Assembly: GCA_023230485.1 (NCBI GenBank) | Contig: JALNXG010000007.1 | Span: 813 to 64,812 of the forward strand | Direction of reading: 5' to 3' | DNA: 64,000 bases | Source of the DNA: Melioribacteraceae bacterium | Lineage (GTDB): Bacteria; Bacteroidota; Ignavibacteria; Ignavibacteriales; Melioribacteraceae | Shown here: piece after piece, positions 1 to 64,000 of the stretch | Layout: each line of letters begins with the position of its first letter | Numbering within the stretch: position 1 is the stretch's first letter | Position numbers and translations under genes: made by a program | The notes under the pieces: generated by a model | Databases searched by the model: none | Told to the model about the DNA's origin: nothing | The model's input: the letters and a program-made list of their open reading frames with translations, nothing else

Positions 1-435
1 CTCGCTCTTGCTTCTCATCAATTATTAAAAAATTCTAAATTGAATTTCTTCGGTAATGTAGAGGGGAGAGATATTTTCAAAGGGAAAGTTGATATTGTTG
101 TTTGCGATGGCTTTACAGGTAATGTGGTTCTAAAATTAGCCGAAAGTGTAATCGGCTTTTTGAAAATAAAAATTAAGCAGTATGCAGATAAGGGAATACT
201 AAATTCCTTAAAAGCACTAGTCGTAAAAAATGTCCTAAAGGTTGCATTGAAAGATATGGATTATCAGTCTCATGGCGGTGTTCCCGTTTTGGGAGTTAAT
301 GGTATCGCAATTGTAGGACATGGATCGAGTTCTCCATTAGCAGTTAAGAATATGATTCTTAGGGCTAAGGAGATGTACGATAAAAATTTAATCGAGAAAA
401 TGGAGGAAGCAATTAATAAATATGCAGTCAACTAA
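1..435 (+). CDS. plsX: Phosphate acyltransferase PlsX, 3' part (5' end lies upstream of the window)
   Basis: Frame 1 is open from nt 1 to the stop at 433-435. The tail contains VVCDGFTGNVVLK and VGHGSSS, typical of PlsX. It lies directly upstream of fabH, the classic plsX-fabH arrangement. Confidence 0.85.
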   Translation, partial: LALASHQLLKNSKLNFFGNVEGRDIFKGKVDIVVCDGFTGNVVLKLAESVIGFLKIKIKQYADKGILNSLKALVVKNVLKVALKDMDYQSHGGVPVLGVNGIAIVGHGSSSPLAVKNMILRAKEMYDKNLIEKMEEAINKYAVN

Positions 436-1423
436 ATTAAATGCTCAAATAACTGCTGTTGGTATGTATGTACCCGATAAAGTTTTAGATAATAAATATT
501 TTGAAGAGATTGTAGAAACAAACGATGAATGGATTGTTTCCCGTACAGGTATTAAAGAAAGAAGAAAGATGGAAAACGGTGCCACTAGCGATATGGCTGC
601 CAATGCTATCTTAGATCTATTAAAAACTACTTCGGTTAAAGCCGAAGAAATAGATGTAATTATTGTTGCTACAGTTACACCTGACATGTTTTTCCCTGCT
701 ACTGCATGTTTAGTTCAGGATAAAATTGGAGCCAAAAATGCTTGGGGATTTGATCTCTCCGCCGCATGTTCCGGTTTCCTTTTTGCATTACAGACCGGTG
801 CCGCATTAATCGAAAGCGGTCGTTATAAAAAAGTAATTGTAGTCGGCTCTGATAAGATGACTGCAATTTCAGATTATACAGATAGAAATACTTGTATTCT
901 ATTTGGTGATGCCGCTTCTGCCATTTTACTCGAACCAACCGAAGACCTTAGTTACGGATTAATTGATACATTATTATATACAGATGGAAGTGGTAAAGAT
1001 GCTCTTAATATGAAAGGGGGTGGAAGTCTTAATCCTTCATCTCACGAAACCGTTGATAATAAGATGCACTATATTTATCAGGACGGTAAAGCAGTTTTCA
1101 AAGTTGCCGTTAAAGGTATGGCTGATATTTCTTACGAAGTAATGAAGAAAAATAATTTAGAATCAGATGATATTGCTTATCTTGTTCCTCATCAAGCAAA
1201 TTTAAGAATAATAGATGCTACCGCTAATAGAATGGGTATCGAAAAAGAAAAAGTTATGATTAATATTCATAAGTATGGAAACACTACTGCAGCTACGATA
1301 CCTTCTTGCTTAACCGAATATTATAGAGCAGGGAAACTTAAAAAAGGAGATAACCTTATTCTTGCCGCATTCGGTGCCGGTTATACTTGGGGTGCCGCTT
1401 ATGTTAAATGGAGCCTCGATTAA
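422..1423 (+). CDS. fabH: 3-oxoacyl-ACP synthase III (KAS III)
   Basis: 333 aa. Catalytic-triad contexts are AACSGF (Cys), VPHQAN (His) and GNTTAATIP (Asn). Overlaps the plsX stop by 14 nt. Confidence 0.95.
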   Translation: MQSTKLNAQITAVGMYVPDKVLDNKYFEEIVETNDEWIVSRTGIKERRKMENGATSDMAANAILDLLKTTSVKAEEIDVIIVATVTPDMFFPATACLVQDKIGAKNAWGFDLSAACSGFLFALQTGAALIESGRYKKVIVVGSDKMTAISDYTDRNTCILFGDAASAILLEPTEDLSYGLIDTLLYTDGSGKDALNMKGGGSLNPSSHETVDNKMHYIYQDGKAVFKVAVKGMADISYEVMKKNNLESDDIAYLVPHQANLRIIDATANRMGIEKEKVMINIHKYGNTTAATIPSCLTEYYRAGKLKKGDNLILAAFGAGYTWGAAYVKWSLD

Positions 1424-1460
1424 TTGGTAAATCTGGTTAAAATATTAATGAGCAAATCTA

Positions 1461-2375
1461 ATGGGTAAAATCGCTTTCTTATTTCCGGGGCAGGGTTCTC
1501 AATATATTGGGATGGCTAAGGATTTATTCGAAAATTCCGGCGATGCTAAACTTCTAATCGAATCTGCTGAAGAGATCATGGGAATTAAAATTTCCGATGT
1601 AATGTTCAATGGTACCGAAGAAGCTCTTAAGCAAACTGATATTACTCAACCGGCTATTTTTATTCATAGTATGGTTCTCTCTTACTTATTAAAATCTATT
1701 AAACCTGATATGTCAGCAGGTCATTCTCTTGGAGAATATTCTGCATTAGTTCAAGCAGGTGCTATTCAGTATCATGATGCTGTTAGTTTAGTGCGACTTC
1801 GAGGTTCTGCTATGCTAACTGCCGGAATTGAACAGCCAGGTACTATGGCTGCAATACTCGGTATGGAAAAAGCAAAATTATACGAGATATGCGCTGATGT
1901 AGCAAAAGAATTTATAGTTCAATGTGCTAATTTTAATTCACCGGGACAGATAGTTATTTCTGGTTCAGTCGAAGGCGTTAAGAAAGCAATGGAAATTGCT
2001 AAATCTAATGGTGCTAAATTGGTAAAAGAATTAGTCGTTAGCGGTGCTTTCCATTCACCATTAATGTTCAGTGCGATAGAAAAATTGGAAACGAAATTAG
2101 AACATATTGCAATTGAAGATGCTAAAATTCCTGTATATACAAATGTTACCGCTAAACCTGTTACTTCTAAAGACGAGATAAAATCTAATCTATCTAAACA
2201 ATTATCTGCCGCAGTTCAATGGGAAGATACAATTAAAAATATGATAGAAGATGGCGCAACTGAATTTTATGAGATTGGTCCGGGAAAGGTATTACAAGGA
2301 TTAGTAAAAAGAATTAATCCGAACGTTAATATTTTCGGAATAGATAAATATTCTGATCTGGAGAAGTATCTCTAA
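1461..2375 (+). CDS. fabD: Malonyl-CoA:ACP transacylase
   Basis: 304 aa. Contains FPGQGSQ and the active-site Ser motif GHSLGEYSAL. Sits in the fab operon. Confidence 0.95.
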   Translation: MGKIAFLFPGQGSQYIGMAKDLFENSGDAKLLIESAEEIMGIKISDVMFNGTEEALKQTDITQPAIFIHSMVLSYLLKSIKPDMSAGHSLGEYSALVQAGAIQYHDAVSLVRLRGSAMLTAGIEQPGTMAAILGMEKAKLYEICADVAKEFIVQCANFNSPGQIVISGSVEGVKKAMEIAKSNGAKLVKELVVSGAFHSPLMFSAIEKLETKLEHIAIEDAKIPVYTNVTAKPVTSKDEIKSNLSKQLSAAVQWEDTIKNMIEDGATEFYEIGPGKVLQGLVKRINPNVNIFGIDKYSDLEKYL

Positions 2376-2968
2376 TGTCCGAACAAAAGTATGATAAAAA
2401 AATAAATGGACTTTTTATTGACCCTTTGATATTCACGCAGAAATTTGTGAAGTCATGCGATGTATGTATCTGTTCAGGTGAATGCTGTTACTATGGCGTT
2501 TATACAGATAAATTAGAGCACGATAAAATCATGGAGATTAAAGAGAGAATAATTCAATCAATGGATGATTCTCAAATTAAAGACCCTGAGAAATGGTTTG
2601 AAGCTCCACAGGAAGATAGCGATTTTGATTCAGGTATTGCAGTCGGAACAGAAGTTTATAATGGAAAATGTGTCTTTTTAGATAAAGTCGGTTATTGCAC
2701 CCTCCAGAAAATCGCCTTTGAAGATGGCGAAAATAAGTGGAAATATAAACCCATATATTGTATATTATTTCCCTTAGTTATTTATGAAGGAGCACTTACG
2801 GTAGATTTAGACCATTTGGGTCGGATGCACTACTGTAATAAAATTGAAAATCAGACATCAACTGTTTTCGATTGCTGTCAAAATGAATTAAAGCATCTTC
2901 TTGGTGAAGAAGGTTTTAATGAGTTATTAAAATACAAAGTAGAATATTTCTCAAAGAATTTAGAGTAA
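2375..2968 (+). CDS. Cys-rich hypothetical protein (DUF3109 / YkgJ-like putative metal-binding protein)
   Basis: 197 aa. The ATG overlaps the fabD stop (TAATG). Cys clusters are SCDVCICSGECCYYG, GKCVFLDKVGYC and FDCC. The C-x-C-x-G-x-CC-x-x-G pattern resembles what I recall of DUF3109; family assignment is from memory only. Confidence 0.6.
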   Translation: MSEQKYDKKINGLFIDPLIFTQKFVKSCDVCICSGECCYYGVYTDKLEHDKIMEIKERIIQSMDDSQIKDPEKWFEAPQEDSDFDSGIAVGTEVYNGKCVFLDKVGYCTLQKIAFEDGENKWKYKPIYCILFPLVIYEGALTVDLDHLGRMHYCNKIENQTSTVFDCCQNELKHLLGEEGFNELLKYKVEYFSKNLE

Positions 2969-2971
2969 AAA

Positions 2972-3715
2972 TTGAAATTAGAAAATAAAGTGGCAATTGT
3001 AACTGGTGGCAGCAGGGGAATCGGAAGAGCGATTGTTCTTCAATTAGCTTCCGATGGTGCTAAAGTAATCTTTACTTATCAATCATCTGAACAAGTTGCT
3101 AATGAATTGGCTGAGGAAGTAAAGAAAAATGGTGGCGAAGCTTATTGTATAAAAGCTGATGCTTCATCTTTTGAAGAAGCTCAGAATGTTGTAAATTTCG
3201 CTCTTGAAAAATTTGGCTCTGTTTCTATTCTTGTGAATAATGCAGGAGCAACGAAAGATAATCTCTTATTAAGAATGAGTGAAAGCGATTTTGATTCTGT
3301 TATTAACACGAATTTGAAAAGTGTTTTTAATTACACTAAAGCAATATTGAAACCGTTCTTAGGTCAAAGATTTGGTAAAATTATAAATATAAGTTCAGTC
3401 GTTGCAATTACAGGAAATGCCGGTCAGGCAAATTATGTTGCTGCAAAAGCGGGAGTAATTGGACTTACGAAATCAAATGCAAAAGAATTAGCTTCAAGAA
3501 ATATAAATGTAAATGCCATTGCACCCGGATTTATCGAGACTGATATGACAAGTAAACTTACCGATCTGCAAAAGGATGCAATTTTAGTAAACGTCCCGTT
3601 GAAGAAAATGGGTAAACCGGAAGATATAGCTAAATTAGTTTCATTTCTCAGCAGTTCTGATTCCGATTATATAACGGGTCAGGTTATAGCTGTCGATGGC
3701 GGAATGGTAATGTAA
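2972..3715 (+). CDS. fabG: 3-oxoacyl-ACP reductase
   Basis: 247 aa, TTG start. SDR motifs TGGSRGIG, NNAG and YVAAK (YxxxK). Lies between fabD and acpP. Confidence 0.93.
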   Translation: MKLENKVAIVTGGSRGIGRAIVLQLASDGAKVIFTYQSSEQVANELAEEVKKNGGEAYCIKADASSFEEAQNVVNFALEKFGSVSILVNNAGATKDNLLLRMSESDFDSVINTNLKSVFNYTKAILKPFLGQRFGKIINISSVVAITGNAGQANYVAAKAGVIGLTKSNAKELASRNINVNAIAPGFIETDMTSKLTDLQKDAILVNVPLKKMGKPEDIAKLVSFLSSSDSDYITGQVIAVDGGMVM

Positions 3716-3756
3716 TAGATTTTAACAAATTAATTAATCATTAAAGGAGAAACAAA

Positions 3757-3996
3757 ATGGATGTTTACTCAAAAGTAAAAGAAATAGTTGTCGATAAACT
3801 TGGTGCAGAAGAATCAGCTATTACTATGGAAGCATCTTTTACTAACGATTTAGGTGCAGATTCTTTGGACGTTGTAGAATTAATAATGGGTTTTGAAAGT
3901 GCTTTTAATATTCAAACAGATGAAGCAGCTGAAAAAATTTCAACTGTCGGAGATGCAGTAAAATATATAGAAAGTAAATTAGCTGAAAAAGCTTAA
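3757..3996 (+). CDS. acpP: Acyl carrier protein
   Basis: 79 aa with the phosphopantetheine attachment motif [20 protein letters not shown] upstream. Confidence 0.97.
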
Positions 3997-4008
3997 GTAA
4001 AATTATTA

Positions 4009-4036
4009 CCCCTGCTATTGCAGGGGATAATTTTTA
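4009..4036 (+). terminator. Rho-independent terminator/attenuator after acpP
   Basis: Perfect 7-bp stem CCCCTGC (4009-4015), loop TATT, GCAGGGG (4020-4026), followed by ATAATTTTT. Confidence 0.7.
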
Positions 4037-4069
4037 ATAAAAGTTAATGTCAATATTTTATAGGGTTTT

Positions 4070-5314
4070 ATGAGAAATAGAAGAGTTGTAATTACAGGGT
4101 TAGGTGCCCTCACACCAATCGGAAATAATGTAATTGAATTTTGGGAAGGTCTAAAATCAGGTAGGAATGGTGCCGGACTAATAACTAAATTTGATACAAC
4201 TAATTTTAATACTCATTTTGCATTTGAATTAAAGAATTATGACCCATCTCAATATATCGATAAAAAAGAATTAAAGAGAATGGACCCTTTTACACAATTA
4301 GGTGTAGCTTCTTCAGTAATGGCAATGGAGGATTCCGGACTTGATCTTGAAAAAGAGAACCTCGAAAGAATTGGTGTTGTTTTTGGAAGCGGTATTGGTG
4401 GAATGTTTACTTTTGAAGCTCAACATGCTGCTTTCATTGAAGGCGGTCCTAGAAGAATCAGTCCTTTTTTTGTACCTATGATGATCTCTGATATTGCAGC
4501 AGGACAGATTTCGATTAGATACGGATTAAAAGGTCCAAACTATGCTACAACTTCTGCATGTGCTACATCATCACATGCAATCGCTGATGCTTTTATGTTA
4601 GTACAAAGAGGTTCAGCAGATGTAATGCTTTGCGGAGGCGCAGAAGCTGCAATCACTCCAATGTCTATCGGCGGTTTTAATGCCCTAAGAGCTTTATCGA
4701 CATGGAATGACCGTTATATGGAAGCTTCTCGTCCATTCGATAAAGACCGTAATGGTTTTGTAATGGCAGAAGGCGCAGGTACATTAGTAATAGAAGATTT
4801 AGAACATGCTCTTAAACGCGGAGCAAAAATTTATGCTGAATTGGCAGGTATAGGATTAACCGCTGATGCCCATCATATTACAGCTCCCGCTCCCGGCGGC
4901 GAGGGTGCCGTTCGCTCAATGAGAGAAGCTTTAAGAGATGCTGAAGTAGAGCCTGAAATGGTAGATTATATTAATGCTCATGGCACTTCTACCGACTTAA
5001 ATGATGTAAATGAATCAAAAGCAATTAAAACTGTATTTGGCGAACATGCTTATAAATTAGCCGTTAGTTCCACTAAATCGATGACTGGTCATCTATTAGG
5101 TGCCGCAGGCGCAGTAGAATCTATTGCTACCTTACTTGCTATAAATAATAGTCTGATACCACCAACCATCAATTTAGACGAACCCGATCCTGAATGCGAC
5201 TTAAATTATACGCCTAAAGTGGCTGTTCCCAAAGAGATAAATATAGCAATTAGTAATACTTTTGGATTTGGCGGACATAATGCATCACTATTATTTAAGA
5301 AATATTCAGAATAA
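4070..5314 (+). CDS. fabF: 3-oxoacyl-ACP synthase II (KAS II)
   Basis: 414 aa. Active-site Cys in TSACATS, plus HGTSTDLND and GHLLGAAG motifs. Confidence 0.95.
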   Translation: MRNRRVVITGLGALTPIGNNVIEFWEGLKSGRNGAGLITKFDTTNFNTHFAFELKNYDPSQYIDKKELKRMDPFTQLGVASSVMAMEDSGLDLEKENLERIGVVFGSGIGGMFTFEAQHAAFIEGGPRRISPFFVPMMISDIAAGQISIRYGLKGPNYATTSACATSSHAIADAFMLVQRGSADVMLCGGAEAAITPMSIGGFNALRALSTWNDRYMEASRPFDKDRNGFVMAEGAGTLVIEDLEHALKRGAKIYAELAGIGLTADAHHITAPAPGGEGAVRSMREALRDAEVEPEMVDYINAHGTSTDLNDVNESKAIKTVFGEHAYKLAVSSTKSMTGHLLGAAGAVESIATLLAINNSLIPPTINLDEPDPECDLNYTPKVAVPKEINIAISNTFGFGGHNASLLFKKYSE

Positions 5315-5316
5315 AA

Positions 5317-6069
5317 TTGTTTAGTTTTATTTTTGGAAGCAAAAAGTCTAAACTTGTTGCAATTCATTTTAATAAGAAGAAACAAAAGGAATTAAATAAA
5401 GTGCTTGGTTTTAGTATCAAAGATAAAGCACTTTATTTAAAATCTTTTACGCATCGTTCTTATTTGGAATTGTATCCTGAATTAGAGAAATCTAATGAAA
5501 GATTAGAATTTCTCGGCGATTCGGTTCTGAATATGTCTGTGGCAAAATTTCTTTTTAATGCTAATCGATATAAAGACGAAGGTTTCCTTACAAAAGCTCG
5601 CGCATATCTTGTAAATAGAGATAATCTATTTAATTCCGCAGAAAGAATCGGCTTATCAGATTTCCTCCTGTTAAATAAAAAATATCTCGTTAATTCCAAA
5701 GAAGGGATGAAAACTGTCCTAGCTGATGCCACTGAAGCACTTATTGCGGCAATCTATTTGGATAAAGGGGAAAAGGTAACAGATGAATTTATTTATAGAT
5801 TTGTTATCGCTCCTTTTGTAAATACCGATTTCGTTAAAGCTGATAATAACTTTAAAGGTCAGCTTTTGGAACTTGCTCATGCTAATAAATTAGGACATCC
5901 TCACTATAAAGTAATTGACGAAAAAGGTCCCGAACATAAAAAAGAATTTACTGTTGAAGTCTATATTGGTGATATATTTTACAGTACCGGTAAAGGCGGA
6001 AATAAAAAAAATGCCGAACAAGAAGCTTCCAAAATAGCCCTCAATAAACTAATATCATCAATAGAATAA
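5317..6069 (+). CDS. rnc: Ribonuclease III
   Basis: 250 aa, TTG start. RNase III signature ERLEFLGDSVL, with a C-terminal dsRBD-like region (KEFTVEV...GKGGNKKNAEQEAS). Confidence 0.9.
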   Translation: MFSFIFGSKKSKLVAIHFNKKKQKELNKVLGFSIKDKALYLKSFTHRSYLELYPELEKSNERLEFLGDSVLNMSVAKFLFNANRYKDEGFLTKARAYLVNRDNLFNSAERIGLSDFLLLNKKYLVNSKEGMKTVLADATEALIAAIYLDKGEKVTDEFIYRFVIAPFVNTDFVKADNNFKGQLLELAHANKLGHPHYKVIDEKGPEHKKEFTVEVYIGDIFYSTGKGGNKKNAEQEASKIALNKLISSIE

Positions 6070-6149
6070 TTTTTAGTATTATTTATCTCGTCCCTAAATT
6101 TTAATTCCAATAAAGTTTTTTATATTTACTTATCATTATTAAATAAAAT

Positions 6150-9056
6150 GTGAATACTATGAATAATTTCCAATTTAATGACCAATTTGTCGATAGGCAT
6201 ATTGGTATCAGCAAACAAGATTATAATGAAATGCTATCTTTATTAGGTGTAAAATCATTAGATGAATTGATTAATTTGACACTGCCTGATTCGATCCGAT
6301 TAAAGAAAGAATTACAATTAGATGAACCGATGAGCGAATTTCAATTCCTTAAACATCTTTCAGAAATTGCTTCCAAAAACAAATTATTTACAAACTATAT
6401 TGGTTTAGGATATTATCCGACAATTACTCCCGGAGTTATTGTAAGAAATATTTTAGAGAATCCGGGTTGGTACACTTCATATACACCATATCAAGCCGAA
6501 ATATCTCAAGGTAGATTAGAAGCACTTCTCAATTTCCAGACTGTAATCGCTGACTTAACCGGATTAAAAATTGCAAATGCATCTTTATTAGATGAAGGTA
6601 CATCTGCCGCAGAAGCTATGGGTATGCTTTATTCACTTCGTAAACCAAACAAAAAGAACGCTAATCTATTTTTAGTTTCTGATTCTGTTTTCCCTCAAAC
6701 TCTTGATGTAATGATCACAAGAGCTGAACCTCTTGGTATCGAAATAAAAGTATGCGACATAACTGAAGAAGAATTAACTGATGATGTTTTCGGTATTTTA
6801 GTCCAATACCCGGATGCTAATGGTGAAGTAAATGATTTCAAAAAATTATTTGAAGTTGCCAACCAAAAAGGGATTTATAAAGCAGTTGCCGCTGACCTAT
6901 TAAGTTTGACCTTACTCACACCTCCCGGTGAATTTGGAGCTGATATAGCAGTTGGATCGGCACAGAGGTTTGGCGTACCGATGGGACTTGGTGGTCCTCA
7001 TGCAGCTTATTTTTCTACTCGTGATGAATTTAAAAGACAAATTCCGGGCAGAATTATCGGTGTATCGATTGATTCGCAAGGAAGACCCGCTCTTAGAATG
7101 GCTTTACAGACACGTGAACAGCATATAAAGCGCGAACACGCTACAAGTAATATTTGTACTGCCCAAGCTCTTTTGGCTATCATGGCGAGCATGTATGCGG
7201 TTTATCATGGACCAATTGGATTAAAAGAGATTGCATTAAGAATTAATCGGCTTGCACAATTCTTAGAATTGAATTTAACCTATCTTGGTTATGAGCAGAC
7301 AAATAAATATTATTTTGATACTCTAAAAATTACTCTCACCTCACATGAAGAGATGGCAAGATTAAATATGCTGTCTGAAGAAAAATCAATAAATCTTCGA
7401 AGAATATCTGAAACTGAAATCGGAATCTCTCTCGATGAGACAAAAACAATAGATGATATAAATATATTAATTGGGATATTCGCTGAATTAAAAGGAAAAG
7501 AAACTCCAAATATTGAAGCTGTATCATTAGATGGGAAAACAACAATCGATTTAGATTCTTTATTCGGTAGAAAAACAGGTTATTTAACTCATCCTGTCTT
7601 TAATAGCTACTACTCTGAAACTGATATGATGAGATATATAAAAAGTCTTGAGAAAAAAGATTTATCATTAAATACTTCAATGATTCCGCTTGGTTCATGC
7701 ACAATGAAATTGAATGCAGCCAGCGAAATGTTCGGTATTACTTGGAAAGAATTTACCGATATGCATCCATTTGCACCAAAGAATCAATCTGAAGGTTATC
7801 AAATCATCTTTAAGGAATTAGAGAAACAATTAGCAGAAATCACAGGATTTAAGGGTGTTTCATTACAGCCAAATTCAGGTGCGCAAGGAGAATATACTGG
7901 TCTTATGGTCATTCGTGCTTACCACAAAAATAATGGCGATCTTAATCGTAATATTTGTTTGATTCCATCATCTGCTCATGGTACTAATCCTGCAAGTGCA
8001 GTTATGGTAGGGAATAAAGTTGTCGTTGTAAAATGCGATAATCATGGCAACGTAGACATTAATGATCTAAAAGAAAAAGCTGAACAATATAAAGATACTC
8101 TTTCAAGCTTAATGATTACATATCCATCTACTCATGGAGTATTTGAAAAAAACATAATCGATATCTGTGATATCATTCATCAAAATGGCGGTTTGGTTTA
8201 TATGGATGGCGCAAATATGAATGCACAAGTGGGATTAACTTCTCCCGGATTTATTGGTGCTGATGTCTGTCATCTAAATTTACATAAAACATTCACAATA
8301 CCTCATGGCGGCGGCGGTCCGGGTGTTGGCCCAATTGGAGTTAATGAAAAATTACTACCATTCCTTCCGGGTCATTCCCTCATAAAAATCGGAAACGAAA
8401 AAGCAATTAATGCGGTTTCTTCCGCTCCTTATGGAAGTGCGAATGTTATGCTTATCCCATATGCTTATATAAAAATGATGGGAGCTAAGGGATTGACAGA
8501 AGCTACTAAAGCCGCAATTCTGAACGCAAATTATATTAAAGCTAAATTGGAAAAAGAATATAAAGTTCTATACGCTGGCGAAAATGGTTTCGTAGCTCAT
8601 GAACTTATATTTGATTTAAGAGAGTTTAAGGCTACGACTGGTGTAGAAGTGGAAGATGTAGCTAAAAGATTGATGGATTACGGTTATCATGCACCTACGG
8701 TTTCTTTCCCAGTACCGGGTACTTTAATGGTTGAACCAACAGAAAGTGAATCACTTAATGAATTAAATAAATTCTGCTCGGTTATGCTTGCTATAAAGAA
8801 AGAAATAAAGGAAATTGAAGTTGGGCAATACGATAAAGCCTCAAACGTTCTGAAAAATGCTCCACATACGGCATTAGCAGTAATTGCCGATGAATGGAAA
8901 AATAGTTATTCGAGAGAGAAAGCTATTTTCCCTGATAATTATACTCGTGAAAACAAATTTTGGCCCGCAGTCGGTCGTGTTAATAATGCTTATGGAGATA
9001 GGAATTTGGTCTGTTCATGTCCACCAATAACAGATTATGTATCAAATGAGGAATGA
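6150..9056 (+). CDS. gcvP: Glycine dehydrogenase (decarboxylating), single-chain P protein
   Basis: 968 aa. PLP-lysine context [18 protein letters not shown] and [21 protein letters not shown]. The start could be the ATG at 6159. Confidence 0.95.
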
Positions 9057-9474
9057 TATGGAAAAATTAAATGATATTTGTAATGTATTGAAATATTCTA
9101 AAACTATTGCGGTTATCGGTATTTCCGATAACCCTGATAGATCCAGCGTTCAGATAGCTGAATTTCTTCTCCAAAAAGGGTATAATGTTATTGGGGTTAA
9201 CCCAAAGATTACTTCTTCAGGAAGTATTAAAGTTTATCCATCATTATTGGATATTCCGGAGAAAATCGATATTGTGGATGTTTTTAGGAGATCAGAATTT
9301 ATTGCTGAACTAATCCCTGATGTATTAGCTATTAAACCAAATACATTATGGCTTCAGCAGGGAATAAGAAATGATGAAGCTGTAAAACCGGTTGAAGAAG
9401 CAGGAATAAATGTAATTCAAGATAAATGTATTGCAGTATATTTTAACCTTTGCAAGTCAACTAATAAAGAATAA
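9037..9474 (+). CDS. CoA-binding domain protein (YccU/YneT-like)
   Basis: Contains [14 protein letters not shown]...[10 protein letters not shown], typical of the CoA_binding_2 family. The likely true start is the ATG at 9058, just after the gcvP stop. Confidence 0.75.
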
Positions 9475-9479
9475 TTTAC

Positions 9480-10796
9480 TTGAAAAAATATCGTTTTAAT
9501 TTACTATCCCTGTTTTTAATAACATTCGCTCTAGCAGCTAATAATAATGCCCAAACCGGCACAACAGTTATTGACTCCATAAAAATTATAGGAAATTCTC
9601 TAACGGAAGATTTTATAATTTTGAGAGAATTGTCTATTAAAGAAAAGGATGCAGTTGATAAGCGAATATTAAAATTCAATAAAGAAAGAATTTTCAGTCT
9701 TGGGATATTTACTTCAGTCGAACTTAATATCGAAAAATTCCCTAAATACAATCAATTAAATATAGTAGTCGAAGAAGGTTGGTATATCTATCCGGTTCCC
9801 TTTATTTCCCGTTCCAACCAGAAGAAAAACTCCTACTCGTATGGAATTAATGCAGAAATAAAAAATTTCCGAGGCAGAAATGAATTGCTAAAAGGGGGTG
9901 TGAGTTTTGGTTATGATCCATCCCTTTCTGTTGCTTATGATAATCCTACGATATTATTTAAATATGATTTAGGAATGAGAATCGGTCTTGGCTATTCTGA
10001 ATCAAATAATAAGAATAACGCAATAAATGAAACGGTAGGCGGCGAATTTACTACTAAAAACTATAATGCTGATTTCATGCTCTATAAAAGACTAAACCAA
10101 TTTGATGTGTTAAGCGTGCCTACTTCATTCACATATATATATTATCCAAATAAAATTGACCGTAGTCTTACCGCATCACGTCAAAATATCGATAGAATAT
10201 TGGCAGTTGGAGTTAGTTATCTTCATGATACACGAGATTTAAAGCAATTTCCTAAAGAAGGACTTTTCTTACATGCTAATGTAACGCATAAAGGTTTTGG
10301 TATAACGGATATTAATTATAATATACTTTATATTGATGTAAGATACTATCAACCACTAAACGACTTTTTGTTTTCAAAATTTAGATATACAAACAGACTT
10401 ACATCTAATACAGTCCCATTTTTTGATCTCTCTTATTTGGGTTATGGAGAGGTTATCAGAGGAAGGAGAGACATTCAAAGAGAAGGGAATAATCTTGTTA
10501 AAGGATCAGTAGAATTATTTACTCCAATACTTGAGGATTTGAATTTTAGATTAAAGCTCCCCATTATTCCCAAAAGCTTAACCTCCGGAAGAATTGGTAT
10601 CTATTTCGGAATATTTGCAGATGTAGGAACTGTACTTAATAATAATAATCAAGGAATTGCTCTGGATATGTTGAGTGCCGGTTATGGAGCCGGAATAACA
10701 ATCTTGGTTTTGCCTTATAATTCTATTCGATTTGAATATGCTTTCGGACAAAAAAATAAAGGAGAATTTTCAATTGATACAGGAATATCTTTCTGA
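9480..10796 (+). CDS. Omp85/BamA-family outer membrane protein (one POTRA plus beta-barrel)
   Basis: 438 aa, TTG start, with a signal peptide (LSLFLITFALAANNNAQ). A POTRA-like segment (IKIIGNSLTEDFIILRELSIKEKD) precedes a beta-barrel-like C-terminus ending in aromatic residues (...IDTGISF). Confidence 0.7.
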   Translation: MKKYRFNLLSLFLITFALAANNNAQTGTTVIDSIKIIGNSLTEDFIILRELSIKEKDAVDKRILKFNKERIFSLGIFTSVELNIEKFPKYNQLNIVVEEGWYIYPVPFISRSNQKKNSYSYGINAEIKNFRGRNELLKGGVSFGYDPSLSVAYDNPTILFKYDLGMRIGLGYSESNNKNNAINETVGGEFTTKNYNADFMLYKRLNQFDVLSVPTSFTYIYYPNKIDRSLTASRQNIDRILAVGVSYLHDTRDLKQFPKEGLFLHANVTHKGFGITDINYNILYIDVRYYQPLNDFLFSKFRYTNRLTSNTVPFFDLSYLGYGEVIRGRRDIQREGNNLVKGSVELFTPILEDLNFRLKLPIIPKSLTSGRIGIYFGIFADVGTVLNNNNQGIALDMLSAGYGAGITILVLPYNSIRFEYAFGQKNKGEFSIDTGISF

Positions 10797-11484
10797 TATT
10801 GAGCTGTTTTATTCGACTGAAATAGAGAAAAATATTATTACTCTTTCCGGGGATGAATTTCGTCATGCCATCCGGGTAATGAGACATAAGATTTCAGATA
10901 CTCTCTATATTACAGATGGTAAAGGAGATATTTTTGAGTCCTCTATTATTGAGATAGGGAAATCATTCCTCAAATCAAAAATTTCTGAAAGCAAAATGGT
11001 AGAATCACCTTTTAAAAATATTACCGTTTCTATTCCTAGATTAAAAAACCAAGACCGATTTGAATTTGCTATTGAAAAATCTATTGAACTCGGAATTACC
11101 AATTTCATAATCTTTGAATCAGAAAGAACCATTGCAAAGGGGAGCAAGATAGAAAGATGGGAGAAAATTGGTCTCGCAGCAATGAAACAAAATCTGGGAG
11201 CACATTTGCCTCGATTTCAATACTGTAATAAATTCTCTGACTTAATTAATAAAGATTGTGAATGTATAGTCTTCGATTTGCATGGCACAAAAAAATGGAG
11301 CACGTTTCTTCAAAATGATTTCCAATTAGATAAACGATACTTATTGGTATTTGGACCCGAAGGTGGATTGAGTGAGGATGAATTAAATTATATTAAAGAT
11401 GCTAATTATTACATTAATAGAAATAGGCTAAGATCAGAAACAGCAGTAATATCTGCCATTTCTCTAATGCAAATTCTACTATAA
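10732..11484 (+). CDS. rsmE: 16S rRNA (uracil1498-N3)-methyltransferase
   Basis: RsmE-like: a PUA-like N-terminus (GDEFRHAIRVMRHK) and a SPOUT C-terminus (VFGPEGGLSEDE...LRSETA). The annotated start overlaps the upstream gene by 65 nt, so the true start may be further downstream. Confidence 0.8.
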   Translation: MNMLSDKKIKENFQLIQEYLSDIELFYSTEIEKNIITLSGDEFRHAIRVMRHKISDTLYITDGKGDIFESSIIEIGKSFLKSKISESKMVESPFKNITVSIPRLKNQDRFEFAIEKSIELGITNFIIFESERTIAKGSKIERWEKIGLAAMKQNLGAHLPRFQYCNKFSDLINKDCECIVFDLHGTKKWSTFLQNDFQLDKRYLLVFGPEGGLSEDELNYIKDANYYINRNRLRSETAVISAISLMQILL

Positions 11485-12300
11485 ACCTTCGATTGTTGAT
11501 TTAACCAAATTTTCAAATGATTCTTTTGCAATTAATCCTGTCTCCATTACTTCTTTATGTGAAAGTTTTGTGTCTGATAATCCGGCAGCAAAATTTGTTA
11601 TACAGGAGATTGCTCCCACTTTAAGCCCAAGAAATGCTCCGAAAATCGCCTCATGTACTGTTGACATACCGATAGCATCACAACCGAATTTTTTGAACAT
11701 CTTGATTTCAGCTGGAGTTTCATAGGAAGGTCCTTTAGAAAACCAATAACTGCCTTCTTTTAATGTTACTTTACCATTCAATGCTCCCATTCTAATCTTA
11801 TTATTTATCACTTTAGATGGGAAATCCAAAAACATATTTCTTTGATCAACTGAACCAATTCCCAGAACCTCGGCAACTTCTTTATATAGACTCATATAAT
11901 TGAATGAATTTACTAACATTAAATCACCAGGCTTAAAATAGTCATTAACTCCACCGGCAGCATTTGTTAATAAGAGATTCTTACATCCAGATTTAACTAC
12001 AAGATAGATTGGTAACAAGCACTCAGATAATTGATATCCTTCATAAAAATGAATTCTACCCTGAAATAAAAGAACCTTTTTACCGCCGTAAAGACCGATT
12101 ATTATTTTTCCTTTATGTCCTTCGACAGTCGATGAAGGATAACCGGCTAATTCTTTTGTTTCAAATGAGTTAATTACTTCTAAATGAGAAGCAAATTCAC
12201 CTAATCCACTCCCAAGTACAATAGCAATATCGGGTGCGAAATCTATTCTCTCTAAAAATTGCTTAATCGTTTTTTCATACTTAAGTTCAAAATTAATCAT
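11479..12300 (-). CDS. punA: Purine nucleoside phosphorylase (PNP family 2 / PunA-type)
   Basis: 273 aa with FQGRIHFYEGY, NAAGG and GMSTVHE motifs. Last gene of the nucleoside-salvage block. Confidence 0.85.
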   Translation of the reverse strand: MINFELKYEKTIKQFLERIDFAPDIAIVLGSGLGEFASHLEVINSFETKELAGYPSSTVEGHKGKIIIGLYGGKKVLLFQGRIHFYEGYQLSECLLPIYLVVKSGCKNLLLTNAAGGVNDYFKPGDLMLVNSFNYMSLYKEVAEVLGIGSVDQRNMFLDFPSKVINNKIRMGALNGKVTLKEGSYWFSKGPSYETPAEIKMFKKFGCDAIGMSTVHEAIFGAFLGLKVGAISCITNFAAGLSDTKLSHKEVMETGLIAKESFENLVKSTIEGL

Positions 12301-13652
12301 GAGAAAAATGCTCCGGCTAATGTTGCTGTTAATAATGTTGCAAGCGTTCCGCCAAGTACTGCTTTTAATCCAAGTTGAGCAAAATCTGATCTTCTTTCGG
12401 GAGCAAGGGGAGATAATCCTCCGATCTGAATTGCAATCGAACTGAAATTAGCAAATCCGCATAAAGCATAAGTTGCCATAAAAATCGCTTTCTTATCAAT
12501 CAAAATATTATTTTGAATCTGATTACCCATATCTAAATATGCTACAAATTCATTTAATACGACTTTTGTACCCAAGAGGCTTCCGAACTGAAAACTTTCA
12601 TCCCATGGAACACCTATCATAAATGCTAAGTATTGGAGTATCAATCCAAAAAATAATTGAAGACTTAACGGCTGTCCAAAATGCGCAATTAAATATGAAT
12701 TAACTCCGATTACATTTCCAAATGCAGTAAAAGAATAATTAAGTAATGCAATAATCGCAATAAAAGCAATTAACATAGCCGCAACATTTAAAGCCAAGGT
12801 TAGTCCTTCGCTTGCTCCTTGCGCCGCAGCTTCTATCACGTTAGAACCGTTTTTCTCTACTTTTATCTTTACTGTCCCTTTTGTTACAGGTTCTTCTGTC
12901 TCAGGAATTAATATCTTAGATATTATTAAAGATGCAAAAGCAGCCATAACGCTTGCTACTAGTAGATGATTAGCAAAGATTAATTGTGCTTCAGCTAAAG
13001 GAATATTATGAGTTGTAGAATATGATTGACCAAGAATTTGAATATATGCCGCCATTACGCTTCCGGCAATTGTAGCCATGCCACCAACCATTATAGTCAG
13101 AATTTCGCTCTTTGTCATCTCCTTGATAAATGGTTTGATCATCAACGGTGCTTCAGTCTGTCCTATAAAAATATTAGCAGTATTTGATAAAGATTCTGCT
13201 CCGGATGTACCTAATAACTTTTGCATTACCCAAGCCATTCCTTGTACAATTCTCTGCATTACGCCAAGATAATATAGAACTGACATTAAACTTGCAAAGA
13301 AGATAATTATCGGGAGCACTTGGAAAGCGAAAAACATTCCTAGCGAACCTTCATTACCAGGACTTAGTGCGAGATTACCAAAAATAAACTTAGAACCTTC
13401 TGTCGTGAAATTTAATACTAATACGAAAAATCCACTAATAAAAGTAAAAAGAGCTTTTAGATATCCTAAAGGAGCGAAAAATTGTGATAATTCATCACCT
13501 TTAAGTATAAAGATTGCTAAAACTAACTGTATACCTAAACCTTTTGCCACCAACTTCCAATTAATTGCTTTTTTATTATTTGAAAAAAGAAATGCAATTG
13601 AAATAAGCACAACAAAACCTAAAATACCTCTTAGGATAGAAACAATATCCAT
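12297..13652 (-). CDS. nupC: NupC/CNT-family concentrative nucleoside transporter
   Basis: 451-aa polytopic membrane protein. Has a CNT-like C-terminal region (YALCGFANFSSIAIQIGG). Lies between tdk and punA. Confidence 0.85.
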   Translation of the reverse strand: MDIVSILRGILGFVVLISIAFLFSNNKKAINWKLVAKGLGIQLVLAIFILKGDELSQFFAPLGYLKALFTFISGFFVLVLNFTTEGSKFIFGNLALSPGNEGSLGMFFAFQVLPIIIFFASLMSVLYYLGVMQRIVQGMAWVMQKLLGTSGAESLSNTANIFIGQTEAPLMIKPFIKEMTKSEILTIMVGGMATIAGSVMAAYIQILGQSYSTTHNIPLAEAQLIFANHLLVASVMAAFASLIISKILIPETEEPVTKGTVKIKVEKNGSNVIEAAAQGASEGLTLALNVAAMLIAFIAIIALLNYSFTAFGNVIGVNSYLIAHFGQPLSLQLFFGLILQYLAFMIGVPWDESFQFGSLLGTKVVLNEFVAYLDMGNQIQNNILIDKKAIFMATYALCGFANFSSIAIQIGGLSPLAPERRSDFAQLGLKAVLGGTLATLLTATLAGAFFS

Positions 13653-13666
13653 AAATCTCCTTTAAA

Positions 13667-14236
13667 CTATGGAATATAATGACATTTTCTGCATCGTGCT
13701 TCGTAACTATCGGAAGCACCAACTAAAACCCTCTCTTGAGTTGCAGTTTTTCTTTGTGTTTTATCAGCCGGATTACCACAAGCAACACATATAGCCAGAG
13801 TTTTTGTAATAAATTCTGCTCTAGCTAATAATTGAGGTATCGGCTCAAATGGAATTCCTCTATAATCTTGATCTAATCCGGCAATTACTACTCTTTTACC
13901 AGAATTAGCCAATTCTTCCACCACATCGATTAAGGTATTATCGAAAAATTGCGCTTCGTCAATGCCAATAACATAAGCATCTTCTGATAAATGTATGATT
14001 TCTTCCGGCTTTTCTATCATCACAGAGGGGAGTGAAAGCTCACTATGAGATACTATACTAGTAGAGGAGTATCTTTTATCAATTGCCGGCTTAAAAATAA
14101 TTACATTTTGCTTCGCTATTTGGGCTCTTCGCAGGCGTCTTATTAATTCTTCTGTTTTTCCGCTAAACATACAGCCGGTTATAACTTCAATCCAACCTGT
14201 ATCTTTCGGTGTAAAGTGAGGTGAATAATTTATCAT
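13667..14236 (-). CDS. tdk: Thymidine kinase
   Basis: 189 aa. P-loop [20 protein letters not shown], and a C-terminal zinc ribbon (CVACG...CRKCH). Confidence 0.95.
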
Positions 14237-14628
14237 TTGTTTAAAAACTCCTCCCCAAATGAATGAGGTAATAATTCTGAAATTTTATAGACTTTAGGTG
14301 TTTCTTTATCTAACAGAATTACATCCAAATCCTTACCGCATAAATCTAGCAAAACCTGCCTGCACGCTCCACAGGGTGGACAGTATGCCGCTTGGTCGCT
14401 TGTAATAGCAATTGCCTTGAATTTGCGTTCACCCTGAATAAAAGCAGAAAAAAGTGCCGTCCTCTCTGCGCAAATTGTAAGACTATATGAAGAAGTCTCG
14501 ATATTAGCACCTTGGTAGATTTTCCCATCTTCGGTTAATAATGCGGCTCCTACATGAAAATTTGAATAGGGTGCATGTGATTTCTTGGTTGCCTCTTTTG
14601 CTTCATCCATTAATTCTTTTGGTGTCAT
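14233..14628 (-). CDS. cdd: Cytidine deaminase
   Basis: 131 aa with the zinc motifs CAERTAL and PCGACRQ. Confidence 0.93.
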
Positions 14629-14634
14629 AAAAGT

Positions 14635-16620
14635 TTATCCTAAAATTATTCCTTCATCATAAAATTTACTTTTTATTTCCGAGAGGAAACGGGATGGTTT
14701 AGAAAAATCACTTCCTCTATAACGTTCATAAATAAATTCGGGATACGAAATATATAAATTTTGTTTCGCTCTTGTTACTGCTACATATAATAATCTTCTC
14801 TCTTCTTCTAATAATTCCAGTTTTCTTTCCGATTGAGCTGAAGGGAATACTCCATCTAATACATGCATAATAAAAACTGTATGCCATTCTAACCCTTTAG
14901 CTGAATGAATGGTTGATAAAGTAAGAAATTCTCTATCTTCAGGGGGTGCTTCCATATCTACAACACTATTTTGAGGTGGATCAAGTGCTAAATCAGATAA
15001 AAAATCATCTAATGTCTTATATTGTTCAGAAACATTTAAAAATGTATCCAAATCTTTCTTTCGCTTTTTATGATCGTCAAATTTTTCTTCAAAATATGGC
15101 TCGTAGTATCTCATTACTAATTCGACTTTTTCTGCAGTTAAACTATTTTTTGTATGAAGGTGATGTAATAATTCAAAAAGTGGATACAAGCGATCATTCA
15201 TATATACTGCTTTTATCTTTTCTGGATGCGATTTTAGAGAAACTATACCGGTTGAAACTGAATCTATTATGACTTGTGCTTTCTTTGGTCCAACACCTTC
15301 ATGCAGTAGGAGCACGCGATACCAACTAACAAAATCCAATGGATTTGATGCTATGCGCAAGAATGCGATCACATCTTTTACATGTGCAGATTCTACGAAC
15401 TTCATTCCACCAAACTTTTGATAGTTTACACCGGCTTTATTAAGCTCTATTTCTAAATCGAACGTGGTATAAGATGAACGGAAAAGCACTGCGATATCGG
15501 AAAGGGGAATACCTTCTTCTCTTAATTCTAAAACTCTCTCGGTAATAAACTTAGATTGCAGATTTTCATCTTTTGCTTTAACTATTACCGGAAGTTCACC
15601 ACCTAACTTATTAGTAAACAATTCTTTAGGGTATTTCTCTACTGCATTTTCTAATAATTGATTTGCAAAATCAAGTATTGTCTGAGTGCTACGGTAATTC
15701 TCTTCTAAAGTAATTAATTTCACATCTTTATATAGATGAGGGAATTCTATTATGTTTTTAAAATCTGCTCCACGAAACGAATAGATAGATTGAGAGTCAT
15801 CACCCACTACCATTACATTTTCTCTTAATTTTGATAGTGCTTTAATAATATCTGATTGAAGTTTATTTGTATCTTGATATTCATCTACCATAATAAACTT
15901 TATAGATTCTATTAAAGATCGTGCTCCGGGTCCGTCCGCCTTTAAGAAATCACGTAGGAATACAAGTAAATCATCATAATCTAATAAGTGATTTTTCCTC
16001 TTATAGGAAATATATAGGTTTTCAATCTCTTTGATTTTATCGATATAGTTAAGATAATCGGGATAATCTGCCATTACGATCTCTTCAATCTCTTTCTCTG
16101 TATTGATCTTGAGACTGAGAATCTTAAAAATCGTTTGTTTTTGAGGGAATTTCTTCTTTAATTCCGCCAACTTTAATTGACCACGGATCAGATTTATTGC
16201 ATCCTCTGAATCACCTTGATCTAAAATTGTAAAATTATTATTTAGATTAAAGTAGGAGGCATATCTTCTTAGAGTAGTATTTGCGAATGAATGAAACGTA
16301 CCACCATTTACTTTTGAACATCGATTATCTAATAAGGCACTTGCACGGCTCATCATCTCTTTTGCGGCTTTTCGAGTAAATGTGAGTAAAAGAATCGATT
16401 TGGGGTCAAAACCTAATTCGACTAATCGTGCAACTCGATATACCAAAGTTCTCGTTTTACCGCTTCCTGCTCCTGCAATAACTAAAAAAACCCCTTCTAA
16501 CGCTGAAACTGCTTCATATTGAGCAGGATTAAGCGAATTTTCATAATCGATCTTAAAATTCGCTTCATTAACTGTTACGGGTAATGCATTCGTACGCGTG
16601 AGAGTAAAACTCTTGGTCAT
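14635..16620 (-). CDS. UvrD/PcrA/Rep-family ATP-dependent DNA helicase
   Basis: 661 aa. Walker A AGAGSGKT, motif II VDEYQDTN, and SIHSAKGLEW plus YVAVTRAK near the C-terminus. Confidence 0.9.
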   Translation of the reverse strand: MTKSFTLTRTNALPVTVNEANFKIDYENSLNPAQYEAVSALEGVFLVIAGAGSGKTRTLVYRVARLVELGFDPKSILLLTFTRKAAKEMMSRASALLDNRCSKVNGGTFHSFANTTLRRYASYFNLNNNFTILDQGDSEDAINLIRGQLKLAELKKKFPQKQTIFKILSLKINTEKEIEEIVMADYPDYLNYIDKIKEIENLYISYKRKNHLLDYDDLLVFLRDFLKADGPGARSLIESIKFIMVDEYQDTNKLQSDIIKALSKLRENVMVVGDDSQSIYSFRGADFKNIIEFPHLYKDVKLITLEENYRSTQTILDFANQLLENAVEKYPKELFTNKLGGELPVIVKAKDENLQSKFITERVLELREEGIPLSDIAVLFRSSYTTFDLEIELNKAGVNYQKFGGMKFVESAHVKDVIAFLRIASNPLDFVSWYRVLLLHEGVGPKKAQVIIDSVSTGIVSLKSHPEKIKAVYMNDRLYPLFELLHHLHTKNSLTAEKVELVMRYYEPYFEEKFDDHKKRKKDLDTFLNVSEQYKTLDDFLSDLALDPPQNSVVDMEAPPEDREFLTLSTIHSAKGLEWHTVFIMHVLDGVFPSAQSERKLELLEEERRLLYVAVTRAKQNLYISYPEFIYERYRGSDFSKPSRFLSEIKSKFYDEGIILG

Positions 16621-17264
16621 CTTCTACGAAGTGCTTTAGGTTTATTTAATATTTCAGTAATAACAATCATATCTTTCAAAGAAATATTATTATCAAGTTT
16701 AGCTCTAATTGCCATTACTTTATCATTTTTAGCAGTACTAAAGTGCTCTACTTTTGAGGCAATATTGTTACCTGCATTTCTAAAAATATCAGTTCTTGAT
16801 GCATTTGAATACTTTGATTTTGCATTAGTATAACTCTCTAAAGATGGTCTTAAATCATAATCTGCAATCTTTTTCTTTTGTTCCTCTATTTTAGTAGAAA
16901 CTTTAAATTCAGATTCTGGGTCCCAAGTGCTTTGATCATTGTATTGATTCGGATCTTTGTAACTATTCCAATCATCAGTTTTGGGAATTTTTACACCAAA
17001 CATCTCTTCGAGAATATCCTTATTGAATTTTTGAGGTGCTTTGTAAGATACGGGAGCAGATTCTCTTGCTCCCGTATTTATTAATCTATCATCTTCAGAC
17101 TGAATTCTATAATCTTCTTGTTCATAGATTCTATCATCCAATCCTTGATTAGCTCTACTTCTTGCTTCTTTCTCTTTCTTCTTTTTGGCTTTATCACCAA
17201 AAAGTCCGCTAAGTATACTTACAATAAAGAAAAATGCAATTATATATTCGATTATATTATCCAT
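16617..17264 (-). CDS. Hypothetical membrane-anchored protein (one N-terminal TM, charged low-complexity body)
   Basis: 215 aa. The start overlaps the floA stop and the stop overlaps the helicase start. TM segment is YIIAFFFIVSILSGLF. I recognise no family. Confidence 0.5.
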   Translation of the reverse strand: MDNIIEYIIAFFFIVSILSGLFGDKAKKKKEKEARSRANQGLDDRIYEQEDYRIQSEDDRLINTGARESAPVSYKAPQKFNKDILEEMFGVKIPKTDDWNSYKDPNQYNDQSTWDPESEFKVSTKIEEQKKKIADYDLRPSLESYTNAKSKYSNASRTDIFRNAGNNIASKVEHFSTAKNDKVMAIRAKLDNNISLKDMIVITEILNKPKALRRR

Positions 17265-18247
17265 TATTCTTTTTTGTCAGTTGGTGGTTTTGCTATCGAA
17301 TTTCTCATATCCGTATCTGCTTGAACGTTGCGAAGATTATAATAATCCATTACACCAAGATTTCCGTTTCTGAATGCTTCAGCGATTGAGCGAGGTATTT
17401 CGGCTTCTGCTTCTACTACTTTTGCTTTCATACGTGAAACTTCTGCTGTCATTTCCTGTTCTAAAGCCACAGCCGCAGCTCTTCTTTCTTCTGCTTTTGC
17501 TCTTGCTACTTTCAAATCTGCTTCTGCTTGATCAGTCTGTAAAATAGCACCGATGTTTGTTCCTACATCTACGTCTGCAATATCAATCGATAGAATTTCA
17601 AATGCCGTTCCTGCATCTAACCCTTTTGCAAGTACAACTTTTGAGATGCTATCCGGATTTTCAAGTACTTCTTTATGTGATTTGCTTGAACCGATTGTAG
17701 AAACGATACCTTCACCGACTCTTGCTAAAATTGTAGCTTCAGTTGCACCACCGACTAATCTCTCTAAGTTAGCTCTAACTGTAATACGTGCTATTGCTTT
17801 TAATTGGATACCATCCTTTGCCACAGCAGCTACCATTGGTGTTTCAATAACCTTTGGAAGTACCGACATTTTAACTGCTTCGAGAACATCTCTACCTGCT
17901 AAATCGATTGCAGCAGCCTTTTCAAATCCTAAATCCAAATTTGCTTTATTTGCAGAAATTAATGCATTTATAACTTTTGTAGGGTTACCACCTGCAAGAT
18001 AATGAGCTTCTAATAATGAAAGATCAACTTCAATTCCTGCTTTTGTTGCTGTTATTAAATTCCTTACAATTACTTGTGGTGAAACTTTTCTAAGACGCAT
18101 ACCAACTAAATCGCGGAATATTTTTACTTTGACACCTGAAAAATATGCTGTTACAAATAATCCGATCGGTACGAAATATAGAAAGAATGATAGTACAACT
18201 ATTGTTGCAAATATGATTAATAAGGATAATCCGGTTTGAACTTCCAT
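17264..18247 (-). CDS. floA: Flotillin-like protein FloA (SPFH/UPF0365 family)
   Basis: 327 aa. Long near-identical stretches to what I recall of Bacillus FloA/YqfA ([53 protein letters not shown]). Confidence 0.9.
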
Positions 18248-18443
18248 TTATTGCTCCTTTTTTGACTTACTTTTTATTATATAAAGTTATTAATAAATAT
18301 GTCATAAAACAAGAATTATAAATTCGGGTTATATCTAAATTTTGCCTATTTTAGTACCTTGATTACAGAAATATGGTTATTTATATTTTGGAAACATTTT
18401 AGATGGATTTTATGTTAAATCCAAAAAACAAGAAGGTGAATTT

Positions 18444-20963
18444 ATGGATGGTAATTTTTCAGAACGTGTTCAAGAAGTAATTAGACTTAGCAGAGAAGAA
18501 GCTTTAAGAATGGGACACGATTATATTGGGACAGAACATCTTTTACTCGGAATTATTCGTGAAGGTCAAGGTGTAGCTGTTAAAATTATTAGAAATCTCG
18601 AAGTTGATTTGATAAAACTTAAAAAAGCAATTGAAGATACAGTCAGAACTGCTGGCGGCACTCTTACTATCGGAAATATTCCGCTTACTAAACAAGCTGA
18701 AAAAGTTCTAAAGATAACTCAGATTGAATCAAAAATTTATAAATCAGATCTTATAGGTACCGAACATATTCTTCTATCACTATTAAGAGACGAAGATAAT
18801 ATTGCTACTCAAATTCTACATCAGTTTAACCTGACTTATGATGCAGCACGTGCAGAATTAAATAATATTCTAAGTGCAAGAGCCGGTCTTGGTGATAAAG
18901 GGGCTCAACAGATGCAATTTGGTCAGGTTGGTAAAAAAATTGAGAAAACTAAAACTCCGGTGTTAGATAATTTTGGTAGAGACCTAACGAAATTAGCTAT
19001 TGAAGATAAACTTGATCCAGTGGTCGGCAGAGAGAAAGAGATCGAAAGAGTGGCTCAAGTTCTATCACGCCGGAAAAAGAATAATCCTGTTTTAATTGGT
19101 GAACCAGGCGTAGGTAAAACTGCTATTGCTGAAGGATTGGCTCTCAGAATTATTCAACGTAAAGTCCCGCGCATTCTTCAGGATAAAAGAGTTGTTACTC
19201 TAGACCTCGCAGGATTAGTTGCAGGTACTAAATATCGCGGTCAGTTTGAAGAGAGAATGAAAGCTCTTATGACTGAATTAGAAAAAGCAGATGATGTGAT
19301 TTTATTTATCGATGAGCTTCATACAATAGTAGGTGCAGGCGGAGCATCAGGTTCCTTAGATGCTTCTAATATGTTCAAACCGGCTCTTGCACGCGGCGAT
19401 ATACAGTGTATTGGTGCTACAACACTTGATGAATATCGTAAGTTTATTGAAACCGATGGAGCTTTGGATAGAAGATTTCAAAAAGTAATGATTGATCCAC
19501 CATCAATTGAAGAAACTATTCAGATTCTCAAAAACATCAAATTCAAATATGAAGAACATCATCACGTTAGATACACTGATGAAGCGATCGTAAATTCTGT
19601 AAAATTGAGTGTGAGATATATTACCGATCGGTACTTGCCCGATAAAGCTATTGATGTTATTGACGAAGCTGGTTCCAGAGTTCATATGGGTAACTTTACA
19701 GTTTCTGAAGAAATTCTAAAACTTGAAGAAGAAATCGAGGAAGTTAAACAACAGAAAGTAATGGTTGTAAAAAAACAAGATTATGAAGAAGCCGCTCGCC
19801 TTAGAGATAGAGAACGCACTCTTCAATCTGATCTTGAAATTGCTAAACGTGAATGGGATACTAAAACTAAAGATCTAATATTCGATGTTACTGAGGAAGA
19901 TATTGCAACTGTTGTGGCAATGATGACAGGTATTCCTGTTACTCGTGTCGTACAAGCTGAATCAGAAAAATTAATGAAAATGGAATCTGCTCTTAAAGAA
20001 AGAATTGTGGGACAAGATGATGCAGTTACAAAATTAAGTAAAGCAATTCGAAGAACTAGAGCCGGATTGAAAAGATCAAATAAACCAATTGGTACTTTTA
20101 TATTTTTAGGTCCGACAGGTGTTGGTAAGACAGAATTGACTAAAGAATTGGCAAGATATTTATTCGATTCTGAGGATGCATTAATTAGAATTGATATGAG
20201 TGAATATATGGAAAAATTTGCCGTATCAAGATTGGTAGGTGCCCCTCCCGGATATGTAGGATATGAAGAGGGTGGACAGCTCACAGAACGAGTACGCCGT
20301 AAACCATATTCGGTAGTTTTATTCGATGAAATCGAAAAAGCACATCCTGACGTGTTTAATATTTTGCTTCAAGTTCTGGATGATGGTACTCTTACAGATA
20401 GTCTTGGCAGGAAAGTAGATTTTAAGAATACAATTATTATTATGACTTCTAATGTCGGTACAAAAGATATTAGAATCGGCGGCGGATTTGGATTTGGTAA
20501 AGGAACTGATGCTGATGAATATTCACAGCTAAAAAATACAGTAGAAGATGCAATGAAACGTCTCTTCAATCCTGAATTTATTAATAGAATTGATGATACT
20601 ATTGTTTTCAGATCGTTGGATAAAGAAGATATAAAGAAAATTGTGTTTATTGAGATGAAAGATTTAATTAATAATCTCGCCGAAAATAAGATGACTATCG
20701 AATTAACCAAAGGAGCAATTGAATTTTTGGCTGATAAAGGTTTTGATCCTAAGTTTGGTGCTAGACCACTCAAGAGAGCAATCCAAAAATATATCGAAGA
20801 CCCATTAGCAGAAGAATTATTACTATCAAATTTTAAAGATGGTGAAAAGATAATAGTGAAGCATAAAAAGAAAACGGAAGAATTATACTTCATCTCCGGT
20901 AAAGCAATTGATACAGAAGAATCAGAAGAAAAAACTGAAGAAGAAACTAAAGAAAATAATTAG
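18444..20963 (+). CDS. clpC: ATP-dependent Clp protease ATP-binding subunit ClpC
   Basis: 839 aa. Two Clp_N repeats, two AAA modules ([10 protein letters not shown] and [10 protein letters not shown]), and a UVR-like linker ([13 protein letters not shown]). Confidence 0.92.
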
Positions 20964-20971
20964 GAATAAAG

Positions 20972-21550
20972 ATGATTTCTAAAGATGAAGTATTAAACAT
21001 TTTTTTGAATACAAATGCCCTTTTGACAGGGCATTTTTTATTAACTTCTGGAAGACATAGTGATAAATATTTCCAATGCGCTCTTGTACTTCAACATCCT
21101 GAGTATAATATTTTACTCGCAGAACAGATTGTCAATCAAATAAGTGAATTAGAAATTGATACAGTCATTTCTCCTGCAATTGGTGGTATATGTGTAGGAC
21201 AGGAAGTGGCACGCCAATTGAATAAAAAATTTATTTTCGCCGAACGTGAAAATGGAAAGATGTCTCTTAGACGTGGTTTCAAAATCGATGAGGGTGAAAA
21301 ACTTTTTGTGTGCGAAGATGTAGTTACTACCGGCGGATCTGTTTTTGAAGTTATGGAATTGATAAAAGAAAATAATGCTATCACTACCGGTGTGGGGATT
21401 ATAGTCGATAGAAGTAATAAAAAAGCTAATTTCGGTGTACCTCAATTTAGTACGCTCGAATTAGACGTTATTTCATATCCGCCAGAAGATTGTCCATTTT
21501 GTAAAGAAAATATTCCGTTTGTAAAACCCGGTTCCCGTAAATTAAAATAG
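20972..21550 (+). CDS. pyrE: Orotate phosphoribosyltransferase
   Basis: 192 aa with the PRPP-binding motif LFVCEDVVTTGGS. Confidence 0.88.
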   Translation: MISKDEVLNIFLNTNALLTGHFLLTSGRHSDKYFQCALVLQHPEYNILLAEQIVNQISELEIDTVISPAIGGICVGQEVARQLNKKFIFAERENGKMSLRRGFKIDEGEKLFVCEDVVTTGGSVFEVMELIKENNAITTGVGIIVDRSNKKANFGVPQFSTLELDVISYPPEDCPFCKENIPFVKPGSRKLK

Positions 21551-21558
21551 AGATAAAA

Positions 21559-22824
21559 ATGAAAATCTGGAAATTATTCTTTTTGTTCCCTTCGCTTTTA
21601 ATAGCTCAAATTCAATATGATGATTATTTCACTGAAAAAACTATGCGTTTTGATTTTACTCATTTCGGAGATAAATATTCCGAAGAGATCGGATTCGATA
21701 AAATAATTGAAGAAGGAGATTGGGCTGGTACTAGAACGAACCTTATCGATCCATTCGGCTATGGAAATTATAAATTTATATTGAAAGACACTGATTCAAA
21801 TAAGGAAATCTTTTCTATGGGGTTCTCAACTCTCTTTATGGAATGGCAGACTACCGAAGAAGCAAAAACTGTAAAAAGAACTTACGAAGGTTCTATTCGT
21901 TTCCCATTCCCTAAAGCAAATTCTATTTTAGAAATTTATAGAAGAGATAAAAGAGGAGATTTCGTAAAAAAAATAGAATATAGTATAGACCCACAAAGTT
22001 ATTTCATTCATCATGAAATGAAATATCAATGCCCTAATTTCAAAGTACACTATTCGGGGAATAGTTATGAAAAATTGGATATTGTTTTTGTACCCGAAGG
22101 ATATACTAAAGAAGAGATGGGCAAATTCAAAAAAGATTGCGAAAGATTAAGTAAGTCATTATTTAGTTATGAACCATTTTCCAATTTTCAAAACAATATA
22201 AATGTATGGGGAGTCGAAGCTCCATCAAATGATTCAGGCACAGATATTCCAGGCGATAATGTTTGGAAAAATACCATTATGGGTTCTAATTTTTACACAT
22301 TCGATAGTGAACGTTATTTGATGACGACAAATTATTTTGATGTAAGAGATATTGCTGCAAATGCTCCTTATGATCAAATCTATATAATTGTAAATACTTC
22401 TAAATATGGTGGCGGAGCAATTTATAATTACTATTCTCTTACAGGTGCTGACCATAAATTAGCCGGACAAGTATTCGTACATGAATTTGGGCATGGTTTA
22501 GCAGGTCTCGCTGACGAATATTCAGGGGATGATACTTACCAAGATTTTTACCCATTAGATGTCGAACCATGGGAGCCGAACGTAACGACATTAGTAAATT
22601 TTGATAATAAATGGAAATCGATGATTGATAAAGATACACCAATTCCTACTCCTACTACTGATGAATTCAAAAACAAAGTTGGTGTTTTCGAAGGTGCAGG
22701 ATATGTCGCAAAAGGTGTTTATAGACCCTCTGTAAATAGTCTTATGAATTCATTTTCAGTAAATGAATTTAATCCGGTTTGTAAAAAAGTATTGAGCGAT
22801 TTCATTAACTATTATTCCAAATAA
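21559..22824 (+). CDS. Secreted zinc metallopeptidase, IgA-peptidase M64 family
   Basis: 421 aa. Signal peptide (LFFLFPSLLIAQ) and zinc motif VHEFGHGLAGLADEY. Confidence 0.75.
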   Translation: MKIWKLFFLFPSLLIAQIQYDDYFTEKTMRFDFTHFGDKYSEEIGFDKIIEEGDWAGTRTNLIDPFGYGNYKFILKDTDSNKEIFSMGFSTLFMEWQTTEEAKTVKRTYEGSIRFPFPKANSILEIYRRDKRGDFVKKIEYSIDPQSYFIHHEMKYQCPNFKVHYSGNSYEKLDIVFVPEGYTKEEMGKFKKDCERLSKSLFSYEPFSNFQNNINVWGVEAPSNDSGTDIPGDNVWKNTIMGSNFYTFDSERYLMTTNYFDVRDIAANAPYDQIYIIVNTSKYGGGAIYNYYSLTGADHKLAGQVFVHEFGHGLAGLADEYSGDDTYQDFYPLDVEPWEPNVTTLVNFDNKWKSMIDKDTPIPTPTTDEFKNKVGVFEGAGYVAKGVYRPSVNSLMNSFSVNEFNPVCKKVLSDFINYYSK

Positions 22825-22827
22825 TCA

Positions 22828-24066
22828 ATGATACAGAAAAAATTATACCGTGCTTTAGAAAATATTGCTTCCAAACATTTTAAAACTGAAAAAGAATTAT
22901 TGACTGAAATTCTTGAAGAACTTATTAACGATCCGAGAACAGATATTCTTGGTGGAAGAGTGTGGCAATTAAATTCCGTTGATCGTTCATATAAGTTATA
23001 TTTTCAATGTGGAAAAGTTCAGAAAATTCCTAAAGAGTTTGAAGTAAAATTAGATGACTATCCAATATTTTCCCAAATAACAGAAGAAAGAACCGTTCTA
23101 GCTAGTGAAACAAACGAAACTCTTATTTCAAAAGGTATATTTAAGTATTCTGCTTCGGGAGTCGGAATTAAGGTTCGTGTAAATGGACATAAATATTATG
23201 AATATCTTATCGCACTAAATAGTAATGAAATCGGGAAAGATCTAAGATATACATTAAATATTGTAGCTACCGTATTGACTTCTAAATTGCACGAGAGAAA
23301 AATTGCTCAATCACAGCTGCATTTAATTGCTGATTTAGATAAAGCGAAAGAATTACAAAGAAGTATTCTACCTGAGCATGAATATCGATTTCATAATTAC
23401 GATATATTTGGCGTTACTATTCCGGCTGAAATAATTGGCGGGGATTTTTACGATTACTTAAAAATTGGAGAAGAGGAAGATCGTCTTGGTATAGTGGTCG
23501 GTGATGCTGCTTCAAAGGGGATTGCCGCTGCTGCTGAAGCTATGTACATTTCAGGTGCTGTCAGAATGGCTTCTACTTTCCAAATGAAAATATCTCCTAT
23601 GATGAATCGTTTGAATCAACTCATTAATAAAATATTCAGTGATGATAAATTTGCAACAATATTTTATGGTGAATTATCCAACGATAAAAAAGGACTTTTT
23701 CTTTATGCAAATGCAGGACATAATCCACCACTTTTTTATAGTAAATACAAGAATAAATTTTCATATCTTCAACCAACTGGTCCATTAATTGGTCCGGCTC
23801 CAAATTCTAAGTATGAAACTGATAGTATCAATTTTTATAACGGTGATATTCTTGTTATATATACTGATGGTGTTGTAGAATCTGCAAATCATAAATATGA
23901 GTTTTATGAAGAGAAACGTTTAGAAAAAATTATTAAAAAAAATGTGGATAAAACTCCAAAGGAAATTGTAGCATTAATTCTTGATGATGTTTTACGCTTT
24001 TCAACTTCTGAAAGCCAGTATGTCGATGATAAAACTATTGTGGTTATTAAAAGGAAAGATAGATGA
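22828..24066 (+). CDS. PP2C/SpoIIE-family serine phosphatase with an N-terminal sensory (GAF-like?) region
   Basis: 412 aa with PPM/SpoIIE motifs GGDFYDY, VVGDAASKGIAAA, ANAGHNPP and YTDGVVE. The stop overlaps the next ATG (ATGA). Confidence 0.8.
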   Translation: MIQKKLYRALENIASKHFKTEKELLTEILEELINDPRTDILGGRVWQLNSVDRSYKLYFQCGKVQKIPKEFEVKLDDYPIFSQITEERTVLASETNETLISKGIFKYSASGVGIKVRVNGHKYYEYLIALNSNEIGKDLRYTLNIVATVLTSKLHERKIAQSQLHLIADLDKAKELQRSILPEHEYRFHNYDIFGVTIPAEIIGGDFYDYLKIGEEEDRLGIVVGDAASKGIAAAAEAMYISGAVRMASTFQMKISPMMNRLNQLINKIFSDDKFATIFYGELSNDKKGLFLYANAGHNPPLFYSKYKNKFSYLQPTGPLIGPAPNSKYETDSINFYNGDILVIYTDGVVESANHKYEFYEEKRLEKIIKKNVDKTPKEIVALILDDVLRFSTSESQYVDDKTIVVIKRKDR

Positions 24067-25376
24067 GCTTTTCTGAAAAAATATTTAATGCCGGCGTTGT
24101 TGGTGCCGGAGGAGCTGGTTTTCCAACTCATATAAAAGCTAATTCAAAAGTGGAATATGTTTTGGTTAATGGTGCTGAATGCGAACCATTAATCCATAAA
24201 GATGTTGAACTGATGAAAAATTTCCCATCTCAAATACTTGAGGGTGTAAGTGAAATGATGAAGAATACCGATGCAAAAAAGACTTACTTCGGTATTAAAG
24301 CTAAGAATAGCATAGCAATTGAAGAGATTGAAAAACATAATTCAAATAATAGAATAGAAACTTGTTTACTTGGTGATTTTTATCCATCAGGTGATGAATA
24401 TGAATTGGTTTATGCGGCGACAAAAAGATTAATACCACCTCATGGACTACCTTTAGATGTCGGTTGTGTCGTAAATAATGTTGAGACATTTTTTAATATT
24501 TCTAATGCTCTTAAAGATATTCCTGTAACTGAAAAAATTGTTACTGTAACCGGATTAGTAAAAGAACCGAAAACATTTTTTGCTCCTATTGGTACTTCAT
24601 TTAAAGACTTAATTGAATTTGCCGGCGGTGCTATTGCAAATGATTACGCAATATTTGTTAGTGGCATTCTCATGGGTCGCTTAACATTCGATTTAACTGA
24701 AGTAGTAACAAAAACAATTGCCGGAATTATTTTACTTCCGAAAGATCATTATTTAGTTACACGAATGAATCGCCCATTAACAAGTATGAACCGAATAGGG
24801 AAATCAGCTTGCGATCAATGTAGTTATTGCACAGAATTTTGTCCTCGTTACTTACTTGGCTATGACGTTCAGCCGCATAAAGTAATGCGGTCTCTACAAT
24901 TCTCAACAACAGGCGAAGCAGTTTGGAATCAATATGCTGATCTCTGCTGCTCATGCGGATTATGCTCATTATATGCTTGTCCAGAAGACCTTTACCCACG
25001 TGAAGCATGCGATCAAGGTAAAGCGGAATTAAGAAAAAATAATCAGAAATATATCCAGCCTAAACCGGTTAAGGTTCATCCGATTAAAGAGGGAAGAAGA
25101 GTTCCACTTAAACAGTTAATGAAAAGGATGGATGTCTTGAAATACGAACAGAAGACTCCGTTTACCGAAGGGAAACCCGAGCCGAAAATTATAAAGATAT
25201 TTTTGAAACAACATGTAGGTGTACCTGCATCATTGAATGTATTGGTAGGGGATAAAGTTTCAAAAGGGGATTTGGTAGGAAAAATGGATAACGGCAAATT
25301 AGGTGCTAATATACATTCATCAATTGATGGTATTGTAACAAGTGCAAATGATAATTTTATAATAATTGAAAGATAG
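24063..25376 (+). CDS. PduS/RnfC-like flavin Fe-S oxidoreductase
   Basis: 437 aa. Contains the 51K-type motif GVVGAGGAGFPTHIK and Fe-S motifs CDQCSYCTEFCP and CCSCGLCSLYACP. A C-terminal barrel-sandwich-like segment (VGDKVSKGDLVGKM...IHSSIDGIV) follows. The adjacent gene is PduT-like. Confidence 0.75.
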   Translation: MSFSEKIFNAGVVGAGGAGFPTHIKANSKVEYVLVNGAECEPLIHKDVELMKNFPSQILEGVSEMMKNTDAKKTYFGIKAKNSIAIEEIEKHNSNNRIETCLLGDFYPSGDEYELVYAATKRLIPPHGLPLDVGCVVNNVETFFNISNALKDIPVTEKIVTVTGLVKEPKTFFAPIGTSFKDLIEFAGGAIANDYAIFVSGILMGRLTFDLTEVVTKTIAGIILLPKDHYLVTRMNRPLTSMNRIGKSACDQCSYCTEFCPRYLLGYDVQPHKVMRSLQFSTTGEAVWNQYADLCCSCGLCSLYACPEDLYPREACDQGKAELRKNNQKYIQPKPVKVHPIKEGRRVPLKQLMKRMDVLKYEQKTPFTEGKPEPKIIKIFLKQHVGVPASLNVLVGDKVSKGDLVGKMDNGKLGANIHSSIDGIVTSANDNFIIIER

Positions 25377-25385
25377 CAGGCAATT

Positions 25386-25937
25386 ATGGAAATGAATTCA
25401 CTCGGATTAATAGAACTAACAAGTATAGCTGCAGGAATGCAGGCAGCTGATATAATGCTTAAAACCTCACAAGTTGAATTAGTACTTTCTCGAACAATTT
25501 GCTCAGGTAAATATATGGTGCTGATCGGCGGAGATGTAGCAGAAGTGCAAACAGCCGTTGATGCGGCAGTAAATCAAATCGATTTTGCTGTTATTGATAC
25601 ATTCGTTATACCGAATGTACATCCCGATATTTTCCCTGCATTAGCTGGGCATTCAAAAATCGATAAATTAGAGGCACTCGGAATTATCGAATCATTTTCG
25701 GTAGCTTCTTTAATTGAGGGAGCTGATGCAGCAATAAAATCTTCTAATGTAAAAATTATTGAGATTCGACTTGCTATGGCGTTGGGTGGCAAGGCATTTT
25801 GTACTTTAACAGGTGAAGTCGCCGCTGTTACAAGTGCAGTAGAATCAGGCGCTCAATTGATTGCTTCTAAAGGTTTGCTGGTGAATAAAGTAGTCATCGC
25901 TCAACCCCGTCCCGAACTCTTAAGTGAAATGATTTAG
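25386..25937 (+). CDS. Tandem BMC-domain shell protein, PduT-like (BMC-T)
   Basis: 183 aa with two BMC domains (LGLIELTSIAAGMQAAD... and LGIIESFSVASLIEGAD...). TICSGK contains Cys39 (25500-25502), matching the PduT pore [4Fe-4S] ligand context TICPGK as I recall it. Confidence 0.85.
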   Translation: MEMNSLGLIELTSIAAGMQAADIMLKTSQVELVLSRTICSGKYMVLIGGDVAEVQTAVDAAVNQIDFAVIDTFVIPNVHPDIFPALAGHSKIDKLEALGIIESFSVASLIEGADAAIKSSNVKIIEIRLAMALGGKAFCTLTGEVAAVTSAVESGAQLIASKGLLVNKVVIAQPRPELLSEMI

Positions 25938-25952
25938 TAATATTATATTCTT

Positions 25953-26966
25953 ATGCCTATAAATAAAGTTGGAATCGATAGCTATTCGCTTCGAAGTTTG
26001 GAATGCGATCCATTTAAAATGTTAGAATGGGTTAAAGAGAATGGTGGATCAGGAATCCAATTTACTGAGTTACATTTACCTAAAAAGGTAAAACTTGATA
26101 ATCATTTCTTAGAAGAATTGAAATCTTATTCTCAAGAATTAGATCTTTATTTGGAATGGGGAAGTGGTTTTTCATTACCATTCGACTTTAATACTAATCA
26201 TAATAAGAAGATATATAAACATAATCTTAATATTGTAAAACAGGCTTCAATATTAGGTTCGAAAATCGTTAGATGTTCCTCAGGAGGATTATTTAGATTT
26301 AATAAAAAATCAATTCCTTTAGATTATGTTATTTCTGAATCTGTAAAATCTTTTAATCAACAACTACCATTTTTAAGAGAGTATAATGTAACTTTAGCAA
26401 TTGAAACTCATTTTGAGTTAACTACTTTTGAGTTATTAAAGATATTCCAGAATTGTGATTTAGAAACGGGAAAAGAACTTGGAATTTGTCTTGATTCTCT
26501 TAATCTTCTTACTTTAATGGAACATCCGATTTATGCTACAAATAGAATTCTTGATTGGGTAGTTGCTACTCATATTAAAAATGGATTCATTTATTTGCAT
26601 AAATTGGGTTTTAATGTCATACCTTCTGAATTAAATAAAGGTGTTCTAAATTTAGGAAAAATTATTTCTTTATTAGATAAGTCAAAGAATCTAATAAATC
26701 TTTCGATAGAAGGACACGGTGGCGATTTTATCATTCCAATATTTAGTAAAACTAATAGAATTAAACTTCCTGATCTTACAAAGCAGGAATTTATGGAAAT
26801 ATTAAAATTAACTTCTTATTGCATCCTCAATAGAAATAAACTTAATAAATATGAAAGATCAGAATCAGAATGGGGGATTAATTGCTTAATTGAAATGTCA
26901 TCGGATATAAGTTATCTTATTGGATTAGTAGAAAAACTAAAAACTAAAAAATGTCATATGGATTAA
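25953..26966 (+). CDS. Xylose-isomerase-like TIM-barrel protein (sugar phosphate isomerase/epimerase family)
   Basis: 337 aa. Has weak but typical AP_endonuc_2-like features (VRCSSGG, LAIETHFE). The assignment is tentative. Confidence 0.55.
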   Translation: MPINKVGIDSYSLRSLECDPFKMLEWVKENGGSGIQFTELHLPKKVKLDNHFLEELKSYSQELDLYLEWGSGFSLPFDFNTNHNKKIYKHNLNIVKQASILGSKIVRCSSGGLFRFNKKSIPLDYVISESVKSFNQQLPFLREYNVTLAIETHFELTTFELLKIFQNCDLETGKELGICLDSLNLLTLMEHPIYATNRILDWVVATHIKNGFIYLHKLGFNVIPSELNKGVLNLGKIISLLDKSKNLINLSIEGHGGDFIIPIFSKTNRIKLPDLTKQEFMEILKLTSYCILNRNKLNKYERSESEWGINCLIEMSSDISYLIGLVEKLKTKKCHMD

Positions 26967-26968
26967 TA

Positions 26969-29900
26969 TCAACTATCAATTTTATAAACATCTTCTAGGA
27001 TGATTGTCATTAAATCGTCATCACTAAGTGAAAATAATCTTGATACTCTTTCTTCTTGATTGCTGATTGCTTTATACAAAATATTTCGTGCTGTGCGGGC
27101 ATTTCCAAATGACTTATCTTTCTTACTACATATATCATTAAATATATCTAATAGAATCTGAAGTGCCCCTTCATCCAATTTATAACCATTCTTTTCGGCA
27201 AGGTCTGCAACTATGCTAAGTAACTGTCTAGGATTGTAATCTTCAAAAACAAAAATATTATTAAAGCGAGATTCTATTCCCGGATTTGATTCTAATAATA
27301 CTTTCATATCATCAGTATATCCGGCAATTATAACAGCTAATTGACCTCCGCAGTCTTCCATTCTCTTCAAAAGTGTATCAATTGCTTCTTGACCGAAATT
27401 ATCACCGCCTCGAAATAGTGTATAAGCTTCATCAATAAATAGGGTACCACCGAGAGCTTCTTTAATTACCTTATCAGTCTTCGTTGCAGTCTGTCCCTGA
27501 TATCCGGCAACGAGACTTGATCTATCAACTTCTACTAAATGACCTTTTTGAAGAAGTCCAAGCTCTTTAAATATTTTACTAATTAATCGCGCTATCGTTG
27601 TTTTACCTGATCCTGGATTACCCATAAATACACAGTTAAGATTTTTTTCAATTACCTGCAGACCTCTTTCTTTTCTTAATTGTGCTACTTTAAGTCCACT
27701 CATCAATTTGAAAACACCTTGCTTAACATTTTCTAAACCTGTTAACTGACTTAGTTCATCGATATATTTTTGAAGTTCAAGTGGATCGCCTTTTACTTCA
27801 TATTCCTTAGCTTGATTCTCTTTCTTAGAAATTACATCTTGAATATCTTCTAACTCAATCTTATTGATTATCTCATCAGTTCTTTCAGCTTGCACAATAT
27901 CTGCAACTCGTAAAAGTAATTTAGTCTTTGCAGTCTCAATAATATTTCTTGCTATACGTGCGTTACCGAATTTTTTATCTCGATTCCTGTAAATCTCATT
28001 AAAGTGTTTGCTTAATTCTTCTTTAGCTTTTTCTGAGATAGTCTTTTTATCTTTTTCTAATGAAAGAGTAATGATAGTTGATAATTCTTCAGGTGTATAA
28101 TCCTCGAACATAAATGTTTTATTAAAACGAGAAAGCATTCCCGGATTACTATTAATAAAAACATTCATTTCGTCTGTATAACCGGCAGCGATACAAATAA
28201 ATTTACCCCTATCATCTTCCATTCTTTTGAGCAGAATATCGATTGCTTCTTTACCGAAATCATTTTCCCCACCTTCTTTTTTGACTAAAGCATATGCTTC
28301 ATCAATAAAAAGAGTGCCCCCAAAAGATCTATCAATTATTGCACTTGTTTTTTCGGCTGTTTGTCCCACATAACCGGCGACTAAACCTTGCCGATCAGTT
28401 TCTATCAAATGACCCTTTGGTAAAATTCCTAAAGCATTATATATTTTGCTAAAAATGCGTGCAACAGTTGTCTTACCCGTACCCGGATTACCAAGAAATA
28501 GAATATGCGAAATGAATTTTTGAGTTACATCTTCACCTTCTTCAATGAAGTAACGAACTAACTTTACTAAATCATTTATCTCTTTTTTTACAGATGAAAG
28601 TCCAACTAATTTATTTAGTTCCCCTAACGATTCTTTAAGGGCTTCTTCATTGATAGGGAGATGAACTTCACGCGCTTTCTCGCGAGTTATAATCGATTTG
28701 ATATCGTCAATTGTAAATAAATTTATAGAATCAGGAGTTCTTTCAGAATCATCGAGATTTAAAATCCTTTTACTGATTTTTATTTTAGCTTCTTCAAATA
28801 TTTTCCTTACTAATCGAGCATTACCAAATGATTTATCACGTGAACGATATAGATTAATAAATTCTTTTTTTAATAATTCTTTTGCTTCTTCATTAATCTT
28901 ATAATCTTCTTTTTCAATAAGATTATTAAAAATAATTAATAGTTCTTCTGGCGTATAATCTTCAAAAATAAAGGTATGAGTGAAACGTGATTTTAGTCCC
29001 GGATTTGAATTAAGAAATGTTTCCATATCATCTGGATAACCGGCGGCTACTACTGTAAACTCACCTTTTTTATCTTCCATTCTTTTTAGAATAATGTCAA
29101 TCGCTTCTTGACCGAAATCTTGACCGCTCCCTTTTTTTATAAGGGTGTAAGCTTCATCAATAAATAAAACACCGCCCATAGCTTCTGTAATTGCTTTATC
29201 AGTTTTTTGAGCAGTTTCGCCGATATATTGTCCCACTAAAGCTGCACGATCTACTTCTACTACATGCCCTTTTTCAAGAAAACCGAGTGCTCTTAGAATC
29301 TCTCCGATTAATCGTGCAATGGTTGTCTTACCTGTTCCCGGATTACCAATAAATACAGTATTAACAGCGATTTTGTCTTCTGTTTTTAATCCATGTAGTT
29401 TTCGCTGTTTCTGATAATCTAAAAATGTAATAAAATCCTTTATTGAATTTTTTATACTTGCTAATCCGGTATATGAATTGAGTTCTTCTAATAATTCATC
29501 AAGCGTTCTTAATGGGGCAGGGTTTGAGTCTTTTGATTCATTTTTTAGCTCTTCTTTATCTTCAATATCTTTATCCGCTGTCAAGTGTTCATCTTCTTCG
29601 ATAAGGTGATCGCTAATAATGAAATTTCTTTCACAGACCTTGAAATCATTTAAGTAAATTTCTACTCTTGCTTGACCCTTTTTCCATTCGTGTGTTTTAT
29701 CGCTTCCACACGATTGTGCAAAAATGATCGATTCCCATTCTTTCTTAACATTTAATCGAAAATTATTTCTTAATATTTCAAAATCATTCAAGTACCATAC
29801 TGCATAACAATTATATAATAGATCTTTCTTCTTATATGCAGGATTAGTAAGAATGATTTCAGACCCAATTCTATTCGATAATTCATCGAATTGCGAATAA

Positions 29901-30916
29901 TATTTTCGCTCTCCATTATCCTTATCTTTTATTGCATCAAACAATTTAAGAGAAACTACCTCGGCGTATTCATTTGGGTAAATGATAGTTTCTGATTTTA
30001 ATTTTATCTCATCTTTTGGTAGTTCTCTTTTCCCTGATTTTTTAATTCTTTTTTCATCAGTAGAAGAAGAAAAAGTATTTTCAGTAGCCGATTCGCTATT
30101 CTTTGTGCTTTGTTTTTTTATAAGATTATAGATATTAACGAACTCTTTAGTAGCACCTAACTCATCTTTAAGCAATTCTGCTTTCTTAAGAGCGGGCTTT
30201 ATTTGAAATAAATAAAACATCGATTCTAGTTCTTTAACGTGCAATGCTGCTTTTAATTCAGAGGGGAGTTTCACCTTTTGTAATAGTTGTGATATATATA
30301 GTGAATACCAATACTCCTTTTGCTTAATTGCTTCATTAAGTGAAGTGACAATTTCTTTAATTTCAGGTAGGATTAATTTGTTCTTTTTGCCAATAATACT
30401 AATCGCATTTTCAAGAAATGATTTGGTAATATTTAATTTCTCATTCTCGCCATCTTCGAATATTACTGCTAATTCTAATACATTTAATGCTTCTTCAAAC
30501 TTACTCAGACCTGCTAACGCTTTCACTTTAGAGATATAAGTATCTGCTAAATATTTTTTTTCTTCTTCGATTGTTTTATCGATATCGGTAATAGCACCTT
30601 CATAAATGCTCATTCTATTGAGTATGAATGCTCTATAATAACGAGCTTTACGAGTATCGCCTTTAAGCTCTAAAGCAAGATTGGCAAATTCCATTGCCTT
30701 TGCAGGATATCCATTCTCTAATAAAGCAAGCGCATAACAGATTGCAGCATCCGAATCGTCAGGCATCGCATTTATTACTTTTTCAGCATTTGTTAATGCT
30801 AGTCGATATCTTCCATTCCAGAGATGTTCGTATGCTTCTTGTAATAATATATTTATGTTTTCGTTCATCAAAAAGTATTTTTTAGTACCGAATAGTAAGA
30901 AATCAAAAAATATCAA
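26969..30916 (-). CDS. TPR protein with three tandem CbbX/SpoVK-type AAA+ ATPase modules
   Basis: 1315 aa on the ORF track; the ATG at 30868 (MNENINILL) is the more likely start. Modules have Walker A GNPGTGKTT (K530), GNPGTGKTT (K815) and GNPGSGKTT (K1105). Each is followed by LFIDEAY (Walker B) and preceded by an L-x-x-L-x-GL-x-x-VK lead-in. The N-terminal ~260 aa are TPR-like. Residues ~305-440 are an unassigned beta-rich region. Confidence 0.85.
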   Translation of the reverse strand: MIFFDFLLFGTKKYFLMNENINILLQEAYEHLWNGRYRLALTNAEKVINAMPDDSDAAICYALALLENGYPAKAMEFANLALELKGDTRKARYYRAFILNRMSIYEGAITDIDKTIEEEKKYLADTYISKVKALAGLSKFEEALNVLELAVIFEDGENEKLNITKSFLENAISIIGKKNKLILPEIKEIVTSLNEAIKQKEYWYSLYISQLLQKVKLPSELKAALHVKELESMFYLFQIKPALKKAELLKDELGATKEFVNIYNLIKKQSTKNSESATENTFSSSTDEKRIKKSGKRELPKDEIKLKSETIIYPNEYAEVVSLKLFDAIKDKDNGERKYYSQFDELSNRIGSEIILTNPAYKKKDLLYNCYAVWYLNDFEILRNNFRLNVKKEWESIIFAQSCGSDKTHEWKKGQARVEIYLNDFKVCERNFIISDHLIEEDEHLTADKDIEDKEELKNESKDSNPAPLRTLDELLEELNSYTGLASIKNSIKDFITFLDYQKQRKLHGLKTEDKIAVNTVFIGNPGTGKTTIARLIGEILRALGFLEKGHVVEVDRAALVGQYIGETAQKTDKAITEAMGGVLFIDEAYTLIKKGSGQDFGQEAIDIILKRMEDKKGEFTVVAAGYPDDMETFLNSNPGLKSRFTHTFIFEDYTPEELLIIFNNLIEKEDYKINEEAKELLKKEFINLYRSRDKSFGNARLVRKIFEEAKIKISKRILNLDDSERTPDSINLFTIDDIKSIITREKAREVHLPINEEALKESLGELNKLVGLSSVKKEINDLVKLVRYFIEEGEDVTQKFISHILFLGNPGTGKTTVARIFSKIYNALGILPKGHLIETDRQGLVAGYVGQTAEKTSAIIDRSFGGTLFIDEAYALVKKEGGENDFGKEAIDILLKRMEDDRGKFICIAAGYTDEMNVFINSNPGMLSRFNKTFMFEDYTPEELSTIITLSLEKDKKTISEKAKEELSKHFNEIYRNRDKKFGNARIARNIIETAKTKLLLRVADIVQAERTDEIINKIELEDIQDVISKKENQAKEYEVKGDPLELQKYIDELSQLTGLENVKQGVFKLMSGLKVAQLRKERGLQVIEKNLNCVFMGNPGSGKTTIARLISKIFKELGLLQKGHLVEVDRSSLVAGYQGQTATKTDKVIKEALGGTLFIDEAYTLFRGGDNFGQEAIDTLLKRMEDCGGQLAVIIAGYTDDMKVLLESNPGIESRFNNIFVFEDYNPRQLLSIVADLAEKNGYKLDEGALQILLDIFNDICSKKDKSFGNARTARNILYKAISNQEERVSRLFSLSDDDLMTIILEDVYKIDS

Positions 30917-31009
30917 AAGATTTGCTAATAATCTAAACTTATTTTAATGAGATAATTTTAACTTTTTCATTTATATTTCGTCTAATAAGATAACGAAATA
31001 GAGGAAGAT

Positions 31010-31657
31010 ATGAGAACACGAATTTTACTATTGTCGATAATAATGGCGTTTTCTTTATTTGGCTGCCGAATGTGGGGTGTCAGAGGTAATGGAAATGTCA
31101 ATGAAGAAGTTAGAAATGTTTCTAATTTTAAAAAGATCTATGTCGGCGGTGCATTTTCTGTTAAAATACGAATTGCAGAAAAATACAGCTTAAAGATTTC
31201 TGCCGAAGAAAATCTTTTGGGATTAATTCGCACAAGAGTTCGCGGTGATATATTAGATATCGATACTAAAAAAACTCTTTCTCCACGTAAAGAAGTTAAT
31301 ATTTACATCACTACACCCGATTTAAATTATATCAATTGTTCAGGAGCTAACAATGTTTATGTCGAAGGAATAAATTCAGAGTATTTTGAAGTTAATCTTA
31401 GCGGTGCAGGGAATGTTGATCTTACAGGTAAAACAAAAAAGTTTAAAGCCGTTATTTCTGGTGCAGGAAGCTTAGATGCGAAACAACTAAAAGCAGAAGA
31501 AACTAGAATAAAAGTTAGTGGTGCAGCAAGTGCAGATGTCTTTGCATCCAAAAACATTGATGCAGAAGTTTCAGGTGTCGGTTCAATTGATTATTTTGGA
31601 AAACCGGAAAAGATTAGGACAAATGTTTCCGGAGTGGGTTCAATTAATCAAAAATAA
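31010..31657 (+). CDS. Lipoprotein with a DUF2807-like (GIN-domain, beta-helix repeat) fold
   Basis: 215 aa. Lipobox LFGC, followed by repeated SGAGN(V/L)D / SGAAS / SGVGSID strands. Confidence 0.6.
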   Translation: MRTRILLLSIIMAFSLFGCRMWGVRGNGNVNEEVRNVSNFKKIYVGGAFSVKIRIAEKYSLKISAEENLLGLIRTRVRGDILDIDTKKTLSPRKEVNIYITTPDLNYINCSGANNVYVEGINSEYFEVNLSGAGNVDLTGKTKKFKAVISGAGSLDAKQLKAEETRIKVSGAASADVFASKNIDAEVSGVGSIDYFGKPEKIRTNVSGVGSINQK

Positions 31658-31669
31658 TAGAATTATATT

Positions 31670-32794
31670 ATGAAAATAGGAATACTCGGAGGTGGACAGC
31701 TTGCACGTATGTCTTTAATTCCTGCTGTCCGCTTAGGATTTGATGTAGCAATTTTAGAAAAATCAGCCAATTCTCCTGCCGGTAAATTAACTAAAAACGA
31801 ATTTATCGGATGGGTTGATGATAAAATAATATTTAATAAATTTATTGATTTCTGTGATATCTTTACATTAGAAAATGAATTTATCGATTTTAAATATATT
31901 GAAGCTATTGAAAAGAGTGGGAAGAAATGCGTCCCTTCATCTAAAACAGTTTCACTAATTCAAGACAAACTAATTCAGAAAAAAGTATTCTCAGATAATA
32001 AAATTCCGTTAGCAAAATTTACCCAAATAGATACAGATTCAAATTATGAATCGATTTCACTTTTACTCGGAAAGAAATTTGTTGTGAAATCAAGAAAAAT
32101 GGGTTATGATGGTTATGGAAATGCTTTAGTAAAAAACAGAAGCGATTTTAGCAAGGCACTTATTAAATTGAAATCAAGAAATTCAGACTTATATGCTGAA
32201 TCGTTCGTCAATTTCAAAAAAGAATTAGCGACTATTATCATTAAAAGTAAGAATGAAATAAAAACCTATCCGATAGTTGAATCAATTCAAAAAAATCATA
32301 TATGTAAATTAGTGATTGCTGAAGCTGATATTCCCAATAAAATTAAAAAAGAAGTTATCCATATTGCTCATAAATGTATAGAAGCAATTGAGGGGGAAGG
32401 AATATTTGGTATCGAGTTTTTCTTAACTTCGGAAAATAAGTTACTTGTTAATGAAATAGCTCCGAGACCACATAATACAGGGCATTATACTTTAGATGCA
32501 TGCGTTACATCGCAATTTGAAAATCATATCCTCTCGGTGCTCGGATTACCTTTAGGAGAAACTTTTATGCTTCGACCTAAAGCGGTTATGATAAATATAC
32601 TTGGTAAAAATAACGGTACTTCTGTAATATCGAATTATAGTAGTATTTTAAAACAGAGTGATCTTCATCTCCATTTATATGGAAAAGATAAATCACGCAA
32701 AGGTAGAAAAATGGGGCATATCACTGCTATAGGAAATAGCGTTGATGCACTATTAATTAAAGTAAAAAAAGCTGATCGTCAAATAAAAATTTAG
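31670..32794 (+). CDS. purK: N5-carboxyaminoimidazole ribonucleotide synthase
   Basis: 374-aa ATP-grasp protein with [12 protein letters not shown]. Immediately upstream of purE. Confidence 0.9.
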
Positions 32795-32802
32795 GTGAAT
32801 AT

Positions 32803-33294
32803 ATGGCTAGTCCATTAGTTGGTATTATCATGGGAAGTGATTCTGATTTTAACGTAATGAAAAATGCCGGTGAGGTATGTAAGCAATTTGGTATCTCTTA
32901 CGAAATAAGAATTATCTCAGCTCATCGCACTCCTATTCAAGTAAAGGAATATGCTGATTCAGCTTATAAAAGAGGAATTAGAGTTATTATTGCCGGAGCC
33001 GGTGGTGCAGCTCATCTTCCCGGATTAACAGCTTCTCATACTGCTTTGCCCGTTATTGGTGTCCCTGTAAAAAGTAAATCGTTTGATGGTATGGATTCGC
33101 TTCTTTCAATTGTTCAAATGCCGTCAGGCGTTCCCGTTGCAACTGTCGCAATCGATAATGCTAAGAATGCAGGACTTCTTGCTATACAGATTCTCGCAGT
33201 TTCCGATGAAATATTATATCAAAAATTTATTGATTTTAAGAAAGAGATGGAGATAGAATCGATGGCGAAAAATGATAAATTAGGTTTAGTCTAA
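32803..33294 (+). CDS. purE: N5-CAIR mutase
   Basis: 163 aa with GSDSD and GGAAHLPG motifs. Confidence 0.95.
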
Positions 33295-34305
33295 AATCTT
33301 ATAAACCGGTTCTCCAATTAATTTCTTTGCATCCCATACAAAGTCGATTGATTTTTCTTCAGTTCGATAAACACAATTTTCGACATTGCAATATTTACAG
33401 ACTTCCGGTTTGCAATAATCCATATGAATCCTTACACTGAAATTAGGGAATAACTTCTTAAATTCAACTTCTATAAATTCTTCTTCCAAATGAGATTGCT
33501 TAATTGAAAAGAAGTAGGGAAGTATTAGATGAAAATCTAAAAACAAAGTATCGGCAGATTTCCAAAATCTAAGATGATGTATATCCATCCAATAATCTTT
33601 TTTGATTCGATTAAGAGTATCTAAAATGATTTTTAATGTCTCAGGATCGGTTTCATTCATTATTCCGCCAATAGATTCCCTTATTAATTTATATCCGGTA
33701 TAAAGAATATTAAGGGCTACAATAATAGCGAAAATAGGATCTATTATTTGATAACCCGTAAATAATACCACGACTAGACCAATCACAACCCCTATACTCG
33801 TAAAAGAATCAGTTAAAACATGCTTCCCATCGGCAGTAAGAATCAATGATTTAGTCTTTTTCCCTTTAGCAATTAAATAATATCCTAAGAATAGATTTAT
33901 AATACCTGCACCGGCAATTATATAAGCACCGATATCGATCTTTTCGATCTTAATGCCATTTATTAAACTTAATGTAGAAGAATAGATAATAGTTATGGCA
34001 GCGGTAAGAATTAAAAACCCTTCCACTCCGGCTGAAAGATATTCAATTTTACCATGACCATATAGATGCGATTCATCGGCAGGTTGTGCACTTAAATAAA
34101 TACTATAAAGTGCCATAGAAGTTGCTACTACATGAACAACTGATTCGGCAGCATCTGAAAATATTGCATTAGAACCAGTAATAAGATATGCTGTCATTTT
34201 AAAGACAAACATTCCAATACCTACAAATAGGGATATATAGGCAGCTTTTTTCTTTTCCGGTAAATTTTCTTGTACGAGTTTCATTTTTCTAAATCCTTCA
34301 TTCAA
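33286..34305 (-). CDS. Cation diffusion facilitator (CDF) family metal efflux transporter
   Basis: 339 aa with six TM segments. Contains DAAESVVHV and HVLTDSFTS metal-site contexts and a Cys-rich tail ([14 protein letters not shown]). The 3' end overlaps purE by 9 nt (convergent). Confidence 0.85.
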
Positions 34306-34432
34306 ACATAAGGAAAGATTAGCAAATAGTATAATCGTTTCTCACTATTAGGAATATTTAGTATTAAATAACAAAAAAGGACAAAGAAGTTGCAAAAAGC
34401 TTTAAAAACAGAGCAAAAACAAATTAAGACAT

Positions 34433-34448
34433 TGGCATACAATATGAT
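34433..34448 (+). promoter_or_regulatory. Weak sigma-54-like -24/-12 candidate upstream of the hydrogenase unit
   Basis: TGGCAT-ACAAT-ATGA against consensus TGGCAC-N5-TTGC. The -24 GG is intact and the -12 element is poor. It lies about 40 nt upstream of the hydC1 ATG. A similar TTGGCATA box lies upstream of kdp. Confidence 0.2.
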
Positions 34449-34486
34449 TATATATGACAGGAAATCAAATTAAATGAGAGAAAAAG

Positions 34487-34978
34487 ATGCACAATCATAT
34501 TTTTGAAAATTACGCTCCCGGAGAGAGAAGCAGTTTAATCGCTCTTTTGCAGGACGTCCAAGAAATTTATGGCTATTTACCTGAAGAAGCATTAAGAGAC
34601 ATTTCAGATTTTATAAAAGTACCTTTAAGCGGTATTTACGGAGTAGCAACTTTCTATAATCAATTCCGCTTGAAACCTTTAGGAAAAAATGTTATTAGAG
34701 TTTGCAGAGGAACTGCATGCCATGTAAAAAATTCTGCGAATATTCTTATGGCTTTAGAGTTGGAATTAGGTGTTAAAGCCGGAGATACTACCAGAGATAA
34801 ACTTTTTACTTTAGAAACAGTGGCATGTATCGGAGCTTGTAGTATTGCACCCGTAGTTAATATCAATCAAGAATATTTCGGAAGAGTTACGGTTAAAGAA
34901 ATTCCTAAAATTCTTAAAAAATATCGTCAAGAAGAAGCATTGAAATCGAAGTCAGAACAATCCGTGAGTGTAGAATGA
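34487..34978 (+). CDS. hydC: NuoE-like [2Fe-2S] subunit of HydABC-type hydrogenase (set 1)
   Basis: 163 aa with the thioredoxin-like [2Fe-2S] motifs CRGTACH and CIGACSIAP. Confidence 0.88.
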   Translation: MHNHIFENYAPGERSSLIALLQDVQEIYGYLPEEALRDISDFIKVPLSGIYGVATFYNQFRLKPLGKNVIRVCRGTACHVKNSANILMALELELGVKAGDTTRDKLFTLETVACIGACSIAPVVNINQEYFGRVTVKEIPKILKKYRQEEALKSKSEQSVSVE

Positions 34979-36960
34979 AAAATTTTATAGAAACCTGCTG
35001 TAATGAATGTTGGCATTCTAATGAAAATCCATGCGAACAGTTTGTGCTTTGCTGCACAGAGGGTCCACTTTGTCATCAGAATCCTGAATGTAAAGAGAAA
35101 TTTCAAAATCTAAATAAAGAACTACTTTATCAAAAACATGATATCCCTGTTATTTTTATCGGCATGGGAACTTGCGGACTTGCATCTGGTGCAGAAAAAG
35201 TTAAAGAAGCAATCGAAGCTGAACTTACAAAATTAAATATAGAAGCTCGAATAGTCCCAACCGGTTGTATCGGTTTTTGTGCTAGAGAAGTGATTGTTGA
35301 TATAAAAATTCCAAATGAAAAAAGAATTGCTTATTGTGAAGTTACACCAAAAGATGTTCCTGAGCTTATCAAAACAGCTATACTTGAAAAGAAAATTCTT
35401 GATAGAAAATTCCTTGGTATTCATGGAGAAGGAGATGTAGGTCATATTTGTATTGATCAAGTCCCGTTTTTCAAACGTCAGCATAAAATTGTTTTAGAAA
35501 AATGCGGTATTATTAATCCTGATTCTATTGATGAATATATTGCAAATGGCGGATTCAAAGCATTAGATAAAGCACTCAGAATAATGACGCCCGAAACTGT
35601 TGTAAAAGAAGTAAAAGATAGTGGACTTAGAGGTAGAGGGGGTGGAGGTTTCCCTACCGGTATGAAATGGGAAATTGCTCTTAAACAAAAAAATAATAAA
35701 AAATATATTATATGTAATGCAGATGAAGGTGATCCCGGTGCATTTATGGATCGTTCAGTTTTAGAGAGCGACCCTTATAAAATGGTCGAAGGTATTATGA
35801 TTGCCGCTTATGCAATTGGTGCTTCTTCGGGTTATGTTTACTGCCGTGCTGAATATCCGTTAGCCATCAAAAGAATATTGAATGCAATAGCTAAATGTAA
35901 AGAATATGGTCTTCTTGGTAATAATATTCTTGGAACAGATTTTTCATTCGAGCTAAAGATAAAAAAAGGTGCTGGTGCATTTGTATGCGGTGAAGAAACT
36001 GCATTAATTGCATCAATCGAAGGCAAGAGAGGAATGCCTAAACCACGTCCTCCTTACCCATCAATTTCAGGTTTATTTAATAAACCAACTGTTATCAATA
36101 ATGTTGAAACATTTGCAAATGTTACATCGATTATTAATAGGGGTGCCGGTTGGTTAAATTCAATCGGTACTAAAGCTAGCAAGGGCACTAAAGTATTCGC
36201 ACTTAGCGGTAACGTTAAATATAGCGGCTTAGTTGAAGTGCCAATGGGCGTTACCTTGCGGGAGGTAGTATTCGATATCGCCGGTGGAATTCCTGATGGA
36301 AAGAATTTCAAGGCAGTTCAAATTGGCGGTCCTTCGGGTGGATGTTTACCTGAATCTGTTATGGACACTGAAATTGATTATGAATCTTTGAAAAGCGTTG
36401 GTGCTATGATGGGGTCTGGCGGATTCGTAATCATGGATGAAGATACTTGTATGGTTGATGTAGCTAAATATTTCTTGAATTTTATTAAAGATGAATCATG
36501 CGGTAAATGCGTCCCATGTAGAGAAGGAACTAAACGTTTATTAGAAATTATTGAAAGAATCCCTACTGCATATTCTGAAAAAACTAATAAACTTGAACAG
36601 CTTCAAAGATTCAAAGGCATTATGCACATGCAAAGATTGGCTGATGTAATTAAAGACACTTCTCTTTGTGGTCTAGGACAGACTGCCCCGAATCCAATTC
36701 TCTCCGGTCTAAGATATTTCAGAGATGAATATGAAGAACATTTATATGAAAGACATTGTAAAGCCGGCGTTTGTAAAGAACTTTTAACCTATACAATTGA
36801 TAATGATATCTGTTCCGGATGTGGACTTTGCGCTAAGAAATGTTCTGTCGAAGCAATTGTAGGCGATAAAAAGATGCCTCATTATATTGTTCAAGAAAAA
36901 TGTATCAAATGCGGAATGTGTGTAGAAACTTGCCGATTTGAAGCTATTACAGTTAATTAA
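34975..36960 (+). CDS. hydB: NuoF-like FMN/NAD(P)H-binding Fe-S subunit (set 1, long form)
   Basis: 661 aa. In order: a Cys-rich leader, a [2Fe-2S] thioredoxin-like domain (GTCGLASG...GCIGFC), GRGGGGFPTGMKW, CNADEGDPGAF, ESCGKCVPCR, and two C-terminal CxxCxxCxxxC motifs. Confidence 0.9.
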   Translation: MKNFIETCCNECWHSNENPCEQFVLCCTEGPLCHQNPECKEKFQNLNKELLYQKHDIPVIFIGMGTCGLASGAEKVKEAIEAELTKLNIEARIVPTGCIGFCAREVIVDIKIPNEKRIAYCEVTPKDVPELIKTAILEKKILDRKFLGIHGEGDVGHICIDQVPFFKRQHKIVLEKCGIINPDSIDEYIANGGFKALDKALRIMTPETVVKEVKDSGLRGRGGGGFPTGMKWEIALKQKNNKKYIICNADEGDPGAFMDRSVLESDPYKMVEGIMIAAYAIGASSGYVYCRAEYPLAIKRILNAIAKCKEYGLLGNNILGTDFSFELKIKKGAGAFVCGEETALIASIEGKRGMPKPRPPYPSISGLFNKPTVINNVETFANVTSIINRGAGWLNSIGTKASKGTKVFALSGNVKYSGLVEVPMGVTLREVVFDIAGGIPDGKNFKAVQIGGPSGGCLPESVMDTEIDYESLKSVGAMMGSGGFVIMDEDTCMVDVAKYFLNFIKDESCGKCVPCREGTKRLLEIIERIPTAYSEKTNKLEQLQRFKGIMHMQRLADVIKDTSLCGLGQTAPNPILSGLRYFRDEYEEHLYERHCKAGVCKELLTYTIDNDICSGCGLCAKKCSVEAIVGDKKMPHYIVQEKCIKCGMCVETCRFEAITVN

Positions 36961-36982
36961 TTTGAAACCGGAGATAGAAAAA

Positions 36983-38713
36983 ATGTTAGAATTAACGATA
37001 AATAATATAAAAGTAAAAGCTGAAGAGGGGATGACGATTTTAGATGCAGCAAAATCAGTCGGTATTAATATTCCCACTTTATGCCATATGAAAGATTTGT
37101 TCCCAACCGGTGCATGTAGAATTTGCGTTGTAGAAGTCGATGGAATGCGCGGTTTAACTCCATCTTGTGCTTATCCGGTTATGGAAGGTATGAAAGTTCA
37201 AACAAATACTCCAAGAGTTAGAATTGCAAGAAAAACTATTGTAGAATTATTAATTGAAAACCATCCACAGGATTGTTTGGTTTGTGTCAGAAATAAAAAT
37301 TGCGAATTACAAGATTTGTCTGAGACCTATAACGTAAGAGAACATAGATACTGCGGCGAGAAAAAAGAACACGCAATTGATATTTCAAGTGCTTCTATGG
37401 AAAGAGATCCTGCTAAATGTATCCTTTGTGGTAGATGTGTTAGAATGTGCGGAGAAATTCAGAAAATCGGTGCTATTGATTTTACAAATAGAGGTTTTTA
37501 TAGCACCGTTACTACTCCATACAATATCGGATTAAACGTAAGTGATTGTATTCTTTGCGGTCAATGCATCCTTGTATGCCCTACTGCTGCTCTTAGAGAG
37601 AAAAGTAGTTCAAAAGAAGTAATGAATGCAATAACGGATAAAAAGAAATTTACCGTTGTTCAAGTAGCTCCTGCTGTTAGAGCATCTATCGGTGAAGAAT
37701 ATAATTTACCTCTTGGAACAAATGCAACCGGACAATTAGTAACAGGATTGAAACGACTTGGATTTGATAAAGTATTCGATACTAACTTTGCAGCCGATCT
37801 TACGATTATGGAAGAAGCATCCGAATTAATTAATAGAGTGAGCAATGGCGGAACATTACCAATGTTTACAAGTTGCTGCCCGGGCTGGGTTAAATATATC
37901 GAACAAAACAGTCCTGAATTACTCCCTCACGTTTCTACGTGTAAATCTCCTCATGAAATGGAAGGCGCAGTTCTAAAAACATACTATGCAAAAAAAATGG
38001 GATTGAAACCGGAAGAAATTTATGTAGTTTCTATAATGCCATGTACAGTTAAGAAATTCGAATCGGGGAGAGCAGAACTTTCTGAAGATAAATTACAGGA
38101 TGTAGATGCAGTTCTTACAACAAGAGAATTAGTACGATTATTCAAAGCTGCTGGAATTGATTTTAATGATCTACCGGAAGATAAATTTGATAATCCGCTT
38201 GGTGATTCTACAGGTGCTGCTGCAATATTCGGTACTTCAGGCGGTGTAATGGAAGCAGCTCTTAGAACTGCTTATTTCAAACTTACAGGAACCGAATTAG
38301 ATAATTTAGCTCTAGAAGATATGCGAGGCAATGATGGATTAAAAGCATCTACTATCGATATAAATGGTCTAGAAGTTAGAGTAGCTGTTGTTAATGGTAT
38401 TGGAAATGTCGGACCGGTTTTAGAAGAGATAAAGAATGGTACTTCTAGATATCATTTTGTAGAAGTTATGGCATGCCCCGGCGGTTGTATTAATGGCGGC
38501 GGGCAACCAATTCATCAAAAACCGGAAAAAGTGAAAAAACGTATTCAAGCTCTATATGAGATTGATTCGAAAATGAAAAATAGACGTTCGCATGAAAATG
38601 AGTCAGTTCAAAAACTATATAAAGAATTTTTAATAGAACCAAATAGTCATGTAGCTCATGAAGTACTACATACTACTTATGTAGATAGAAAAAAGATTCT
38701 AAGTAAAAAATGA
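36983..38713 (+). CDS. hydA: [FeFe]-hydrogenase catalytic subunit (M3-type, set 1)
   Basis: Canonical H-cluster motifs FTSCCPGW, MPCTVKKFE and EVMACPGGCINGGGQP. N-terminal [2Fe-2S], HPQDCLVC and 2x[4Fe-4S] domains. I chose the start at 36983 (GGAGA RBS); the ORF track starts at 36938. Confidence 0.93.
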   Translation: MLELTINNIKVKAEEGMTILDAAKSVGINIPTLCHMKDLFPTGACRICVVEVDGMRGLTPSCAYPVMEGMKVQTNTPRVRIARKTIVELLIENHPQDCLVCVRNKNCELQDLSETYNVREHRYCGEKKEHAIDISSASMERDPAKCILCGRCVRMCGEIQKIGAIDFTNRGFYSTVTTPYNIGLNVSDCILCGQCILVCPTAALREKSSSKEVMNAITDKKKFTVVQVAPAVRASIGEEYNLPLGTNATGQLVTGLKRLGFDKVFDTNFAADLTIMEEASELINRVSNGGTLPMFTSCCPGWVKYIEQNSPELLPHVSTCKSPHEMEGAVLKTYYAKKMGLKPEEIYVVSIMPCTVKKFESGRAELSEDKLQDVDAVLTTRELVRLFKAAGIDFNDLPEDKFDNPLGDSTGAAAIFGTSGGVMEAALRTAYFKLTGTELDNLALEDMRGNDGLKASTIDINGLEVRVAVVNGIGNVGPVLEEIKNGTSRYHFVEVMACPGGCINGGGQPIHQKPEKVKKRIQALYEIDSKMKNRRSHENESVQKLYKEFLIEPNSHVAHEVLHTTYVDRKKILSKK

Positions 38714-40686
38714 CAGGTATTGTAACCACGATACGACAACGATGCAGAAGATGTTATTCCTGCGTCAGAGAATGTCCTGCACAAGCCATTAAGGTAATTA
38801 ATGGTCAAGCAGTGGTAATCGAAGAACGCTGTATCGTGTGTGGGCATTGTGTTACTGTATGTTCACAAAATGCTAAACAAGTAGTAAATGATAAAGAATT
38901 AGTATTGAAACAGATATTGTCAAGCGGAAAGGCAGTAGCTATAATCGCTCCTTCCTTTCCTGTTTCTTTCCCTGATCACCACGAAAAGTTGGTTGGTGGA
39001 TTAAAAGAAATTGGATTTTCTCATGTTTGTGAAACTTCCTTTGGCGCGGATTTAGTTAGTCAGCTTTATCCAAAGTTTATTGAAGCAAACAAAGATAAAA
39101 CAATTATTAGTTCGCCTTGTCCGGCAGTTACAAATTGGATTGAGAAATATTATGTAGATCTCATACCTAATATAGCGACAATTGTATCTCCTATGATTGC
39201 AATGGGGAGATACTTAAAACAAAAATTAGGTGAAAATTATAGTGTTGTCTTTATTGGACCCTGTATTGCTAAGAAGAGTGAATATAAAGATGAAGAAGTG
39301 GCAGGTGATATTGATGCAGTACTGACGTTTGTAGAATTGCATGAGATATTCGAAGAATTAAGAATCGACTTAAATAAGTGTGATGAGATACCATTTGATC
39401 CTCCTTTTGCCAATATGGGTAAAACATATCCATTAACAGGCGGTTTACTTAAATCTTCTGAACTTTCAAATGATATCCTTCAGAATGATATTCTAGTAGT
39501 TGAAGGAAAAAAGAATGTAAAAAAAGTTATTCAGGAAATTAGCAACCAAAAAGTAAAAGCAAAATTTGTCGATATATTGTTTTGTGAAGGTTGCATAAAT
39601 GGACCTGCGGCAGGAAGTGATCTAGATAACTATTCACGCAAAATTAAAGTTGTTGATTACATAAACGAACACATTAATAATGTTGATAAAGCGGTTTGGA
39701 AAAGTGAGATATATAATAGCAGAGATTTGGATCTAACTAGAAGCTTTGATAATAAAAATCAAAGAAGACCTATGCCTTCCGAAGAAGAGATTAAAAAAAT
39801 TCTTGCTCAAACTGAAAAATATTTAGTTACAGATGAACTTAATTGTGGTTCTTGCGGATATCCCACTTGCAGAGAATATGCTATTGCAATTGCTAAAGGA
39901 TTAGCCGAAGAAGATATGTGTCTTCCTTATTTAATTGAAAAACTGGAAGACGCTAATAGAGAATTAAAAGAAACACAAGCACAATTACATAGTGCTGAAA
40001 AGTTAGCTTCTATTGGTCAGCTCGCAGCAGGTGTTGCTCATGAAATAAATAATCCGCTCGGTACAATTATGCTTTATGCTTCTATGATGAAACGTAAAAT
40101 GGAAAAAACTAATTGTTCTGAACAAAATAGCGAAGACCTTCAGTTAATAGTTGAAGAAGCAACTCGTTGTAAGAATATTGTAGCTAATTTATTGAACTTC
40201 GCTCGTCAAGGTAAAATAAAATTATCTACAATTAAATTAAATGATTTGATAACTAATATCGTCTCTGCTATTAAGATTAATCCAGAAAATTCTGATATAA
40301 TTATTAATCTTCACGATAATACAGAAGGTGCTATTATCGAAGGGGATTCAGATCAACTTAAACAAGTATTTCTTAATGTGCTTAATAATTCAGTTGAAGC
40401 TTTAGACGCAAGCTCAATAAAAAATATCACAATAAATATCGATCAAAATGAAGAAAGTATTATAACAAATATTATTGATACAGGTGTAGGTATTCCAGAA
40501 GAGAATATAAATAAACTTTTTACACCCTTCTTCACTACTAAAAAAATGGGTAAAGGTACTGGTTTAGGCTTAGCAATTACTTATGGAATTGTTAAAATGC
40601 ATAAGGGTGATATAACTGTAAAAACGATTTTAGGTAAAGGAAGTGATTTTAAAATCAAATTGCCAAAAATATTAATTAAAAAATAA
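38710..40686 (+). CDS. HydS-like putative sensory [FeFe]-hydrogenase domain fused to a histidine kinase
   Basis: 658 aa. The ATG overlaps the hydA1 stop (ATGA). Two CxxCxxCxxxC motifs sit at the N-terminus. The H-domain is degenerate but Cys-complete (SSPCPAV C137, GPCIAKKSE C185, FCEGC C292/C295). An extra motif C379-x2-C382-x4-C387-x16-C404 follows. The kinase part has the HisKA H-box AHEINNPL (His444) and HATPase_c boxes (DTGVGIP, GTGLGLAI). Confidence 0.85.
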   Translation: MTGIVTTIRQRCRRCYSCVRECPAQAIKVINGQAVVIEERCIVCGHCVTVCSQNAKQVVNDKELVLKQILSSGKAVAIIAPSFPVSFPDHHEKLVGGLKEIGFSHVCETSFGADLVSQLYPKFIEANKDKTIISSPCPAVTNWIEKYYVDLIPNIATIVSPMIAMGRYLKQKLGENYSVVFIGPCIAKKSEYKDEEVAGDIDAVLTFVELHEIFEELRIDLNKCDEIPFDPPFANMGKTYPLTGGLLKSSELSNDILQNDILVVEGKKNVKKVIQEISNQKVKAKFVDILFCEGCINGPAAGSDLDNYSRKIKVVDYINEHINNVDKAVWKSEIYNSRDLDLTRSFDNKNQRRPMPSEEEIKKILAQTEKYLVTDELNCGSCGYPTCREYAIAIAKGLAEEDMCLPYLIEKLEDANRELKETQAQLHSAEKLASIGQLAAGVAHEINNPLGTIMLYASMMKRKMEKTNCSEQNSEDLQLIVEEATRCKNIVANLLNFARQGKIKLSTIKLNDLITNIVSAIKINPENSDIIINLHDNTEGAIIEGDSDQLKQVFLNVLNNSVEALDASSIKNITINIDQNEESIITNIIDTGVGIPEENINKLFTPFFTTKKMGKGTGLGLAITYGIVKMHKGDITVKTILGKGSDFKIKLPKILIKK

Positions 40687-40707
40687 ATTGAATTTGGAGA
40701 AAAAATA

Positions 40708-41115
40708 ATGGATTTATTGGTAAAAAAAATATTACTTGTGGATGATGATATCGATTTATTAGAACAAAATAAGTTAATCCTTGAGAATAAAGGATTTCAG
40801 GTAGTTACTGGTGAATCTGGGTCTGAAGGATGGAGTTTATTTCAGAAAGAAAAACCTGATGCCTGTATTGTCGATTTAATTATGGAGCAGATGGATTCAG
40901 GCTTTGTATTAACTCACCGAATTAAGAAAACTGAACATGGGAAAAATATTCCTGTTTTTATTCTTACTTCTGCCACATACGAAACAGGATTTAAATTCAG
41001 TGCTTCTACAAGCGAAGAAAGAGAATGGATTAAATGTGATGGTATTCTTCATAAACCTGTCGTAGTTGAAGAATTGATCACTAAATTGGAAAATTTTAAC
41101 CCAAAGACGAATTAA
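40708..41115 (+). CDS. Single-domain response regulator (receiver only)
   Basis: 135 aa. Acidic pocket DDD, phospho-acceptor context IVDLIM, then LTS and HKP. No output domain. Confidence 0.85.
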   Translation: MDLLVKKILLVDDDIDLLEQNKLILENKGFQVVTGESGSEGWSLFQKEKPDACIVDLIMEQMDSGFVLTHRIKKTEHGKNIPVFILTSATYETGFKFSASTSEEREWIKCDGILHKPVVVEELITKLENFNPKTN

Positions 41116-41119
41116 TAAA

Positions 41120-42601
41120 TTGAATGAAACAAAAGGAAAAATTTTAGTTGTCGATGATGAAAAAGGATTAAGGATTGGAACGCAAAGATTATTAGAAGAT
41201 GAGAATTTTACAGTAGATACTGCGGAAAATGGTGAACAGGGAATTAGTCTTGGTGTTGCTTCCGATTACGACTTAGCAATAATCGACCTTAAAATGCCGG
41301 ATGTAGATGGACTTGAAGTGCTTAAGCAAATCAAGTCCGTACATCCAAACACAATCTGTTTTATAGCTACTGCTTATGCAAGCTATGAAACGGCAATAGA
41401 ATCCACTCGCCTTGGCGCATATGGCTATATACCAAAACCTTTCACTCCCGATGAATTAATTTATCAAGTTGAACAAGGATTTAGACAACGGCAATTAGTT
41501 GTTGAATCTGAACTTCTTAAAAAAGAACGCGATGAAAATCTTATCGAAATTGCTTCAGAAAAATCACGACTAAATACAATAATTAAAGCAATTAGCGATG
41601 GCGTCCTAGTAATTAATAGAATAGGTGAGTTAGTTTATTTTAATACAGCCGCCTTAAAATATTTTGATCTCGATTCACTTTCAATAGGAGATTCTGCTCT
41701 TATACATTTACCCGCTCCTATTGTAGAGATTATTAAAAAGATTTATAGCCCCGATCAAGCACTTCAAAAAACATATAGCATACAATTAGAATTAAAATCC
41801 AATAATGAATTATTTGTTGAATCTACATGCACTCCAATACTTCAAAATGACAAATCGATTGCAGGAGTTGTAGTAGTAATCAAAAATATCACTGAATTTA
41901 AAAAGATCGAGTTAATTAAATCTCAATTCGTTTCTATGGTAGCTCACGAACTAAAAACCCCTATGGCTGCAGTTCAAGGATTCTTGAATATTATCCTAGA
42001 TGATTCTATTAGCATTCCTTATGATACTCAACGCGATTATTTAGTAAGGTCAGTTATTCGCCTAAAAAGTTTGACTGATCTAGTAAATGACCTTTTAGAT
42101 ATCTCAAGAATGGAATTAAAGACAAAGCAGAGAGAAATAACGGAAATTAAGCTCGATGAGATAGTCCAATCAGTTTCACAAATGCTAGAATTAGAACTCA
42201 AGAAAAAAGGTGTTACATTAATTACTCATTATGAAGAACCAATTCCAACTATTAAAGCGGATGCTAATGAAATCAACAGAATATTTACCAATCTCATTAG
42301 CAATGCAATAAAGTATAATAAAGACAAAGGGAAAATTGATATCAGTATTTCCCATTCCGGCAGCTACGCAGTGATACAGATTAGCGATAGCGGAATAGGG
42401 ATGAAAACGGAAGAAAAAAATAGATTATTCCAGGAATTTTACAGAGCAAAAAATGAAAAGACCCGCGGCATCAGCGGTACCGGTCTCGGTCTTTCTATCG
42501 TAAAAAAAATAGTTGAATCTTATTATGGAAAAATAGAAGTCGAATCTGAATATGGTTCGGGTACGACATTTATAATCCATTTTCCAATAAATACTAACTA
42601 A
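41120..42601 (+). CDS. Hybrid sensor kinase: receiver-PAS-HisKA-HATPase_c
   Basis: 493 aa, TTG start. Receiver (VVDDE...IIDLKMPDVDG...PKP), a PAS-like middle region, H-box VAHELKTPMAAV and GTGLGLSIVKK. Confidence 0.85.
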   Translation: MNETKGKILVVDDEKGLRIGTQRLLEDENFTVDTAENGEQGISLGVASDYDLAIIDLKMPDVDGLEVLKQIKSVHPNTICFIATAYASYETAIESTRLGAYGYIPKPFTPDELIYQVEQGFRQRQLVVESELLKKERDENLIEIASEKSRLNTIIKAISDGVLVINRIGELVYFNTAALKYFDLDSLSIGDSALIHLPAPIVEIIKKIYSPDQALQKTYSIQLELKSNNELFVESTCTPILQNDKSIAGVVVVIKNITEFKKIELIKSQFVSMVAHELKTPMAAVQGFLNIILDDSISIPYDTQRDYLVRSVIRLKSLTDLVNDLLDISRMELKTKQREITEIKLDEIVQSVSQMLELELKKKGVTLITHYEEPIPTIKADANEINRIFTNLISNAIKYNKDKGKIDISISHSGSYAVIQISDSGIGMKTEEKNRLFQEFYRAKNEKTRGISGTGLGLSIVKKIVESYYGKIEVESEYGSGTTFIIHFPINTN

Positions 42602-42616
42602 AAAGGGGAAATAACT

Positions 42617-42988
42617 ATGGCTCTTATCGCTATTATCGATGATGATCCGGATATTCTCGATGCAAGCTCTTTGGTACTAAAATCTAAAGGATTTGATGTC
42701 GTTACAGCAACTAACCCGGTCGATGGTTACGACATCGTAACAAAAAGGAATCCAAATCTGATTATACTAGATGTAATGATGGATGAACCTGATGACGGCT
42801 TTTTCTTGGCACAGAAATTCAGGAAAAACGGAATCACTACACCAATTTTAATGTACACTTCAGTATCGAAAGCCATTGGTTTAGAATTTGGCAAAAGTGA
42901 TATGGTACCTGTCGATGATTTTGTCGAAAAACCAATCTCACCTGAAGAATTAGTCAAAAAAGTTGAAAGTTTATTGCAGAAAAAATAG
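42617..42988 (+). CDS. Single-domain response regulator (receiver only)
   Basis: 123 aa with IIDDDPD, ILDVMM, YTS and EKP. No output domain. Paralogous in layout to the regulator at 40708. Confidence 0.85.
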   Translation: MALIAIIDDDPDILDASSLVLKSKGFDVVTATNPVDGYDIVTKRNPNLIILDVMMDEPDDGFFLAQKFRKNGITTPILMYTSVSKAIGLEFGKSDMVPVDDFVEKPISPEELVKKVESLLQKK

Positions 42989-42999
42989 GAGGAAATTAA

Positions 43000-43473
43000 A
43001 TGCTTATTCTCGAAAAAAATGCAATGACTGAAGAAATTGAAAAGCTTGTAGAGAAATACGGACCTGAAAGGTCGTCTTTACTTCCAATTCTTCAAGACAT
43101 TCAACGAGATCACAAATCAATACCCGATTTTGCTCAACAAGAAGTAGCTCGTTTGTTAGATATTCATCCTGTTGAAGTTTTTAGTGTCATTTCATTTTAC
43201 GCATTTCTTAATACCGAAGCTAAAGGTAAATTCATCGTTCGTCTTTGTCGGACAATTACTTGCGATATTAAAGGTAAAGAAAGAATTGCACAAGCAATTG
43301 AACGTGAACTCGGTATTACTTTTGGTGAAACAACGAAAGATAATAAATACACATTAGAATATGCTAACTGCCTTGGAATGTGTGATCAAGGACCGGCTAT
43401 GTTAATTAATGATATCGTTTATGCAAATCTAACACCCGAAAAAGCAGTCAAAATTCTTAAGGGGGTTAAATGA
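43000..43473 (+). CDS. hydC: NuoE-like [2Fe-2S] subunit (set 2)
   Basis: 157 aa with CRTITCD and CLGMCDQGPA. Confidence 0.85.
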   Translation: MLILEKNAMTEEIEKLVEKYGPERSSLLPILQDIQRDHKSIPDFAQQEVARLLDIHPVEVFSVISFYAFLNTEAKGKFIVRLCRTITCDIKGKERIAQAIERELGITFGETTKDNKYTLEYANCLGMCDQGPAMLINDIVYANLTPEKAVKILKGVK

Positions 43474-44672
43474 TTATGGAAAAGACAAAAAGAGAAGGTT
43501 CAGTAATATTCTCTGAATATAAAAGAGGCGAAGGAATAAAAGCCGCTTTGGGTAAAAAGCGTGAAGATATTCTTTTAGAACTTCGTGAATCTAAAATTAA
43601 AGGTAGAGGCGGCGCAGGATTCCCAACTGCTACGAAATGGATGGTTGTAGCGGCTTCTACTGCTGAAATCAAATATGTTATATGTAACGCCGATGAAGGG
43701 GAACCTGGTACATTCAAAGACCGTGTGCTTTTAGTCGATTATCCTGAATTAGTTTTTGACGGTATGGTGATTGCGGGATATACAATCGGTGCTTCAAGGG
43801 GTATCGTTTATCTTCGTGGTGAATATGAATATGTAAGAAAACCATTAGAAGATTATTTAGAATCAATGAGAAAAGATAATTTGCTCGGGAATAACATTCT
43901 CGGTAAAGATGGATTCGATTTTGATATAACTATAAGAATGGGCTCTGGCGCATATATATGCGGCGAAGAAACCGCTTTAATTGAATCATTAGAAGGTAAT
44001 AGAGGAGAAGCTCGTAATAAGCCTCCTTACCCTGTAAATACAGGATTTTTTGGACGACCTACTGTTGTAAATAATGTTGAAACTTTAGCTGCTGTTTCTC
44101 ATATTTTAGTTAAAGGTGGCGATTGGTTTAGACAACATGGTACGGATAAATCTACCGGCTCTAAATTATTTTCTATTTCCGGCGATTGCGAAAAACCGGG
44201 TGTTTATGAATTACCTTGGGGCACTAAACTTTCGGAAATTCTTTTCCTTGTAGGTGCTAAAAATACTAAAGCAATTCAGGTTGGCGGTGCTTCCGGAATA
44301 TGTCTTAATAAAACTCAGTTCGATAGAACTTTAGCTTATGAAGATGCGGCAACAGGCGGCTCGATTATGATTTTTAATGAATCGAGAAATATGATTCACA
44401 TTCTTAAAAATTTCATGGAGTTTTTTGTTGAAGAATCTTGTGGTCAATGTACACCTTGTAGAATCGGTAATGTCAAATTACTCGAGGGTGTGAAAATGAT
44501 TCAATCAGGTGAATATACTTTCGATTATATCGAAAAGTTAATCGATCTTGGTAGAACAATGCAAGTAGCGTCTAAATGCGGTTTAGGTCAATCTTCTCCA
44601 AATCCGTTTATCTCGATTTTAGAAAACTTTAAAGATGAAATATTCAATGGAAACGGAGGATATAATGGATAG
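43470..44672 (+). CDS. hydB: NuoF-like FMN/NAD(P)H-binding subunit (set 2, short form)
   Basis: 400 aa with GRGGAGFPTATKW, CNADEGEPGTF and ESCGQCTPCR. It lacks the N-terminal [2Fe-2S] domain and the C-terminal ferredoxin domains present in set 1. Confidence 0.85.
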   Translation: MIMEKTKREGSVIFSEYKRGEGIKAALGKKREDILLELRESKIKGRGGAGFPTATKWMVVAASTAEIKYVICNADEGEPGTFKDRVLLVDYPELVFDGMVIAGYTIGASRGIVYLRGEYEYVRKPLEDYLESMRKDNLLGNNILGKDGFDFDITIRMGSGAYICGEETALIESLEGNRGEARNKPPYPVNTGFFGRPTVVNNVETLAAVSHILVKGGDWFRQHGTDKSTGSKLFSISGDCEKPGVYELPWGTKLSEILFLVGAKNTKAIQVGGASGICLNKTQFDRTLAYEDAATGGSIMIFNESRNMIHILKNFMEFFVEESCGQCTPCRIGNVKLLEGVKMIQSGEYTFDYIEKLIDLGRTMQVASKCGLGQSSPNPFISILENFKDEIFNGNGGYNG

Positions 44673-46584
44673 TAGAAAAGATTATAGAGCACCATTAAGT
44701 CAACAGCCACTGACAATCGAAAAGCCAACTGACCTTACTGCGATTGGCGGGACTATCACCGTTGAAATTAATGAAAAGAAAGTTGTTGTTCCATTAGGGA
44801 CTACAATTTTAGATGCATGTAAAATGGCAGGAATTAGTATCCCTACTTTATGCCATCATGAAGACCTTTGCATTGCAGGTGTTTGTCGTATATGCGTTGT
44901 TGAAGTCGAAGGAATGAGAACTCTACAAGCTTCTTGTGCCTTTCCAATTACAGCACCAATAAAAATAAAAACTTCTACACCTATGGTACGTAAAGCAAGA
45001 AGACATATTATTGACTTAATGCTAAGTGAACACTATGGCGAATGTTATTCTTGCGTCAGAAATGGTAACTGCGAATTACAGAATTTAGCTAAAGAGTATG
45101 GAGTAGATGGTTATACTTTTGGACATGTTGATAAACCACGCTATGAAATTGATCGCTCTTCTTATGCTGTTATTAGAGATATGAGTAAATGTATCTTATG
45201 TAAAAGATGTGTTAGAACTTGTATCGATCTTCAAGAAGTCGGTGTACTTGAATCAATAGGAAGGGGAGACATGACTCATATTTCCACTTTCTTAGAGAAA
45301 CCACTTTCAGACGTAATCTGTATTAATTGCGGTCAGTGTATTAATAGATGTCCCACTGCCGCTCTTAGAGCAAATGATCCATCTGATGAAATCTGGAGAG
45401 CAATTGACGATCCGAAAAAACACGTAGTAATTCAAACTGCACCATCACCTAGAGCTGCGATATGCGAAGAATTTGGAATGGAAGCAGGTACTTCTTTAAC
45501 TCAAGAGCTTAATACTGCATTAAAAAGAATTGGCTTCGATAAAGTATTTGATACCAATTTTACTGCAGATTTAACAATTATCGAAGAAGGCACTGAATTA
45601 ATAATTCGACTATACAAAGCATTAGTTGGTAAAGATGCTTCCGTTAGTCTTCCACAATTCACCTCATGCTCACCTGGATGGGTAAAATACTTAGAACATT
45701 ATTATCCTGAATATCTCGATAATCTAAGTAGTGCTAAATCACCTCAACAAATGTTCGGTTCACTTATTAAAACTTTTTATGCACAAAAGAATGGCGTTAA
45801 TCCTGAAGATATTGTTTCTGTTGCATTAATGCCTTGCTCAGCTAAAAAGTTTGAATGTAACCGTCCTGAAATGGCTGATTCTGGTTATAAAGACGTTGAC
45901 TATGGTCTTACAACACGCGAAATGGCAAAGATGATTAAGGAAGCAGGTATTAATCTCCCTGAAATGCCGAAATCACATTTCGATGATCCATTTGGTGAAG
46001 CTTCAGGTGCTGGATTAATTTTCGGAGCTACCGGCGGTGTTATGGAAGCTGCTATTAGAACAATAGTTGAGTTTATTACAGGTGCTAAAGCAGAAGATAT
46101 TTTTGCAAATGCAAACGTTGTTGATGTACGTGGATTTGATGGTATAAAATATATGGAAATTCCTCTTGGTGATAAATTTGGTCCTGTACCCGGTTTAATT
46201 GCTCATCTTGTTCCTAATTGGGATTGGCTCAAAGGTGCTACTCTTAAAGTTGCTGTAGCACACGGTACTGCGAATGCCAAAAAAGTAATGGATGATATTA
46301 AGGCAGGCGGTAAGTTTAGCGAGTGCCATTTTATAGAATTTATGGCATGCCCAGGCGGATGTCTTGGAGGTGGTGGTCAACCGATCCCAACAACTCCTGA
46401 AATTCGTATGAAACGCGCTCAAGCTATATATGCCGAAGATGAATCGCTTGAATTAAGAAAATCTCATGAGAATCCTCACATTACTAAGATTTATGAAGAG
46501 TTCTTAACCGAAGGTCCTTGTAGTCATTTATCGCACAAATTATTACATACACACTACGTAAAACGCGGTAAATATATTATTTAA
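44665..46584 (+). CDS. hydA: [FeFe]-hydrogenase catalytic-type subunit (set 2) with a variant L1 motif
   Basis: H-cluster motifs FTSCSPGW (variant), MPCSAKKFE and EFMACPGGCLGGGGQP. Same N-terminal Fe-S domain set as HydA1. I chose the start at 44665 (GGAGGA RBS); the ORF track starts at 44635. Confidence 0.9.
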   Translation: MDSRKDYRAPLSQQPLTIEKPTDLTAIGGTITVEINEKKVVVPLGTTILDACKMAGISIPTLCHHEDLCIAGVCRICVVEVEGMRTLQASCAFPITAPIKIKTSTPMVRKARRHIIDLMLSEHYGECYSCVRNGNCELQNLAKEYGVDGYTFGHVDKPRYEIDRSSYAVIRDMSKCILCKRCVRTCIDLQEVGVLESIGRGDMTHISTFLEKPLSDVICINCGQCINRCPTAALRANDPSDEIWRAIDDPKKHVVIQTAPSPRAAICEEFGMEAGTSLTQELNTALKRIGFDKVFDTNFTADLTIIEEGTELIIRLYKALVGKDASVSLPQFTSCSPGWVKYLEHYYPEYLDNLSSAKSPQQMFGSLIKTFYAQKNGVNPEDIVSVALMPCSAKKFECNRPEMADSGYKDVDYGLTTREMAKMIKEAGINLPEMPKSHFDDPFGEASGAGLIFGATGGVMEAAIRTIVEFITGAKAEDIFANANVVDVRGFDGIKYMEIPLGDKFGPVPGLIAHLVPNWDWLKGATLKVAVAHGTANAKKVMDDIKAGGKFSECHFIEFMACPGGCLGGGGQPIPTTPEIRMKRAQAIYAEDESLELRKSHENPHITKIYEEFLTEGPCSHLSHKLLHTHYVKRGKYII

Positions 46585-46594
46585 TTCATTTAGG

Positions 46595-46630
46595 GTCTTA
46601 GCAGTCAATTGGCTGCTAAGATTTATTTTA
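46595..46630 (+). terminator. Rho-independent terminator after hydA2
   Basis: Stem (T)CTTAGCAG at 46596-46604, loop TCAATTGG, CTGCTAAG(A) at 46613-46621, followed by TTTATTTTA. Confidence 0.7.
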
Positions 46631-47994
46631 TGCTGCTAATACCTAAATATGTTCAAATATATGAAGAGTATTTCAAGACGATTAAGCGTTATAACGCTTG
46701 GTTTGTTGAATTACGTTTCGCTGCTATTTTAGCTCTTATAGCCCTTCTTATTCTATTAAATATTTTACCTGATGTTCTTTTATCATTTTTTCAGAACATT
46801 TCGGTAATCATTATAATTATTTTTATTACTTCTTATAATTACTATTTCCAAAAACTCATAAGATTAAAAAAGAAAGATGAACAAGTAATTCTTTCACTCT
46901 ATCAGATTATTGTTGATCTATTTTCATTAAGTATTCTTATTTATGTGTTAGGGGGAATTGAAGCTCCTATTTTTCTTTTTTATATTTTTCACATGATCAT
47001 CGGAAGTTTAATACTTCCTGCTGGTATGATGTACGTTTTAGCAGCTATTTGCCTATTGATCTTTGTTACCTTTAGTTCTCTTGAATTAATGGGAACAATC
47101 CCACATCAAAATATTATTGGACTATTTAATTTTGAGTTTTATAATAATCTAAATTATCTTCTTGTATTTCTAAGTATATTCGCATCGCTAGTATTCATCT
47201 CAATATTTATCACCTCGAAGATTGTAAAAGATTTATATGAAAGAGAACAGCAATTAAAGCGGGCATTAGATGATCTACATCAAGCAGAAAAATCTAAACA
47301 AAAATATGTAGCAGCAGTAGTTCACGAATTAAAATCACCAATCTCAGCAGCAAGTTCAATCTTAGATTTAATACTCGGTGATTATCTAGGTGAAGTTAGT
47401 CAATTAGTTAAAGATAAAATATCACGTGCCAAAGAAAGAATAAACGAATCAATTCAAATGATAAATAATATGGTCCGTTTCTCTCGGTTTAGGCTATTGA
47501 ATAAAATTGAAATCGAACATGTTAATCTATCTGAAATGATAAGAAAATATATCCTTTCAATTAATCCATTAGCTGAGAAGAAAAATATAACGATTAATTT
47601 TAATCAGAAACAGAAGGATGATGTACATTTAAATTGCGATAGAAATCTTTTTGAATTAGTTTTTTCAAATCTGTTTAATAACGGAATCAAGTATAATAAT
47701 CCGAATGGGGAATTGCTGATTGAACTTTCAACTAAAGATGATTTATTGACAATAGAAATCTCCGATACAGGCATAGGTATTCCGAAATCTGATAAAGAAA
47801 AAATCTTCGAAGAATATTATCGCGCTTCTAACGTAATGCAAGTTGAGGGAACGGGAACCGGTTTGAACATAGTTAAAAGTATCATCGAGAATCATGATGG
47901 ATCAATAATATTTTATTCTCCATCTAAAATTAGTTCTGCAATTGGGGTTGGTACAACTTTCATTATCGAATTAAAACAAAACATTTTACTTTAA
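46630..47994 (+). CDS. Polytopic membrane histidine kinase (paralog 1)
   Basis: About six N-terminal TM segments, H-box VVHELKSPISAA, and HATPase_c (DTGIGIP, GTGTGLNIV). The start is set at MLLIPKY by analogy with the paralog. The TTG at 46609 on the track lies inside the terminator hairpin. Confidence 0.85.
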   Translation: MLLIPKYVQIYEEYFKTIKRYNAWFVELRFAAILALIALLILLNILPDVLLSFFQNISVIIIIIFITSYNYYFQKLIRLKKKDEQVILSLYQIIVDLFSLSILIYVLGGIEAPIFLFYIFHMIIGSLILPAGMMYVLAAICLLIFVTFSSLELMGTIPHQNIIGLFNFEFYNNLNYLLVFLSIFASLVFISIFITSKIVKDLYEREQQLKRALDDLHQAEKSKQKYVAAVVHELKSPISAASSILDLILGDYLGEVSQLVKDKISRAKERINESIQMINNMVRFSRFRLLNKIEIEHVNLSEMIRKYILSINPLAEKKNITINFNQKQKDDVHLNCDRNLFELVFSNLFNNGIKYNNPNGELLIELSTKDDLLTIEISDTGIGIPKSDKEKIFEEYYRASNVMQVEGTGTGLNIVKSIIENHDGSIIFYSPSKISSAIGVGTTFIIELKQNILL

Positions 47995-48046
47995 TTAAAT
48001 CTCTTTCTATATTTAAATAAGATTACCACAATAATCGGAATACGTT

Positions 48047-49438
48047 ATGCTTATAATTATTCCTAAGTGGGCAACAAATTACAATGAATTTTGGAAGTCT
48101 GTTATTCAGCGTAATTTTTGGTTTATAAAGTTGCGATATGCGGCTGTAGTAATTCTTTTACTATTTTTATTGGCTGGTCAATTTATACTCGGTTTTAAGT
48201 TCTCATCTGCACAAACTTATGCAATCTCTTTTACCGCAATTTCAATTCTATTATATAATATTGCTCTCCATTCAATTAAAAATAATGTAACTTGTAATCC
48301 TGAAGGTTTTAATTGCCTTCATCTATCTCTCATACAAATGATTTTAGATTTGACTGCCTTGATGGTATTAGTTTACTATACCGGTATTATTGATTCACCT
48401 CTCTATATGTTTTTTATATTCCACATGGTAATTGGAAGTATGATTCTTCCTGGATATATAATGTATTTATCCGCCTCTGTTGTTGTAATAGTATTCTCAA
48501 TTCTCGTTTTTATGCAGAATTTTGGAATGATAGATAATAATATTATAGTAGGATTATATGCTTACCCTCGTCCCCATAAATTAATATTCGGGCTAATTTT
48601 CATTACTATATTCGCCATGATGCTTTTTATAAGTATAATGCTCGCTAATACGATAGCAAACAAACTATATATGCGAGAGCAAGAATTACAAGATTCAGTT
48701 GATAGATTAGGTGAAGCAGAAAAATCAAAACAGAAATATGTACTTGGTTTAGTGCATGAAATTAAATCTCCACTTACAGCAATTCGTTCAATATTGGACC
48801 TTGTACTCAATCAATATTTAGGTAAAGTAGAAAATGATGTTATGGATAAATTAGAACGTGCCCGAATTAGGACGAATGAAGCTATTAATTTAATAAACAA
48901 TGTAATTAGAATGGCAAAACTCAGATTATTGGATATAAAACAGATTGAAGTTTTTGATGTACTTGATACAATTGAACAAGTATTGAAATCCACTAAAGAA
49001 CTTTGCGATTCGAAGGATGTTAAAATTGAATTAATAGATAATAGAAACGACAAACCATTTATTGATTTTGATAAGCTTTTATTTCACCTTGCAATATCCA
49101 ATCTCATTTGTAACGCAATTAAGTATAATCAGATGCAAGGGATAATCAAAATATATTTAAAGAATATTGAAAATGGTTTACAAATAAAAGTAATTGACAA
49201 TGGGATAGGTATCGAACAACAAGATATTGAAAGAATTTATAAAGAATATATTAGAGCAAAAGATTTTAATAATAAAACTGAAAGTAGTGGTCTGGGACTT
49301 ACCTTGGTAAATGAAATAATGAAACAGCATCATGGTTCTATGGAAATTATTAGTCCATCTGAAATAGGAGAACCTGAACATCCAGGTACTGAAGTAAGGC
49401 TAATAATACCAATAATTAATGGAGTTCATGATGATTAA
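48047..49438 (+). CDS. Polytopic membrane histidine kinase (paralog 2)
   Basis: 463 aa with the same layout as 46630-47994. H-box LVHEIKSPLTAI, DNGIGIE and SSGLGLTLV. Confidence 0.85.
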   Translation: MLIIIPKWATNYNEFWKSVIQRNFWFIKLRYAAVVILLLFLLAGQFILGFKFSSAQTYAISFTAISILLYNIALHSIKNNVTCNPEGFNCLHLSLIQMILDLTALMVLVYYTGIIDSPLYMFFIFHMVIGSMILPGYIMYLSASVVVIVFSILVFMQNFGMIDNNIIVGLYAYPRPHKLIFGLIFITIFAMMLFISIMLANTIANKLYMREQELQDSVDRLGEAEKSKQKYVLGLVHEIKSPLTAIRSILDLVLNQYLGKVENDVMDKLERARIRTNEAINLINNVIRMAKLRLLDIKQIEVFDVLDTIEQVLKSTKELCDSKDVKIELIDNRNDKPFIDFDKLLFHLAISNLICNAIKYNQMQGIIKIYLKNIENGLQIKVIDNGIGIEQQDIERIYKEYIRAKDFNNKTESSGLGLTLVNEIMKQHHGSMEIISPSEIGEPEHPGTEVRLIIPIINGVHDD

Positions 49439-50283
49439 TAATCATTTAGATCATATATTCTGCGCATGTATGAATGATTTAATTTATTAGATGCTCGTAA
49501 TGCACTTTCTCTTGAATCAAAAAAACCATAAACAGTAGAACCACTGCCCGACATCATCGAAAATAATGACCCGTTTTTTACCATAATATTTTTAATATTT
49601 TTAATTTCGGGATATTTCCCAAATACAAAATCTTCAAAATCATTTGTCGTTTCATTTTGTAATTTCGAGAAATTAAATCTCTCTCCTTCAATCATATTTT
49701 TATAATCCCAATTACTATCAGATGGATTAACATTTCGGAATGCTTCAGCAGTTGAAATATGTATATGTGGGTTTACAATTAATAGAAAACAATCTATATT
49801 AACTTCAACTTGATTTAATAACTCTCCACGTGATTCACCTATACTTGGTTTTGCTTTTAGAAAAAAAGGAACATCAGAACCTAATTCTAATGCCATCTCA
49901 ATTAATTCGTTATATGCAATATGCAATGAATAAAGTTCGTTCAATGAAATCAGGGTTGCAGCAGCATCGGAACTTCCGCCGCCAAGACCTGCACCCATAG
50001 GGATATTTTTTTGTAATGTAATTCCGGTCTTTAGATTATTTGAGATTTTATTTTCTACTAATTTTTTTGCTTTTATTATCAGATTACTTTCGTCATCTTT
50101 TATTAATGGCTCGTTTGATATAAAATAATCAGCATTATTTTTCTTAAATGACATAATATCGGATAGTCCATAAATAGGATAGAAGAAAGTGTATAAATTA
50201 TGATATCCATCATCTCTTTTGGAAACTACTTTTAAACCAATATTTATTTTTGCCGGAGCTTTTATCTCAATATATTCTTTCAT
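49435..50283 (-). CDS. ispE: 4-diphosphocytidyl-2-C-methyl-D-erythritol kinase
   Basis: 282 aa. KINIGLKV N-terminus and GHMP kinase motif PMGAGLGGGSSDAA. Confidence 0.9.
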   Translation of the reverse strand: MKEYIEIKAPAKINIGLKVVSKRDDGYHNLYTFFYPIYGLSDIMSFKKNNADYFISNEPLIKDDESNLIIKAKKLVENKISNNLKTGITLQKNIPMGAGLGGGSSDAAATLISLNELYSLHIAYNELIEMALELGSDVPFFLKAKPSIGESRGELLNQVEVNIDCFLLIVNPHIHISTAEAFRNVNPSDSNWDYKNMIEGERFNFSKLQNETTNDFEDFVFGKYPEIKNIKNIMVKNGSLFSMMSGSGSTVYGFFDSRESALRASNKLNHSYMRRIYDLNDY

Positions 50284-51404
50284 TTTCTTCCATCGAAATA
50301 TTTTATTGTTTCAGCAACAATTCTTTCTAAATCGATCATCTGAATGCACTCAAGATTATAAGGGCATTTCTTTTTCCAACAAGGTGCACAAAATAATCCT
50401 TCAGGGAACAACTTAATTCCACGATCATACAAATCTATTTCTGTCCAACAGCTTAATCCAAACCATGCTATAACATATTTCTTTAATGCTATTGCAAGGT
50501 GCATTCCAAATGAATCACCTGTAATTATTAATTGTGGAATATTTTCATAGCAAGCACCCTTCCTGATACCATGATTTGTTGGTGTGTTAATTATCTTACC
50601 GGAGAAATGGCTTTCAATTGCTTTATTTCTTTCAAAGTCTTCAGGTCCACCAACCAGTACAATCTTAAATCTATTCAGAGAAAGAAATTTATCAATTAAT
50701 GCCACATGCTGTTCAATTGTCATTTTTTTGTTTGGATATAGTTCTGAGCAGCCGGTATTAAATCCAATTACTTCATCACTTTCTGAAATGCCTACTTCGA
50801 TTTTATAATTATTGATAAATTGTTTTTCCTCATCAGAAAATTCAAATGTATAATCTGTTCTTTCATACTCTAAATTAAAAGTCTCTGCAAGATAATCTTG
50901 CCCCAATCTTTGATTGACTTTGAACTTTAGATGATCATCCATTCCAAGCAGATAATTATATTCTGCTCCTTTATTCATCGGGACTATTTTACCATTTTCA
51001 CTTAAACCGAAACCAAGTTTTTCTTTGCTATTCATGGACATTAAAAGGGCAGAGGACCGCTGCGATTTATCCACATTCAATACTAAATCAAATTTTATAT
51101 GTTCCAATATTGATAGAGACTCAAAATCATATTGATATATTTTATCTAATAATGGATTATTCAATAATAATCCATAAGCATTCTTAAGTGTTATCCAATA
51201 AATTGTAGATTCAGGATATTTCTTTTTTAATAATGGGAGCTGAGCGGTAGTCATCAATACATCACCCATTGCATCTAAATTAATTATTAATATTTTCGTT
51301 CCAATCTCCAAATGATCTTTACAACCATCCTTCCAACAATTATGATCTGGATAACAAGGCTTATATCCGGAAAACTTTTTACATGTCTCAAAATTATTTT
51401 TCAT
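50280..51404 (-). CDS. Glycosyltransferase family 9 (heptosyltransferase-like)
   Basis: 374 aa with GT9 features (LDAMGDVLMTT; ITGDSFGMHLAIAL). Also has an extra Cys-rich N-terminus. Confidence 0.8.
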   Translation of the reverse strand: MKNNFETCKKFSGYKPCYPDHNCWKDGCKDHLEIGTKILIINLDAMGDVLMTTAQLPLLKKKYPESTIYWITLKNAYGLLLNNPLLDKIYQYDFESLSILEHIKFDLVLNVDKSQRSSALLMSMNSKEKLGFGLSENGKIVPMNKGAEYNYLLGMDDHLKFKVNQRLGQDYLAETFNLEYERTDYTFEFSDEEKQFINNYKIEVGISESDEVIGFNTGCSELYPNKKMTIEQHVALIDKFLSLNRFKIVLVGGPEDFERNKAIESHFSGKIINTPTNHGIRKGACYENIPQLIITGDSFGMHLAIALKKYVIAWFGLSCWTEIDLYDRGIKLFPEGLFCAPCWKKKCPYNLECIQMIDLERIVAETIKYFDGRK

Positions 51405-52446
51405 GATATTTCTCTATAAATGGAATCAATTTTGTTTTTACTTCATTAAATGAGATATTCTTTAATGTAGCCTCTTTAGTTAATACTATTTCGTAATCTG
51501 AAGCATAAGGATACCAGATAGTATCATCTGTATCATATTGGACGTAAAGCCCAAATACTGGTACTTTCAATGCCGAAGCTATATGAACTATCGATGTATC
51601 TGGTGTTATTAATATATCCAATTTAGTAATTATTGCAGTAAATATTTCAAAACTTTCGGAATAATAAATTGGAATATTATTTTCAGAAATCGATTCTGCT
51701 TTTACTATATCTGACGGTGCACATAAAATTATAGGTATAACATTATCATAGTCCAACGCCATAATTAGTCTTTTATAATTTTCTATTCCCCAAAATCGTG
51801 CATCACTACCTGCGGAAATATTTATTCCTACTATAAACTTATCTATGTACTTATTTAAAAAAGAATCAGCATGTAAAAGAGCTTCTTCTGAAATCGAATA
51901 TTCGATATTATACTTTTCTAAGGAACCTTTATAATTAAGTAAATAATTTGTTATTTCTAATAGTCTGTCAATTACATGAAATACTTTTGTGTTTAATATT
52001 GGTACAAGATGAGTATATATTTTTCTGTTTTCTTTATTGAACCCTATTTTGATTGGTGCACTTAAATACGCAATTAATAAACTCACAGTAGTAGAAACAT
52101 CTGTATGAGTATCAATTATCACGTCAAAATCCATTTTATTGAGATATTCAATTGTTTCCCTTAATCCCTTTTTTTTATCAAATATTATTACTTCCTCAAT
52201 TGCATGATTGTTCTTAAAGACGAAATGATTTTTCTTATCTGCTAATAGATAAATCATCGGATTAAAATTGTTTTTCAGAGAATTGATTAAGGGTGTTGTT
52301 ACTAAAGCATCACCAATTCGATTGAGTCTGATTATCAATAGCTTTTTATTTGATATCTCGGGAATACCATTAGTATTATGATTCTTTGAAAAGAATAAAA
52401 ATATTTTCAGCAATACTTTACGAAAGAAGATTTCAATATTTTTCAT
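51394..52446 (-). CDS. Glycosyltransferase family 9 (heptosyltransferase-like)
   Basis: 350 aa with LNRIGDALVTTP and TPDTSIVHIASAL. Confidence 0.8.
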   Translation of the reverse strand: MKNIEIFFRKVLLKIFLFFSKNHNTNGIPEISNKKLLIIRLNRIGDALVTTPLINSLKNNFNPMIYLLADKKNHFVFKNNHAIEEVIIFDKKKGLRETIEYLNKMDFDVIIDTHTDVSTTVSLLIAYLSAPIKIGFNKENRKIYTHLVPILNTKVFHVIDRLLEITNYLLNYKGSLEKYNIEYSISEEALLHADSFLNKYIDKFIVGINISAGSDARFWGIENYKRLIMALDYDNVIPIILCAPSDIVKAESISENNIPIYYSESFEIFTAIITKLDILITPDTSIVHIASALKVPVFGLYVQYDTDDTIWYPYASDYEIVLTKEATLKNISFNEVKTKLIPFIEKYHEK

Positions 52447-53473
52447 TAAGAGTAATTTTATTTTGTTTTATTAATTTATCTATTTGATTAAGTATTCGCT
52501 CCATCGGCAATTCATAAAAGCATTCATGTTTATAAGGACATTCTAATAGATTACATACAATGCAGTGCAATTCAGAATAATTTATTACTAATGAATTATC
52601 GCTATATGGAGCATGGAATTTTGGATTCGTTGGTCCGAAGAATGCCAATAGCGGGATATTTAATGCGGCGGCTAAATGCATCGGTCCGCTATCATTACAT
52701 AAAATAAATTTACACTTTTGCATAATTGCGCCCATCTGCATAAATGTACAATTTGGAATTTTTATCGAATTAGGGATAAATGATTCTAATTTATCAACTT
52801 CCTTTTCGTCCCCTGGTCCCCATAATATTAATGGAGTGAAAAAATATTTCTTTTCTAATTCTTTTATAATCTCCGCATATCTTTCGGGTGGACATTTCTT
52901 TGAGTTCCAACCTCCGGTCAATGAGATCCCTATATAAAATTCCTCACCATAATTACTAATTAATTTATCCGCATAATTTCTATCATCCTCATTAATTTTA
53001 ATAGGAAATGATTTTACATTTACCGGTATTCCTAAATTCTCAATTAACTTAAATTGTAGTTCTGCATTATGATATTTGTCTCTTTCGGAAGGTCCAAAAA
53101 TATTGTAAGCATATTTTCTTCCTTTGTAAGGAAAACCGGCTTTTAACTTTGCCTCTGAGAAAAATGTATATAAAGCAGTAGTAGAATTTGAGTATAAATC
53201 TATAACAATATCATATTTATGCGACCGAATCTTTAATATTGTTTTAAATCTCTCTGAAATAGTCTTACCATTTTTTATAATATAATTAACTAGGGGAATC
53301 GATTTTAATAGATCGAAAGAAGATTTATCAGCAAGGAAATCAATTTTTGCTTCCGGAAAATAGTCTTGAATCGGCTTAATAAGCAACGAAGCTAATATTA
53401 CATCTCCTATACCTTTTAATTTGATTATAAGGATTCGTTTAACGGGATATTTAATTTTATTTACTATCAACAA
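52433..53473 (-). CDS. Glycosyltransferase family 9 (heptosyltransferase-like)
   Basis: 346 aa with LKGIGDVILAS and CNDSGPMHLAAAL. Confidence 0.8.
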   Translation of the reverse strand: MLIVNKIKYPVKRILIIKLKGIGDVILASLLIKPIQDYFPEAKIDFLADKSSFDLLKSIPLVNYIIKNGKTISERFKTILKIRSHKYDIVIDLYSNSTTALYTFFSEAKLKAGFPYKGRKYAYNIFGPSERDKYHNAELQFKLIENLGIPVNVKSFPIKINEDDRNYADKLISNYGEEFYIGISLTGGWNSKKCPPERYAEIIKELEKKYFFTPLILWGPGDEKEVDKLESFIPNSIKIPNCTFMQMGAIMQKCKFILCNDSGPMHLAAALNIPLLAFFGPTNPKFHAPYSDNSLVINYSELHCIVCNLLECPYKHECFYELPMERILNQIDKLIKQNKITLNEKY

Positions 53474-53535
53474 TTTTTCAATTAGTTTTGATTATAAAGA
53501 TAGCAAATTTATGAAATAATGGTGAGAGTGAAATT

Positions 53536-54357
53536 ATGAAATTAGAAAATATGAAAGTAATTATTACTGGCGGAGCTATGGGTATCGGATTGGCAACTGC
53601 CAAAAGATTGCTCGCCGAGAACGCTATCGTTACAATTTGGGATATTAATCAGAAAGAACTTGATAATTGCAATTTATTGTTCAAAGATTATTTAGGTAGA
53701 ATATTCCTTCATAACTGCGATGTTTCGGATAATGGGAAAATTCATGAAATGGTTCAAGTGGCATTAAAAGAGATGGGTGGAATCGATATACTTATCAATA
53801 ATGCCGGTTATGTAGCAGGCGGCAGCTTAATTGATACCGATAACGATAAGTGGGATAAGACGATTAAGATAAATTTGAATGCAATCGTCTATACTACAAA
53901 AGAGATACTTCCAATATTATTGAAGCAAGATAGGGGACATATAGTAAATTTATCTTCAGCTTCATCATATCTCGGAGTGCCGGATTTGGCTGTATATACT
54001 GCCACTAAATGGGCGGTATGGGGATTTACTGAATCGATGCGATTTGAAATAATTAATTCTGGTAAAAAAAATGTCGGTATCTCTTCTATACATCCAAGCT
54101 ATTTAGCAACCGGAATGTTTGAAGGAGCTAAATTAGGATTCTTTGGTAACTTAATCGTTCCTCAAGTAAAAGACCATGATGTTATTGCCAAAGCAATCGT
54201 TAATGGTGCTCTTAAAAAAGGGAAGTATGCAGTTCGCCGACCAAGGTCTTTACGTCTATCAATGATTTTAAGAGGCGTTTTACCCGATAAACTTTTCCAG
54301 TATATGTTAATTATAATGGGTGTTCATAAAAGTATGTCTAATTGGAAGGGGAGATAG
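53536..54357 (+). CDS. Short-chain dehydrogenase/reductase (SDR)
   Basis: 273 aa with TGGAMGIG, NNAG and YTATK (YxxxK). Its last ~50 codons are duplicated at 63634-63788. Confidence 0.85.
   Translation: MKLENMKVIITGGAMGIGLATAKRLLAENAIVTIWDINQKELDNCNLLFKDYLGRIFLHNCDVSDNGKIHEMVQVALKEMGGIDILINNAGYVAGGSLIDTDNDKWDKTIKINLNAIVYTTKEILPILLKQDRGHIVNLSSASSYLGVPDLAVYTATKWAVWGFTESMRFEIINSGKKNVGISSIHPSYLATGMFEGAKLGFFGNLIVPQVKDHDVIAKAIVNGALKKGKYAVRRPRSLRLSMILRGVLPDKLFQYMLIIMGVHKSMSNWKGR
54206..54354 (+). repeat. Direct repeat copy 1 (the 3' end of the intact SDR gene)
   Basis: A hand alignment to 63634-63782 gives 149 nt, no gaps and 11 mismatches. Eight differing codons are synonymous and two change the residue (P->Q, V->I). 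Confidence 0.9.
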
Positions 54358-54397
54358 TTACAATAATTGATCATAGAAAAAAAATAAAAGATTACTA

Positions 54398-55734
54398 ATG
54401 ACTGAAAATATATTAATAATTGATGACGAGAATGATCTTCGTAAGTTATTGGTCAAACTGATTAGATTAGAAGGTTATAATACATTTGATTCAGAGAATG
54501 CCTTATCCGGTCTTGATATATTATCAAAAGAAGAAATCTCTGTTGTATTAACTGATGTTAAACTCCCTGATATAAATGGCATTGATTTAATTGAAAAGAT
54601 TAAGATGATTAGCCCTTATTGTGAAATCATAGTAATTACAGCTTATGGTACTATCGATGGTGGTGTAAATGCAATCAAGAATGGTGCTTTTGATTATATC
54701 ACTAAAGGTGATGAAGATAATAAGATAATCCCTTTAATTAATAATGCAATTGAAAAAGTTAGTTTAAAGAAAAGAATTGCAGCACTTGAAAAAAGCCTAA
54801 TTAATAAATTTAATTTCGATTCAATATTAGGTAAATCGGATGAAATAAATAAAGCAAAACTAATTGCTGGTAAAGTAGCGCAGACAGATACTCCCGTTTT
54901 ACTTCTTGGCGCAACTGGTACGGGAAAGGAATTATTCGCTCAAGCAATTCATTATTCGAGTAATAGAAGCAACAATCAATTCGTAGCTATTAATTGCAGT
55001 GCCATTTCTCGAGAACTTTTAGAATCAGAAATGTTTGGATATAAAGCAGGTGCTTTTACTGGTGCAGTTAAAGATAAAAAAGGTTTATTTGAAGAAGCTC
55101 ACGCAGGCACTCTTTTCTGGATGAGATTGGTGAACTTGACCTTTCATTACAAGCAAAGTTTCTAAGAGTTTTAGAGACAGGTGATTTTATAAAACCCGGC
55201 GATACAAAACTAACTAAAGTGGATGTAAGAATAATTGCGGCTACAAATAGAAATCTAACCGAAGAAATCGGAAAGGGCAATTTCAGATCGGATCTTTTTT
55301 ATAGAATAAGTGTTATTAAAATTGAACTCCCATCCTTGAATAACAGGAAAGAAGATATTAAAGAAATAACTGAGTATTATATTCAACACTTTTCAAAAAA
55401 GATTGGGAGAAACATAAAAGTAATAAGTAAATCATTTTGGGATTCTATATATAAGTATCATTTTCCGGGTAATATTAGAGAACTTAGAAATGTAATAGAG
55501 CGCTCAATTATACTTTTAGATGGAGATATACTTACTGAAAAATCTCTTCCACAAGAATTTTTCAAAGAATCCATAAATGCGAATAATGAATTTACAATAC
55601 TTGAAGATGTTGAAAAAAATCATATTCTAAAAATCCTCAATAAAGAAAATGGAAATAAAACAAAAACTGCGGAAGTGCTAGGCATAGGACTAACTACGCT
55701 TTACAGAAAAATCCAACTATATAAAATCAAATAA
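54398..55734 (+). pseudogene. Sigma-54-dependent (NtrC-family) response regulator interrupted by a -1 frameshift
   Basis: The two ORFs (54398-55165 and 55219-55734) together make receiver + AAA+ (GATGTGKE, GAFTGA) + Fis HTH (TKTAEVLGIGLTTLYRKI). The reading GTLF|LDEIGELDLSLQAKFLRVLETGDF continues in the other frame after the T4 run at 55113-55116. One extra T restores a single ORF. Confidence 0.8.
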
Positions 55735-55839
55735 AGAAATATTTTTACCCTTTCAAAATGAAAAACACCCTGCCATTTCGGAGTGGTTTTAATCTTACTC
55801 CTATAATTACAAATGCATCTAGCATCTAATAACTTATTT

Positions 55840-55896
55840 AATAACATAATGTTATTGAATTATTCCATTTCTTATCCCTTTGGCATATAATTAGTA
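55840..55896 (+). promoter_or_regulatory. Perfect 8-bp palindrome plus a sigma-54-like -24/-12 candidate upstream of kdp
   Basis: AATAACAT-A-ATGTTATT at 55840-55856. TGGCAT-ATAAT-TAGT at 55881-55896, against consensus TGGCAC-N5-TTGC (-24 good, -12 weak). Sits between the NtrC-type regulator and kdpF. Confidence 0.3.
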
Positions 55897-55924
55897 TAAC
55901 TCCATATAAATATCTGGAGGTGAT

Positions 55925-56005
55925 ATGGTTTTTATAGTAACAATTACAAGTTTGATTTTATTTTTTCTGTTTTTCAAATCAATCAAATTTTTTGATAAGA
56001 TTTAG
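55925..56005 (+). CDS. 26-aa hydrophobic micro-ORF preceding kdpF
   Basis: Encodes MVFIVTITSLILFFLFFKSIKFFDKI. A GGAGGTGA RBS lies 5 nt upstream. The peptide has a single TM-like helix. Confidence 0.4.
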   Translation: MVFIVTITSLILFFLFFKSIKFFDKI

Positions 56006-56011
56006 GGGTAG

Positions 56012-56092
56012 ATGATGATTCTTTTATTTGTTATAAGTATAGCAGTCTTGTTCTATTTGCTTTATGCACTAATTAGACCAGAAAAATTTTAG
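56012..56092 (+). CDS. kdpF: K+-transporting ATPase small subunit KdpF
   Basis: 26 aa: MMILLFVISIAVLFYLLYALIRPEKF. The C-terminal YLxYALxxPExF pattern is typical of KdpF. Lies immediately upstream of kdpA. It is not on the ORF track because of its size. Confidence 0.75.
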   Translation: MMILLFVISIAVLFYLLYALIRPEKF

Positions 56093-56100
56093 AGGGTAAA

Positions 56101-57795
56101 ATGGTAAATGAATATTATGGCGTAATTTTAATTATACTTTTGTTATTTGTTCTTTCAGTTCCATTAGGCAAATATATAAGTAAAGTGTTTCAAGGAGAAA
56201 AAGTATGGAGCGATTTTCTTTCACCTTTAGAACACTTTATTTTTAGAATTGCAGGTATCAATGAAAATGAATCTATGGATTGGAAAGAAAATAGCAAAGC
56301 ATTATTAAGAATTAATTTCATTTTCTTTCTATGGAGCTTTGGTTTTCTACTTTTGCAAGGTGAAATTGGCTTTTTAAATCCGTTAAATATACTCAATATG
56401 GAACCCACTTTAGCATTTAATACCGCTGCGAGCTTTACTTCAAACACAAATTTACAACATTATTCTGGTGAAACAGGGTTAAGTTATATTTCTCAAATGT
56501 TAGTAATCGGTTTTTTACAATTTGTTTCAGCTGCAACAGGCATTGCCGCATTTGCACTTTTTATAAAAGGTATATTACAGAATAAAGTTACTAACCTAGG
56601 TAATTTTTATAATCTATTCTTAAAAAGCTGTACAAGAATTTTGCTTCCTTTGTCATTTACATTAGCTATTATATTACTACTTAATGGAGTACCCGCAACT
56701 TTTGAATCACCTTCTACTATTGTATCATTAGAAGGTGATTCAGTTACAGTAGCATCCGGTCCTGCCGCTCCAATGATTGCCATAAAACAATTGGGAACTA
56801 ATGGTGGCGGATTTTTTGGTGTTAATTCTACTCATCCTTTTGAAAATCCTAATTATTTTACAAATATAGTTGAAACAATTTCATTGGCAATTATACCAAT
56901 TGCACTTGTCTTTACATTTGGTTTCCTAATTAATAATAAAAAGCTCTCATTACTATTCTTTGGAGTAATGACAATATTCTTTCTCCTATTTACAACTGCC
57001 GCAGTGAAACTTGAAACTCAAGGCAATCCAGAAATTGCAAAGTTAGGAATTATGCAACCATTGGGAAGTTTGGAGGGGAAAGAGGTTAGACTTGGTTCTG
57101 CTGCTACTGCTCTTTGGAGTGTTTCTACTACATCTACGTCAAATGGTTCCGTAAATGGAATGAGTGATAGCATGACTCCTCTTACAGGCGGAATATTAAT
57201 TCTTGATATGTCGATTAATGCTATCTATGGCGGTGTAGGAGTAGGGTTCTTAAATTTCTTTATGTATGTAATTATAGCCGTTTTTATTGGTGGTCTAATG
57301 GTTGGTAGAACGCCTGAATTTCTGGGTAAGAAAATAGAAGTTCGGGAAATTAAGATCGCTGTGCTATTGATTTTATTACATCCATTCCTAATATTGGCAG
57401 GCACCGGCATTTCCACATTCATAATAAATAATAATCCGCATATTGGTTGGTTAAGTAATCCCTCTTATCATGGTTTTTCACAGATGCTATATGAATTTAC
57501 CTCAGCAGCTGCAAATAATGGTAGTGGATTTGAAGGACTTGGAGATAACACTCCTTTCTGGAATATTTCAACCGGCGTGATAATGTTGCTAAATAGATTT
57601 ATCCCCATCATTGGAGCAATTGCAATAGGTGGATTTTTAGCTTCAAAGAAAGTAGTTCCTTTTTCGGAAGGAACATTAAAGGTTGATAGTGTAGCTTTTG
57701 CAGTAATTCTATTAGGTGTGATATTTATTATCGCAGCTTTAGCTTTCTTACCTGTTCTTACGCTTGGACCAATTGCTGAATATTTTTCAATGTGA
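56101..57795 (+). CDS. kdpA: Potassium-transporting ATPase subunit A
   Basis: 564-aa polytopic protein with KdpA-type selectivity-filter-like segments (TNGGGFFG, NNGSGFEG). Confidence 0.95.
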   Translation: MVNEYYGVILIILLLFVLSVPLGKYISKVFQGEKVWSDFLSPLEHFIFRIAGINENESMDWKENSKALLRINFIFFLWSFGFLLLQGEIGFLNPLNILNMEPTLAFNTAASFTSNTNLQHYSGETGLSYISQMLVIGFLQFVSAATGIAAFALFIKGILQNKVTNLGNFYNLFLKSCTRILLPLSFTLAIILLLNGVPATFESPSTIVSLEGDSVTVASGPAAPMIAIKQLGTNGGGFFGVNSTHPFENPNYFTNIVETISLAIIPIALVFTFGFLINNKKLSLLFFGVMTIFFLLFTTAAVKLETQGNPEIAKLGIMQPLGSLEGKEVRLGSAATALWSVSTTSTSNGSVNGMSDSMTPLTGGILILDMSINAIYGGVGVGFLNFFMYVIIAVFIGGLMVGRTPEFLGKKIEVREIKIAVLLILLHPFLILAGTGISTFIINNNPHIGWLSNPSYHGFSQMLYEFTSAAANNGSGFEGLGDNTPFWNISTGVIMLLNRFIPIIGAIAIGGFLASKKVVPFSEGTLKVDSVAFAVILLGVIFIIAALAFLPVLTLGPIAEYFSM

Positions 57796-57807
57796 TGAGG
57801 TATTAAA

Positions 57808-59847
57808 ATGAGAAGAGATAAAAATATAAAATTATTTAATTCAGAGATTTTAAAAGAATCCTTGATTGAGGCGATTAAAAAATTAAATCCGTCAGTAATG
57901 ATAAAAAATCCAGTCATGTTTACTGTAGAAATTGGTACTATAATTATGCTTTCAATAACCATTTTATCTTTTGTTTCATCTGAGAGCGGTCAAGGAAATT
58001 ATGTTTATAATACTGTCATTACTCTATTATTATTATTAACAGTACTATTTGGAAATTCCGCCGAAGCAATCGCTGAAGCAAGAGGGAAAGCTCAAGCTGC
58101 CTCATTAAGAAAAACTCGTGAAGAAACAGCAGCTAAATTAATAACTCCTGATAATAAGATTATTAATGTATTTTCATCACAATTACAAAAAGGTGATATA
58201 TTCCTTGCAGAAACAGGAGACACTATCCCAACTGATGGAGAAATAATCGAAGGAATAGCATCAATTGATGAATCGGCAATTACCGGTGAATCGGCTCCTG
58301 TAATTAGAGAAGCAGGTACTGACCATTCAGGTGTGATTGGCGGAACTAAAGTATTATCAGATCGAATTAAGGTAAAAGTTGTAACTGCTTCAGGAGAATC
58401 CTTCCTTGATAAAATGATTGCATTAGTTGAAGGTGTTAGCCGCCAGAAAACTCCAAATGAAATAGCTTTAACAATTTTGCTCGCAAGTTTTACCTTGATA
58501 TTTTTATTCGTAACTGTAACACTCAAGCCTTTTAGTGATTATGCAAATACTGCAGTGTCAATTACCGCGCTAATCTCTTTATTTGTTTGTTTAATTCCAA
58601 CTACAATAGGAGGTCTGCTTTCTGCTATTGGTATCGCAGGGATGGATAGAGCATTAAGAGCAAATGTAATTGCTAAATCAGGCAAAGCAGTAGAAAATGC
58701 AGGAGATATTGATGTTGTATTATTAGACAAAACGGGTACAATAACAATAGGTAATAGAAAAGCAACAAGATTAATCCCTTTAACTAATGTAAATGAACCA
58801 GAATTTATAAAATACTGTTTGCTTAGCTCAATTTCAGATCCTACTCCTGAAGGGAAATCAATAATTGAACTTGGTTCGATGTCCGTTGCATCTTCTTATC
58901 AAAAAGATGCAGAGAGTGGAAAGTTTATTGATTTTACTGCTGAAACAAGAATGAGTGGTATTGATTTAATCGATGGTAAGAAAATTAGAAAAGGGGCTTT
59001 GGATGCAATAGCTAAATGGTGTAATTGTTCTACAAATATCGATAAGGAAGTTGTTGATTACTTTGAAAGAATCGCCTCAAATGGTGGCACGCCACTCGCT
59101 ATTGCAGTTGATAATAATATTTTAGGCGTTGTACAACTCGAAGATATTATTAAACCGGGTATTAAGGAACGATTCGATAGAATGAAAAAAATGGGGGTTA
59201 AAACTGTTATGGTTACAGGTGATAATCCATTGACTGCCAAATATATAGCTAATAAAGCCGGAGTTGATGATTTTATCGCTGAAGCAAAACCAGAAGACAA
59301 GATGAATTATATTCTAAGAGAACAACAACAGGGTAAATTAGTGGCTATGATGGGGGATGGTACTAATGATGCTCCAGCGCTTGCTCAAGCTGATGTTGGT
59401 GTCGCTATGAATTCTGGAACTCAAGCGGCTAAAGAAGCAGCTAATATGGTCGATTTAGATAGTGATCCTACTAAGCTTCTTGAAGTTATTGAGATTGGAA
59501 AACAACTTCTTATCACAAGAGGAAATATAACTACTTTCTCAATTGTAAATGATGTTGCAAAATATTTTGCTATAATTCCTGCAATATTCGCTACCACTAT
59601 CCCGGGGATGGATCTCTTGAATGTTATGAAATTAAGCAGTCCACAATCTGCAATTCTTGCGGCTGTTATATTTAATGCATTCATTATACCTGCACTAATA
59701 CCCCTTGCATTAAAAGGCTCAAAGTATAAACCTATTGGAGCAACTGCTCTTTTAACAAGAAATTTGCTCATTTATGGTCTAGGTGGCTTAATAGTCCCAT
59801 TTGGAGGAATAAAATTAATTGATTTATTTGTTTCATTATTTATTTAG
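57808..59847 (+). CDS. kdpB: Potassium-transporting P-type ATPase subunit B
   Basis: 679 aa. Phosphorylation motif LLDKTGTIT, plus MVTGDNPLTA and MGDGTNDAPALAQADVG. Confidence 0.97.
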   Translation: MRRDKNIKLFNSEILKESLIEAIKKLNPSVMIKNPVMFTVEIGTIIMLSITILSFVSSESGQGNYVYNTVITLLLLLTVLFGNSAEAIAEARGKAQAASLRKTREETAAKLITPDNKIINVFSSQLQKGDIFLAETGDTIPTDGEIIEGIASIDESAITGESAPVIREAGTDHSGVIGGTKVLSDRIKVKVVTASGESFLDKMIALVEGVSRQKTPNEIALTILLASFTLIFLFVTVTLKPFSDYANTAVSITALISLFVCLIPTTIGGLLSAIGIAGMDRALRANVIAKSGKAVENAGDIDVVLLDKTGTITIGNRKATRLIPLTNVNEPEFIKYCLLSSISDPTPEGKSIIELGSMSVASSYQKDAESGKFIDFTAETRMSGIDLIDGKKIRKGALDAIAKWCNCSTNIDKEVVDYFERIASNGGTPLAIAVDNNILGVVQLEDIIKPGIKERFDRMKKMGVKTVMVTGDNPLTAKYIANKAGVDDFIAEAKPEDKMNYILREQQQGKLVAMMGDGTNDAPALAQADVGVAMNSGTQAAKEAANMVDLDSDPTKLLEVIEIGKQLLITRGNITTFSIVNDVAKYFAIIPAIFATTIPGMDLLNVMKLSSPQSAILAAVIFNAFIIPALIPLALKGSKYKPIGATALLTRNLLIYGLGGLIVPFGGIKLIDLFVSLFI

Positions 59848-59855
59848 AGGGTAAT

Positions 59856-60431
59856 ATGAAAATTCTAAAAGACATAAAGCTTCATTTCATTACAGTAATA
59901 TTATTTGGAATTATGTTCCCTGTATTAATCTTTTTGATTGGATTATTATTCCCAAGTCAATCAAAAGGAATACCTATATATCAGGATAATAAACTTGTGG
60001 GATATGAAAATATTGGACAATATTTTTATTCAGATAAATATTTTTGGGGTAGACCTTCTGAAGTGAATTATAATGCTAAATCAGCCGGTGCTTCTAATAA
60101 AGGTCCTACTAATCCGGAATATCTTGTACAAGTAGAAAATAGAATAAAAGAATTTCTTTTAATAAATCCAACAATCAAAAGAGAACAAATTCCTTCAGAT
60201 TTGGTAACGGGATCTGGTAGTGGTCTTGATCCACACATTTCATCTCAAGCCGCACTAATACAAATCGAAAGAGTTGCAAAAGCTAGAAATATAATAGATA
60301 GAGAAAAGATATTAAAGCTCGTTAATAATAATATCGAAGAACCATTATTAGGTATATTTGGGCCAAAGAATATTAATGTACTTAAACTTAATATGGCATT
60401 AGATAAATTAAATAATAATGACTTGGAATAA
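59856..60431 (+). CDS. kdpC: Potassium-transporting ATPase subunit C
   Basis: 191 aa with an N-terminal TM segment and GSGSGLDPHIS, typical of KdpC. Confidence 0.93.
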   Translation: MKILKDIKLHFITVILFGIMFPVLIFLIGLLFPSQSKGIPIYQDNKLVGYENIGQYFYSDKYFWGRPSEVNYNAKSAGASNKGPTNPEYLVQVENRIKEFLLINPTIKREQIPSDLVTGSGSGLDPHISSQAALIQIERVAKARNIIDREKILKLVNNNIEEPLLGIFGPKNINVLKLNMALDKLNNNDLE

Positions 60432-60437
60432 CAATAA

Positions 60438-61586
60438 ATGGAAAGGGAAATATCAATATCGGCAGAACGTTTTCTAAATCTTATACGCTCATCTAAAAAA
60501 GGTAAATTAAAAATTTATCTAGGGATGGCAGCAGGAGTAGGGAAAACATTTAGAATGCTATTAGAAGCAAAAGAATTATATGAAAATAAAATTGATGTCG
60601 TAATTGGCTATGTAGAAACTCATAAAAGAAAAGAGACCGAAATACTATTATCAGGTCTACCTATAATTGCTCGAAAACAAAATTATTATAAAGGTAAAAT
60701 GTTAGAGGAAATGGATCTTGATTCTATACTTCTTCAAAAACCCGAGATTGTACTTGTCGATGAATTAGCACACACTAATATGCCAGGTTCAAAAAACGAA
60801 AAACGTTGGCAGGATATTTTTGAATTATTAAATGCAGGTATAAATGTTATTACCACAGTAAATATTCAGCATATAGAAAGTGTGATTGATCGTGTAGAGA
60901 AAATTACCGGAATAAAAATCACTGAAGTTGTTCCTGAAAAAATAATTCATGATGCCGATGAGGTTGTAAACGTCGATCTTACTATTGAGGAACTTATTAA
61001 AAGATTGAAAGAAGGAAGAATTTATGAGCATTCAAATGTTTCATTAGCATTAAAACATTTTTTCCAAACTGAAAAATTACTTCAATTGAGGGATTTAACT
61101 CTCAAAGAAGTTTCAAGACAAGTAGAGAGAAAAATGGTGAGGGAAATATCTTTAGATTCACGTAATAAAATCGACACTATCGTTACTGCTCTTAGCTCAA
61201 ATTATAAAACCGGACGAAAATTAATTCGAAAGTCTTCACGCTTAGCTGAAATATACAACTCAAAATGGTTTGTGATTTATGTCCAGACGAGTAAAGAGTC
61301 TATGGATAAAATCGAAACAACCTTACAACGAATGTTATTAAATAATTTTAAGCTGGCTGCAGAACTTGGAGCCCAAGTTGTTGAGCTTAGTAATGATAGT
61401 GTTGCAAAAGCAATAGTCGATTTTGCAAAGGTTAAAGAGGCTGTTTTAATTATTATAGGAAAACCATCATTTTCAGTTTTTTATCGACTTAATCCAAAAA
61501 ATTTATTTAGAGAGCTTTCTTCATTAACTTCAAAAGAAAACATTGACATTTTAATGGTGGCATCAGATGAAAACAATAAGAAGTAA
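60438..61586 (+). CDS. kdpD: Stand-alone KdpD N-terminal sensor domain plus Usp domain protein (no kinase core)
   Basis: 382 aa. Has the KdpD N-domain P-loop-like motif LGMAAGVGKT and VDELAHTN, followed by a Usp-like C-terminal half. There are no TM segments and no HisKA or HATPase domain. Confidence 0.85.
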   Translation: MEREISISAERFLNLIRSSKKGKLKIYLGMAAGVGKTFRMLLEAKELYENKIDVVIGYVETHKRKETEILLSGLPIIARKQNYYKGKMLEEMDLDSILLQKPEIVLVDELAHTNMPGSKNEKRWQDIFELLNAGINVITTVNIQHIESVIDRVEKITGIKITEVVPEKIIHDADEVVNVDLTIEELIKRLKEGRIYEHSNVSLALKHFFQTEKLLQLRDLTLKEVSRQVERKMVREISLDSRNKIDTIVTALSSNYKTGRKLIRKSSRLAEIYNSKWFVIYVQTSKESMDKIETTLQRMLLNNFKLAAELGAQVVELSNDSVAKAIVDFAKVKEAVLIIIGKPSFSVFYRLNPKNLFRELSSLTSKENIDILMVASDENNKK

Positions 61587-63411
61587 AATAACAATCGGTG
61601 TAATATTTCTATTCTCTGTAATCGTTACATTAAGTATAGTGGGAATCGTTTTTGTAAATCAGTTAGCTGAAAAATCAAAAGGTACAATTAAAGAAAACTA
61701 TAATTCAGTTGATTATACTGTCAATATGTTGATGTACTTAAATAATATAGAGAAATATACAGATAATTCAATTTATGATAAAATATTAATTTTTAATAAG
61801 TACAATAATATTCAGGAAGAAATAAAAAGGTTTAGAACGGAATTAGAAAAAGAATCAAATAATTTAACAGAGCCTGGTGAAGAAATATTATCAAATGAAC
61901 TAACTATTCTATTCAATGATTATGTTGAAGAAATCGAAAGTATTGATAAAGCGAATATTTCAGAAGATTTGATTAATGTCATCGCCGATAAACATAACCT
62001 TATAAAGAATAATATATTGATGTTATATAAAATTAATACCGATGCAGTAAAATCAAAGATGGATAAATTACTATCGACTGCAGATGATGTAACACTGTAT
62101 ATGACTTTAATTGGTACTTTAGCCATTTTAATAACTTTATCCTTTGTTTATAATTTCCCTTCAAATATTATTGAACCTATAAAAGAACTAACTCATAAAA
62201 TAAAATCAATCAGTGAGAATAACTATAACCAAAGTTTGGAAGTAAAATCAGATGATGAATTAGGTGAACTTGCTATTGCGTTCAATAATATGGTTGAAAG
62301 ACTTAAACTGTATGAAGAAAAGCAGATTGATAAATTATTATTCGAACAAAAAAGATTAGAAACGCTCGTTAGAAATATTGAAGATGGAATTTTATTTATT
62401 GATGAATCAAAAAATATTGTTTTAGTTAATAATACAATGATCAAAATTACTTCACTGGATGAAGATGAAATTATTAATAAGCATATCAACGATGTATCTT
62501 CTAAAAACGATTTAATAAAAGAATTATATAGGATATATCTAAATCGGTGTGATGGTGAGGATAAAGAAATCAGTCCTGTGCGCATAACAATTGAAGGCAA
62601 AGAATATTTTTTTAATGTAGAAATCGAAGAGATTATCACTTATTCGAAAACATGGAAAAAAGATACCTTCATTGGAACACTTATACTGTTAAGAAATATA
62701 ACTGAATATCAAGAAAGAGATAAAGCTAAATCAAATTTATTAGCAACGGTTTCCCATGAATTGAAAACCCCTCTTTCATCTATTAACCTAAGTCTGAAAT
62801 TACTTGATGATATAAGAATTGGGGAGCTAAACATTGAACAGAAAGAGATATTAAACTCATTGAGGCAGCAAAGCAATAGACTATCAAAAGTTATAAAAGA
62901 ATTATTGGATTATTCACAAATTGAAACTGGCAATATTAGATTGAATTTTGCACCAGCCAAACCGGATGCAGTTATCGATATTGGCATTACTGCACTTATG
63001 ATGCAAATTTCAGAAAAAAGCATTGAGCTACAAACAATAATTGATGATAAATTACCTGTAATTAATATTGATTTTGAAAAATTAGTGTTTGTTTTTATTA
63101 ACATCCTTAATAATGCAATACGATATTCTAAAAGTAAAGACGAAATAATTGTCGAAGTTAGAAAAAATGGAAACAACATTGAATTTTCAGTTAAAGATAA
63201 CGGTATGGGAATTTCAGAAGAGGATATACCAAAATTATTTCAAAAGTTCACTCAAGTAGGTGAAAAGTACCAACAAGGTTGGGGATTAGGTCTAGCAATC
63301 TCTAAAGAATTTGTTTCTGCTCAAGGTGGTAAAATATGGGTAGAAAGTGAATTTGGGAAGGGAAGTAAATTCATTTTTACAGTACCAGTTATTAAAATGA
63401 AAAATTTATAA
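61567..63411 (+). CDS. Membrane histidine kinase (TM-sensor-TM-HAMP-PAS-HisKA-HATPase_c)
   Basis: 614 aa. Overlaps the kdpD-N ORF by 20 nt. HAMP segment (DELGELAIAFNNMVERL), H-box VSHELKTPLSSI and GWGLGLAISKE. Confidence 0.88.
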   Translation: MKTIRSKITIGVIFLFSVIVTLSIVGIVFVNQLAEKSKGTIKENYNSVDYTVNMLMYLNNIEKYTDNSIYDKILIFNKYNNIQEEIKRFRTELEKESNNLTEPGEEILSNELTILFNDYVEEIESIDKANISEDLINVIADKHNLIKNNILMLYKINTDAVKSKMDKLLSTADDVTLYMTLIGTLAILITLSFVYNFPSNIIEPIKELTHKIKSISENNYNQSLEVKSDDELGELAIAFNNMVERLKLYEEKQIDKLLFEQKRLETLVRNIEDGILFIDESKNIVLVNNTMIKITSLDEDEIINKHINDVSSKNDLIKELYRIYLNRCDGEDKEISPVRITIEGKEYFFNVEIEEIITYSKTWKKDTFIGTLILLRNITEYQERDKAKSNLLATVSHELKTPLSSINLSLKLLDDIRIGELNIEQKEILNSLRQQSNRLSKVIKELLDYSQIETGNIRLNFAPAKPDAVIDIGITALMMQISEKSIELQTIIDDKLPVINIDFEKLVFVFINILNNAIRYSKSKDEIIVEVRKNGNNIEFSVKDNGMGISEEDIPKLFQKFTQVGEKYQQGWGLGLAISKEFVSAQGGKIWVESEFGKGSKFIFTVPVIKMKNL

Positions 63412-63633
63412 ATATATTTTTTAATTTAAGGATACTACATTAATATTATGTTTCATTAGATTCGTACTGCTCGGTTTAATTCATTTATTTTATTCGATAC
63501 TCTTTCGAGACGCTTTGATATTGCGGAAATCAATATCCTCCGATTGACCTCTTTTCTATCCGAATAAAAAGCATTTGTTCTATATGAATCGGATGCTTCT
63601 AAATAACTATCGCATGTTTTGAATCCATCAAAT

Positions 63634-63788
63634 GTGCTCTTAAAAAAGGGAAGTATGCAGTTCGCCGACAAAGGTCATTACGTCTATCTATGATATTAAG
63701 AGGTATCTTACCCGATAAACTTTTCCAGTATATGTTAATTATAATGGGTGTTCATAAAAGTATGTCCAATTGGAAAGGAAGGGAATAA
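63634..63788 (+). pseudogene. Orphan 3' fragment of an SDR gene (direct repeat copy 2)
   Basis: Encodes ...LKKGKYAVRRQRSLRLSMILRGILPDKLFQYMLIIMGVHKSMSNWKGRE*, in frame with copy 1. The frame is closed by a TAA at 63600-63602, so no N-terminal part exists. Confidence 0.85.
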
Positions 63789-64000
63789 AAATACTAATCA
63801 GTAACTTAGAACGAAGCATTTGCTCTAAAAGATTTGATAAATTTCTTATTTATTATTTTATATTTATTCAAAATATCTTATTTTAATTATTTAATTTTTA
63901 TCTGAATAATATAAAAGTATATTGCATGGTTTGTTCTTATTGTTTAGACTTTTGATCTGATTCTATAATTAAATATATTAATTCTTCAAAGGTATAAAAA

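What the first reader, a model, noticed from the sequence alone, without database searches (positions are those of the whole stretch)
22828..26966. Orphan PduS/PduT (Fe-S shell protein plus flavin Fe-S reductase) module without other microcompartment genes, coupled to a PP2C phosphatase
Seen:
- The 183-aa tandem-BMC protein has the PduT-like TICSGK Cys (Cys39, 25500-25502).
- It is preceded by a PduS/RnfC-like protein with GAGGAGFPT and two 4Fe-4S motifs.
- The start of that protein overlaps the stop of a SpoIIE/PP2C phosphatase (ATGA at 24063-24066).
- A xylose-isomerase-like TIM-barrel gene follows 15 nt downstream.
- I found no BMC-H (about 90-aa PduA/EutM type) or BMC-P (EutN/PduN type) gene and no signature aldehyde dehydrogenase anywhere in the 64 kb.

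Established:
- PduT trimers carry a [4Fe-4S] cluster at the pore.
- PduS is the partner reductase inside Pdu microcompartments.
- A closed shell needs BMC-H and BMC-P proteins.

Inference, two alternatives:
- This is a satellite electron-conduit locus serving a microcompartment encoded elsewhere.
- It is a shell-independent use of a BMC-T/reductase pair, possibly under phosphatase control.
Basis: partly seen in the sequence, partly recalled or inferred. Interest (0 to 1): 0.65.

Follow-up and report, generated by a model that had tools for sequence, protein, structure and literature searches.

The report
Catalogued satellite PduS/PduT electron-conduit gene pair
This is the already-catalogued two-gene module (an NADH-oxidising flavin/iron-sulfur enzyme plus an iron-sulfur shell tile) that lets bacterial microcompartments pass electrons out through their shell; in this bacterial family it lies far from the other shell genes, so it is ordinary, apart from a phosphatase gene fused to its front that nobody has described.

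Summary
Bases 22828-25937 encode a SpoIIE/PP2C phosphatase, a PduS-type flavin/2x[4Fe-4S] protein and a 183-aa tandem-BMC PduT-type shell protein with the pore cysteine. No other shell gene lies in the 64 kb.

It is not an unexplained orphan. The window comes from a Melioribacteraceae (Ignavibacteriota) genome. The orthologous BMC-T of Melioribacter roseus (MROS_2475) and a protein 84% identical to ours (BMS3Abin04_02073) are listed in the 2021 BMC catalogue as "FRAG1 (sat)", a type whose shell genes are scattered and which often carries a PduS/T pair.

A 2024 PNAS paper showed experimentally that such pairs (renamed MNdh/BMC-T^SE) carry electrons NADH -> FMN -> three [4Fe-4S] -> outside, regenerating NAD+ in the lumen. 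It also noted that they often sit in satellite loci.

Rosettibacter firmus carries our triad on one contig. On another it has a complete aldehyde-dehydrogenase BMC locus with no BMC-T, PduS or alcohol dehydrogenase.

The TIM-barrel gene is a strain-specific low-GC insertion.

The phosphatase is joined to PduS (-38 to +6 nt) in all 82 family loci where both genes were called full-length. It is absent from five more distant PduS/T pairs. That clade-specific coupling is the only unreported element.

The parts
22828..24066 (+). SpoIIE/PP2C (PPM, RsbU/SpoIIE-type) serine phosphatase, 412 aa. Its N-terminal ~200 aa form an uncharacterised, poorly conserved domain. It is a clade-specific upstream partner of the pair.
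   Evidence: Pfam PF07228, E=1.8e-43. A profile of 27 orthologs hits Rv1364c, SiaA, RssB and SpoIIE in the PDB. Metal-binding Asp motifs are conserved across 75 orthologs. It is adjacent to PduS in 82/82 family loci where both genes were called and absent from 5 outgroup loci.
24063..24066 (+). ATGA stop/start overlap between PP2C and PduS
   Evidence: Sequence read. The junction gap is -38 to +6 nt in every family locus.
24063..25376 (+). PduS / MNdh (metabolosome NADH dehydrogenase), 437 aa. Domain order is Complex1_51K-SLBB-2x[4Fe-4S]-RnfC_N, a circular permutation of RnfC.
   Evidence: Pfam and NCBIfam. Residues 7-323 align to RnfC 127-431 (7ZC6, E=1.8e-48). All of the nearest 150 representative clusters except three truncated sequences are proteins of about 415-465 aa aligned over almost the whole query.
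24102..24128 (+). GAGGAGFPT NADH/FMN-site motif (residues 14-22)
   Evidence: Translation. Six of the nine positions are invariant and the other three conserved in at least 60-90% of 78 orthologs.
24810..24845 (+). First [4Fe-4S] motif, C250-x2-C253-x2-C256-x3-C260-P
   Evidence: Translation. All four cysteines are invariant in 78 orthologs. Fer4_17, E=8e-16.
24945..24983 (+). Second [4Fe-4S] motif, C295-x2-C298-x2-C301-x4-C306-P
   Evidence: Translation. The motif is conserved in 78 orthologs: C295, C298 and C301 invariant, and C306 and P307 in an invariant run.
25386..25937 (+). PduT-type tandem-BMC shell protein (BMC-T^S / BMC-T^SE), 183 aa, of the 'wisteria' clade in the 2021 catalogue
   Evidence: Two PF00936 domains. 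PduT structures match at E~1e-45. The AlphaFold2 model has TM 0.89-0.92 to PduT/3NWG. It is 84% identical to BMS3Abin04_02073 (P0082), which the catalogue lists as FRAG1 (sat), wisteria.
25500..25502 (+). Cys39 codon (TGC), the predicted pore [4Fe-4S] ligand, in the motif I-C-S-G-K
   Evidence: I38-C39-S40-G41-K42 are invariant in 81 distinct orthologs and kept in five outgroup proteins of 60-78% identity.

Best explanation
The PduS-like and BMC-T genes are a satellite copy of the MNdh/BMC-T^SE cofactor-recycling module of bacterial microcompartments.

Proposed mechanism:
- The BMC-T trimer is a tile of a shell whose BMC-H and BMC-P genes lie elsewhere in the genome.
- Its three Cys39 residues hold a [4Fe-4S] cluster in the central pore.
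- PduS/MNdh docks on the lumenal face and oxidises the NADH made by the encapsulated aldehyde dehydrogenase.
- It passes the electrons FMN -> two [4Fe-4S] -> pore cluster -> a cytosolic acceptor. This regenerates NAD+ without an alcohol dehydrogenase.

In this family the plausible client is one or both of two systems. One is the scattered, shell-only 'FRAG1' set. The other is the MIC4/PVM-like aldolase / AldDH / PTAC / acetate-kinase metabolosome, which has no alcohol dehydrogenase, BMC-T or PduS of its own.

The upstream PP2C is co-transcribed and probably translationally coupled. Its role is unknown; I treat it as a family-specific regulatory add-on.

What is shown and what is inferred:
- Shown here: gene identities, motifs, fold, orthology to catalogued FRAG1 satellites, and a full BMC locus in the same genome in a relative.
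- Shown by others on a homolog: the electron path.
- Inferred: that it operates the same way here, and which compartment it serves.
For: Identity of the two proteins:
- Domain architecture and motifs of both match the family.

Placement in the published catalogue:
- The window is Melioribacteraceae; BMC-T homologs are 83-100% identical across the family.
- The catalogue lists MROS_2475 and BMS3Abin04_02073 (P0082, 84% identical to ours) as FRAG1 satellite T_pdut. [quoted passage not shown]
- M. roseus has 5 BMC-H, 1 BMC-T and 7 BMC-P in five loci.

Same-genome evidence in relatives:
- R. firmus assembly GCA_036860695.1 carries PP2C-PduS-BMC-T on contig 1.
- Its contig 2 carries PTAC, BMC-P, 2 BMC-H, AldDH, BMC-H, 3 BMC-P, class II aldolase and acetate kinase, with no BMC-T, PduS or AlcDH.
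- The same locus organisation surrounds an AldDH that NCBI names as from Melioribacter sp. Ez-97. That strain has the triad on contig NZ_JBPSEG010000006.1.

The pair behaves as a self-contained unit:
- It sits alone in unrelated housekeeping neighbourhoods in 80 species and in five more distant lineages.

Published mechanism:
- It counts 361 BMCs that have the pair but no AlcDH.
- It reports frequent satellite location of the pair.
Against: - The source genome outside the 64-kb window could not be searched, so shell genes elsewhere are inferred from relatives, not seen.
- FRAG1 is described as 'shell protein only', with no identified enzymes. PMC11626177 says MNdh occurs only in AldDH-containing types. 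Which compartment the pair serves is therefore unresolved.
- None of the four megabase-scale BMC-T-bearing contigs matches a contig length among the top 120 AldDH hits. This is weak evidence that some family members may keep the pair without a MIC4 locus.
- The pore motif is C-S-G-K, not the published CP(G/S)K.
- The NCBIfam PduT equivalog score is 124 bits, below the 250-bit cut-off.
- There is no biochemical evidence for this ortholog.
Confidence: 0.8

Rival explanations
1. Shell-independent use. The BMC-T trimer and PduS form a free cytosolic (or sheet-bound) NADH:acceptor oxidoreductase that does not depend on a closed compartment. In Melioribacteraceae it is switched by the PP2C.
For: - The pair is always isolated from shell genes: within +-10 kb in 80 species and +-8 kb in five outgroups.
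- BMC-T is extremely conserved: 99% aa identity where the DNA is 84% identical.
- FRAG1 has no known cargo enzymes.
- Four megabase-scale BMC-T-bearing contigs do not appear among the top AldDH hits.
Against: - Every genome of this lineage examined in the catalogues has BMC-H and BMC-P genes.
- R. firmus has a full shell locus that specifically lacks a BMC-T, PduS and AlcDH.
- The fold is a standard shell tile.
- The literature reports the pair only together with BMC loci.
Confidence: 0.08
2. Classical PduS role. The flavoprotein is a cobalamin reductase that reactivates a B12-dependent enzyme inside a compartment, as first proposed for Salmonella.
For: Homology to Salmonella PduS, the characterised corrin reductase (literature cited).
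Against: - No B12-dependent signature enzyme is present in the window, in the family's MIC4 loci, or in the FRAG1 description.
- No cobalamin riboswitch or any other Rfam family was found in the window.
- PMC11626177 argues that this role cannot apply to non-PDU/EUT types.
Confidence: 0.03
3. The PP2C is a functional third component. It would sense a signal through its N-terminal domain and control the conduit, either by dephosphorylating PduS, the BMC-T or a shell protein, or through a partner-switching factor that controls compartment expression. This can be true together with the main explanation.
For: - The stop/start junction is -38 to +6 nt in 82/82 family loci where both genes were called.
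- Over the same loci the M64->PP2C gap ranges up to 3.7 kb and the PduS->BMC-T gap up to 579 nt, with selfish small ORFs inserted there.
- The triad stays together where upstream genes are displaced or missing (L045, L059, L080, L089).
- Catalytic motifs are conserved.
Against: - It is absent from all five more distant pairs examined (PduS 56-64% identical).
- The whole ClpC-PRTase-M64-PP2C-PduS-BMC-T run is tightly packed on one strand, so unrelated genes are also close neighbours.
- No STAS or anti-sigma partner was found among the roughly 40 window ORFs scanned against Pfam.
- The catalogue supplements held as text and the main text of PMC11626177 never mention a phosphatase, and PMC11626177 states that no specific protein co-occurs with the pair.
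Confidence: 0.3

Closest known systems
MNdh/BMC-T^SE (PduS/PduT) cofactor-recycling module, PNAS 2024 (PMC11626177)
   Same: - Same four-domain PduS architecture, with the RnfC_N domain at the C terminus.
- An adjacent tandem-BMC protein with a pore cysteine.
- Frequent satellite location.
- Occurrence with metabolosomes that lack an alcohol dehydrogenase.
   Different: - The pore motif is CSGK rather than CP(G/S)K.
- This ortholog has not been characterised biochemically.
- In this family the pair has a translationally coupled PP2C, whereas that paper reports no specific co-occurring protein.
FRAG1 satellite locus of Melioribacter roseus (MROS_2475) and other Ignavibacteria, BMC catalogue 2021 (PMC8217296)
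   Same: - An orthologous BMC-T of 181-183 aa in the 'wisteria' clade.
- A PduS/T pair far from the BMC-P triplet and the two BMC-H genes.
- The same bacterial family.
   Different: - A different species, with about 84% BMC-T identity to Rosettibacter primus (labelled 'Melioribacter sp.').
- This strain has a 1-kb TIM-barrel insertion after the BMC-T.
- The catalogue text does not mention the PP2C.
Salmonella/Citrobacter PduS-PduT of the pdu operon (PDB 3N79, 3PAC)
   Same: - The fold matches (TM about 0.9).
- Cys38 aligns with Cys39.
- PduS is the partner protein.
   Different: - Only 38-40% identity.
- The enteric genes lie inside a 20-gene operon with a B12-dependent diol dehydratase, and a cobalamin-reductase role was proposed there.
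- The NCBIfam equivalog cut-off is not reached (124 vs 250 bits).
RnfC subunit of the Rnf complex (PDB 7ZC6)
   Same: FMN/NADH domain, SLBB domain and two [4Fe-4S] clusters; E=1.8e-48.
   Different: - The domain order is circularly permuted.
- No Rnf membrane subunits lie next to it.
- The TIGR01945 score of 241.5 bits is just under its 245.95 cut-off.
RsbU/SpoIIE/SiaA/RssB-type PPM phosphatases (for the upstream gene)
   Same: PF07228 catalytic domain with conserved metal-binding aspartates, and an N-terminal input domain.
   Different: - The N-terminal domain matches no Pfam family or PDB sequence.
- No partner-switching substrate gene was found nearby.
- Linkage to a BMC module has not been described.

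Membership tests
PduT-type BMC-T^S / BMC-T^SE | Single chain of about 180-190 aa with two tandem PF00936 domains | tested here: met
   Two BMC stretches, E=2e-44; 183 aa.
PduT-type BMC-T^S / BMC-T^SE | Full-length sequence and fold similarity to solved PduT structures | tested here: met
   3PAC/3N79 at E~1e-45 over residues 5-182. The AlphaFold2 model (pLDDT 88) has TM 0.89-0.92 to 3PAC, 3N79 and 3NWG.
PduT-type BMC-T^SE | Pore cysteine in the CP(G/S)K motif (C38 of Salmonella PduT) | tested here: met
   Cys39 aligns with the PduT cysteine. The motif is the variant C-S-G-K, invariant in 81 orthologs and kept in 5 outgroups.
PduT-type BMC-T^SE | Trimer that binds one [4Fe-4S] cluster at the pore | not testable with these tools
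   Needs protein chemistry and EPR.
NCBIfam TIGR02526 eut_PduT equivalog | Score at or above the curated cut-off (250.3 bits) | tested here: not met
   123.9 bits. The protein belongs to the wider PduT-like clade and is not an equivalog of the enteric protein.
PduS / MNdh | Domain order pfam01512 - pfam10531 - 2x[4Fe-4S] - pfam13375 at the C terminus (permuted relative to RnfC) | tested here: met
   Pfam positions 8-147, 159-195, 249-310 and 371-428. RnfC residues 127-431 align to query residues 7-323.
PduS / MNdh | Gene adjacent to a cysteine-bearing PduT homolog (strict co-occurrence) | tested here: met
   A 9-nt gap in the window. The pair is adjacent in every locus with enough DNA (82 called full-length, one more frameshifted) and in all 5 outgroup loci.
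PduS / MNdh | NADH oxidation with electron transfer to the BMC-T cluster | not testable with these tools
   Shown only for the C. botulinum homolog.
FRAG1 BMC type (satellite component) | BMC-T falls in the catalogue's 'wisteria' T_pdut clade, labelled FRAG1 (sat) | tested here: met
   84% identity to BMS3Abin04_02073 (P0082), which sits in that clade together with MROS_2475.
FRAG1 BMC type (satellite component) | Located away from all other shell genes | tested here: met
   No BMC-H or BMC-P in the 64 kb, nor within +-10 kb in 80 species.
FRAG1 BMC type (satellite component) | [quoted passage not shown] | not testable with these tools
   The source genome is not available. Literature counts for M. 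roseus are 7 BMC-P and 5 BMC-H. R. firmus has 4 BMC-P and 3 BMC-H in its MIC4 locus.
RsbU/SpoIIE-type PPM phosphatase | PF07228 domain with conserved metal-binding aspartates | tested here: met
   E=1.8e-43. D206, D209, D226, D347, D400 and D401 are invariant in 27 orthologs.
RsbU/SpoIIE-type PPM phosphatase | A partner-switching substrate (STAS protein or anti-sigma kinase) encoded nearby | tested here: not met
   None among the roughly 40 window ORFs scanned against Pfam. Not all small ORFs were scanned.

The most novel reading that the evidence does not exclude
In Melioribacteraceae the electron-conduit module has acquired a dedicated sensor phosphatase. A PP2C with an unclassified N-terminal input domain is translationally coupled to MNdh. 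It would gate electron export, or compartment assembly, by dephosphorylating MNdh, the BMC-T or another shell or regulatory protein. That would be the first case of phospho-regulation of a microcompartment's redox link to the cytosol.
Probability: 0.15. Interest if true: 0.55.

Novelty: already known. Interest (0 to 1): 0.22.

Why it matters
The locus adds no new kind of system. It is an ortholog of a catalogued FRAG1 satellite, and the mechanism of the module was published in 2024.

Two points still have value:
- The locus illustrates that shell genes seen alone in a window should be checked against the fragmented-locus catalogue before being called orphan.
- FRAG1 compartments still have no known function or cargo. 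The invariant PP2C-MNdh coupling across some 80 Melioribacteraceae species is an undescribed and testable lead on how these compartments are regulated, and cultured isolates exist (M. roseus, Rosettibacter, Stygiobacter).

Tried and rejected
- **TIM barrel as part of the module: rejected.** It occurs only in the window and has 27% GC against 33% for the window. It is absent in L002/L012, with an 87-nt remnant in L067. Other genes fill the same slot in relatives.
- **Convergent TPR + 3xAAA (CbbX/SpoVK-type) protein as a partner: rejected.** It is conserved in the family but separated by variable insertions, and it is absent beside the outgroup pairs.
- **M64 peptidase, PRTase and ClpC as partners: rejected.** They are displaced or missing in several species while the triad persists.
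- **RnfC identity for the flavoprotein: rejected.** The domains are permuted, there are no Rnf neighbours, and the score is below cut-off.
- **PP2C N-terminal domain: no result.** There was no Pfam hit at E<=10 and no PDB sequence hit outside the catalytic domain. The single-sequence AlphaFold2 model was useless, with pLDDT 30.
- **Promoter/terminator scan: nothing above chance.**
- **Rfam: no hit in the window.**
- **Exact-sequence look-up of the window's BMC-T: not on record.**
- **Same-contig check by contig length:** There were no meaningful matches.
- **Scan limit:** Outgroups had to be reached through 50%-identity PduS representatives instead.

Full report
**What is there.** Six genes run head to tail on the + strand: ClpC (18444-20963), a phosphoribosyltransferase, an M64 peptidase, then the three genes of the finding.
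- The SpoIIE/PP2C phosphatase is at 22828-24066.
- The PduS-like protein is at 24063-25376.
- The tandem-BMC protein is at 25386-25937.
- A xylose-isomerase-like TIM-barrel gene follows at 25953-26966.

- The ATGA overlap is at 24063-24066.
- GAGGAGFPT and the two Cys-rich cluster motifs are present.
- The Cys39 codon TGC is at 25500-25502.

The BMC protein matches PduT crystal structures over its full length, with E about 1e-45. Its 'RTICSGKY' aligns on PduT 'KTICPGKF'. An AlphaFold2 model (pLDDT 88) superposes on PduT and 3NWG at TM 0.89-0.92.

The flavoprotein has the PduS domain order, with the RnfC_N domain at the C terminus. Residues 7-323 align to RnfC residues 127-431.

No other BMC domain, BMC-P, aldehyde dehydrogenase, PTAC or aldolase lies in the 64 kb.
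- phmmer on all stop-to-stop ORFs found none.
- tblastn with real Melioribacteraceae shell and core proteins found none.

The rest of the window is housekeeping (fab genes, gcvP, rnc, purEK) plus two [FeFe]-hydrogenase clusters.

**Where it comes from, and whether it is known.** BMC-T homologs of 83-100% identity all come from Melioribacteraceae (Ignavibacteriota): Melioribacter, Rosettibacter, Stygiobacter and many MAGs.

Axen et al. 2014 report that M. roseus has five BMC loci, four of them satellite or satellite-like. Together they hold 5 BMC-H, 1 BMC-T and 7 BMC-P.

The 2021 catalogue defines FRAG types as shell genes scattered over up to six places. [quoted passage not shown] Its BMC-T tree lists MROS_2475 (181 aa) as T_pdut, FRAG1 (sat), clade 'wisteria'. 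The same clade holds BMS3Abin04_02073, which is my hit P0082 at 84% identity. The locus is therefore an ortholog of a catalogued satellite.

[quoted passage not shown] For a purified complex it showed electron flow from NADH via FMN and three [4Fe-4S] clusters to an external acceptor, which regenerates NAD+ in the lumen.

The paper also reports these points:
- 361 BMCs have the pair but no alcohol dehydrogenase.
- The pair is often in satellite loci (PVM, 18 of 20).
- PduS is circularly permuted relative to RnfC.
- No specific co-occurring protein was found.

**Same-genome evidence.** I used the M. roseus BMC aldehyde dehydrogenase sequence from Axen's supplement as a query. This reached the main BMC locus of Rosettibacter firmus.
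- On contig 2 of GCA_036860695.1 lie PTAC, BMC-P, BMC-H x2, AldDH, BMC-H, BMC-P x3, class II aldolase and acetate kinase. LutC/LutB-like genes, a LacI regulator and an FGGY kinase follow.
- That locus has no BMC-T, no PduS and no alcohol dehydrogenase.
- Contig 1 of the same assembly carries M64-PP2C-PduS-BMC-T.

The same MIC4-type organisation surrounds an AldDH that NCBI names as from Melioribacter sp. Ez-97. That strain has the triad on another contig. A lactaldehyde-type metabolosome without an NAD+-recycling dehydrogenase is the client the MNdh model predicts.

The catalogue, however, assigns the pair to the shell-only FRAG1 set. I could not decide between the two.

**What belongs to the module.** A scan of one genome per species found relatives in 390 species. 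The best 80 (79-100% BMC-T identity) are all Melioribacteraceae-like. I annotated them with tblastn and measured the junctions.

*PP2C-PduS-BMC-T.* The three genes are adjacent in every locus with enough upstream DNA.
- In 82 loci both PP2C and PduS were called full-length.
- One more locus, L091, has all genes split by probable long-read indels.

*Junction gaps.*
- PP2C to PduS is always -38 to +6 nt.
- M64 to PP2C ranges up to 3.7 kb, and M64 is missing in some species.
- PduS to BMC-T ranges up to 579 nt. In several species that gap holds an inserted GxxExxY-type or 23S-IVP-type small ORF.

*Downstream of the BMC-T.* The content is different in almost every lineage.
- The window's TIM-barrel gene is a 1-kb, 27%-GC insertion.
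- It is absent from the closest species, and one species keeps an 87-nt remnant.

*Conservation.*
- BMC-T is under very strong constraint: 99% aa identity where the DNA is 84% identical.
- I38-C39-S40-G41-K42 are invariant, and the PduS cofactor motifs are invariant or nearly so.

**Is the phosphatase a general partner?** I reached more distant pairs in three steps: 50%-identity PduS representatives, a profile search built from them, and context look-ups.

I examined five loci, with PduS 56-64% and BMC-T 60-78% identical to the window. One of them shares the window's fab gene order.
- Each shows PduS followed by BMC-T alone, in five unrelated neighbourhoods.
- None has a PP2C or another shell gene within 8 kb.
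- All keep SR[TS]ICSGKYM.

The universal unit is therefore the pair. The PP2C is an addition fixed in Melioribacteraceae. Its catalytic aspartates are conserved, and its closest solved relatives are RsbU-like Rv1364c, SiaA, RssB and SpoIIE. Its N-terminal ~200 residues are poorly conserved and match nothing, and structure prediction failed. No STAS or anti-sigma partner was found among the ORFs scanned.

**Verdict.** The satellite interpretation is supported, and it is already published both as a catalogue entry and as a mechanism. 'Orphan' holds only at window scale. The TIM-barrel link is rejected. The PP2C link is real but family-specific and of unknown meaning.

The main gap is that the source genome itself could not be searched for shell genes. 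Interest is low. The residual novelty is the invariant PP2C-MNdh coupling.

Noticed in passing
window 34487-38713 and 43000-46584: Two HydABC-type gene sets lie about 9-20 kb downstream of the module. Each has a NuoE-like 2Fe-2S protein, a NuoF-like flavoprotein and an [FeFe]-hydrogenase large subunit, which suggests electron-bifurcating hydrogenases.
   Followed up: partly
window 38710-40686 and 41120-42601: An [FeFe]-hydrogenase-like domain is fused to HisKA+HATPase, giving a sensory hydrogenase-histidine kinase. A REC-PAS-HisK hybrid kinase follows, and both sit between the two hydrogenase clusters.
   Followed up: no
window 25950-26955: The TIM-barrel (AP_endonuc_2) gene sits in a 1-kb insertion with 27% GC. 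It is absent in L002/L012, and L067 keeps an 87-nt remnant. In relatives the same slot holds NspV plus a 594-aa protein, or a cupin, an SDR and an ABC transporter. The slot is an insertion hotspot.
   Followed up: yes
window 26969-30916 (- strand): A 1315-aa protein has N-terminal TPR repeats and three AAA+AAA_lid_6 (CbbX/SpoVK-type) modules. It is a conserved convergent neighbour across the family but is absent beside more distant PduS/T pairs.
   Followed up: partly
L017, L022, L035, L043, L048, L052 (between PduS and BMC-T); L059: Some species carry an inserted ORF of about 140 aa with the GxxExxY motif ('GPGLLESVYEN...'). One species (L059) has a 23S-rRNA-IVS-protein-like ORF. In each case the ORF lies in the PduS-to-BMC-T spacer; none lies in the PP2C-to-PduS junction.
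   Followed up: partly
window 18001-31500 vs L012/L002: The region is only about 83-84% identical in DNA to the nearest species representative, yet the BMC-T protein is 99% identical. PduS is 90% and PP2C 92% identical. The shell tile is under unusually strong purifying selection.
   Followed up: partly
L010 14542-20352; L097 13660-19425: The family's MIC4-type BMC loci continue into LutC/LutB-like LUD-domain Fe-S proteins, a LacI regulator and an FGGY sugar kinase. This fits a fucose/rhamnose -> lactaldehyde -> lactate route.
   Followed up: no
L010 2668-3081: A 137-aa HATPase_c_2 (RsbW-like anti-sigma serine kinase) gene lies about 5 kb upstream of the R. firmus MIC4 locus. It could be a partner-switching component or a coincidence.
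   Followed up: no
L091 6149-9930: M64, PP2C and PduS are each split over several reading frames in this long-read MAG. The cause is probably indel errors rather than pseudogenes.
   Followed up: partly

Follow-up and report, generated by a model that had tools for sequence, protein, structure and literature searches.

A window of 64,000 nucleotides, the whole stretch of DNA analysed here, contains a gene whose product combines a TPR-like solenoid and a beta-sandwich domain with three complete AAA+ modules in tandem. This triple-AAA+ protein is real, conserved family-wide and unstudied. The way in which its modules decay among orthologues suggests that each module type forms a ring of its own, giving three stacked rings, and not one ring shared by the three. 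A whole bacterial family keeps the three-motor chain, and relatives found in databases reach seven modules.

Gene and domain architecture

The longest open frame at the locus (26969..30916, minus strand) starts with a TTG at 30916 and corresponds to the 1315 aa of the original prediction. The frame is correct as such, but the protein most likely counts 1299 aa and starts from the ATG at 30868 (26969..30868, minus strand), which is preferred because the identical database record P0002 is 1299 aa long and all orthologues align from that methionine. The layout first read from the sequence, with a TPR-like region, two linkers, a beta-rich region and three modules, was found again by Pfam, NCBIfam and AlphaFold2. 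In Pfam three AAA (PF00004) and three AAA_lid_6 (PF17866) domains were detected, while three stretches each matched the NCBIfam models of SpoVK, EccA and CbbX. Module borders, reported in Table 1 with the other features in chain order, were set with a custom-built HMM, and the earlier module coordinates lie within about 35 nt of them.

Table 1. Features of the triple-AAA+ gene, of its product and of the divergent neighbour, in coordinates of the window.
Feature	Position	Strand	Details
CDS, TPR / beta-sandwich / triple AAA+ protein (most likely start)	26969..30868	-	identical 1299-aa record P0002; >120 orthologues align from Met
TPR-like helical solenoid, residues 1-263, 13 helices	30080..30868	-	AlphaFold2 pLDDT mostly >90
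Ser/Lys-rich disordered linker, residues 264-287	30008..30079	-	pLDDT <50 (AlphaFold2); columns not conserved among orthologues
Beta-sandwich domain, residues 288-428 (strands ~294-419)	29585..30007	-	AlphaFold2 pLDDT >90
Acidic linker, residues 429-454	29507..29584	-	pLDDT <50 for residues 429-448 (AlphaFold2)
AAA+ module 1, residues 455-740	28649..29506	-	K514, pore-loop Y548, Walker B D571/E572, sensor-1 GY611, arginine finger R628, sensor-2 R685
AAA+ module 2, residues 742-1026	27791..28645	-	K799, Y833, D856/E857, Y897, R914, R971
AAA+ module 3, residues 1031-1299	26972..27778	-	K1089, Y1123, D1146/E1147, Y1184, R1201, R1258; intact in this protein
Stop codon of triple-AAA+ gene	26969-26971	-	
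DUF2807 (GIN-domain) lipoprotein gene, divergently transcribed	31010..31657	+	Pfam PF10988 at 9e-36; lipobox LFGC

Both parts of the head are confidently modelled, as the pLDDT values in the table indicate, and the two domains proposed originally are real. The helical solenoid, modelled over residues 2-263, was matched by Foldseek to OGT-TPR, consensus TPR proteins, MamA, PilF and P58IPK, and contains a Pfam ANAPC3/TPR match at 1.2e-8. Comparison of the TPR head with the PDB by sequence gave generic TPR matches only, none of them to the EccA1 N-domain; an EccA-like nature of the head was accordingly rejected, PF21545 reaching 20.6 bits against a cut-off of 27.

For the beta-rich region, Foldseek retrieved UNC119, with a target TM of 0.43-0.48 at E about 5e-5, as well as the Ig-like portion of AlkC, whereas nothing significant was obtained by sequence, either in a Pfam scan of 62 members or in a profile search of the PDB. 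Searched as a profile, the domain retrieves 1757 clusters (E ≤ 0.001), and on these matches the region represents a single copy from a domain family that is very widespread and absent from Pfam. Elsewhere, members of this family occur in fusions, with caspase (Peptidase_C14) domains as well as with Effector-associated domain 11 (EAD11). This very widespread domain, uncatalogued in any family library, is the second product of the analysis.

All three modules carry the motifs GNPG[TS]GKTT, LFIDEAY, GY (sensor 1), NPGxxSRF and FGNAR, together with a CbbX-type pore-loop tyrosine, within YIG, YVG and YQG in modules 1, 2 and 3, respectively. Walker A, Walker B and FGNAR had been correctly listed for every module, but the lead-in of module 1 reads GL-AS-IK and does not end in -VK, and the residue preceding FGNAR is S, K and S, not K/R. 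Since the Walker A lysine, the Walker B Asp-Glu pair, the arginine finger and the sensor-2 arginine are present in each of them, the three modules of this genome all appear active, as already supposed from the motifs. Their pairwise identity, a comparison proposed at the outset, is 48-49% in protein, and 65-72% in DNA over the best 223 nt, with a repeat period of 855-870 nt. In the AlphaFold2 model, flexible linkers of 13-15 residues connect each lid to the next module; the mutual arrangement of the three modules is undefined (pTM 0.38), and Foldseek fails to superpose the three-module model on AAA+ chains with two tiers (TM about 0.3, rmsd 15-20 Å). A C-terminal docking tail was sought in the orthologue consensus, where the last residues are not conserved and nothing resembles a ClpP-docking element.

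Relation of the modules to known AAA+ proteins

Model scores and clade signatures both bear out the original assignment: judged from them, each module belongs to the SpoVK-EccA-like clade of classical AAA+ proteins (CbbX/SpoVK/EccA) in the sense of PMC11513918, a clade that is sister to FtsH. Each module scores 197-279 bits against the SpoVK, CbbX and EccA models. Module 1 matches CbbX (3ZUH/3SYL) at E 1e-57, with about 50% identity, and EccA1 at 1.7e-45, and in the superposition with CbbX the modelled modules reach TM 0.74-0.77.

The signatures of the clade are a sensor-1 GY, an NPG whose Asn lies upstream of the arginine finger, and a second arginine, in sensor 2, whose retention distinguishes the clade from FtsH, in addition to a two-helix hairpin upstream of Walker A (PMC11513918). 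Sensor 1 reads AAGY, AAGY and IAGY in modules 1-3; across 94 orthologues it never varies in modules 1 and 2. The NPGxxSRF of the three modules aligns with NPGFRSR of CbbX (N188...R194); counted from the Asn, the SRF arginine comes 6 residues on, a spacing that CbbX shares, and the published wording is '4 residues upstream' (PMC11513918). The sensor-2 arginine is found within FGNAR in all three modules, and in each of them AlphaFold2 places a two-helix hairpin before strand 1 and Walker A (in module 1, H17-26, H31-52, then E65-69). In alignment with CbbX, a module tyrosine falls on Y114 and the SRF arginine on R194, residues which, from the CbbX literature, we take to be the pore-loop tyrosine and the arginine finger.

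CbbX, the red-type Rubisco activase (PDB 3SYL, 3SYK, 3ZUH), is the best solved relative of every module, sharing Walker A and B, the GY sensor 1, the NPGxxSR arginine-finger motif, a GNAR-type sensor 2 and the aligned pore-loop tyrosine; its tail-pulling mode of action is probably shared as well. CbbX differs in having one module per chain and neither TPR nor beta-sandwich head, and in serving red-type form I Rubisco. The single modules (238, 197 and 199 bits) stay far below the CbbX cut-off of 459 (TIGR02880), the whole-chain value of 618 bits being the sum over three modules, and no Rubisco large subunit (PF00016) was found in the genome of the window, which is 93% complete and in which positive controls matched.

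EccA (EccA1, PDB 9LUR), the AAA+ ATPase of type VII secretion and a dedicated chaperone for a narrow client set (PMC11513918), is likewise built of a TPR head at the N-terminus and, behind it, an AAA+ module from this clade, but it has one AAA+ module only, and the TPR part described here is only generically TPR-like. Each module reaches 224-228 bits against an EccA cut-off of 467 (TIGR03922), and no WXG100 gene that would point to a type VII secretion context was found in the genome of the window. SpoVK of Bacillus subtilis is another member of the clade and, as a dedicated chaperone, promotes the function of MurG (PMC11513918); it provides the best-scoring NCBIfam model for each module (251-279 bits, cut-off 423, TIGR02881). 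It differs in its single module, its short N-terminal domain and its restriction to sporulating Bacillota, whereas the organism studied here, judged by the names of close homologues, is a member of Ignavibacteriota.

Conservation and decay of the modules

In Ignavibacteriota, over 120 orthologues were found at full length, with sizes of about 1290-1330 aa. They occur in 12/12 sampled genomes of the window's own family, in three of four genomes drawn from two further families of the order, and in the cultured relatives Melioribacter sp. and Rosettibacter firmus. The original prediction knew of no characterised triple-module member, and full-text literature searches returned no publication dealing with SpoVK-EccA-like clade members that carry tandem or multiple modules, those with three modules included. 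The multi-module architecture as such is not rare: chains of this clade with 2, 3, 4, about 5, about 6 and 7 modules are common and widespread in databases.

In the module tree, the first two modules each cluster with their positional counterparts in the Bacteroidota beta-domain two-module proteins (support 99 each), and module 3 makes up a clade of its own (support 100). These two-module proteins, uncharacterised and about 870-930 aa long, are present in Bacteroidota, Chlorobiota and another Ignavibacterial family. They share the position-specific orthologues of modules 1 and 2 and the same beta-sandwich domain, but carry two tandem copies of the latter (at the N-terminus in the Bacteroidota proteins) and lack both the TPR solenoid and the third module.

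Decay of the modules was counted over 94 orthologues (alignment A3); two more distant relatives, L123 and L124, lie outside that set. Modules 1 and 2 keep all six catalytic residues (K/DE/Y/R/R) in 94/94, while module 3 is fully intact in 38, including this protein, and degenerate in the other 56. Degenerate copies have also lost their own arginine finger in 49/56 cases, but keep the Walker A lysine in 54/56 and the pore tyrosine in 53/56. At least 3-4 changes are needed to account for the state of module 3 on the orthologue tree. In L123 module 2 is dead and modules 1 and 3 are intact; in L124 modules 2 and 3 are dead, and module 1 is fully intact, arginine finger included. When a module decays, the cis motifs (Walker B, sensor 1, sensor 2) disappear along with the trans-acting arginine finger of that module, and neighbouring modules are untouched.

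Assembly, neighbourhood and alternative readings

Because the arginine finger acts on the ATP site of its neighbour, an intact module 1 needs another module 1 beside it. Stacked rings made of one module type fit the decay pattern better than a pseudo-hexamer formed by a dimer, the two arrangements originally put forward. The reading favoured here, held with slightly better than even confidence, is that six chains assemble with each module type in its own ring, that the three rings stack, and that the head recruits a client which is pulled by ATP hydrolysis. Three stacked tiers agree with L124, in which only module 1 is intact, although the arrangement is not given by the AlphaFold2 model.

In such an assembly, estimated at about 0.9 MDa from the chain length, the TPR solenoid and the Ig-like beta-sandwich, tethered by two flexible linkers, would recruit a specific client protein. 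The three six-membered rings would stack into one long central channel, and the energy of ATP hydrolysis would be spent on pulling at a client tail or loop, in the way CbbX pulls the large subunit of Rubisco by its C-terminal tail. The obligatory motor would be module 1, which lies next to the head, and module 2 would nearly always be active, while module 3, active-looking here, would in most relatives form an ATP-binding, non-hydrolysing ring comparable to NSF-D2.

Type II AAA+ machines (ClpB, p97/Cdc48, NSF, Pex1/Pex6) carry tandem modules and are built as stacked rings of one module type with a common channel, in which one tier is often hydrolysis-dead yet nucleotide-binding (NSF-D2, Pex1/6-D1), a parallel to module 3 in most orthologues. 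They differ in having two tiers, not three, and in belonging to other AAA+ subfamilies, and stacking would here be deduced from decay. No three-tier assembly of classical AAA+ proteins is known to have been solved; moreover, were the same rule to hold for all relatives, those with 4, 5 to 6, or 7 modules would have to build stacks of implausible height. A broader version, entertained more tentatively and at somewhat less than even confidence, describes a three-tiered threading machine under a TPR/beta-sandwich crown, with the 4-7-module relatives as taller tubes and lower tiers switchable between active and structural states in evolution; assemblies of this kind are not known to have been described in any AAA+ family. 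If the stacked-ring reading is true, the protein would become the first AAA+ machine to exceed two tiers, and its orthologues a natural series in which lower tiers were repeatedly turned non-hydrolysing, well suited to exploring the purpose of additional tiers.

The alternative that survives best is the pseudo-hexamer, in which the three modules of one chain are neighbours in a single ring closed by two chains, in the manner of dynein or midasin. Three modules per chain divide evenly into six, linkers of 13-15 residues could reach a ring neighbour, and two-module relatives could likewise form trimers. In a mixed ring, however, the lone intact module of L124 would be left without the arginine finger of a neighbour, and where module 3 has lost its own finger, in 49/56 degenerate cases, the sites and fingers of modules 1 and 2 stay invariant. 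The pseudo-hexamer is thus considered unlikely. An argument for a single ring based on divisors of six (chains with 2, 3 and 1+6 modules) was dropped on the fuller count, as 4, about 5, about 6 and 7 do not follow them.

The neighbourhood of the gene was evaluated for possible clients. Downstream, a convergent TIM-barrel gene (PF01261) ends at 26966, which confirms the 2-nt gap described earlier; upstream, the adjacent gene is divergent, and the triple-AAA+ gene is therefore monocistronic. This upstream gene, encoding the DUF2807 lipoprotein, is the only well-conserved neighbour, being adjacent and divergent in 15/19 tabulated orthologue rows, i.e. 14/18 distinct loci, since rows L004 and L122 are one locus. 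ABC-F and PF16949 genes lie downstream of the orthologue in 8 loci, but were rejected as obligatory partners: no PF16949 gene was found in the genome of the window, and the flanking gene is convergent.

The conserved neighbour raises an envelope or secretion role, similar to that of EccA, in which the DUF2807 lipoprotein or another exported protein would be handled before export; EccA and SpoVK do act on secretion and envelope-synthesis clients (PMC11513918). Yet the pair is divergent and not an operon, WXG100 genes are missing as reported above, and no DUF2807 gene was found beside distant relatives, including the two-module proteins that share modules 1, 2 and the beta domain. As purE is conserved on the same side, conservation of this exported lipoprotein may be mere synteny, and the envelope role appears improbable, a little more so than the pseudo-hexamer.

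Still less probable is that the protein is the NTPase core of a conflict or defence-type system, with TPR and beta-sandwich sensing an invader or damage and the AAA+ modules driving an effector response. The fusions of the beta-sandwich family to caspases and EAD11 point towards conflict systems and away from housekeeping chaperoning, and PADLOC gives weak IetA matches (79 bits, summed over three stretches, one per module). Against this, NCBIfam IteA scores 59 bits with a cut-off of 510, no effector, protease (such as the IetS partner) or nuclease gene is adjacent, and the gene is single-copy, present in every sampled genome of the family and syntenic beside purE and purK, not in a variable island.

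Finally, an assembly artefact, named originally as what might undo the finding, could be imagined for so repetitive a gene, an expanded or collapsed repeat creating a false three-module frame, but it is very unlikely, indeed close to negligible, because the same architecture, with position-specific module orthology, is conserved in more than 120 independent assemblies, and the copies have diverged to the identities given above.

Gene, AAA+ modules and clade membership

The longest open frame of the gene starts at a TTG, and an in-frame ATG lies downstream of it. Because a database record (P0002) is identical to the product of this ATG, and the alignment of all orthologues begins at its Met, residues are numbered from there. 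A xylose-isomerase-like TIM barrel gene lies downstream, convergent and ending 2 nt off, while the upstream gene is divergent, so that the triple-AAA+ gene stands alone; both the isolation and the 2-nt gap had been correctly described in the original prediction.

Pfam detects an AAA domain and an AAA_lid_6 three times each, and the SpoVK, EccA and CbbX models of NCBIfam each match three stretches. All three modules, numbered from the N-terminus, carry GNPG[TS]GKTT, LFIDEAY, a GY sensor 1, NPGxxSRF and FGNAR, which confirms the predicted three-module chain. Module 1 matches the solved CbbX over its full length (E 1e-57, about 50% identity) and EccA1 with E 1.7e-45, and superposition of the module models on CbbX gives TM 0.74-0.77. 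In each module a tyrosine aligns with CbbX Y114, the pore-loop tyrosine of CbbX, and the SRF arginine with R194, its arginine finger.

Single modules score 197-279 bits against the SpoVK, CbbX and EccA models, whose curated cut-offs are 423-467 bits, and neither a Rubisco large subunit nor a WXG100 gene was found in the genome (93% complete). On these grounds identity as CbbX, EccA or SpoVK was ruled out, yet by its sequence the protein belongs to the SpoVK-EccA-like clade. The signatures described for this clade (PMC11513918), i.e. the sensor-1 GY, an Asn located upstream of the arginine finger, retention of the sensor-2 arginine and a two-helix hairpin before Walker A, were all found by inspection of the motifs and of the AlphaFold2 model, and the initial clade assignment was right.

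The modules share 48-49% protein identity with one another and 65-72% DNA identity (best 223 nt), a divergence too high to be explained by repeat collapse or expansion. A search with the first 500 residues detected more than 120 full-length orthologues of about 1290-1330 aa, with head identity of 35-84%; nearly all of the taxonomically named ones are Ignavibacteriota (Melioribacteraceae, Ignavibacteriales, Rosettibacter, Melioribacter). Within an evenly drawn, class-wide sample of 151 genomes, a full-length orthologue is present in 12/12 genomes of the same family and in three of the four from two further families within the order; the genomes sampled from other orders of the class yielded none. 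Judged from these comparisons, the three-module frame is very unlikely to be an assembly artefact. The genome contains one gene from the SpoVK-EccA-like clade.

Features of the triple-AAA+ protein and other loci described in the text
Feature	Nucleotides	Strand	Residues	Source
Longest open frame, 1315 aa from TTG	26969-30916	-		
In-frame ATG, 1299 aa	30868	-		
Thirteen helices			2-263	AlphaFold2 model
Ser/Lys-rich disordered stretch			264-287	AlphaFold2 model
Eight-stranded beta-sandwich	29585-30007	-	288-428 (strands at 294-419)	AlphaFold2 model
Acidic disordered stretch			429-448	AlphaFold2 model
AAA+ module 1			455-740	
AAA+ module 2			742-1026	
AAA+ module 3			1031-1299	
SpoIIE-type PP2C phosphatase, PduS/RnfC-like flavin Fe-S protein and tandem-BMC shell protein genes, in this order	22828-25937	+		
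NuoE-like, NuoF-like and [FeFe]-hydrogenase-like genes, then 658-aa protein gene	34487-40686	+		
Seven-module frame, Bacteroidales MAG	L006:7920-13736	+		

Decay of motifs and arrangement of the modules

Five elements (Walker A Lys, Walker B Asp-Glu, sensor-1 Tyr, arginine finger and sensor-2 Arg) were followed across 94 orthologues. All 94 have them in modules 1 and 2, while module 3 has all five in 38, the protein described here among them, and is degenerate in the other 56, through loss of Walker B, sensor 1, arginine finger or sensor 2, mostly several together. The finger is lost in 49 of the 56 degenerate cases, with the Walker A Lys kept in 54/56 and the pore tyrosine in 53/56. On an orthologue tree built with module 3 columns excluded, the state of this module changes at least 3-4 times. 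Two more distant relatives carry this pattern further: in L123 (genome G015) the middle module is dead (no Walker B, sensor 1 or arginine finger) and modules 1 and 3 are intact, and in L124 (G137) modules 2 and 3 are dead and module 1 is fully intact.

These patterns bear on the two arrangements initially put forward, a dimeric pseudo-hexamer and three stacked tiers. The arginine finger completes the ATP site on the adjacent subunit. In a single ring of mixed modules, as formed by a dimer, loss of the module 3 finger would therefore disable module 1 or 2, and a finger serving a dead site would be free to decay; neither effect is observed. In the 94 orthologues modules 1 and 2 are invariant in these elements despite the frequent loss of the module 3 finger, and module 1 of L124 is intact beside two dead modules. 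Cis and trans elements are lost jointly inside one module, and module 1 is able to remain intact alone. The most economical interpretation places each module type next to further copies of the same type; six chains would then form three stacked rings, with one module type per ring, and module 1, nearest the head, would be the obligatory motor. Of the two arrangements, the pseudo-hexamer, which had been named first, is less likely. Stacks are nevertheless hard to picture for relatives with 4-7 modules, and the three-module model reaches a pTM of 0.38 and could not be superposed on AAA+ chains with two tiers. The natural variants L123 and L124 would be good material on the role of each tier.

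The TPR solenoid and the beta-sandwich

The head was modelled by AlphaFold2 on residues 1-456, using a 94-sequence alignment (mean pLDDT 87.6), and its helices and eight-stranded sandwich bear out the TPR and beta-rich regions expected from the sequence. Pfam reports an ANAPC3-type TPR match close to the N-terminus, and Foldseek comparison of the helical part against PDB retrieves TPR proteins (OGT, consensus TPRs, MamA, PilF, P58IPK). By sequence comparison this part is generically TPR-like at most, and has no match to the EccA1 N-domain.

The beta-sandwich matches no Pfam model, and no PDB entry by sequence. In Foldseek searches against PDB its fold resembles that of UNC119, an Ig-like lipid-binding protein (TM 0.43-0.48 on target, E about 5e-5), and also the Ig-like part of AlkC. 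A profile built from 62 copies and searched among 1.84 billion representatives matches 1757 clusters with an E threshold of 0.001 and 881 with one of 1e-10. AAA+ modules are found in 27 of the best 150 matches, the remainder being small proteins with two or three copies, or fusions, whose partners include caspase (Peptidase_C14), Effector-associated domain 11, ankyrin repeats, BamB-like propellers, bacterial Ig domains or a T9SS sorting tail. A tandem pair is N-terminal in two-module proteins of Bacteroidota, about 870-930 aa long. The domain is read as a general binding module. The domain, as seen here and in proteins P0122-P0271, is part of a large family with no Pfam model, and is mostly present in tandem copies.

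Multi-module relatives and genomic context

A scan with one genome per species revealed at least 575 related stretches, and modules were counted in the best 80 loci. Among these, two modules are found in Saprospiraceae and Chitinophagales proteins with beta domains and in Streptomyces, Nocardiopsis, Actinomadura and others; three in Ignavibacteria, Lysinibacillus composti, an Acetobacterium and a 2117-aa Eubacteriales protein; one weak plus three in proteins of about 1110 aa from Prevotella and other Bacteroidales; and seven in a 1939-aa Bacteroidales protein. The latter is encoded by a single frame, in the order weak, five strong, weak. In two Ignavibacterial genomes there are additional paralogues, 1395 and 1712 aa long, that have about five and about six modules.

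In the module tree, the Firmicutes, actinobacterial and Prevotella chains each derive from their own duplications. Ignavibacterial modules 1 and 2 group with modules 1 and 2, respectively, of the two-module beta-domain proteins (support 99 for both), and module 3 forms a separate clade (support 100). These groupings may reflect the gain of a front TPR solenoid and a rear third module by a two-module beta-domain protein or, alternatively, their loss in the short forms. Full-text literature searches retrieved no publication dealing with a multi-module member of the clade, in line with the predicted lack of a characterised precedent; the nearest published account is the description of the clade in PMC11513918.

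The sole well-conserved neighbour of the gene is a divergent DUF2807 lipoprotein gene, adjacent in 15/19 orthologue rows, i.e. 14 of 18 distinct loci (L004 and L122 being one locus), with purE kept on the same side. No DUF2807-type neighbour is present beside any of the distant relatives examined, and the adjacency may reflect nothing more than synteny. ABC-F and PF16949 genes lie downstream of the orthologue in eight loci; a PF16949 gene was not found in the genome under study. A defence-type gene in a defence island, hinted at by IetA/IteA matches in PADLOC and NCBIfam that are weak at best, is argued against by the stable, single-copy, family-wide occurrence of the gene. The protein is a conserved, uncharacterised variant of a known machine type.

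The chains of about 1110 aa, with a degenerate N-terminal module followed by three intact ones (L005-L009, L014, L054, L056, L060-L062), lie within a conserved same-strand gene cluster, together with genes for a 1355-aa Ser/Thr kinase bearing SH3 domains, for a zinc-ribbon and an FHA/zinc-ribbon protein, and for a PP2C phosphatase. This looks like a multi-motor AAA+ protein tied to phospho-signalling.

Two other gene groups were noted in the window. Near the tandem-BMC shell protein gene no further microcompartment genes were found. The 658-aa protein, whose translation was judged by eye, has an Fe-S/hydrogenase-like N-terminal part and a histidine-kinase C-terminal part, and may, with the adjoining genes, form a sensory hydrogenase.

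What the first reader, a model, noticed from the sequence alone, without database searches (positions are those of the whole stretch)
38710..40686. One-polypeptide putative H2 sensor kinase: HydS-like [FeFe]-hydrogenase domain fused directly to HisKA/HATPase_c
Seen, N-terminal and H-domain:
- Residues 1-51 carry two CxxCxxCxxxC ferredoxin motifs.
- The H-domain keeps all four H-cluster Cys positions: C137, C185, C292 and C295.
- Its catalytic signatures are degenerate. TSCCPxW becomes SSPCPAV, so the proton-relay Cys position is Pro.
- MPCxxKxxE is kept as GPCIAKKSE.
- The L3 motif becomes FCEGCINGPAAG, without GQP.

Seen, C-terminal part:
- An extra motif follows: C379-x2-C382-x4-C387-x16-C404 (nt 39844-39921).
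- After it come a short coiled coil and a complete kinase core, with H-box His444 at 40039-40041 and G boxes.
- The ATG overlaps the hydA1 stop.

Established:
- Loss of the proton-relay Cys plus an additional four-Cys motif with this spacing are features reported for group C (HydS-type) putative sensory hydrogenases.
- To my recollection, the characterised Thermotoga maritima HydS ends in a PAS domain, not a kinase.
- Kinase-linked group C members have been predicted bioinformatically. As far as I know, none has been characterised biochemically.

Inference: this protein transduces H2 or H-cluster redox state directly into autophosphorylation.
Basis: partly seen in the sequence, partly recalled or inferred. 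Interest (0 to 1): 0.85.

Follow-up and report, generated by a model that had tools for sequence, protein, structure and literature searches.

The report
Hydrogenase-like sensor fused to histidine kinase
This gene encodes one protein in which a non-catalytic, HydS-type [FeFe]-hydrogenase module is joined directly to a histidine kinase. It probably lets the cell report hydrogen or redox state to the two hydrogenase operons that flank it. The architecture is widespread and already catalogued, but nobody has tested it biochemically.

Summary
ORF 38710-40686 (658 aa) has this order of parts:
- two ferredoxin-type 4Fe-4S motifs
- an [FeFe]-hydrogenase H-domain
- a Cx2Cx4Cx16C cluster motif
- one long helix
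- a HisKA/HATPase_c kinase core

All four H-cluster cysteines align with those of canonical HydA. The proton pathway is missing, as in the characterised sensory enzymes TmHydS and TamHydS.

It is not unique. About 30% of the 150 closest 50%-identity representatives of the sensor module carry a kinase. Full-length fusions occur in at least nine phyla. They almost always sit in the order hydCBA / fusion / single receiver / receiver-kinase, often followed by hydEFG. HydDB and a 2024 paper already list kinase-bearing group C enzymes.

New here:
- The spacer from the last cluster cysteine to the phospho-accepting His varies in steps of seven residues (33/40/47/54/68).
- The kinase- and sigma54-fused forms have a Cx2C L3 loop, not Cx3C.
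- The receiver of the second kinase is NtrC/AtoC-like, matching the AtoS/ZraS-like kinase core of the fusion.
- The Melioribacter roseus orthologue was detected only in fermenting cells.

Verdict: a real, well-described new member of a known but uncharacterised kind. H2 sensing is plausible and unproven.

The parts
38710..40686 (+). hydS-HK: a single 658-aa polypeptide combining a HydS-type [FeFe]-hydrogenase sensor module with a histidine kinase
   Evidence: The exact protein is in NCBI as MCK9279641.1, 'ATP-binding protein [Melioribacteraceae bacterium]'.
38743..38862 (+). Two CxxCxxCxxxC ferredoxin-type [4Fe-4S] motifs (C12-C22 and C41-C51)
   Evidence: The eight Cys are at least 90% conserved in 150 representatives.
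38929..39606 (+). H-domain (residues 74-299). L1 is SSPCPAV (39109-39129), L2 is GPCIAKKSE (39256-39282), and L3 is DILFCEGCINGP (39571-39606).
   Evidence: Pfam Fe_hyd_lg_C, E=3e-57. Supported by alignment A1, column statistics and Foldseek matches to [FeFe]-hydrogenases.
39844..39921 (+). C-terminal Cx2Cx4Cx16C cluster motif (C379, C382, C387, C404)
   Evidence: PF04060, E=6e-11. Kept in 141-145 of 150 representatives. PMC8163306 describes it as a shared feature of groups C and D.
39922..40110 (+). One continuous predicted helix (residues 405-467). It starts right after C404 and carries the phospho-acceptor His444 (40039-40041).
   Evidence: AlphaFold2 model with pLDDT 95.5. Spacer lengths from C404 to His fall on a heptad series.
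40015..40668 (+). Kinase core: HisKA (residues 436-500) and HATPase_c (residues 545-653), with H, N, G1, F and G2 boxes
   Evidence: Best NCBIfam similarity is to AtoS and ZraS. The structural match to ZraS 9jfj has a target-normalised TM-score of 0.80.
34487..38713 (+). hydC1-hydB1-hydA1: a trimeric NADH-dependent, bifurcating-type [FeFe]-hydrogenase. The hydA1 stop overlaps the hydS-HK start.
   Evidence: HydA1 scores 870 bits on NF040763, above the cut-off of 765.
40708..41115 (+). RR1: a single-domain response regulator (135 aa). A single-domain RR lies immediately downstream in 28 of 35 fusion loci.
41120..42601 (+). HK2: a receiver-PAS-HisKA-HATPase_c hybrid (493 aa). An orthologue lies downstream in 33 of 35 fusion loci. 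Its receiver is NtrC/AtoC-like.
42617..42988 (+). RR3: a single-domain response regulator (123 aa) with an OmpR-family-like receiver. It is specific to the Ignavibacteria form of the cluster.
43000..46584 (+). hydC2-hydB2-hydA2: a second [FeFe]-hydrogenase, with a short HydB and the L1 motif TSCSPGW
46593..46624 (+). Terminator-like hairpin with a 14-bp stem after hydA2. It is the probable end of the 10-gene unit.

Best explanation
**Proposed identity.** The protein is a cytoplasmic sensor histidine kinase. Its input domain is a group C (HydS-type) [FeFe]-hydrogenase module.

**Inferred mechanism, step by step.**
1. The module binds two N-terminal [4Fe-4S] clusters, an H-cluster and a C-terminal [4Fe-4S] cluster.
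2. Because the proton-transfer pathway is absent, the H-cluster reacts with H2 slowly. It reports the H2 or redox level rather than turning substrate over.
3. The state of the H-domain passes through the C-terminal cluster fold into one rigid coiled-coil helix. That helix begins at the last cluster cysteine and contains His444. This sets the balance between kinase and phosphatase activity.
4. Phosphate then goes to the NtrC/AtoC-like receiver of the conserved downstream receiver-kinase HK2, and possibly to the single-domain receiver RR1. This forms a two-tier relay that tunes the flanking hydrogenase genes, and in other phyla also hydEFG.

**Shown:**
- the architecture and the conservation of ligand and pocket residues
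- the heptad-locked spacer
- conserved gene order across phyla
- expression of the orthologue only in fermenting cells

**Inferred:**
- cofactor content
- responsiveness to H2
- the direction of regulation
- the phosphotransfer route and the final output
For: **Domains and motifs.**

**Ligands and pocket.**
- The ligand Cys align with those of canonical HydA.
- They are kept in 148-150 of 150 representatives.
- Residues that contact [2Fe]H are also kept: P231 in 140, S232 in 130, K358 in 134 and E361 in 146 of 150.

**Match to characterised sensory enzymes.**
- C299 is Pro. In the 150 representatives this position is A 44, P 27, S 24, T 19 and C 17. PMC10055695 gives about 10% Pro.
- M353 is Gly and F417 is Tyr, as in TmHydS G177 and Y223.
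- TmHydS still takes up [2Fe]H and reacts with H2 (PMC10055695).
- The stretch that aligns with the HydA segment carrying the proton-pathway glutamates E279 and E282 is deleted, and S319 is Ala.

**Modularity.** The same sensor module is found in front of other transmitter domains: HisKA/HATPase_c in 44 of 150, sigma54 AAA+ with HTH in 16, PAS in many, GGDEF in 2 and MCP in 2. It therefore behaves as a portable input domain.

**Structure.**
- AlphaFold2 gives pLDDT 95.5 with a single helix over residues 405-467.
- The C404-to-His spacer is 40 aa in all 120 close relatives.
- In distant representatives it is mostly 33, 40, 47, 54 or 68 aa. In 27 of 34 the length falls in the same heptad register.

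**Synteny in 35 fusion loci from at least nine phyla.**
- hydA immediately upstream in 26
- single-domain RR downstream in 28
- HK2 orthologue downstream in 33
- hydE, hydF or hydG downstream in 17

**Family typing of the relay.** The fusion's kinase core is AtoS/ZraS-like. The HK2 receiver is NtrC/AtoC-like both in this window and in Kuenenia.

**Expression.** M. roseus MROS_2483 lies between MROS_2482 (HydA) and MROS_2484 (RR). It carries the same annotation as AFN75713.1, which belongs to the same 90%-identity cluster as P0104. It was detected with 16 peptides in fermenting cells only, together with MROS_2480-2489.
Against: - No experiment exists on any kinase-fused member.
- The L3 loop is C-x2-C in this subfamily. 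It is C-x3-C in group A and in 58 of 65 PAS-type relatives. Whether such a loop holds a normal H-cluster is unknown.
- In TamHydS the C-terminal cluster is not reduced under 1 atm H2 (PMC13104023). A simple electron-relay signal through that cluster is therefore unlikely.
- No hydEFG genes lie in this window.
- No DNA-binding regulator lies in the conserved module, so a link to transcription is not shown.
- The receiver assignment rests only on similarity to families whose kinases and regulators pair.
Confidence: 0.6

Rival explanations
1. Redox sensor without H2 chemistry. In this reading the H-domain has lost, or never receives, the [2Fe] subcluster. The four [4Fe-4S] sites then report the redox state of the ferredoxin or NADH pool, or of the neighbouring HydABC complex, to the kinase.
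For: - The L3 loop is shortened to C-x2-C, which is the spacing typical of plain ferredoxin cubane motifs.
- The proton pathway is absent.
- The start codon overlaps the hydA1 stop, so the two proteins are probably made together.
- PMC11406978 reports that H-cluster motifs were hard to find in some group C1 proteins.
Against: - Residues that serve only the [2Fe] subsite are under strong conservation: K358, S232, P231 and the bridging Cys503 equivalent.
- TmHydS and TamHydS carry the same substitutions at positions 299, 353 and 497, yet bind [2Fe]H and react with H2.
- hydEFG lies directly downstream in 17 of 35 loci. HydA also needs these maturases, so this point is weak.
Confidence: 0.2
2. 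Oxygen or CO damage sensor. In this reading the fragile H-cluster or FeS clusters act as a fuse. When the facultative aerobe meets O2, cluster loss switches the kinase and shuts the hydrogenase operons.
For: - Melioribacter is facultatively aerobic, and the whole cluster is detected only in fermenting cells.
- TamHydS reacts quickly with O2 to give a defined stable state (PMC8163306).
Against: - The same module occurs in MAGs assigned to lineages usually regarded as strict anaerobes, such as Desulfobacteraceae, Syntrophorhabdaceae, Elusimicrobiota and Kuenenia. That they are strict anaerobes is my own knowledge.
- Nothing in the sequence is specific to O2 sensing.
Confidence: 0.1
3. Regulatory subunit of the hydrogenase complex. 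In this reading the protein docks on HydABC (the 'T' subunit idea), and the kinase with its single-domain receivers modulates enzyme activity after translation rather than gene expression.
For: - Translational coupling to hydA1.
- hydA lies immediately upstream in 26 of 35 loci.
- PMC11406978 names the group C3 protein the T subunit of BfuABC subtypes.
- All receivers in the cluster lack DNA-binding domains.
Against: - Solved HydABC complexes (8a6t, 7p5h, 7q4v) appear under HydA names only. That they lack such a subunit is my own knowledge and was not checked here.
- In 16 of 150 representatives the sensor module is fused directly to sigma54 activators with HTH domains, which points to transcriptional output.
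Confidence: 0.1

Closest known systems
Thermotoga maritima HydS (TmHydS), [FeFe]-hydrogenase group C / M2f
   Same: - Two N-terminal [4Fe-4S] motifs, an H-domain with all four ligand Cys, and the C-terminal Cx2Cx4Cx16C motif.
- No proton-relay Cys.
- M353 replaced by Gly and F417 by Tyr.
- Encoded next to a group A hydrogenase.
   Different: - TmHydS ends in a PAS domain. Here a HisKA/HATPase_c kinase follows the cluster motif directly through one helix.
- Position 299 is Pro here and Ala in TmHydS.
- Position 497 is Leu here and Ser in TmHydS.
- The L3 loop is C-x2-C here. Most PAS-type relatives have C-x3-C. The TmHydS sequence itself could not be checked.
Kinase-bearing group C [FeFe]-hydrogenases noted in Hydrogenedentota (the 'BfuT' subunit; HydDB reference WP_006928132.1), and HydDB class C1 'histidine kinase-linked'
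   Same: A sensory-type H-domain protein that carries or adjoins a histidine kinase and is encoded with a group A3 hydrogenase. This is the same kind of protein.
   Different: - Those reports are catalogue-level only.
- I could not run HydDB, so whether this protein falls in C1 or C3 is unknown.
- The heptad-locked spacer, the C-x2-C loop and the conserved RR/REC-HK partners are not in the passages I read.
Thermoanaerobacter mathranii HydS (TamHydS), group D / M2e
   Same: The same three-part FeS and H-domain layout with the C-terminal cluster, loss of the proton pathway, M497 replaced by Leu, and a position beside a bifurcating hydrogenase.
   Different: - Group D has Ser or Thr at position 353 and no fused output domain.
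- Here position 353 is Gly and a kinase is fused.
[NiFe] regulatory hydrogenase with the HoxJ/HupT kinase (group 2b; Cupriavidus and Rhodobacter)
   Same: It works in a comparable way. A crippled hydrogenase senses H2 and controls a histidine kinase of a two-component system that governs hydrogenase expression (HydDB table). That the target is an NtrC-family regulator is my own knowledge.
   Different: - The metal site and protein family are unrelated.
- Sensor and kinase are separate proteins that form a complex. Here they are one chain.
AtoS / ZraS / NtrB-type cytoplasmic kinase cores
   Same: The H, N, G1, F and G2 boxes are present. The kinase core scores 199 bits against the AtoS model and 171 bits against the ZraS model. 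The fold matches ZraS 9jfj.
   Different: Both scores are far below the equivalog cut-offs of 646 and 479 bits. The input domain is entirely different.

Membership tests
[FeFe]-hydrogenase group C (putative sensory, HydS type) | H-domain with the four H-cluster cysteines (CpI 300, 355, 499, 503) | tested here: met
   C137, C185, C292 and C295 align with the ligands of canonical HydA. They are kept in 148-150 of 150 representatives. Pfam Fe_hyd_lg_C gives E=3e-57.
[FeFe]-hydrogenase group C (putative sensory, HydS type) | [quoted passage not shown] | tested here: met
   C12/15/18/22 and C41/44/47/51.
[FeFe]-hydrogenase group C (putative sensory, HydS type) | C-terminal Cx2Cx4Cx16C cluster motif after the H-domain | tested here: met
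   C379/382/387/404. PF04060 gives E=6e-11. The motif is defined in PMC8163306.
[FeFe]-hydrogenase group C (putative sensory, HydS type) | Loss of the proton-relay Cys299 and of the group A proton pathway | tested here: met
   Position 299 is P136. The segment carrying E279 and E282 is deleted. S319 is Ala.
[FeFe]-hydrogenase group C (putative sensory, HydS type) | Small residue (mostly Gly) at M353, as opposed to Ser/Thr in group D | tested here: met
   G183. Gly occurs in 143 of 150 representatives. The criterion comes from PMC8163306 and PMC10055695.
[FeFe]-hydrogenase group C (putative sensory, HydS type) | PAS domain after the C-terminal cluster (the M2f definition, as in TmHydS) | tested here: not met
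   No PAS hit was found. A helix leads straight into HisKA.
[FeFe]-hydrogenase group C (putative sensory, HydS type) | L3 motif with C-x3-C spacing (ExMxCxxGCxxG) | tested here: not met
   The motif is FCEGC, which is C-x2-C. This holds for all 120 close relatives and for 30 of 30 direct kinase fusions with a recognisable L3.
[FeFe]-hydrogenase group C (putative sensory, HydS type) | HydDB subgroup assignment (C1, C2 or C3) | not testable with these tools
[FeFe]-hydrogenase group C (putative sensory, HydS type) | Binds [2Fe]H and reacts with H2 at low turnover | not testable with these tools
   This needs maturation followed by FTIR, EPR and activity assays.
HisKA-class sensor histidine kinase | DHp domain with a phospho-acceptor His, and a CA domain with N, G1, F and G2 boxes | tested here: met
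   H444, N556/N560, D590-G592-G594, F604/F607 and G616-G620 are invariant or nearly invariant in A5. Both Pfam domains score above their gathering thresholds. The fold matches ZraS.
HisKA-class sensor histidine kinase | Autophosphorylation and transfer to a cognate receiver | not testable with these tools
   Only genomic association with RR1 and HK2 is available.
[FeFe]-hydrogenase group D (M2e, TamHydS type) | Ser/Thr at M353 and no fused output domain | tested here: not met
   Position 353 is Gly, and a kinase is fused.
Catalytic group A [FeFe]-hydrogenase | Intact TSCCPxW, MPCxxKxxE and ExMACxxGCxxGGGQP motifs, plus the small-subunit domain | tested here: not met
   The motifs here are SSPCPAV, GPC.. 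and FCEGCINGPAAG, and there is no Fe_hyd_SSU domain. NCBIfam group A scores 118 bits against a cut-off of 406.

The most novel reading that the evidence does not exclude
The kinase-fused form is not just HydS with a different tail. It may be the sensor of a distinct signalling system conserved across phyla. That system has three defining traits:
- a shortened C-x2-C H-cluster loop
- a coiled-coil spacer kept in heptad register between the C-terminal cluster and the phospho-accepting His
- an obligate three-protein relay: HydS-HK, a single receiver, and a receiver-kinase with an NtrC-like receiver

This relay is wired to hydABC and hydEFG in at least nine phyla, including anammox Planctomycetota. 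If it responds to H2, it would be the [FeFe] counterpart of the [NiFe] HoxBC-HoxJ sensor. It would also be the first sensory [FeFe]-hydrogenase whose output, autophosphorylation, can be read directly in a test tube.
Probability: 0.45. Interest if true: 0.7.

Novelty: new member of a known kind. Interest (0 to 1): 0.5.

Why it matters
How sensory [FeFe]-hydrogenases pass on their signal is an open question. The two characterised enzymes are TmHydS, which ends in a PAS domain, and TamHydS, which has no output domain. Neither has a known partner or a measurable output. The latest study explicitly asks for interaction partners and a structure (PMC13104023).

A form in which sensor and kinase are one chain gives a direct assay: 32P-autophosphorylation with and without H2. 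Its candidate acceptors are encoded next door. The culturable relative Melioribacter roseus expresses the orthologue during fermentation, so genetics is also possible.

The heptad-locked helix predicts a mechanical route for the signal, not an electron-transfer route. That route can be tested by inserting or deleting residues.

Tried and rejected
- **Promoters.** I scanned the window for sigma54 promoter consensus. It gave 21 matches against 17.9 expected, and none was convincing upstream of hydC1. The sigma70-type scan of the hyd cluster region (33000-50000) was below shuffle expectation. No promoter claim is made.
- **Maturases.** I searched the window for hydE, hydF and hydG using the Kuenenia sequences and found none.
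- **Pocket geometry.** Model coordinates are not exposed, so I could not measure the geometry of the four Cys or of the C-x2-C loop.
- **Reference sequences.** I tried to obtain the TmHydS and TamHydS L3 sequences from paper text and supplements. They are not held.
- **HydA2 motif.** I first thought its TSCSPGW motif (Ser at the cubane-ligand position) might be a striking anomaly. I rejected this for three reasons. The same motif is in the solved HydA1 chain of PDB 7q4v. It is in about half of the HydA proteins next to fusions. It was already discussed for Ignavibacterium album and T. tengcongensis (PMC3362086; also PMC3787301).
- **Group D membership.** Rejected because position 353 is Gly and an output domain is fused.
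- **Catalytic hydrogenase.** Rejected because the proton pathway and the small-subunit domain are absent.

Full report
**1.
- The ORF at 38710-40686 (+) encodes 658 aa.
- Pfam finds, in order: Fer4-type motifs (residues 9-55), Fe_hyd_lg_C (74-299, E=3e-57), the PF04060 'FeS' motif (377-406, E=6e-11), HisKA (436-500) and HATPase_c (545-653).
These are the two CxxCxxCxxxC motifs, SSPCPAV, GPCIAKKSE, FCEGCINGPAAG, C379-x2-C382-x4-C387-x16-C404 and H444, all at the stated nucleotide positions.
- The ATG overlaps the hydA1 TGA stop as ATGA.
- The identical protein is in NCBI as MCK9279641.1 from a Melioribacteraceae MAG.

**2. The H-cluster pocket.**
- Alignment with the two canonical HydA proteins in the same window puts C137, C185, C292 and C295 on the ligand columns. 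The CpI register (C299, C300, W303) was read from the PDB alignment.
- I searched with the sensor part (residues 1-410) against 1.84 billion representatives. This gave 5465 relatives, 1046 of them below 1e-30.
- In the best 150, the four ligands are kept in 148-150 sequences.
- Residues that contact the [2Fe] subsite are also kept: P231 in 140, S232 in 130, K358 in 134 and E361 in 146.
- The substitutions follow the clade pattern. Position 299 is A 44, P 27, S 24, T 19 and C 17. M353 is Gly in 143. Q325 is Met in 130. M497 is Leu in 103.
- The segment that aligns with the HydA stretch carrying E279 and E282 is deleted, and S319 is Ala.
- These are the features reported for the characterised sensory enzymes. 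TmHydS has A131, G177, Y223 and S267 at CpI positions 299, 353, 417 and 497. It still incorporates [2Fe]H and reacts with H2 (PMC10055695). Gly rather than Ser/Thr at position 353 points to group C rather than group D (PMC8163306).

**3.
- The two L3 cysteines are C-x2-C (FCEGC).
- This holds for all 120 close relatives. Among sequences with a recognisable L3, it holds for 30 of 30 direct kinase fusions, 9 of 9 PAS-kinase forms and 13 of 14 sigma54 fusions.
- By contrast, 58 of 65 PAS-only relatives (the TmHydS architecture) have C-x3-C, as do both group A HydA proteins of this window and the group A motif quoted in the literature.
- I could not establish whether any characterised enzyme has the short loop.
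- This is the main caveat on the claim that the pocket is intact.

**4. The kinase and the connection.**
- The H, N, G1, F and G2 boxes are invariant or nearly so in an alignment of 32 fusions.
- The core is most like AtoS and ZraS.
- An AlphaFold2 model built on 150 sequences has pLDDT 95.5 and pTM 0.80. It shows one unbroken helix from residue 405, the residue after the last cluster Cys, to residue 467, with His444 on it.
- Foldseek matches the N-terminal part to [FeFe]-hydrogenases (target-normalised TM-score up to 0.69). It matches the C-terminal part to the ZraS cytoplasmic domain (0.80). No group C or D entry appeared among the listed matches.
- The spacer from C404 to the His is 40 residues in all 120 close relatives. 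In 34 distant fusions it is 33 (3 sequences), 40 (4), 47 (15), 54 (4) or 68 (1). That is 27 of 34 in a single heptad register.
- A register kept through several independent indels is the signature of a rigid signalling helix.
- In TamHydS the C-terminal cluster is not reduced by H2 (PMC13104023).
- Taken together, these points favour a conformational route for the signal over an electron-relay route.

**5. It is a common, portable sensor module.**
- Among the 150 representatives, 44 carry HisKA/HATPase_c, and about 32 of these have it directly after the cluster motif.
- A further 16 carry a sigma54 AAA+ domain, 13 of them with HTH_8. Many carry PAS alone, 2 carry GGDEF and 2 carry MCP signalling domains.
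- A scan of one genome per species found 580 confirmed relatives.
- Among the best 80 loci, 35 are full-length fusions. They come from Ignavibacteriota/Bacteroidota, Planctomycetota (including Ca. Kuenenia), Verrucomicrobiota, Myxococcota, Desulfobacterota, Elusimicrobiota, Spirochaetota, Bdellovibrionota and Marinimicrobia.

**6. Context.**
- In the window the gene sits in a tightly packed 10-gene run. The order is hydC1-hydB1-hydA1, hydS-HK, RR1, REC-PAS-HK2, RR3, then hydC2-hydB2-hydA2.
- All gaps are 21 nt or less, and a 14-bp hairpin follows hydA2.
- The same order is found in Melioribacter sp. Ez-97 and in other Ignavibacteria.
- Across the 35 fusion loci, hydA is immediately upstream in 26. 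A single-domain receiver is downstream in 28. An orthologue of HK2 is downstream in 33. hydE, hydF or hydG follow within 8 kb in 17.
- HK2 begins with a receiver whose best matches are NtrC and AtoC, both here and in Kuenenia.
- The HK2 kinase core resembles PnpS, PhoR and WalK. The RR3 receiver resembles RpaB, MtrA and YycF.
- AtoS-AtoC and ZraS-ZraR are cognate pairs (my own knowledge). The most economical route is therefore HydS-HK to the HK2 receiver, with HK2 then signalling onward. This is inference by family typing only.
- No DNA-binding regulator is part of the conserved module.

**7. Expression evidence from a cultured relative.**
- M. roseus AFN75713.1/WP_014857143.1 is 660 aa and is mis-annotated 'sigma-54 dependent transcription regulator'. 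It belongs to the same 90% cluster as P0104, which is 62% identical to this protein.
- In the proteome tables of PMC5492636, MROS_2483 carries that same annotation and lies between HydA (MROS_2482) and a response regulator (MROS_2484). It was seen with 16 peptides in all three fermentative replicates and in no aerobic replicate.
- MROS_2480-2482, 2485-2488 and 2489 show the same pattern.

**8. What is already known.**
- HydDB defines group C1 as 'histidine kinase-linked (putative)' (PMC5037454).
- A 2024 study of Hydrogenedentota reports a group C3 type with a histidine kinase domain encoded with BfuABC. It cites a HydDB reference with the same domain (PMC11406978).
- Reviews and biochemical papers treat only PAS-type or output-less enzymes.
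- Five full-text searches found no biochemical work on a kinase-fused form.
- This protein is therefore a new member of a known, uncharacterised kind.

**9. Verdict.**
- The functional claim is plausible. I put it at about 0.6, but it is untested.
- The claimed rarity is not borne out.
- The value of the locus is as an experimental handle on an open question. The heptad-locked helix, the short L3 loop and the conserved two-kinase relay are concrete predictions that can be tested.

Noticed in passing
window 44635-46584 (hydA2): The L1 motif is TSCSPGW. The cubane-ligand position (CpI C300) is Ser, while the proton-relay Cys is kept. There is also an insertion of about 40 aa before L3. The same motif is in the solved HydA1 chain of PDB 7q4v and in about half of the HydA proteins next to fusions. 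It was already discussed for I. album and T. tengcongensis, so it is an ordinary known variant.
   Followed up: yes
window 43470-44672 (hydB2) versus 34975-36960 (hydB1): HydB2 is 400 aa and has only the NuoF core. HydB1 is 661 aa, with a CCxxC N-terminal prefix and two C-terminal Fer4 motifs. The sensor therefore sits between a bifurcating-type enzyme and one that may use NADH only. The same dichotomy was described for I. album (PMC3362086).
   Followed up: partly
P0124, P0138, P0143 and other representatives: The same Fer4 / H-domain / FeS sensor module is fused directly to sigma54 AAA+ with HTH_8 (16 of 150), to GGDEF (2) and to MCP signalling domains (2). These would be one-component H2- or redox-responsive regulators. 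I found no description of the sigma54 form in the papers I read.
   Followed up: partly
L028 8681-13766 (Ca. Kuenenia); also L008, L011, L016, L017, L027, L031: Outside Ignavibacteria, the H-cluster maturase genes hydE, hydG and hydF follow the receiver-kinase directly. In Kuenenia an aspartase-like gene is also present. This makes one hydCBA / sensor / relay / hydEGF cluster.
   Followed up: yes
L020 6258-7979 and L041 6244-7965 (Bacteroidales MAGs): The HydA-like gene next to the fusion has a degenerate pocket: ISACPAW, TPCMAMKFE with Met at the K358 position, and no APxVR motif. A second HydS-like gene of 568-630 aa lies divergently upstream in L020, L030, L041 and L045.
   Followed up: no
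window 46609-47994 and 48047-49438: Two paralogous membrane histidine kinases (461 and 463 aa) follow the cluster. The TTG start listed for the first lies inside the terminator-like hairpin at 46593-46624, so the true start is probably later. A kinase is kept at this position in Ignavibacteria loci. The M. roseus counterpart, MROS_2489, was also detected in fermenting cells only.
   Followed up: partly
window 54398-55165 and 55219-55734, upstream of kdpA (56101): A receiver with a truncated sigma54-interaction domain (255 aa) is followed by a separate 171-aa ORF. This looks like a split or frameshifted NtrC-type regulator next to the kdp genes.
   Followed up: no
window 26969-30916 (-): A 1315-aa protein with an N-terminal TPR region and three AAA+/AAA_lid modules. 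It is conserved at the same place upstream of the hyd cluster in Melioribacter sp. Ez-97 (L001 786-4658).
   Followed up: no

What the first reader, a model, noticed from the sequence alone, without database searches (positions are those of the whole stretch)
40708..42988. Phosphorelay with three receiver domains and no output domain
Seen:
- Three genes follow the HydS-like kinase: a 135-aa receiver, a receiver-PAS-HisKA-HATPase hybrid, and a 123-aa receiver.
- All three receivers keep the acidic pocket, the phospho-Asp context (IVDLIM, IIDLKM, ILDVMM), the T/S residue and the K-P.
- None has a DNA-binding, enzymatic or other output domain.
- The two single-domain receivers share an unusual insertion of about 20 residues between the T/S and K positions (SATYETGFKFSASTSEEREWIKCDG and SVSKAIGLEFGKSDMVPVDD).
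- The only DNA-binding regulator in the window is the frameshifted NtrC-type gene about 12 kb away.

Inference, two alternatives:
- It is a multistep or branched relay whose output is protein-protein interaction, possibly with the hydrogenase subunits encoded on either side.
- The output regulator is unlinked.
Basis: partly seen in the sequence, partly recalled or inferred. Interest (0 to 1): 0.6.

Follow-up and report, generated by a model that had tools for sequence, protein, structure and literature searches.

The report
Output-less receivers in hydrogen-sensor cassette
Between two hydrogenase gene sets lie a hydrogen-sensor kinase, a second kinase and three phosphate-receiving domains that lack any output part; this cassette is conserved across a whole bacterial phylum, and its gene-switching output must be encoded elsewhere, because the hydrogenase genes carry a promoter type that needs a separate activator protein.

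Summary
The three genes exist as described. All three receivers keep the catalytic residues and none has an output domain. The "about 20-residue insertion" is wrong. RR2 is only 2 residues longer than a PhoP receiver, and RR1 about 7 longer, as a loop before a shortened helix 4. No Hpt domain is present, so this is a kinase cascade or multi-kinase network, not a canonical phosphorelay.

The cassette is conserved in gene order across about 100 Ignavibacteriales loci. A core version (HydS-kinase, receiver, receiver-kinase, plus receivers before hydC) recurs in 8 of 8 other Bacteroidota loci. No DNA-binding regulator is consistently adjacent.

New here:
- A sigma-54-type -24/-12 promoter with a palindromic upstream site stands before hydC1. 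It also stands before RR2-hydC2 wherever that module lies apart. Transcriptional output therefore needs an unlinked activator, which I could not identify.
- Natural variants show two modules: RR1 travels with the receiver-PAS-kinase, and RR2 travels with hydC2B2A2 and kinase HK4.

The scan has noted the same cassette in other genomes. I found no paper that describes the receivers. I class it as a new variant of a known kind, of moderate interest.

The parts
34339..34354 (+). Palindromic upstream site TTCTCACTATTAGGAA (consensus TTCYYA-N4-TARGAA), the presumed binding site of an enhancer-binding protein
   Evidence: Read directly. Found about 85-90 bp upstream of the -24 element in 55 of 91 hydC1 upstream regions. 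The same motif stands before RR2 in split loci.
34433..34447 (+). Sigma-54-type -24/-12 promoter-like element TGGCATACAATATGA, 54 nt before the hydC1 start
   Evidence: The element matches TGGCAY-N6-TG and lies at -15 to -66 in 66 of 91 loci. Only 143 such matches occur on both strands of the 4.04-Mb genome. rpoN is present.
34487..38713 (+). hydC1 (34487-34978), hydB1 (34975-36960) and hydA1 (36938-38713): NuoE-like, long NuoF-like and group A [FeFe] hydrogenase subunits
   Evidence: Pfam and NCBIfam. HydA1 matches NF040763 with 870 bits.
38710..40686 (+). HydS-type sensory [FeFe]-hydrogenase domain fused to HisKA/HATPase_c. Phospho-His H444 lies in the box HEINNPL.
   Evidence: The L2 motif reads GPCIAKKSE and there is no TSCCP motif. 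The kinase core matches AtoS (202 bits) and ZraS (174 bits) best.
40708..41115 (+). RR1, a stand-alone receiver of 135 aa. It has D56, T87, K116, an atypical strand-4/helix-4 loop and no aromatic switch residue (I113).
41120..42601 (+). Receiver-PAS-HisKA-HATPase_c kinase. Receiver D55; phospho-His H276 lies in the box HELKTPM.
   Evidence: The receiver matches NtrC and AtoC best. The kinase core matches PnpS, PhoR and WalK best.
42617..42988 (+). RR2, a stand-alone receiver of 123 aa (D52, T81, F102, K105) with an OmpR-family-like receiver sequence
43000..46584 (+). hydC2 (43000-43473), hydB2 (43470-44672, a minimal 400-aa form) and hydA2 (44635-46584, with TSCSPGW in place of TSCCPGW)
46593..46624 (+). 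The only strong intrinsic-terminator-like hairpin of the unit (14-bp stem followed by a T run)
46609..49438 (+). HK3 (46609-47994) and HK4 (48047-49438): membrane histidine kinases with no adjacent regulator. HK4 travels with RR2-hydC2B2A2 in split loci.

Best explanation
The three receivers belong to a conserved multi-kinase signalling cassette that accompanies the HydS-kinase hydrogen or redox sensor and HydABC hydrogenases. It is a kinase cascade or network, not a His-Asp-His-Asp relay.

Shown:
- The architecture and its conservation.
- The absence of Hpt and of output domains.
- A sigma-54-type promoter plus upstream palindrome in front of hydC1, and in front of RR2-hydC2 where that module lies apart.
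- Two evolutionary modules: RR1 with the receiver-PAS-kinase, and RR2 with hydC2B2A2 and HK4.

Inferred wiring:
1. HydS-HK is an NtrB/AtoS-type kinase. It phosphorylates the NtrC-like N-terminal receiver of the receiver-PAS-kinase and so sets that kinase's activity.
2. The receiver-PAS-kinase is PhoR/WalK-type. Together with HK4 and HK3 it phosphorylates the paralogous stand-alone receivers RR1 and RR2.
3. RR1 and RR2 have no output of their own. They act as diffusible modulators, either by binding a partner or by competing for phosphate.
4. Transcription of both hydrogenase operons is finally switched by an unlinked sigma-54 enhancer-binding protein that binds TTCYYA-N4-TARGAA.
For: - Domain content and the lack of Hpt or output domains.
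- Operon structure: junctions of 4-21 nt with ribosome-binding sites and a single strong terminator after hydA2.
- Conservation: the full gene order occurs in most of about 100 Ignavibacteriales loci from four families. RR1 is 60-80% and RR2 64-82% identical, more than the kinases at 57-67%.
- Restriction to the order: RR1 and RR2 orthologues were found only in this order among 300 genomes sampled from the phylum.
- Core cassette elsewhere: REC(s)-HydCBA-HydS_HK-REC-REC_HK occurs in 8 of 8 loci of other Bacteroidota. The RR1 signature TxETGxxF...WIKxD is retained there.
- Promoter and upstream site. rpoN and about 22 activators.
- Modules from natural variants.
- Family affinities that fit the proposed kinase-receiver pairs. 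At helix-1 specificity positions RR1 has D-L-Q-L-I and RR2 has D-I-A-L-V, which are alike, whereas the hybrid receiver has G-L-G-R-L (read).
- In the cultured relative Melioribacter roseus, both flanking hydrogenases (MROS_2480-2482, 2487-2488) were detected only in fermentative cells, which shows regulated expression (PMC5492636).
Against: - No phosphotransfer has been measured. Pairings rest on family-level similarity and gene order, which are weak predictors.
- Variants that lack HydS-HK but keep RR1 and the receiver-PAS-kinase (G010, G019, L050-L061) show that the sensor is dispensable for the rest. Step 1 is therefore not obligatory.
- The activator was not identified. Six candidates failed or were inconclusive on phyletic pattern.
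- The -12 element is TG followed by a variable base rather than a strict TGC.
- The Bacteroidales versions lack the sigma-54 motif, so the output route is not universal.
- Helix-4 conservation is above the protein's average in RR1 (0.85 against 0.76) but not in RR2 (0.77 against 0.82). A conserved partner surface is therefore not demonstrated.
Confidence: 0.5

Rival explanations
1. RR1 and RR2 are post-translational regulators of the enzymes. In their phosphorylated form they bind HydABC1 and HydABC2 (or their NuoF-like or NuoE-like subunits) and switch activity or direction. The system would then control enzymes directly, and transcription would be controlled separately.
For: - RR2 is the first gene of the hydC2B2A2 operon wherever that operon stands alone.
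- A stand-alone receiver also precedes hydC in all 8 loci from other Bacteroidota.
- RR1 directly follows hydA1 in variants that lack HydS-HK.
- Both receivers are more conserved than the kinases.
- RR1 has an atypical, family-specific helix-4 face and no aromatic switch residue.
Against: - In G019, RR2 persists next to HK4 although hydC2B2A2 is gone.
- Co-transcription with target genes is equally expected for an autoregulated signalling system.
- No interaction data or co-fold was obtainable with these tools.
- I know of no precedent for a receiver binding a hydrogenase (own knowledge).
Confidence: 0.17
2. The stand-alone receivers are phosphate sinks or buffers. They drain phosphoryl groups from the kinases, as CheY1 does in Sinorhizobium or LovR in Caulobacter, and thereby tune an unlinked NtrC-type regulator that is the true partner of HydS-HK. 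They have no binding target of their own.
For: - There are four kinases but only three receivers, none with an output.
- The HydS-HK core is of the type that pairs with NtrC-family regulators (JGI names).
- A sigma-54 promoter implies such a regulator.
- An orphan REC-AAA-HTH regulator with no adjacent kinase is present in 38 of 40 relatives.
Against: - A sink needs only the active site and the kinase-docking face. Yet the RR1 helix-4 signature is conserved from Ignavibacteria to Bacteroidales.
- The orphan regulator is also kept by G036, a genome without the cassette. It sits in a housekeeping-looking operon.
- RR1 and RR2 have been kept as two distinct paralogues across the order.
Confidence: 0.18
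3. RR1 and RR2 are CheY-like motility regulators, as some databases name them. They would couple hydrogen sensing to flagellar or gliding behaviour.
For: - JGI labels many orthologues 'CheY-like chemotaxis protein'.
- Fold matches include CheY4 and RR468.
- Ignavibacterium album is flagellated (title of PMC3362086).
Against: - No CheA, CheW or MCP gene lies in any of the loci examined.
- The matches are generic receiver matches.
- Synteny is strictly with hydrogenase genes.
Confidence: 0.04

Closest known systems
Kinase-linked group C [FeFe] 'sensory' hydrogenases: HydDB group C1 'histidine kinase-linked'; 'BfuT' with a histidine-kinase domain in sub-type V BfuABC clusters (PMC11406978); TmHydS and TamHydS as the studied sensors (PMC8163306)
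   Same: - A HydS-type H-domain with altered active-site motifs and a C-terminal four-Cys Fe-S motif, encoded next to bifurcating HydABC genes.
- Here the domain is fused to HisKA/HATPase_c.
- The literature treats these proteins as putative H2 sensors whose downstream signalling is unknown.
   Different: - The published descriptions stop at the sensor.
- PMC11406978 does not contain the words 'response regulator'.
- The finding concerns the receivers and second kinase behind the sensor, which I did not find described in the papers searched.
[NiFe] regulatory hydrogenase pathway HoxBC/HupUV - HoxJ/HupT - HoxA/HupR of Cupriavidus necator and Rhodobacter capsulatus (own knowledge; PMC10073562 for the system)
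   Same: - The logic is a hydrogenase-type H2 sensor, then a histidine kinase, then control of hydrogenase operons.
- In C. necator the output is an NtrC-family activator at sigma-54 promoters. Sigma-54-type promoters stand before the hyd operons here.
   Different: - The sensor is [FeFe], not [NiFe], and is fused to the kinase.
- The cognate activator is not in the cluster.
- Three output-less receivers and a second kinase are interposed.
Four-component RedCDEF system of Myxococcus xanthus (own knowledge; Jagadeesan et al. 2009)
   Same: - One operon encodes two histidine kinases and receiver-only proteins with no output domain and no Hpt.
- Signalling runs by phosphate flow among kinases and receivers and ends in a single-domain receiver.
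   Different: - There is no dual-receiver protein here.
- One receiver is fused N-terminally to a kinase.
- Homology to the Red proteins was not tested.
- The input is a hydrogenase domain.
DivJ/PleC-DivK-DivL-CckA network of Caulobacter (own knowledge; the DivK structure 1m5t is among the fold matches)
   Same: A stand-alone receiver served by more than one kinase acts by binding and allosterically controlling another kinase rather than DNA.
   Different: - There is no sequence relationship beyond the receiver fold.
- There is no cell-cycle context.

Membership tests
Response regulator receiver domain (CheY-like, PF00072) | Pfam score above the gathering threshold | tested here: met
   60.1 bits (RR1), 96.4 bits (hybrid) and 70.3 bits (RR2), against a cut-off of 30.2.
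Response regulator receiver domain (CheY-like, PF00072) | Acidic pair, phospho-acceptor Asp, Thr/Ser and Lys of the active site | tested here: met
   All are present and invariant or nearly so in 16-20 orthologues each.
Response regulator receiver domain (CheY-like, PF00072) | (beta/alpha)5 fold | tested here: met
   The RR1 model has pLDDT 86.6. Its best PDB matches are receivers with TM about 0.73. Helix 4 is shortened and preceded by a low-confidence loop. RR2 was not modelled.
Response regulator receiver domain (CheY-like, PF00072) | Actual phosphorylation on the Asp | not testable with these tools
   This needs a biochemical assay.
Canonical multistep His-Asp-His-Asp phosphorelay | Hpt domain or Spo0B-like histidine phosphotransferase | tested here: not met
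   No Hpt (PF01627) or comparable hit in any of the 12 proteins of the unit.
Canonical multistep His-Asp-His-Asp phosphorelay | Hybrid kinase with the receiver C-terminal to the kinase core | tested here: not met
   The receiver is at residues 8-117 and the kinase core at 267-490.
Canonical multistep His-Asp-His-Asp phosphorelay | Terminal response regulator with an output domain | tested here: not met
   Both small proteins are receiver-only. None is adjacent in about 116 related loci.
Kinase-linked group C (HydS-type) sensory [FeFe] hydrogenase | H-domain with altered active-site or proton-path motifs, plus a C-terminal four-Cys Fe-S motif | tested here: met
   Fe_hyd_lg_C 194 bits and PF04060 42 bits. 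L2 reads GPCIAKKSE and there is no TSCCP motif, whereas HydA1 has TSCCPGW and MPCTVKKFE.
Kinase-linked group C (HydS-type) sensory [FeFe] hydrogenase | H2-dependent signalling | not testable with these tools
   No experiment was possible. The literature calls the function putative (PMC8163306).
Sigma-54-dependent operon with enhancer-binding activator | GG at -24 and TG(C) at -12 with canonical spacing, close upstream of the first gene | tested here: met
   TGGCATACAATATGA lies at 34433-34447 with 11 nt from G(-24) to G(-13). The element is conserved in 66 of 91 loci. The base after TG is variable.
Sigma-54-dependent operon with enhancer-binding activator | rpoN present in the genome | tested here: met
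   PF04552 hit of 189.5 bits on contig C52.
Sigma-54-dependent operon with enhancer-binding activator | Conserved upstream activator site | tested here: met
   The palindrome TTCYYA-N4-TARGAA lies about 86 bp upstream in 55 of 91 loci. It also stands before RR2 in five split loci.
Sigma-54-dependent operon with enhancer-binding activator | Identified cognate activator, and a transcription start that depends on sigma-54 | tested here: inconclusive
   About 22 activators are in the genome. Six were tested by phyletic pattern without a match. RNA data were not available.
CheY chemotaxis regulators (database label of orthologues) | Genomic association with cheA, cheW or MCP genes | tested here: not met
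   None in the window unit or in the related loci annotated.

The most novel reading that the evidence does not exclude
The stand-alone receivers are themselves the output. Phosphorylated RR1 and RR2 would bind the two HydABC complexes, or a receiver-less sigma-54 activator. A fused [FeFe] hydrogen sensor would then switch, protein to protein, between a full bifurcating hydrogenase and a minimal NADH-type one. That would be the first signalling route described for any sensory [FeFe] hydrogenase, and the first receiver known to regulate a hydrogenase directly.
Probability: 0.15. Interest if true: 0.8.

Novelty: new variant of a known kind. Interest (0 to 1): 0.5.

Why it matters
[quoted passage not shown] This cassette offers a concrete and complete set of candidates:
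- one sensor-kinase;
- one receiver-regulated kinase;
- two small receivers;
- from this work, the target promoter and its activator site.

The cassette occurs in cultured organisms (Melioribacter roseus MROS_2483-2486, Ignavibacterium album, Stygiobacter, Rosettibacter, PMC3534657). The pathway can therefore be tested with ordinary phosphotransfer and promoter assays.

The finding also shows that output-less receivers are a conserved, phylum-wide part of hydrogenase regulation and not a local loss of a regulator.

Tried and rejected
1. The 20-residue insertion is rejected by alignments to solved receivers and by the model.
2. An adjacent DNA-binding regulator lost locally is rejected. None is present in about 116 related loci, and an activator lies within the flanks in only 4.
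3. The hunt for the sigma-54 activator by phyletic pattern gave no match:
   - The C66 activator is restricted to two genera.
   - The GAF activators C45 and C41 and the PAS-PAS activator C3 are patchy, in 10-12 of 41 genomes.
   - C149 and C94 have orthologues in genomes without the cassette.
   - The orphan NtrC-type regulator on C130 is nearly universal but is also kept by the cassette-less G036 and lies in a housekeeping operon. It remains only a weak candidate.
4. A genome-wide search for the palindrome plus promoter found only the hyd site and one further site on C49. That site was not followed up.
5. The first RR1 model, built from 20 close orthologues, was poor (pLDDT 66.7). It was replaced by a 49-sequence alignment.
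6. The fold search gave only generic receivers.
7. Helix-4 conservation as evidence for a partner surface holds for RR1 but not for RR2.
9. My first ORF maps seemed to lack RR2 or hydB2 in some loci. tblastn showed this was an artefact of greedy ORF picking.
Full report
**What is there.**
The window comes from an Ignavibacteriales (Melioribacteraceae) metagenome-assembled genome of the same genus as 'bacterium BRH_c32'.

Coordinates 40708-42988 hold three co-directional genes:
- RR1, 135 aa;
- a 493-aa protein with Response_reg, PAS_9, HisKA and HATPase_c domains;
- RR2, 123 aa.

Pfam finds only a receiver domain in RR1 and RR2. NCBIfam adds no output domain. All three receivers keep the acidic pair, the acceptor Asp, the Thr and the Lys-Pro. 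These residues are invariant in 16-20 orthologues each.

The surrounding unit reads:
- hydC1-hydB1-hydA1;
- HydS-type hydrogenase domain fused to a histidine kinase;
- RR1, receiver-PAS-kinase, RR2;
- hydC2-hydB2-hydA2;
- two membrane kinases, HK3 and HK4.

Junctions inside the unit are 4-21 nt with ribosome-binding sites. The only strong terminator follows hydA2.

**The insertion claim.**
- RR2 aligns over its whole length with the PhoP receiver and has two extra residues there.
- RR1 is 7-8 residues longer than RpaA or 3t6k.
- A first RR1 model from 20 close orthologues was poor (pLDDT 66.7).
- A second model from a 49-sequence alignment that includes Bacteroidales relatives reached pLDDT 86.6. 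It shows a canonical receiver in which residues 88-101 form a low-confidence loop and helix 4 is cut to residues 102-107.
- Foldseek finds only generic receivers: RR468, RpaA, PorX, Spo0F, DivK and FrzS.

The two paralogues do share two features. One is an extra residue in the strand-3/helix-3 loop. The other is the lack of the usual Pro at D+4. They are each other's best match in the genome.

RR1 lacks the aromatic switch residue three positions before the Lys: I113, mostly aliphatic in orthologues. RR2 has an invariant Phe there and the hybrid receiver has a Tyr.

**Conservation.**
HydS-HK orthologues occur in 31 of 40 relatives from four families.

In 20 fetched loci the gene order is the same as in the window. 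No DNA-binding regulator is adjacent. A pattern scan of 185,579 species genomes found 241 RR1 relatives. Going by the record titles of the 80 loci kept, these are Ignavibacteria.

Across 116 loci the full 11-12-gene order dominates. RR1 and RR2 orthologues were found only in this order among 300 genomes sampled from the phylum.

One 43% RR1-like hit lay outside the order. It led to a wider family. I examined eight loci outside the order: seven found through HydS-kinase homologues, several of them titled Bacteroidales and one Saprospiraceae, plus G167. All eight have this order:
- one or two stand-alone receivers;
- HydC, HydB, HydA;
- HydS-HK;
- a receiver of about 131 aa;
- a receiver-HisKA-HATPase protein of about 373 aa;
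- in six of the eight, hydrogenase maturase genes (hydG, hydE or hydF) next.

The RR1 signature T(S/A)xTxETGxxF...(E/D)xxxWIKxD is retained across this distance. The receiver in front of hydC resembles RR2 but carries a real insert of about 35 residues in helix 4.

Output-less receivers are therefore an old and integral part of the cassette, not a local loss.

**Natural variants define modules.**
- In family f4 the unit is split. One locus holds hydC1B1A1-HydS_HK-RR1-receiver-PAS-kinase. Another holds RR2-hydC2B2A2-HK4.
- G009 has only the second module. G007 has a deletion scar.
- G010, G019 and a lineage represented by L050-L061 lack HydS-HK but keep RR1 and the receiver-PAS-kinase.
- L072 has RR1-receiver-PAS-kinase-RR2-hyd2 without HydS-HK and without hyd1.
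- G019 keeps RR2 next to HK4 although hydC2B2A2 is gone.

In all but two loci where both positions could be scored, RR1 and the receiver-PAS-kinase occur together; L113 is one of the two and has RR1 with no recognisable kinase after it. RR2 travels with hydC2 and HK4. The HydS-HK sensor is an accessory input.

**Output.**
Upstream of hydC1 the intergenic DNA is diverged except for two elements.
- TGGCAY-N6-TG lies at -15 to -66 from the called start (most sites at -40 to -66) in 66 of 91 loci. In the window it is TGGCATACAATATGA at 34433-34447.
- A palindrome TTCYYA-N4-TARGAA lies about 86 bp further upstream in 55 of 91 loci. In the window it is TTCTCACTATTAGGAA at 34339-34354.

Several of the apparent misses come from over-long ORF calls (compare).

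The same pair of elements stands in front of RR2 in the five loci where RR2-hydC2B2A2 is separate.

The -24/-12 spacing is canonical for sigma-54. Only 143 such matches exist on both strands of the 4.04-Mb genome. The combination with the palindrome occurs only here and at one other site.

The genome encodes rpoN and about 22 enhancer-binding proteins. An activator gene lies within 10 kb of the cassette in only 4 of 116 loci.

Transcription of both hydrogenase operons therefore most likely depends on an unlinked activator.

I tried to identify the activator by phyletic pattern, using five genomes of the order that lack the cassette and 40 relatives. All six candidates tested failed or were inconclusive. 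The best remaining candidate is an orphan REC-AAA-HTH regulator on contig C130. It is nearly universal in the order, but one cassette-less genome also retains it.

The non-Ignavibacteriales loci checked (four of the eight) have no sigma-54 motif. Five of the seven loci found through HydS-kinase homologues have a NarL-type two-component pair nearby.

**Likely wiring (inference).**
- HydS-HK has an NtrB-type H-box (HEINNPL). It matches AtoS and ZraS best. JGI labels orthologues as NtrC-family sensor kinases.
- The hybrid's receiver matches NtrC and AtoC best.
- The hybrid's kinase core has HELKTPM and matches PnpS, PhoR and WalK. HK3 and HK4 match PhoR and CreC.
- RR2 matches OmpR-family receivers.
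- At the helix-1 positions used for partner specificity, RR1 (D-L-Q-L-I) and RR2 (D-I-A-L-V) resemble each other. They differ from the hybrid receiver (G-L-G-R-L).

This fits the chain HydS-HK to hybrid receiver, then receiver-PAS-kinase (and HK4 or HK3) to RR1 and RR2.

No Hpt domain is present, so this is a kinase cascade or network rather than a phosphorelay.

What phospho-RR1 and phospho-RR2 then do is open. They may bind the activator, a kinase or the hydrogenases, or they may act as phosphate sinks.

Helix-4 conservation is above the protein's average for RR1 (0.85 against 0.76) but not for RR2 (0.77 against 0.82).

**Literature.**
- Kinase-linked group C hydrogenases are catalogued as putative sensors (PMC8542988, PMC11406978, PMC12578642).
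- The signalling route of sensory [FeFe] hydrogenases is stated to be open (PMC8163306).
- PMC11406978 describes the kinase-bearing 'BfuT' downstream of bfuA in Hydrogenedentota, Calditrichota and Bacteroidota. It never mentions response regulators.
- The M. roseus genome paper lists the flanking hydrogenases Mros2480-2482 and 2487-2488 without comment on the four genes between them.
- Proteomics detected those hydrogenases only in fermentative cells (PMC5492636).

Earlier notes of this scan record the same cassette in other genomes, including a spirochaete and a planctomycete. I treated them as leads only.

**Verdict.**
The 'unlinked regulator' alternative gains concrete support from the promoter architecture. 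'Phosphorelay' should be replaced by 'multi-kinase cascade with output-less receivers'.

The kind of system (two-component signalling behind a sensory hydrogenase) is known in outline. This particular conserved cassette and its receivers were not described in the papers I searched.

Noticed in passing
L138 (own genome contig C73, 4000-17934): A third hydrogenase locus: a long NuoF-like subunit, a HydA fused to a NuoE-like domain, a second HydS-type protein without a kinase (587 aa) and then a SpoIIE/PP2C phosphatase. This genome therefore has both a kinase-linked and a phosphatase-linked sensory hydrogenase.
   Followed up: partly
own genome contigs C11:22854-27776, C12:36862-42022, C18:31380-36122: Three more 'kinase - small stand-alone receiver - kinase' triads. 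One has a receiver-kinase-receiver protein. The HK-RR-HK layout is thus a recurrent signalling architecture in this organism.
   Followed up: no
L040:11081-14776 (G027): A 1231-aa C25-family peptidase with a T9SS sorting tail is inserted between the receiver-PAS-kinase and RR2. This splits the cassette without loss of RR2.
   Followed up: partly
L133:10208-11165 (G007): A deletion scar. hydC1 is followed directly by a 159-aa C-terminal fragment of the receiver-PAS-kinase and then by RR2-hydC2B2A2-HK4. The upstream sigma-54 element and palindrome are retained.
   Followed up: partly
own genome contig C49, around 16133-16211 (minus strand); L137:8384-9995: The only other place in the genome with a palindrome-like site plus a TGGCAC-type element. 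It lies upstream of an FNR-like NAD/FAD oxidoreductase, an Mrp/NUBPL Fe-S carrier ATPase and triosephosphate isomerase. It may be a second member of the regulon, or it may be chance.
   Followed up: partly
L139:3218-4579 (own genome contig C130): A complete REC-AAA-HTH (NtrC-type) regulator with no kinase gene nearby. It follows PrsW protease, a cytidylyltransferase and MeaB GTPase genes. Orthologues of 60-68% identity occur in 38 of 40 relatives.
   Followed up: partly
window 45661-45681 and 43470-44672: HydA2 has TSCSPGW where HydA1 has TSCCPGW. HydB2 is a minimal 400-aa NuoF-like subunit without the ferredoxin-type domains of HydB1. The second enzyme is probably not an ordinary bifurcating hydrogenase.
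   Followed up: partly
L150-L152, L154, L155 (Bacteroidota loci outside Ignavibacteriales): In five of seven loci, a Cache- or PAS-HisKA_3 kinase and/or a REC-GerE (NarL-type) regulator lies within a few kb of the cassette. It is a possible DNA-binding output in those lineages.
   Followed up: no
L098, L105, L063, L115: HydS-HK appears as two adjacent ORFs in four related loci. This could be a frameshift, a sequencing error or a genuine split.
   Followed up: no
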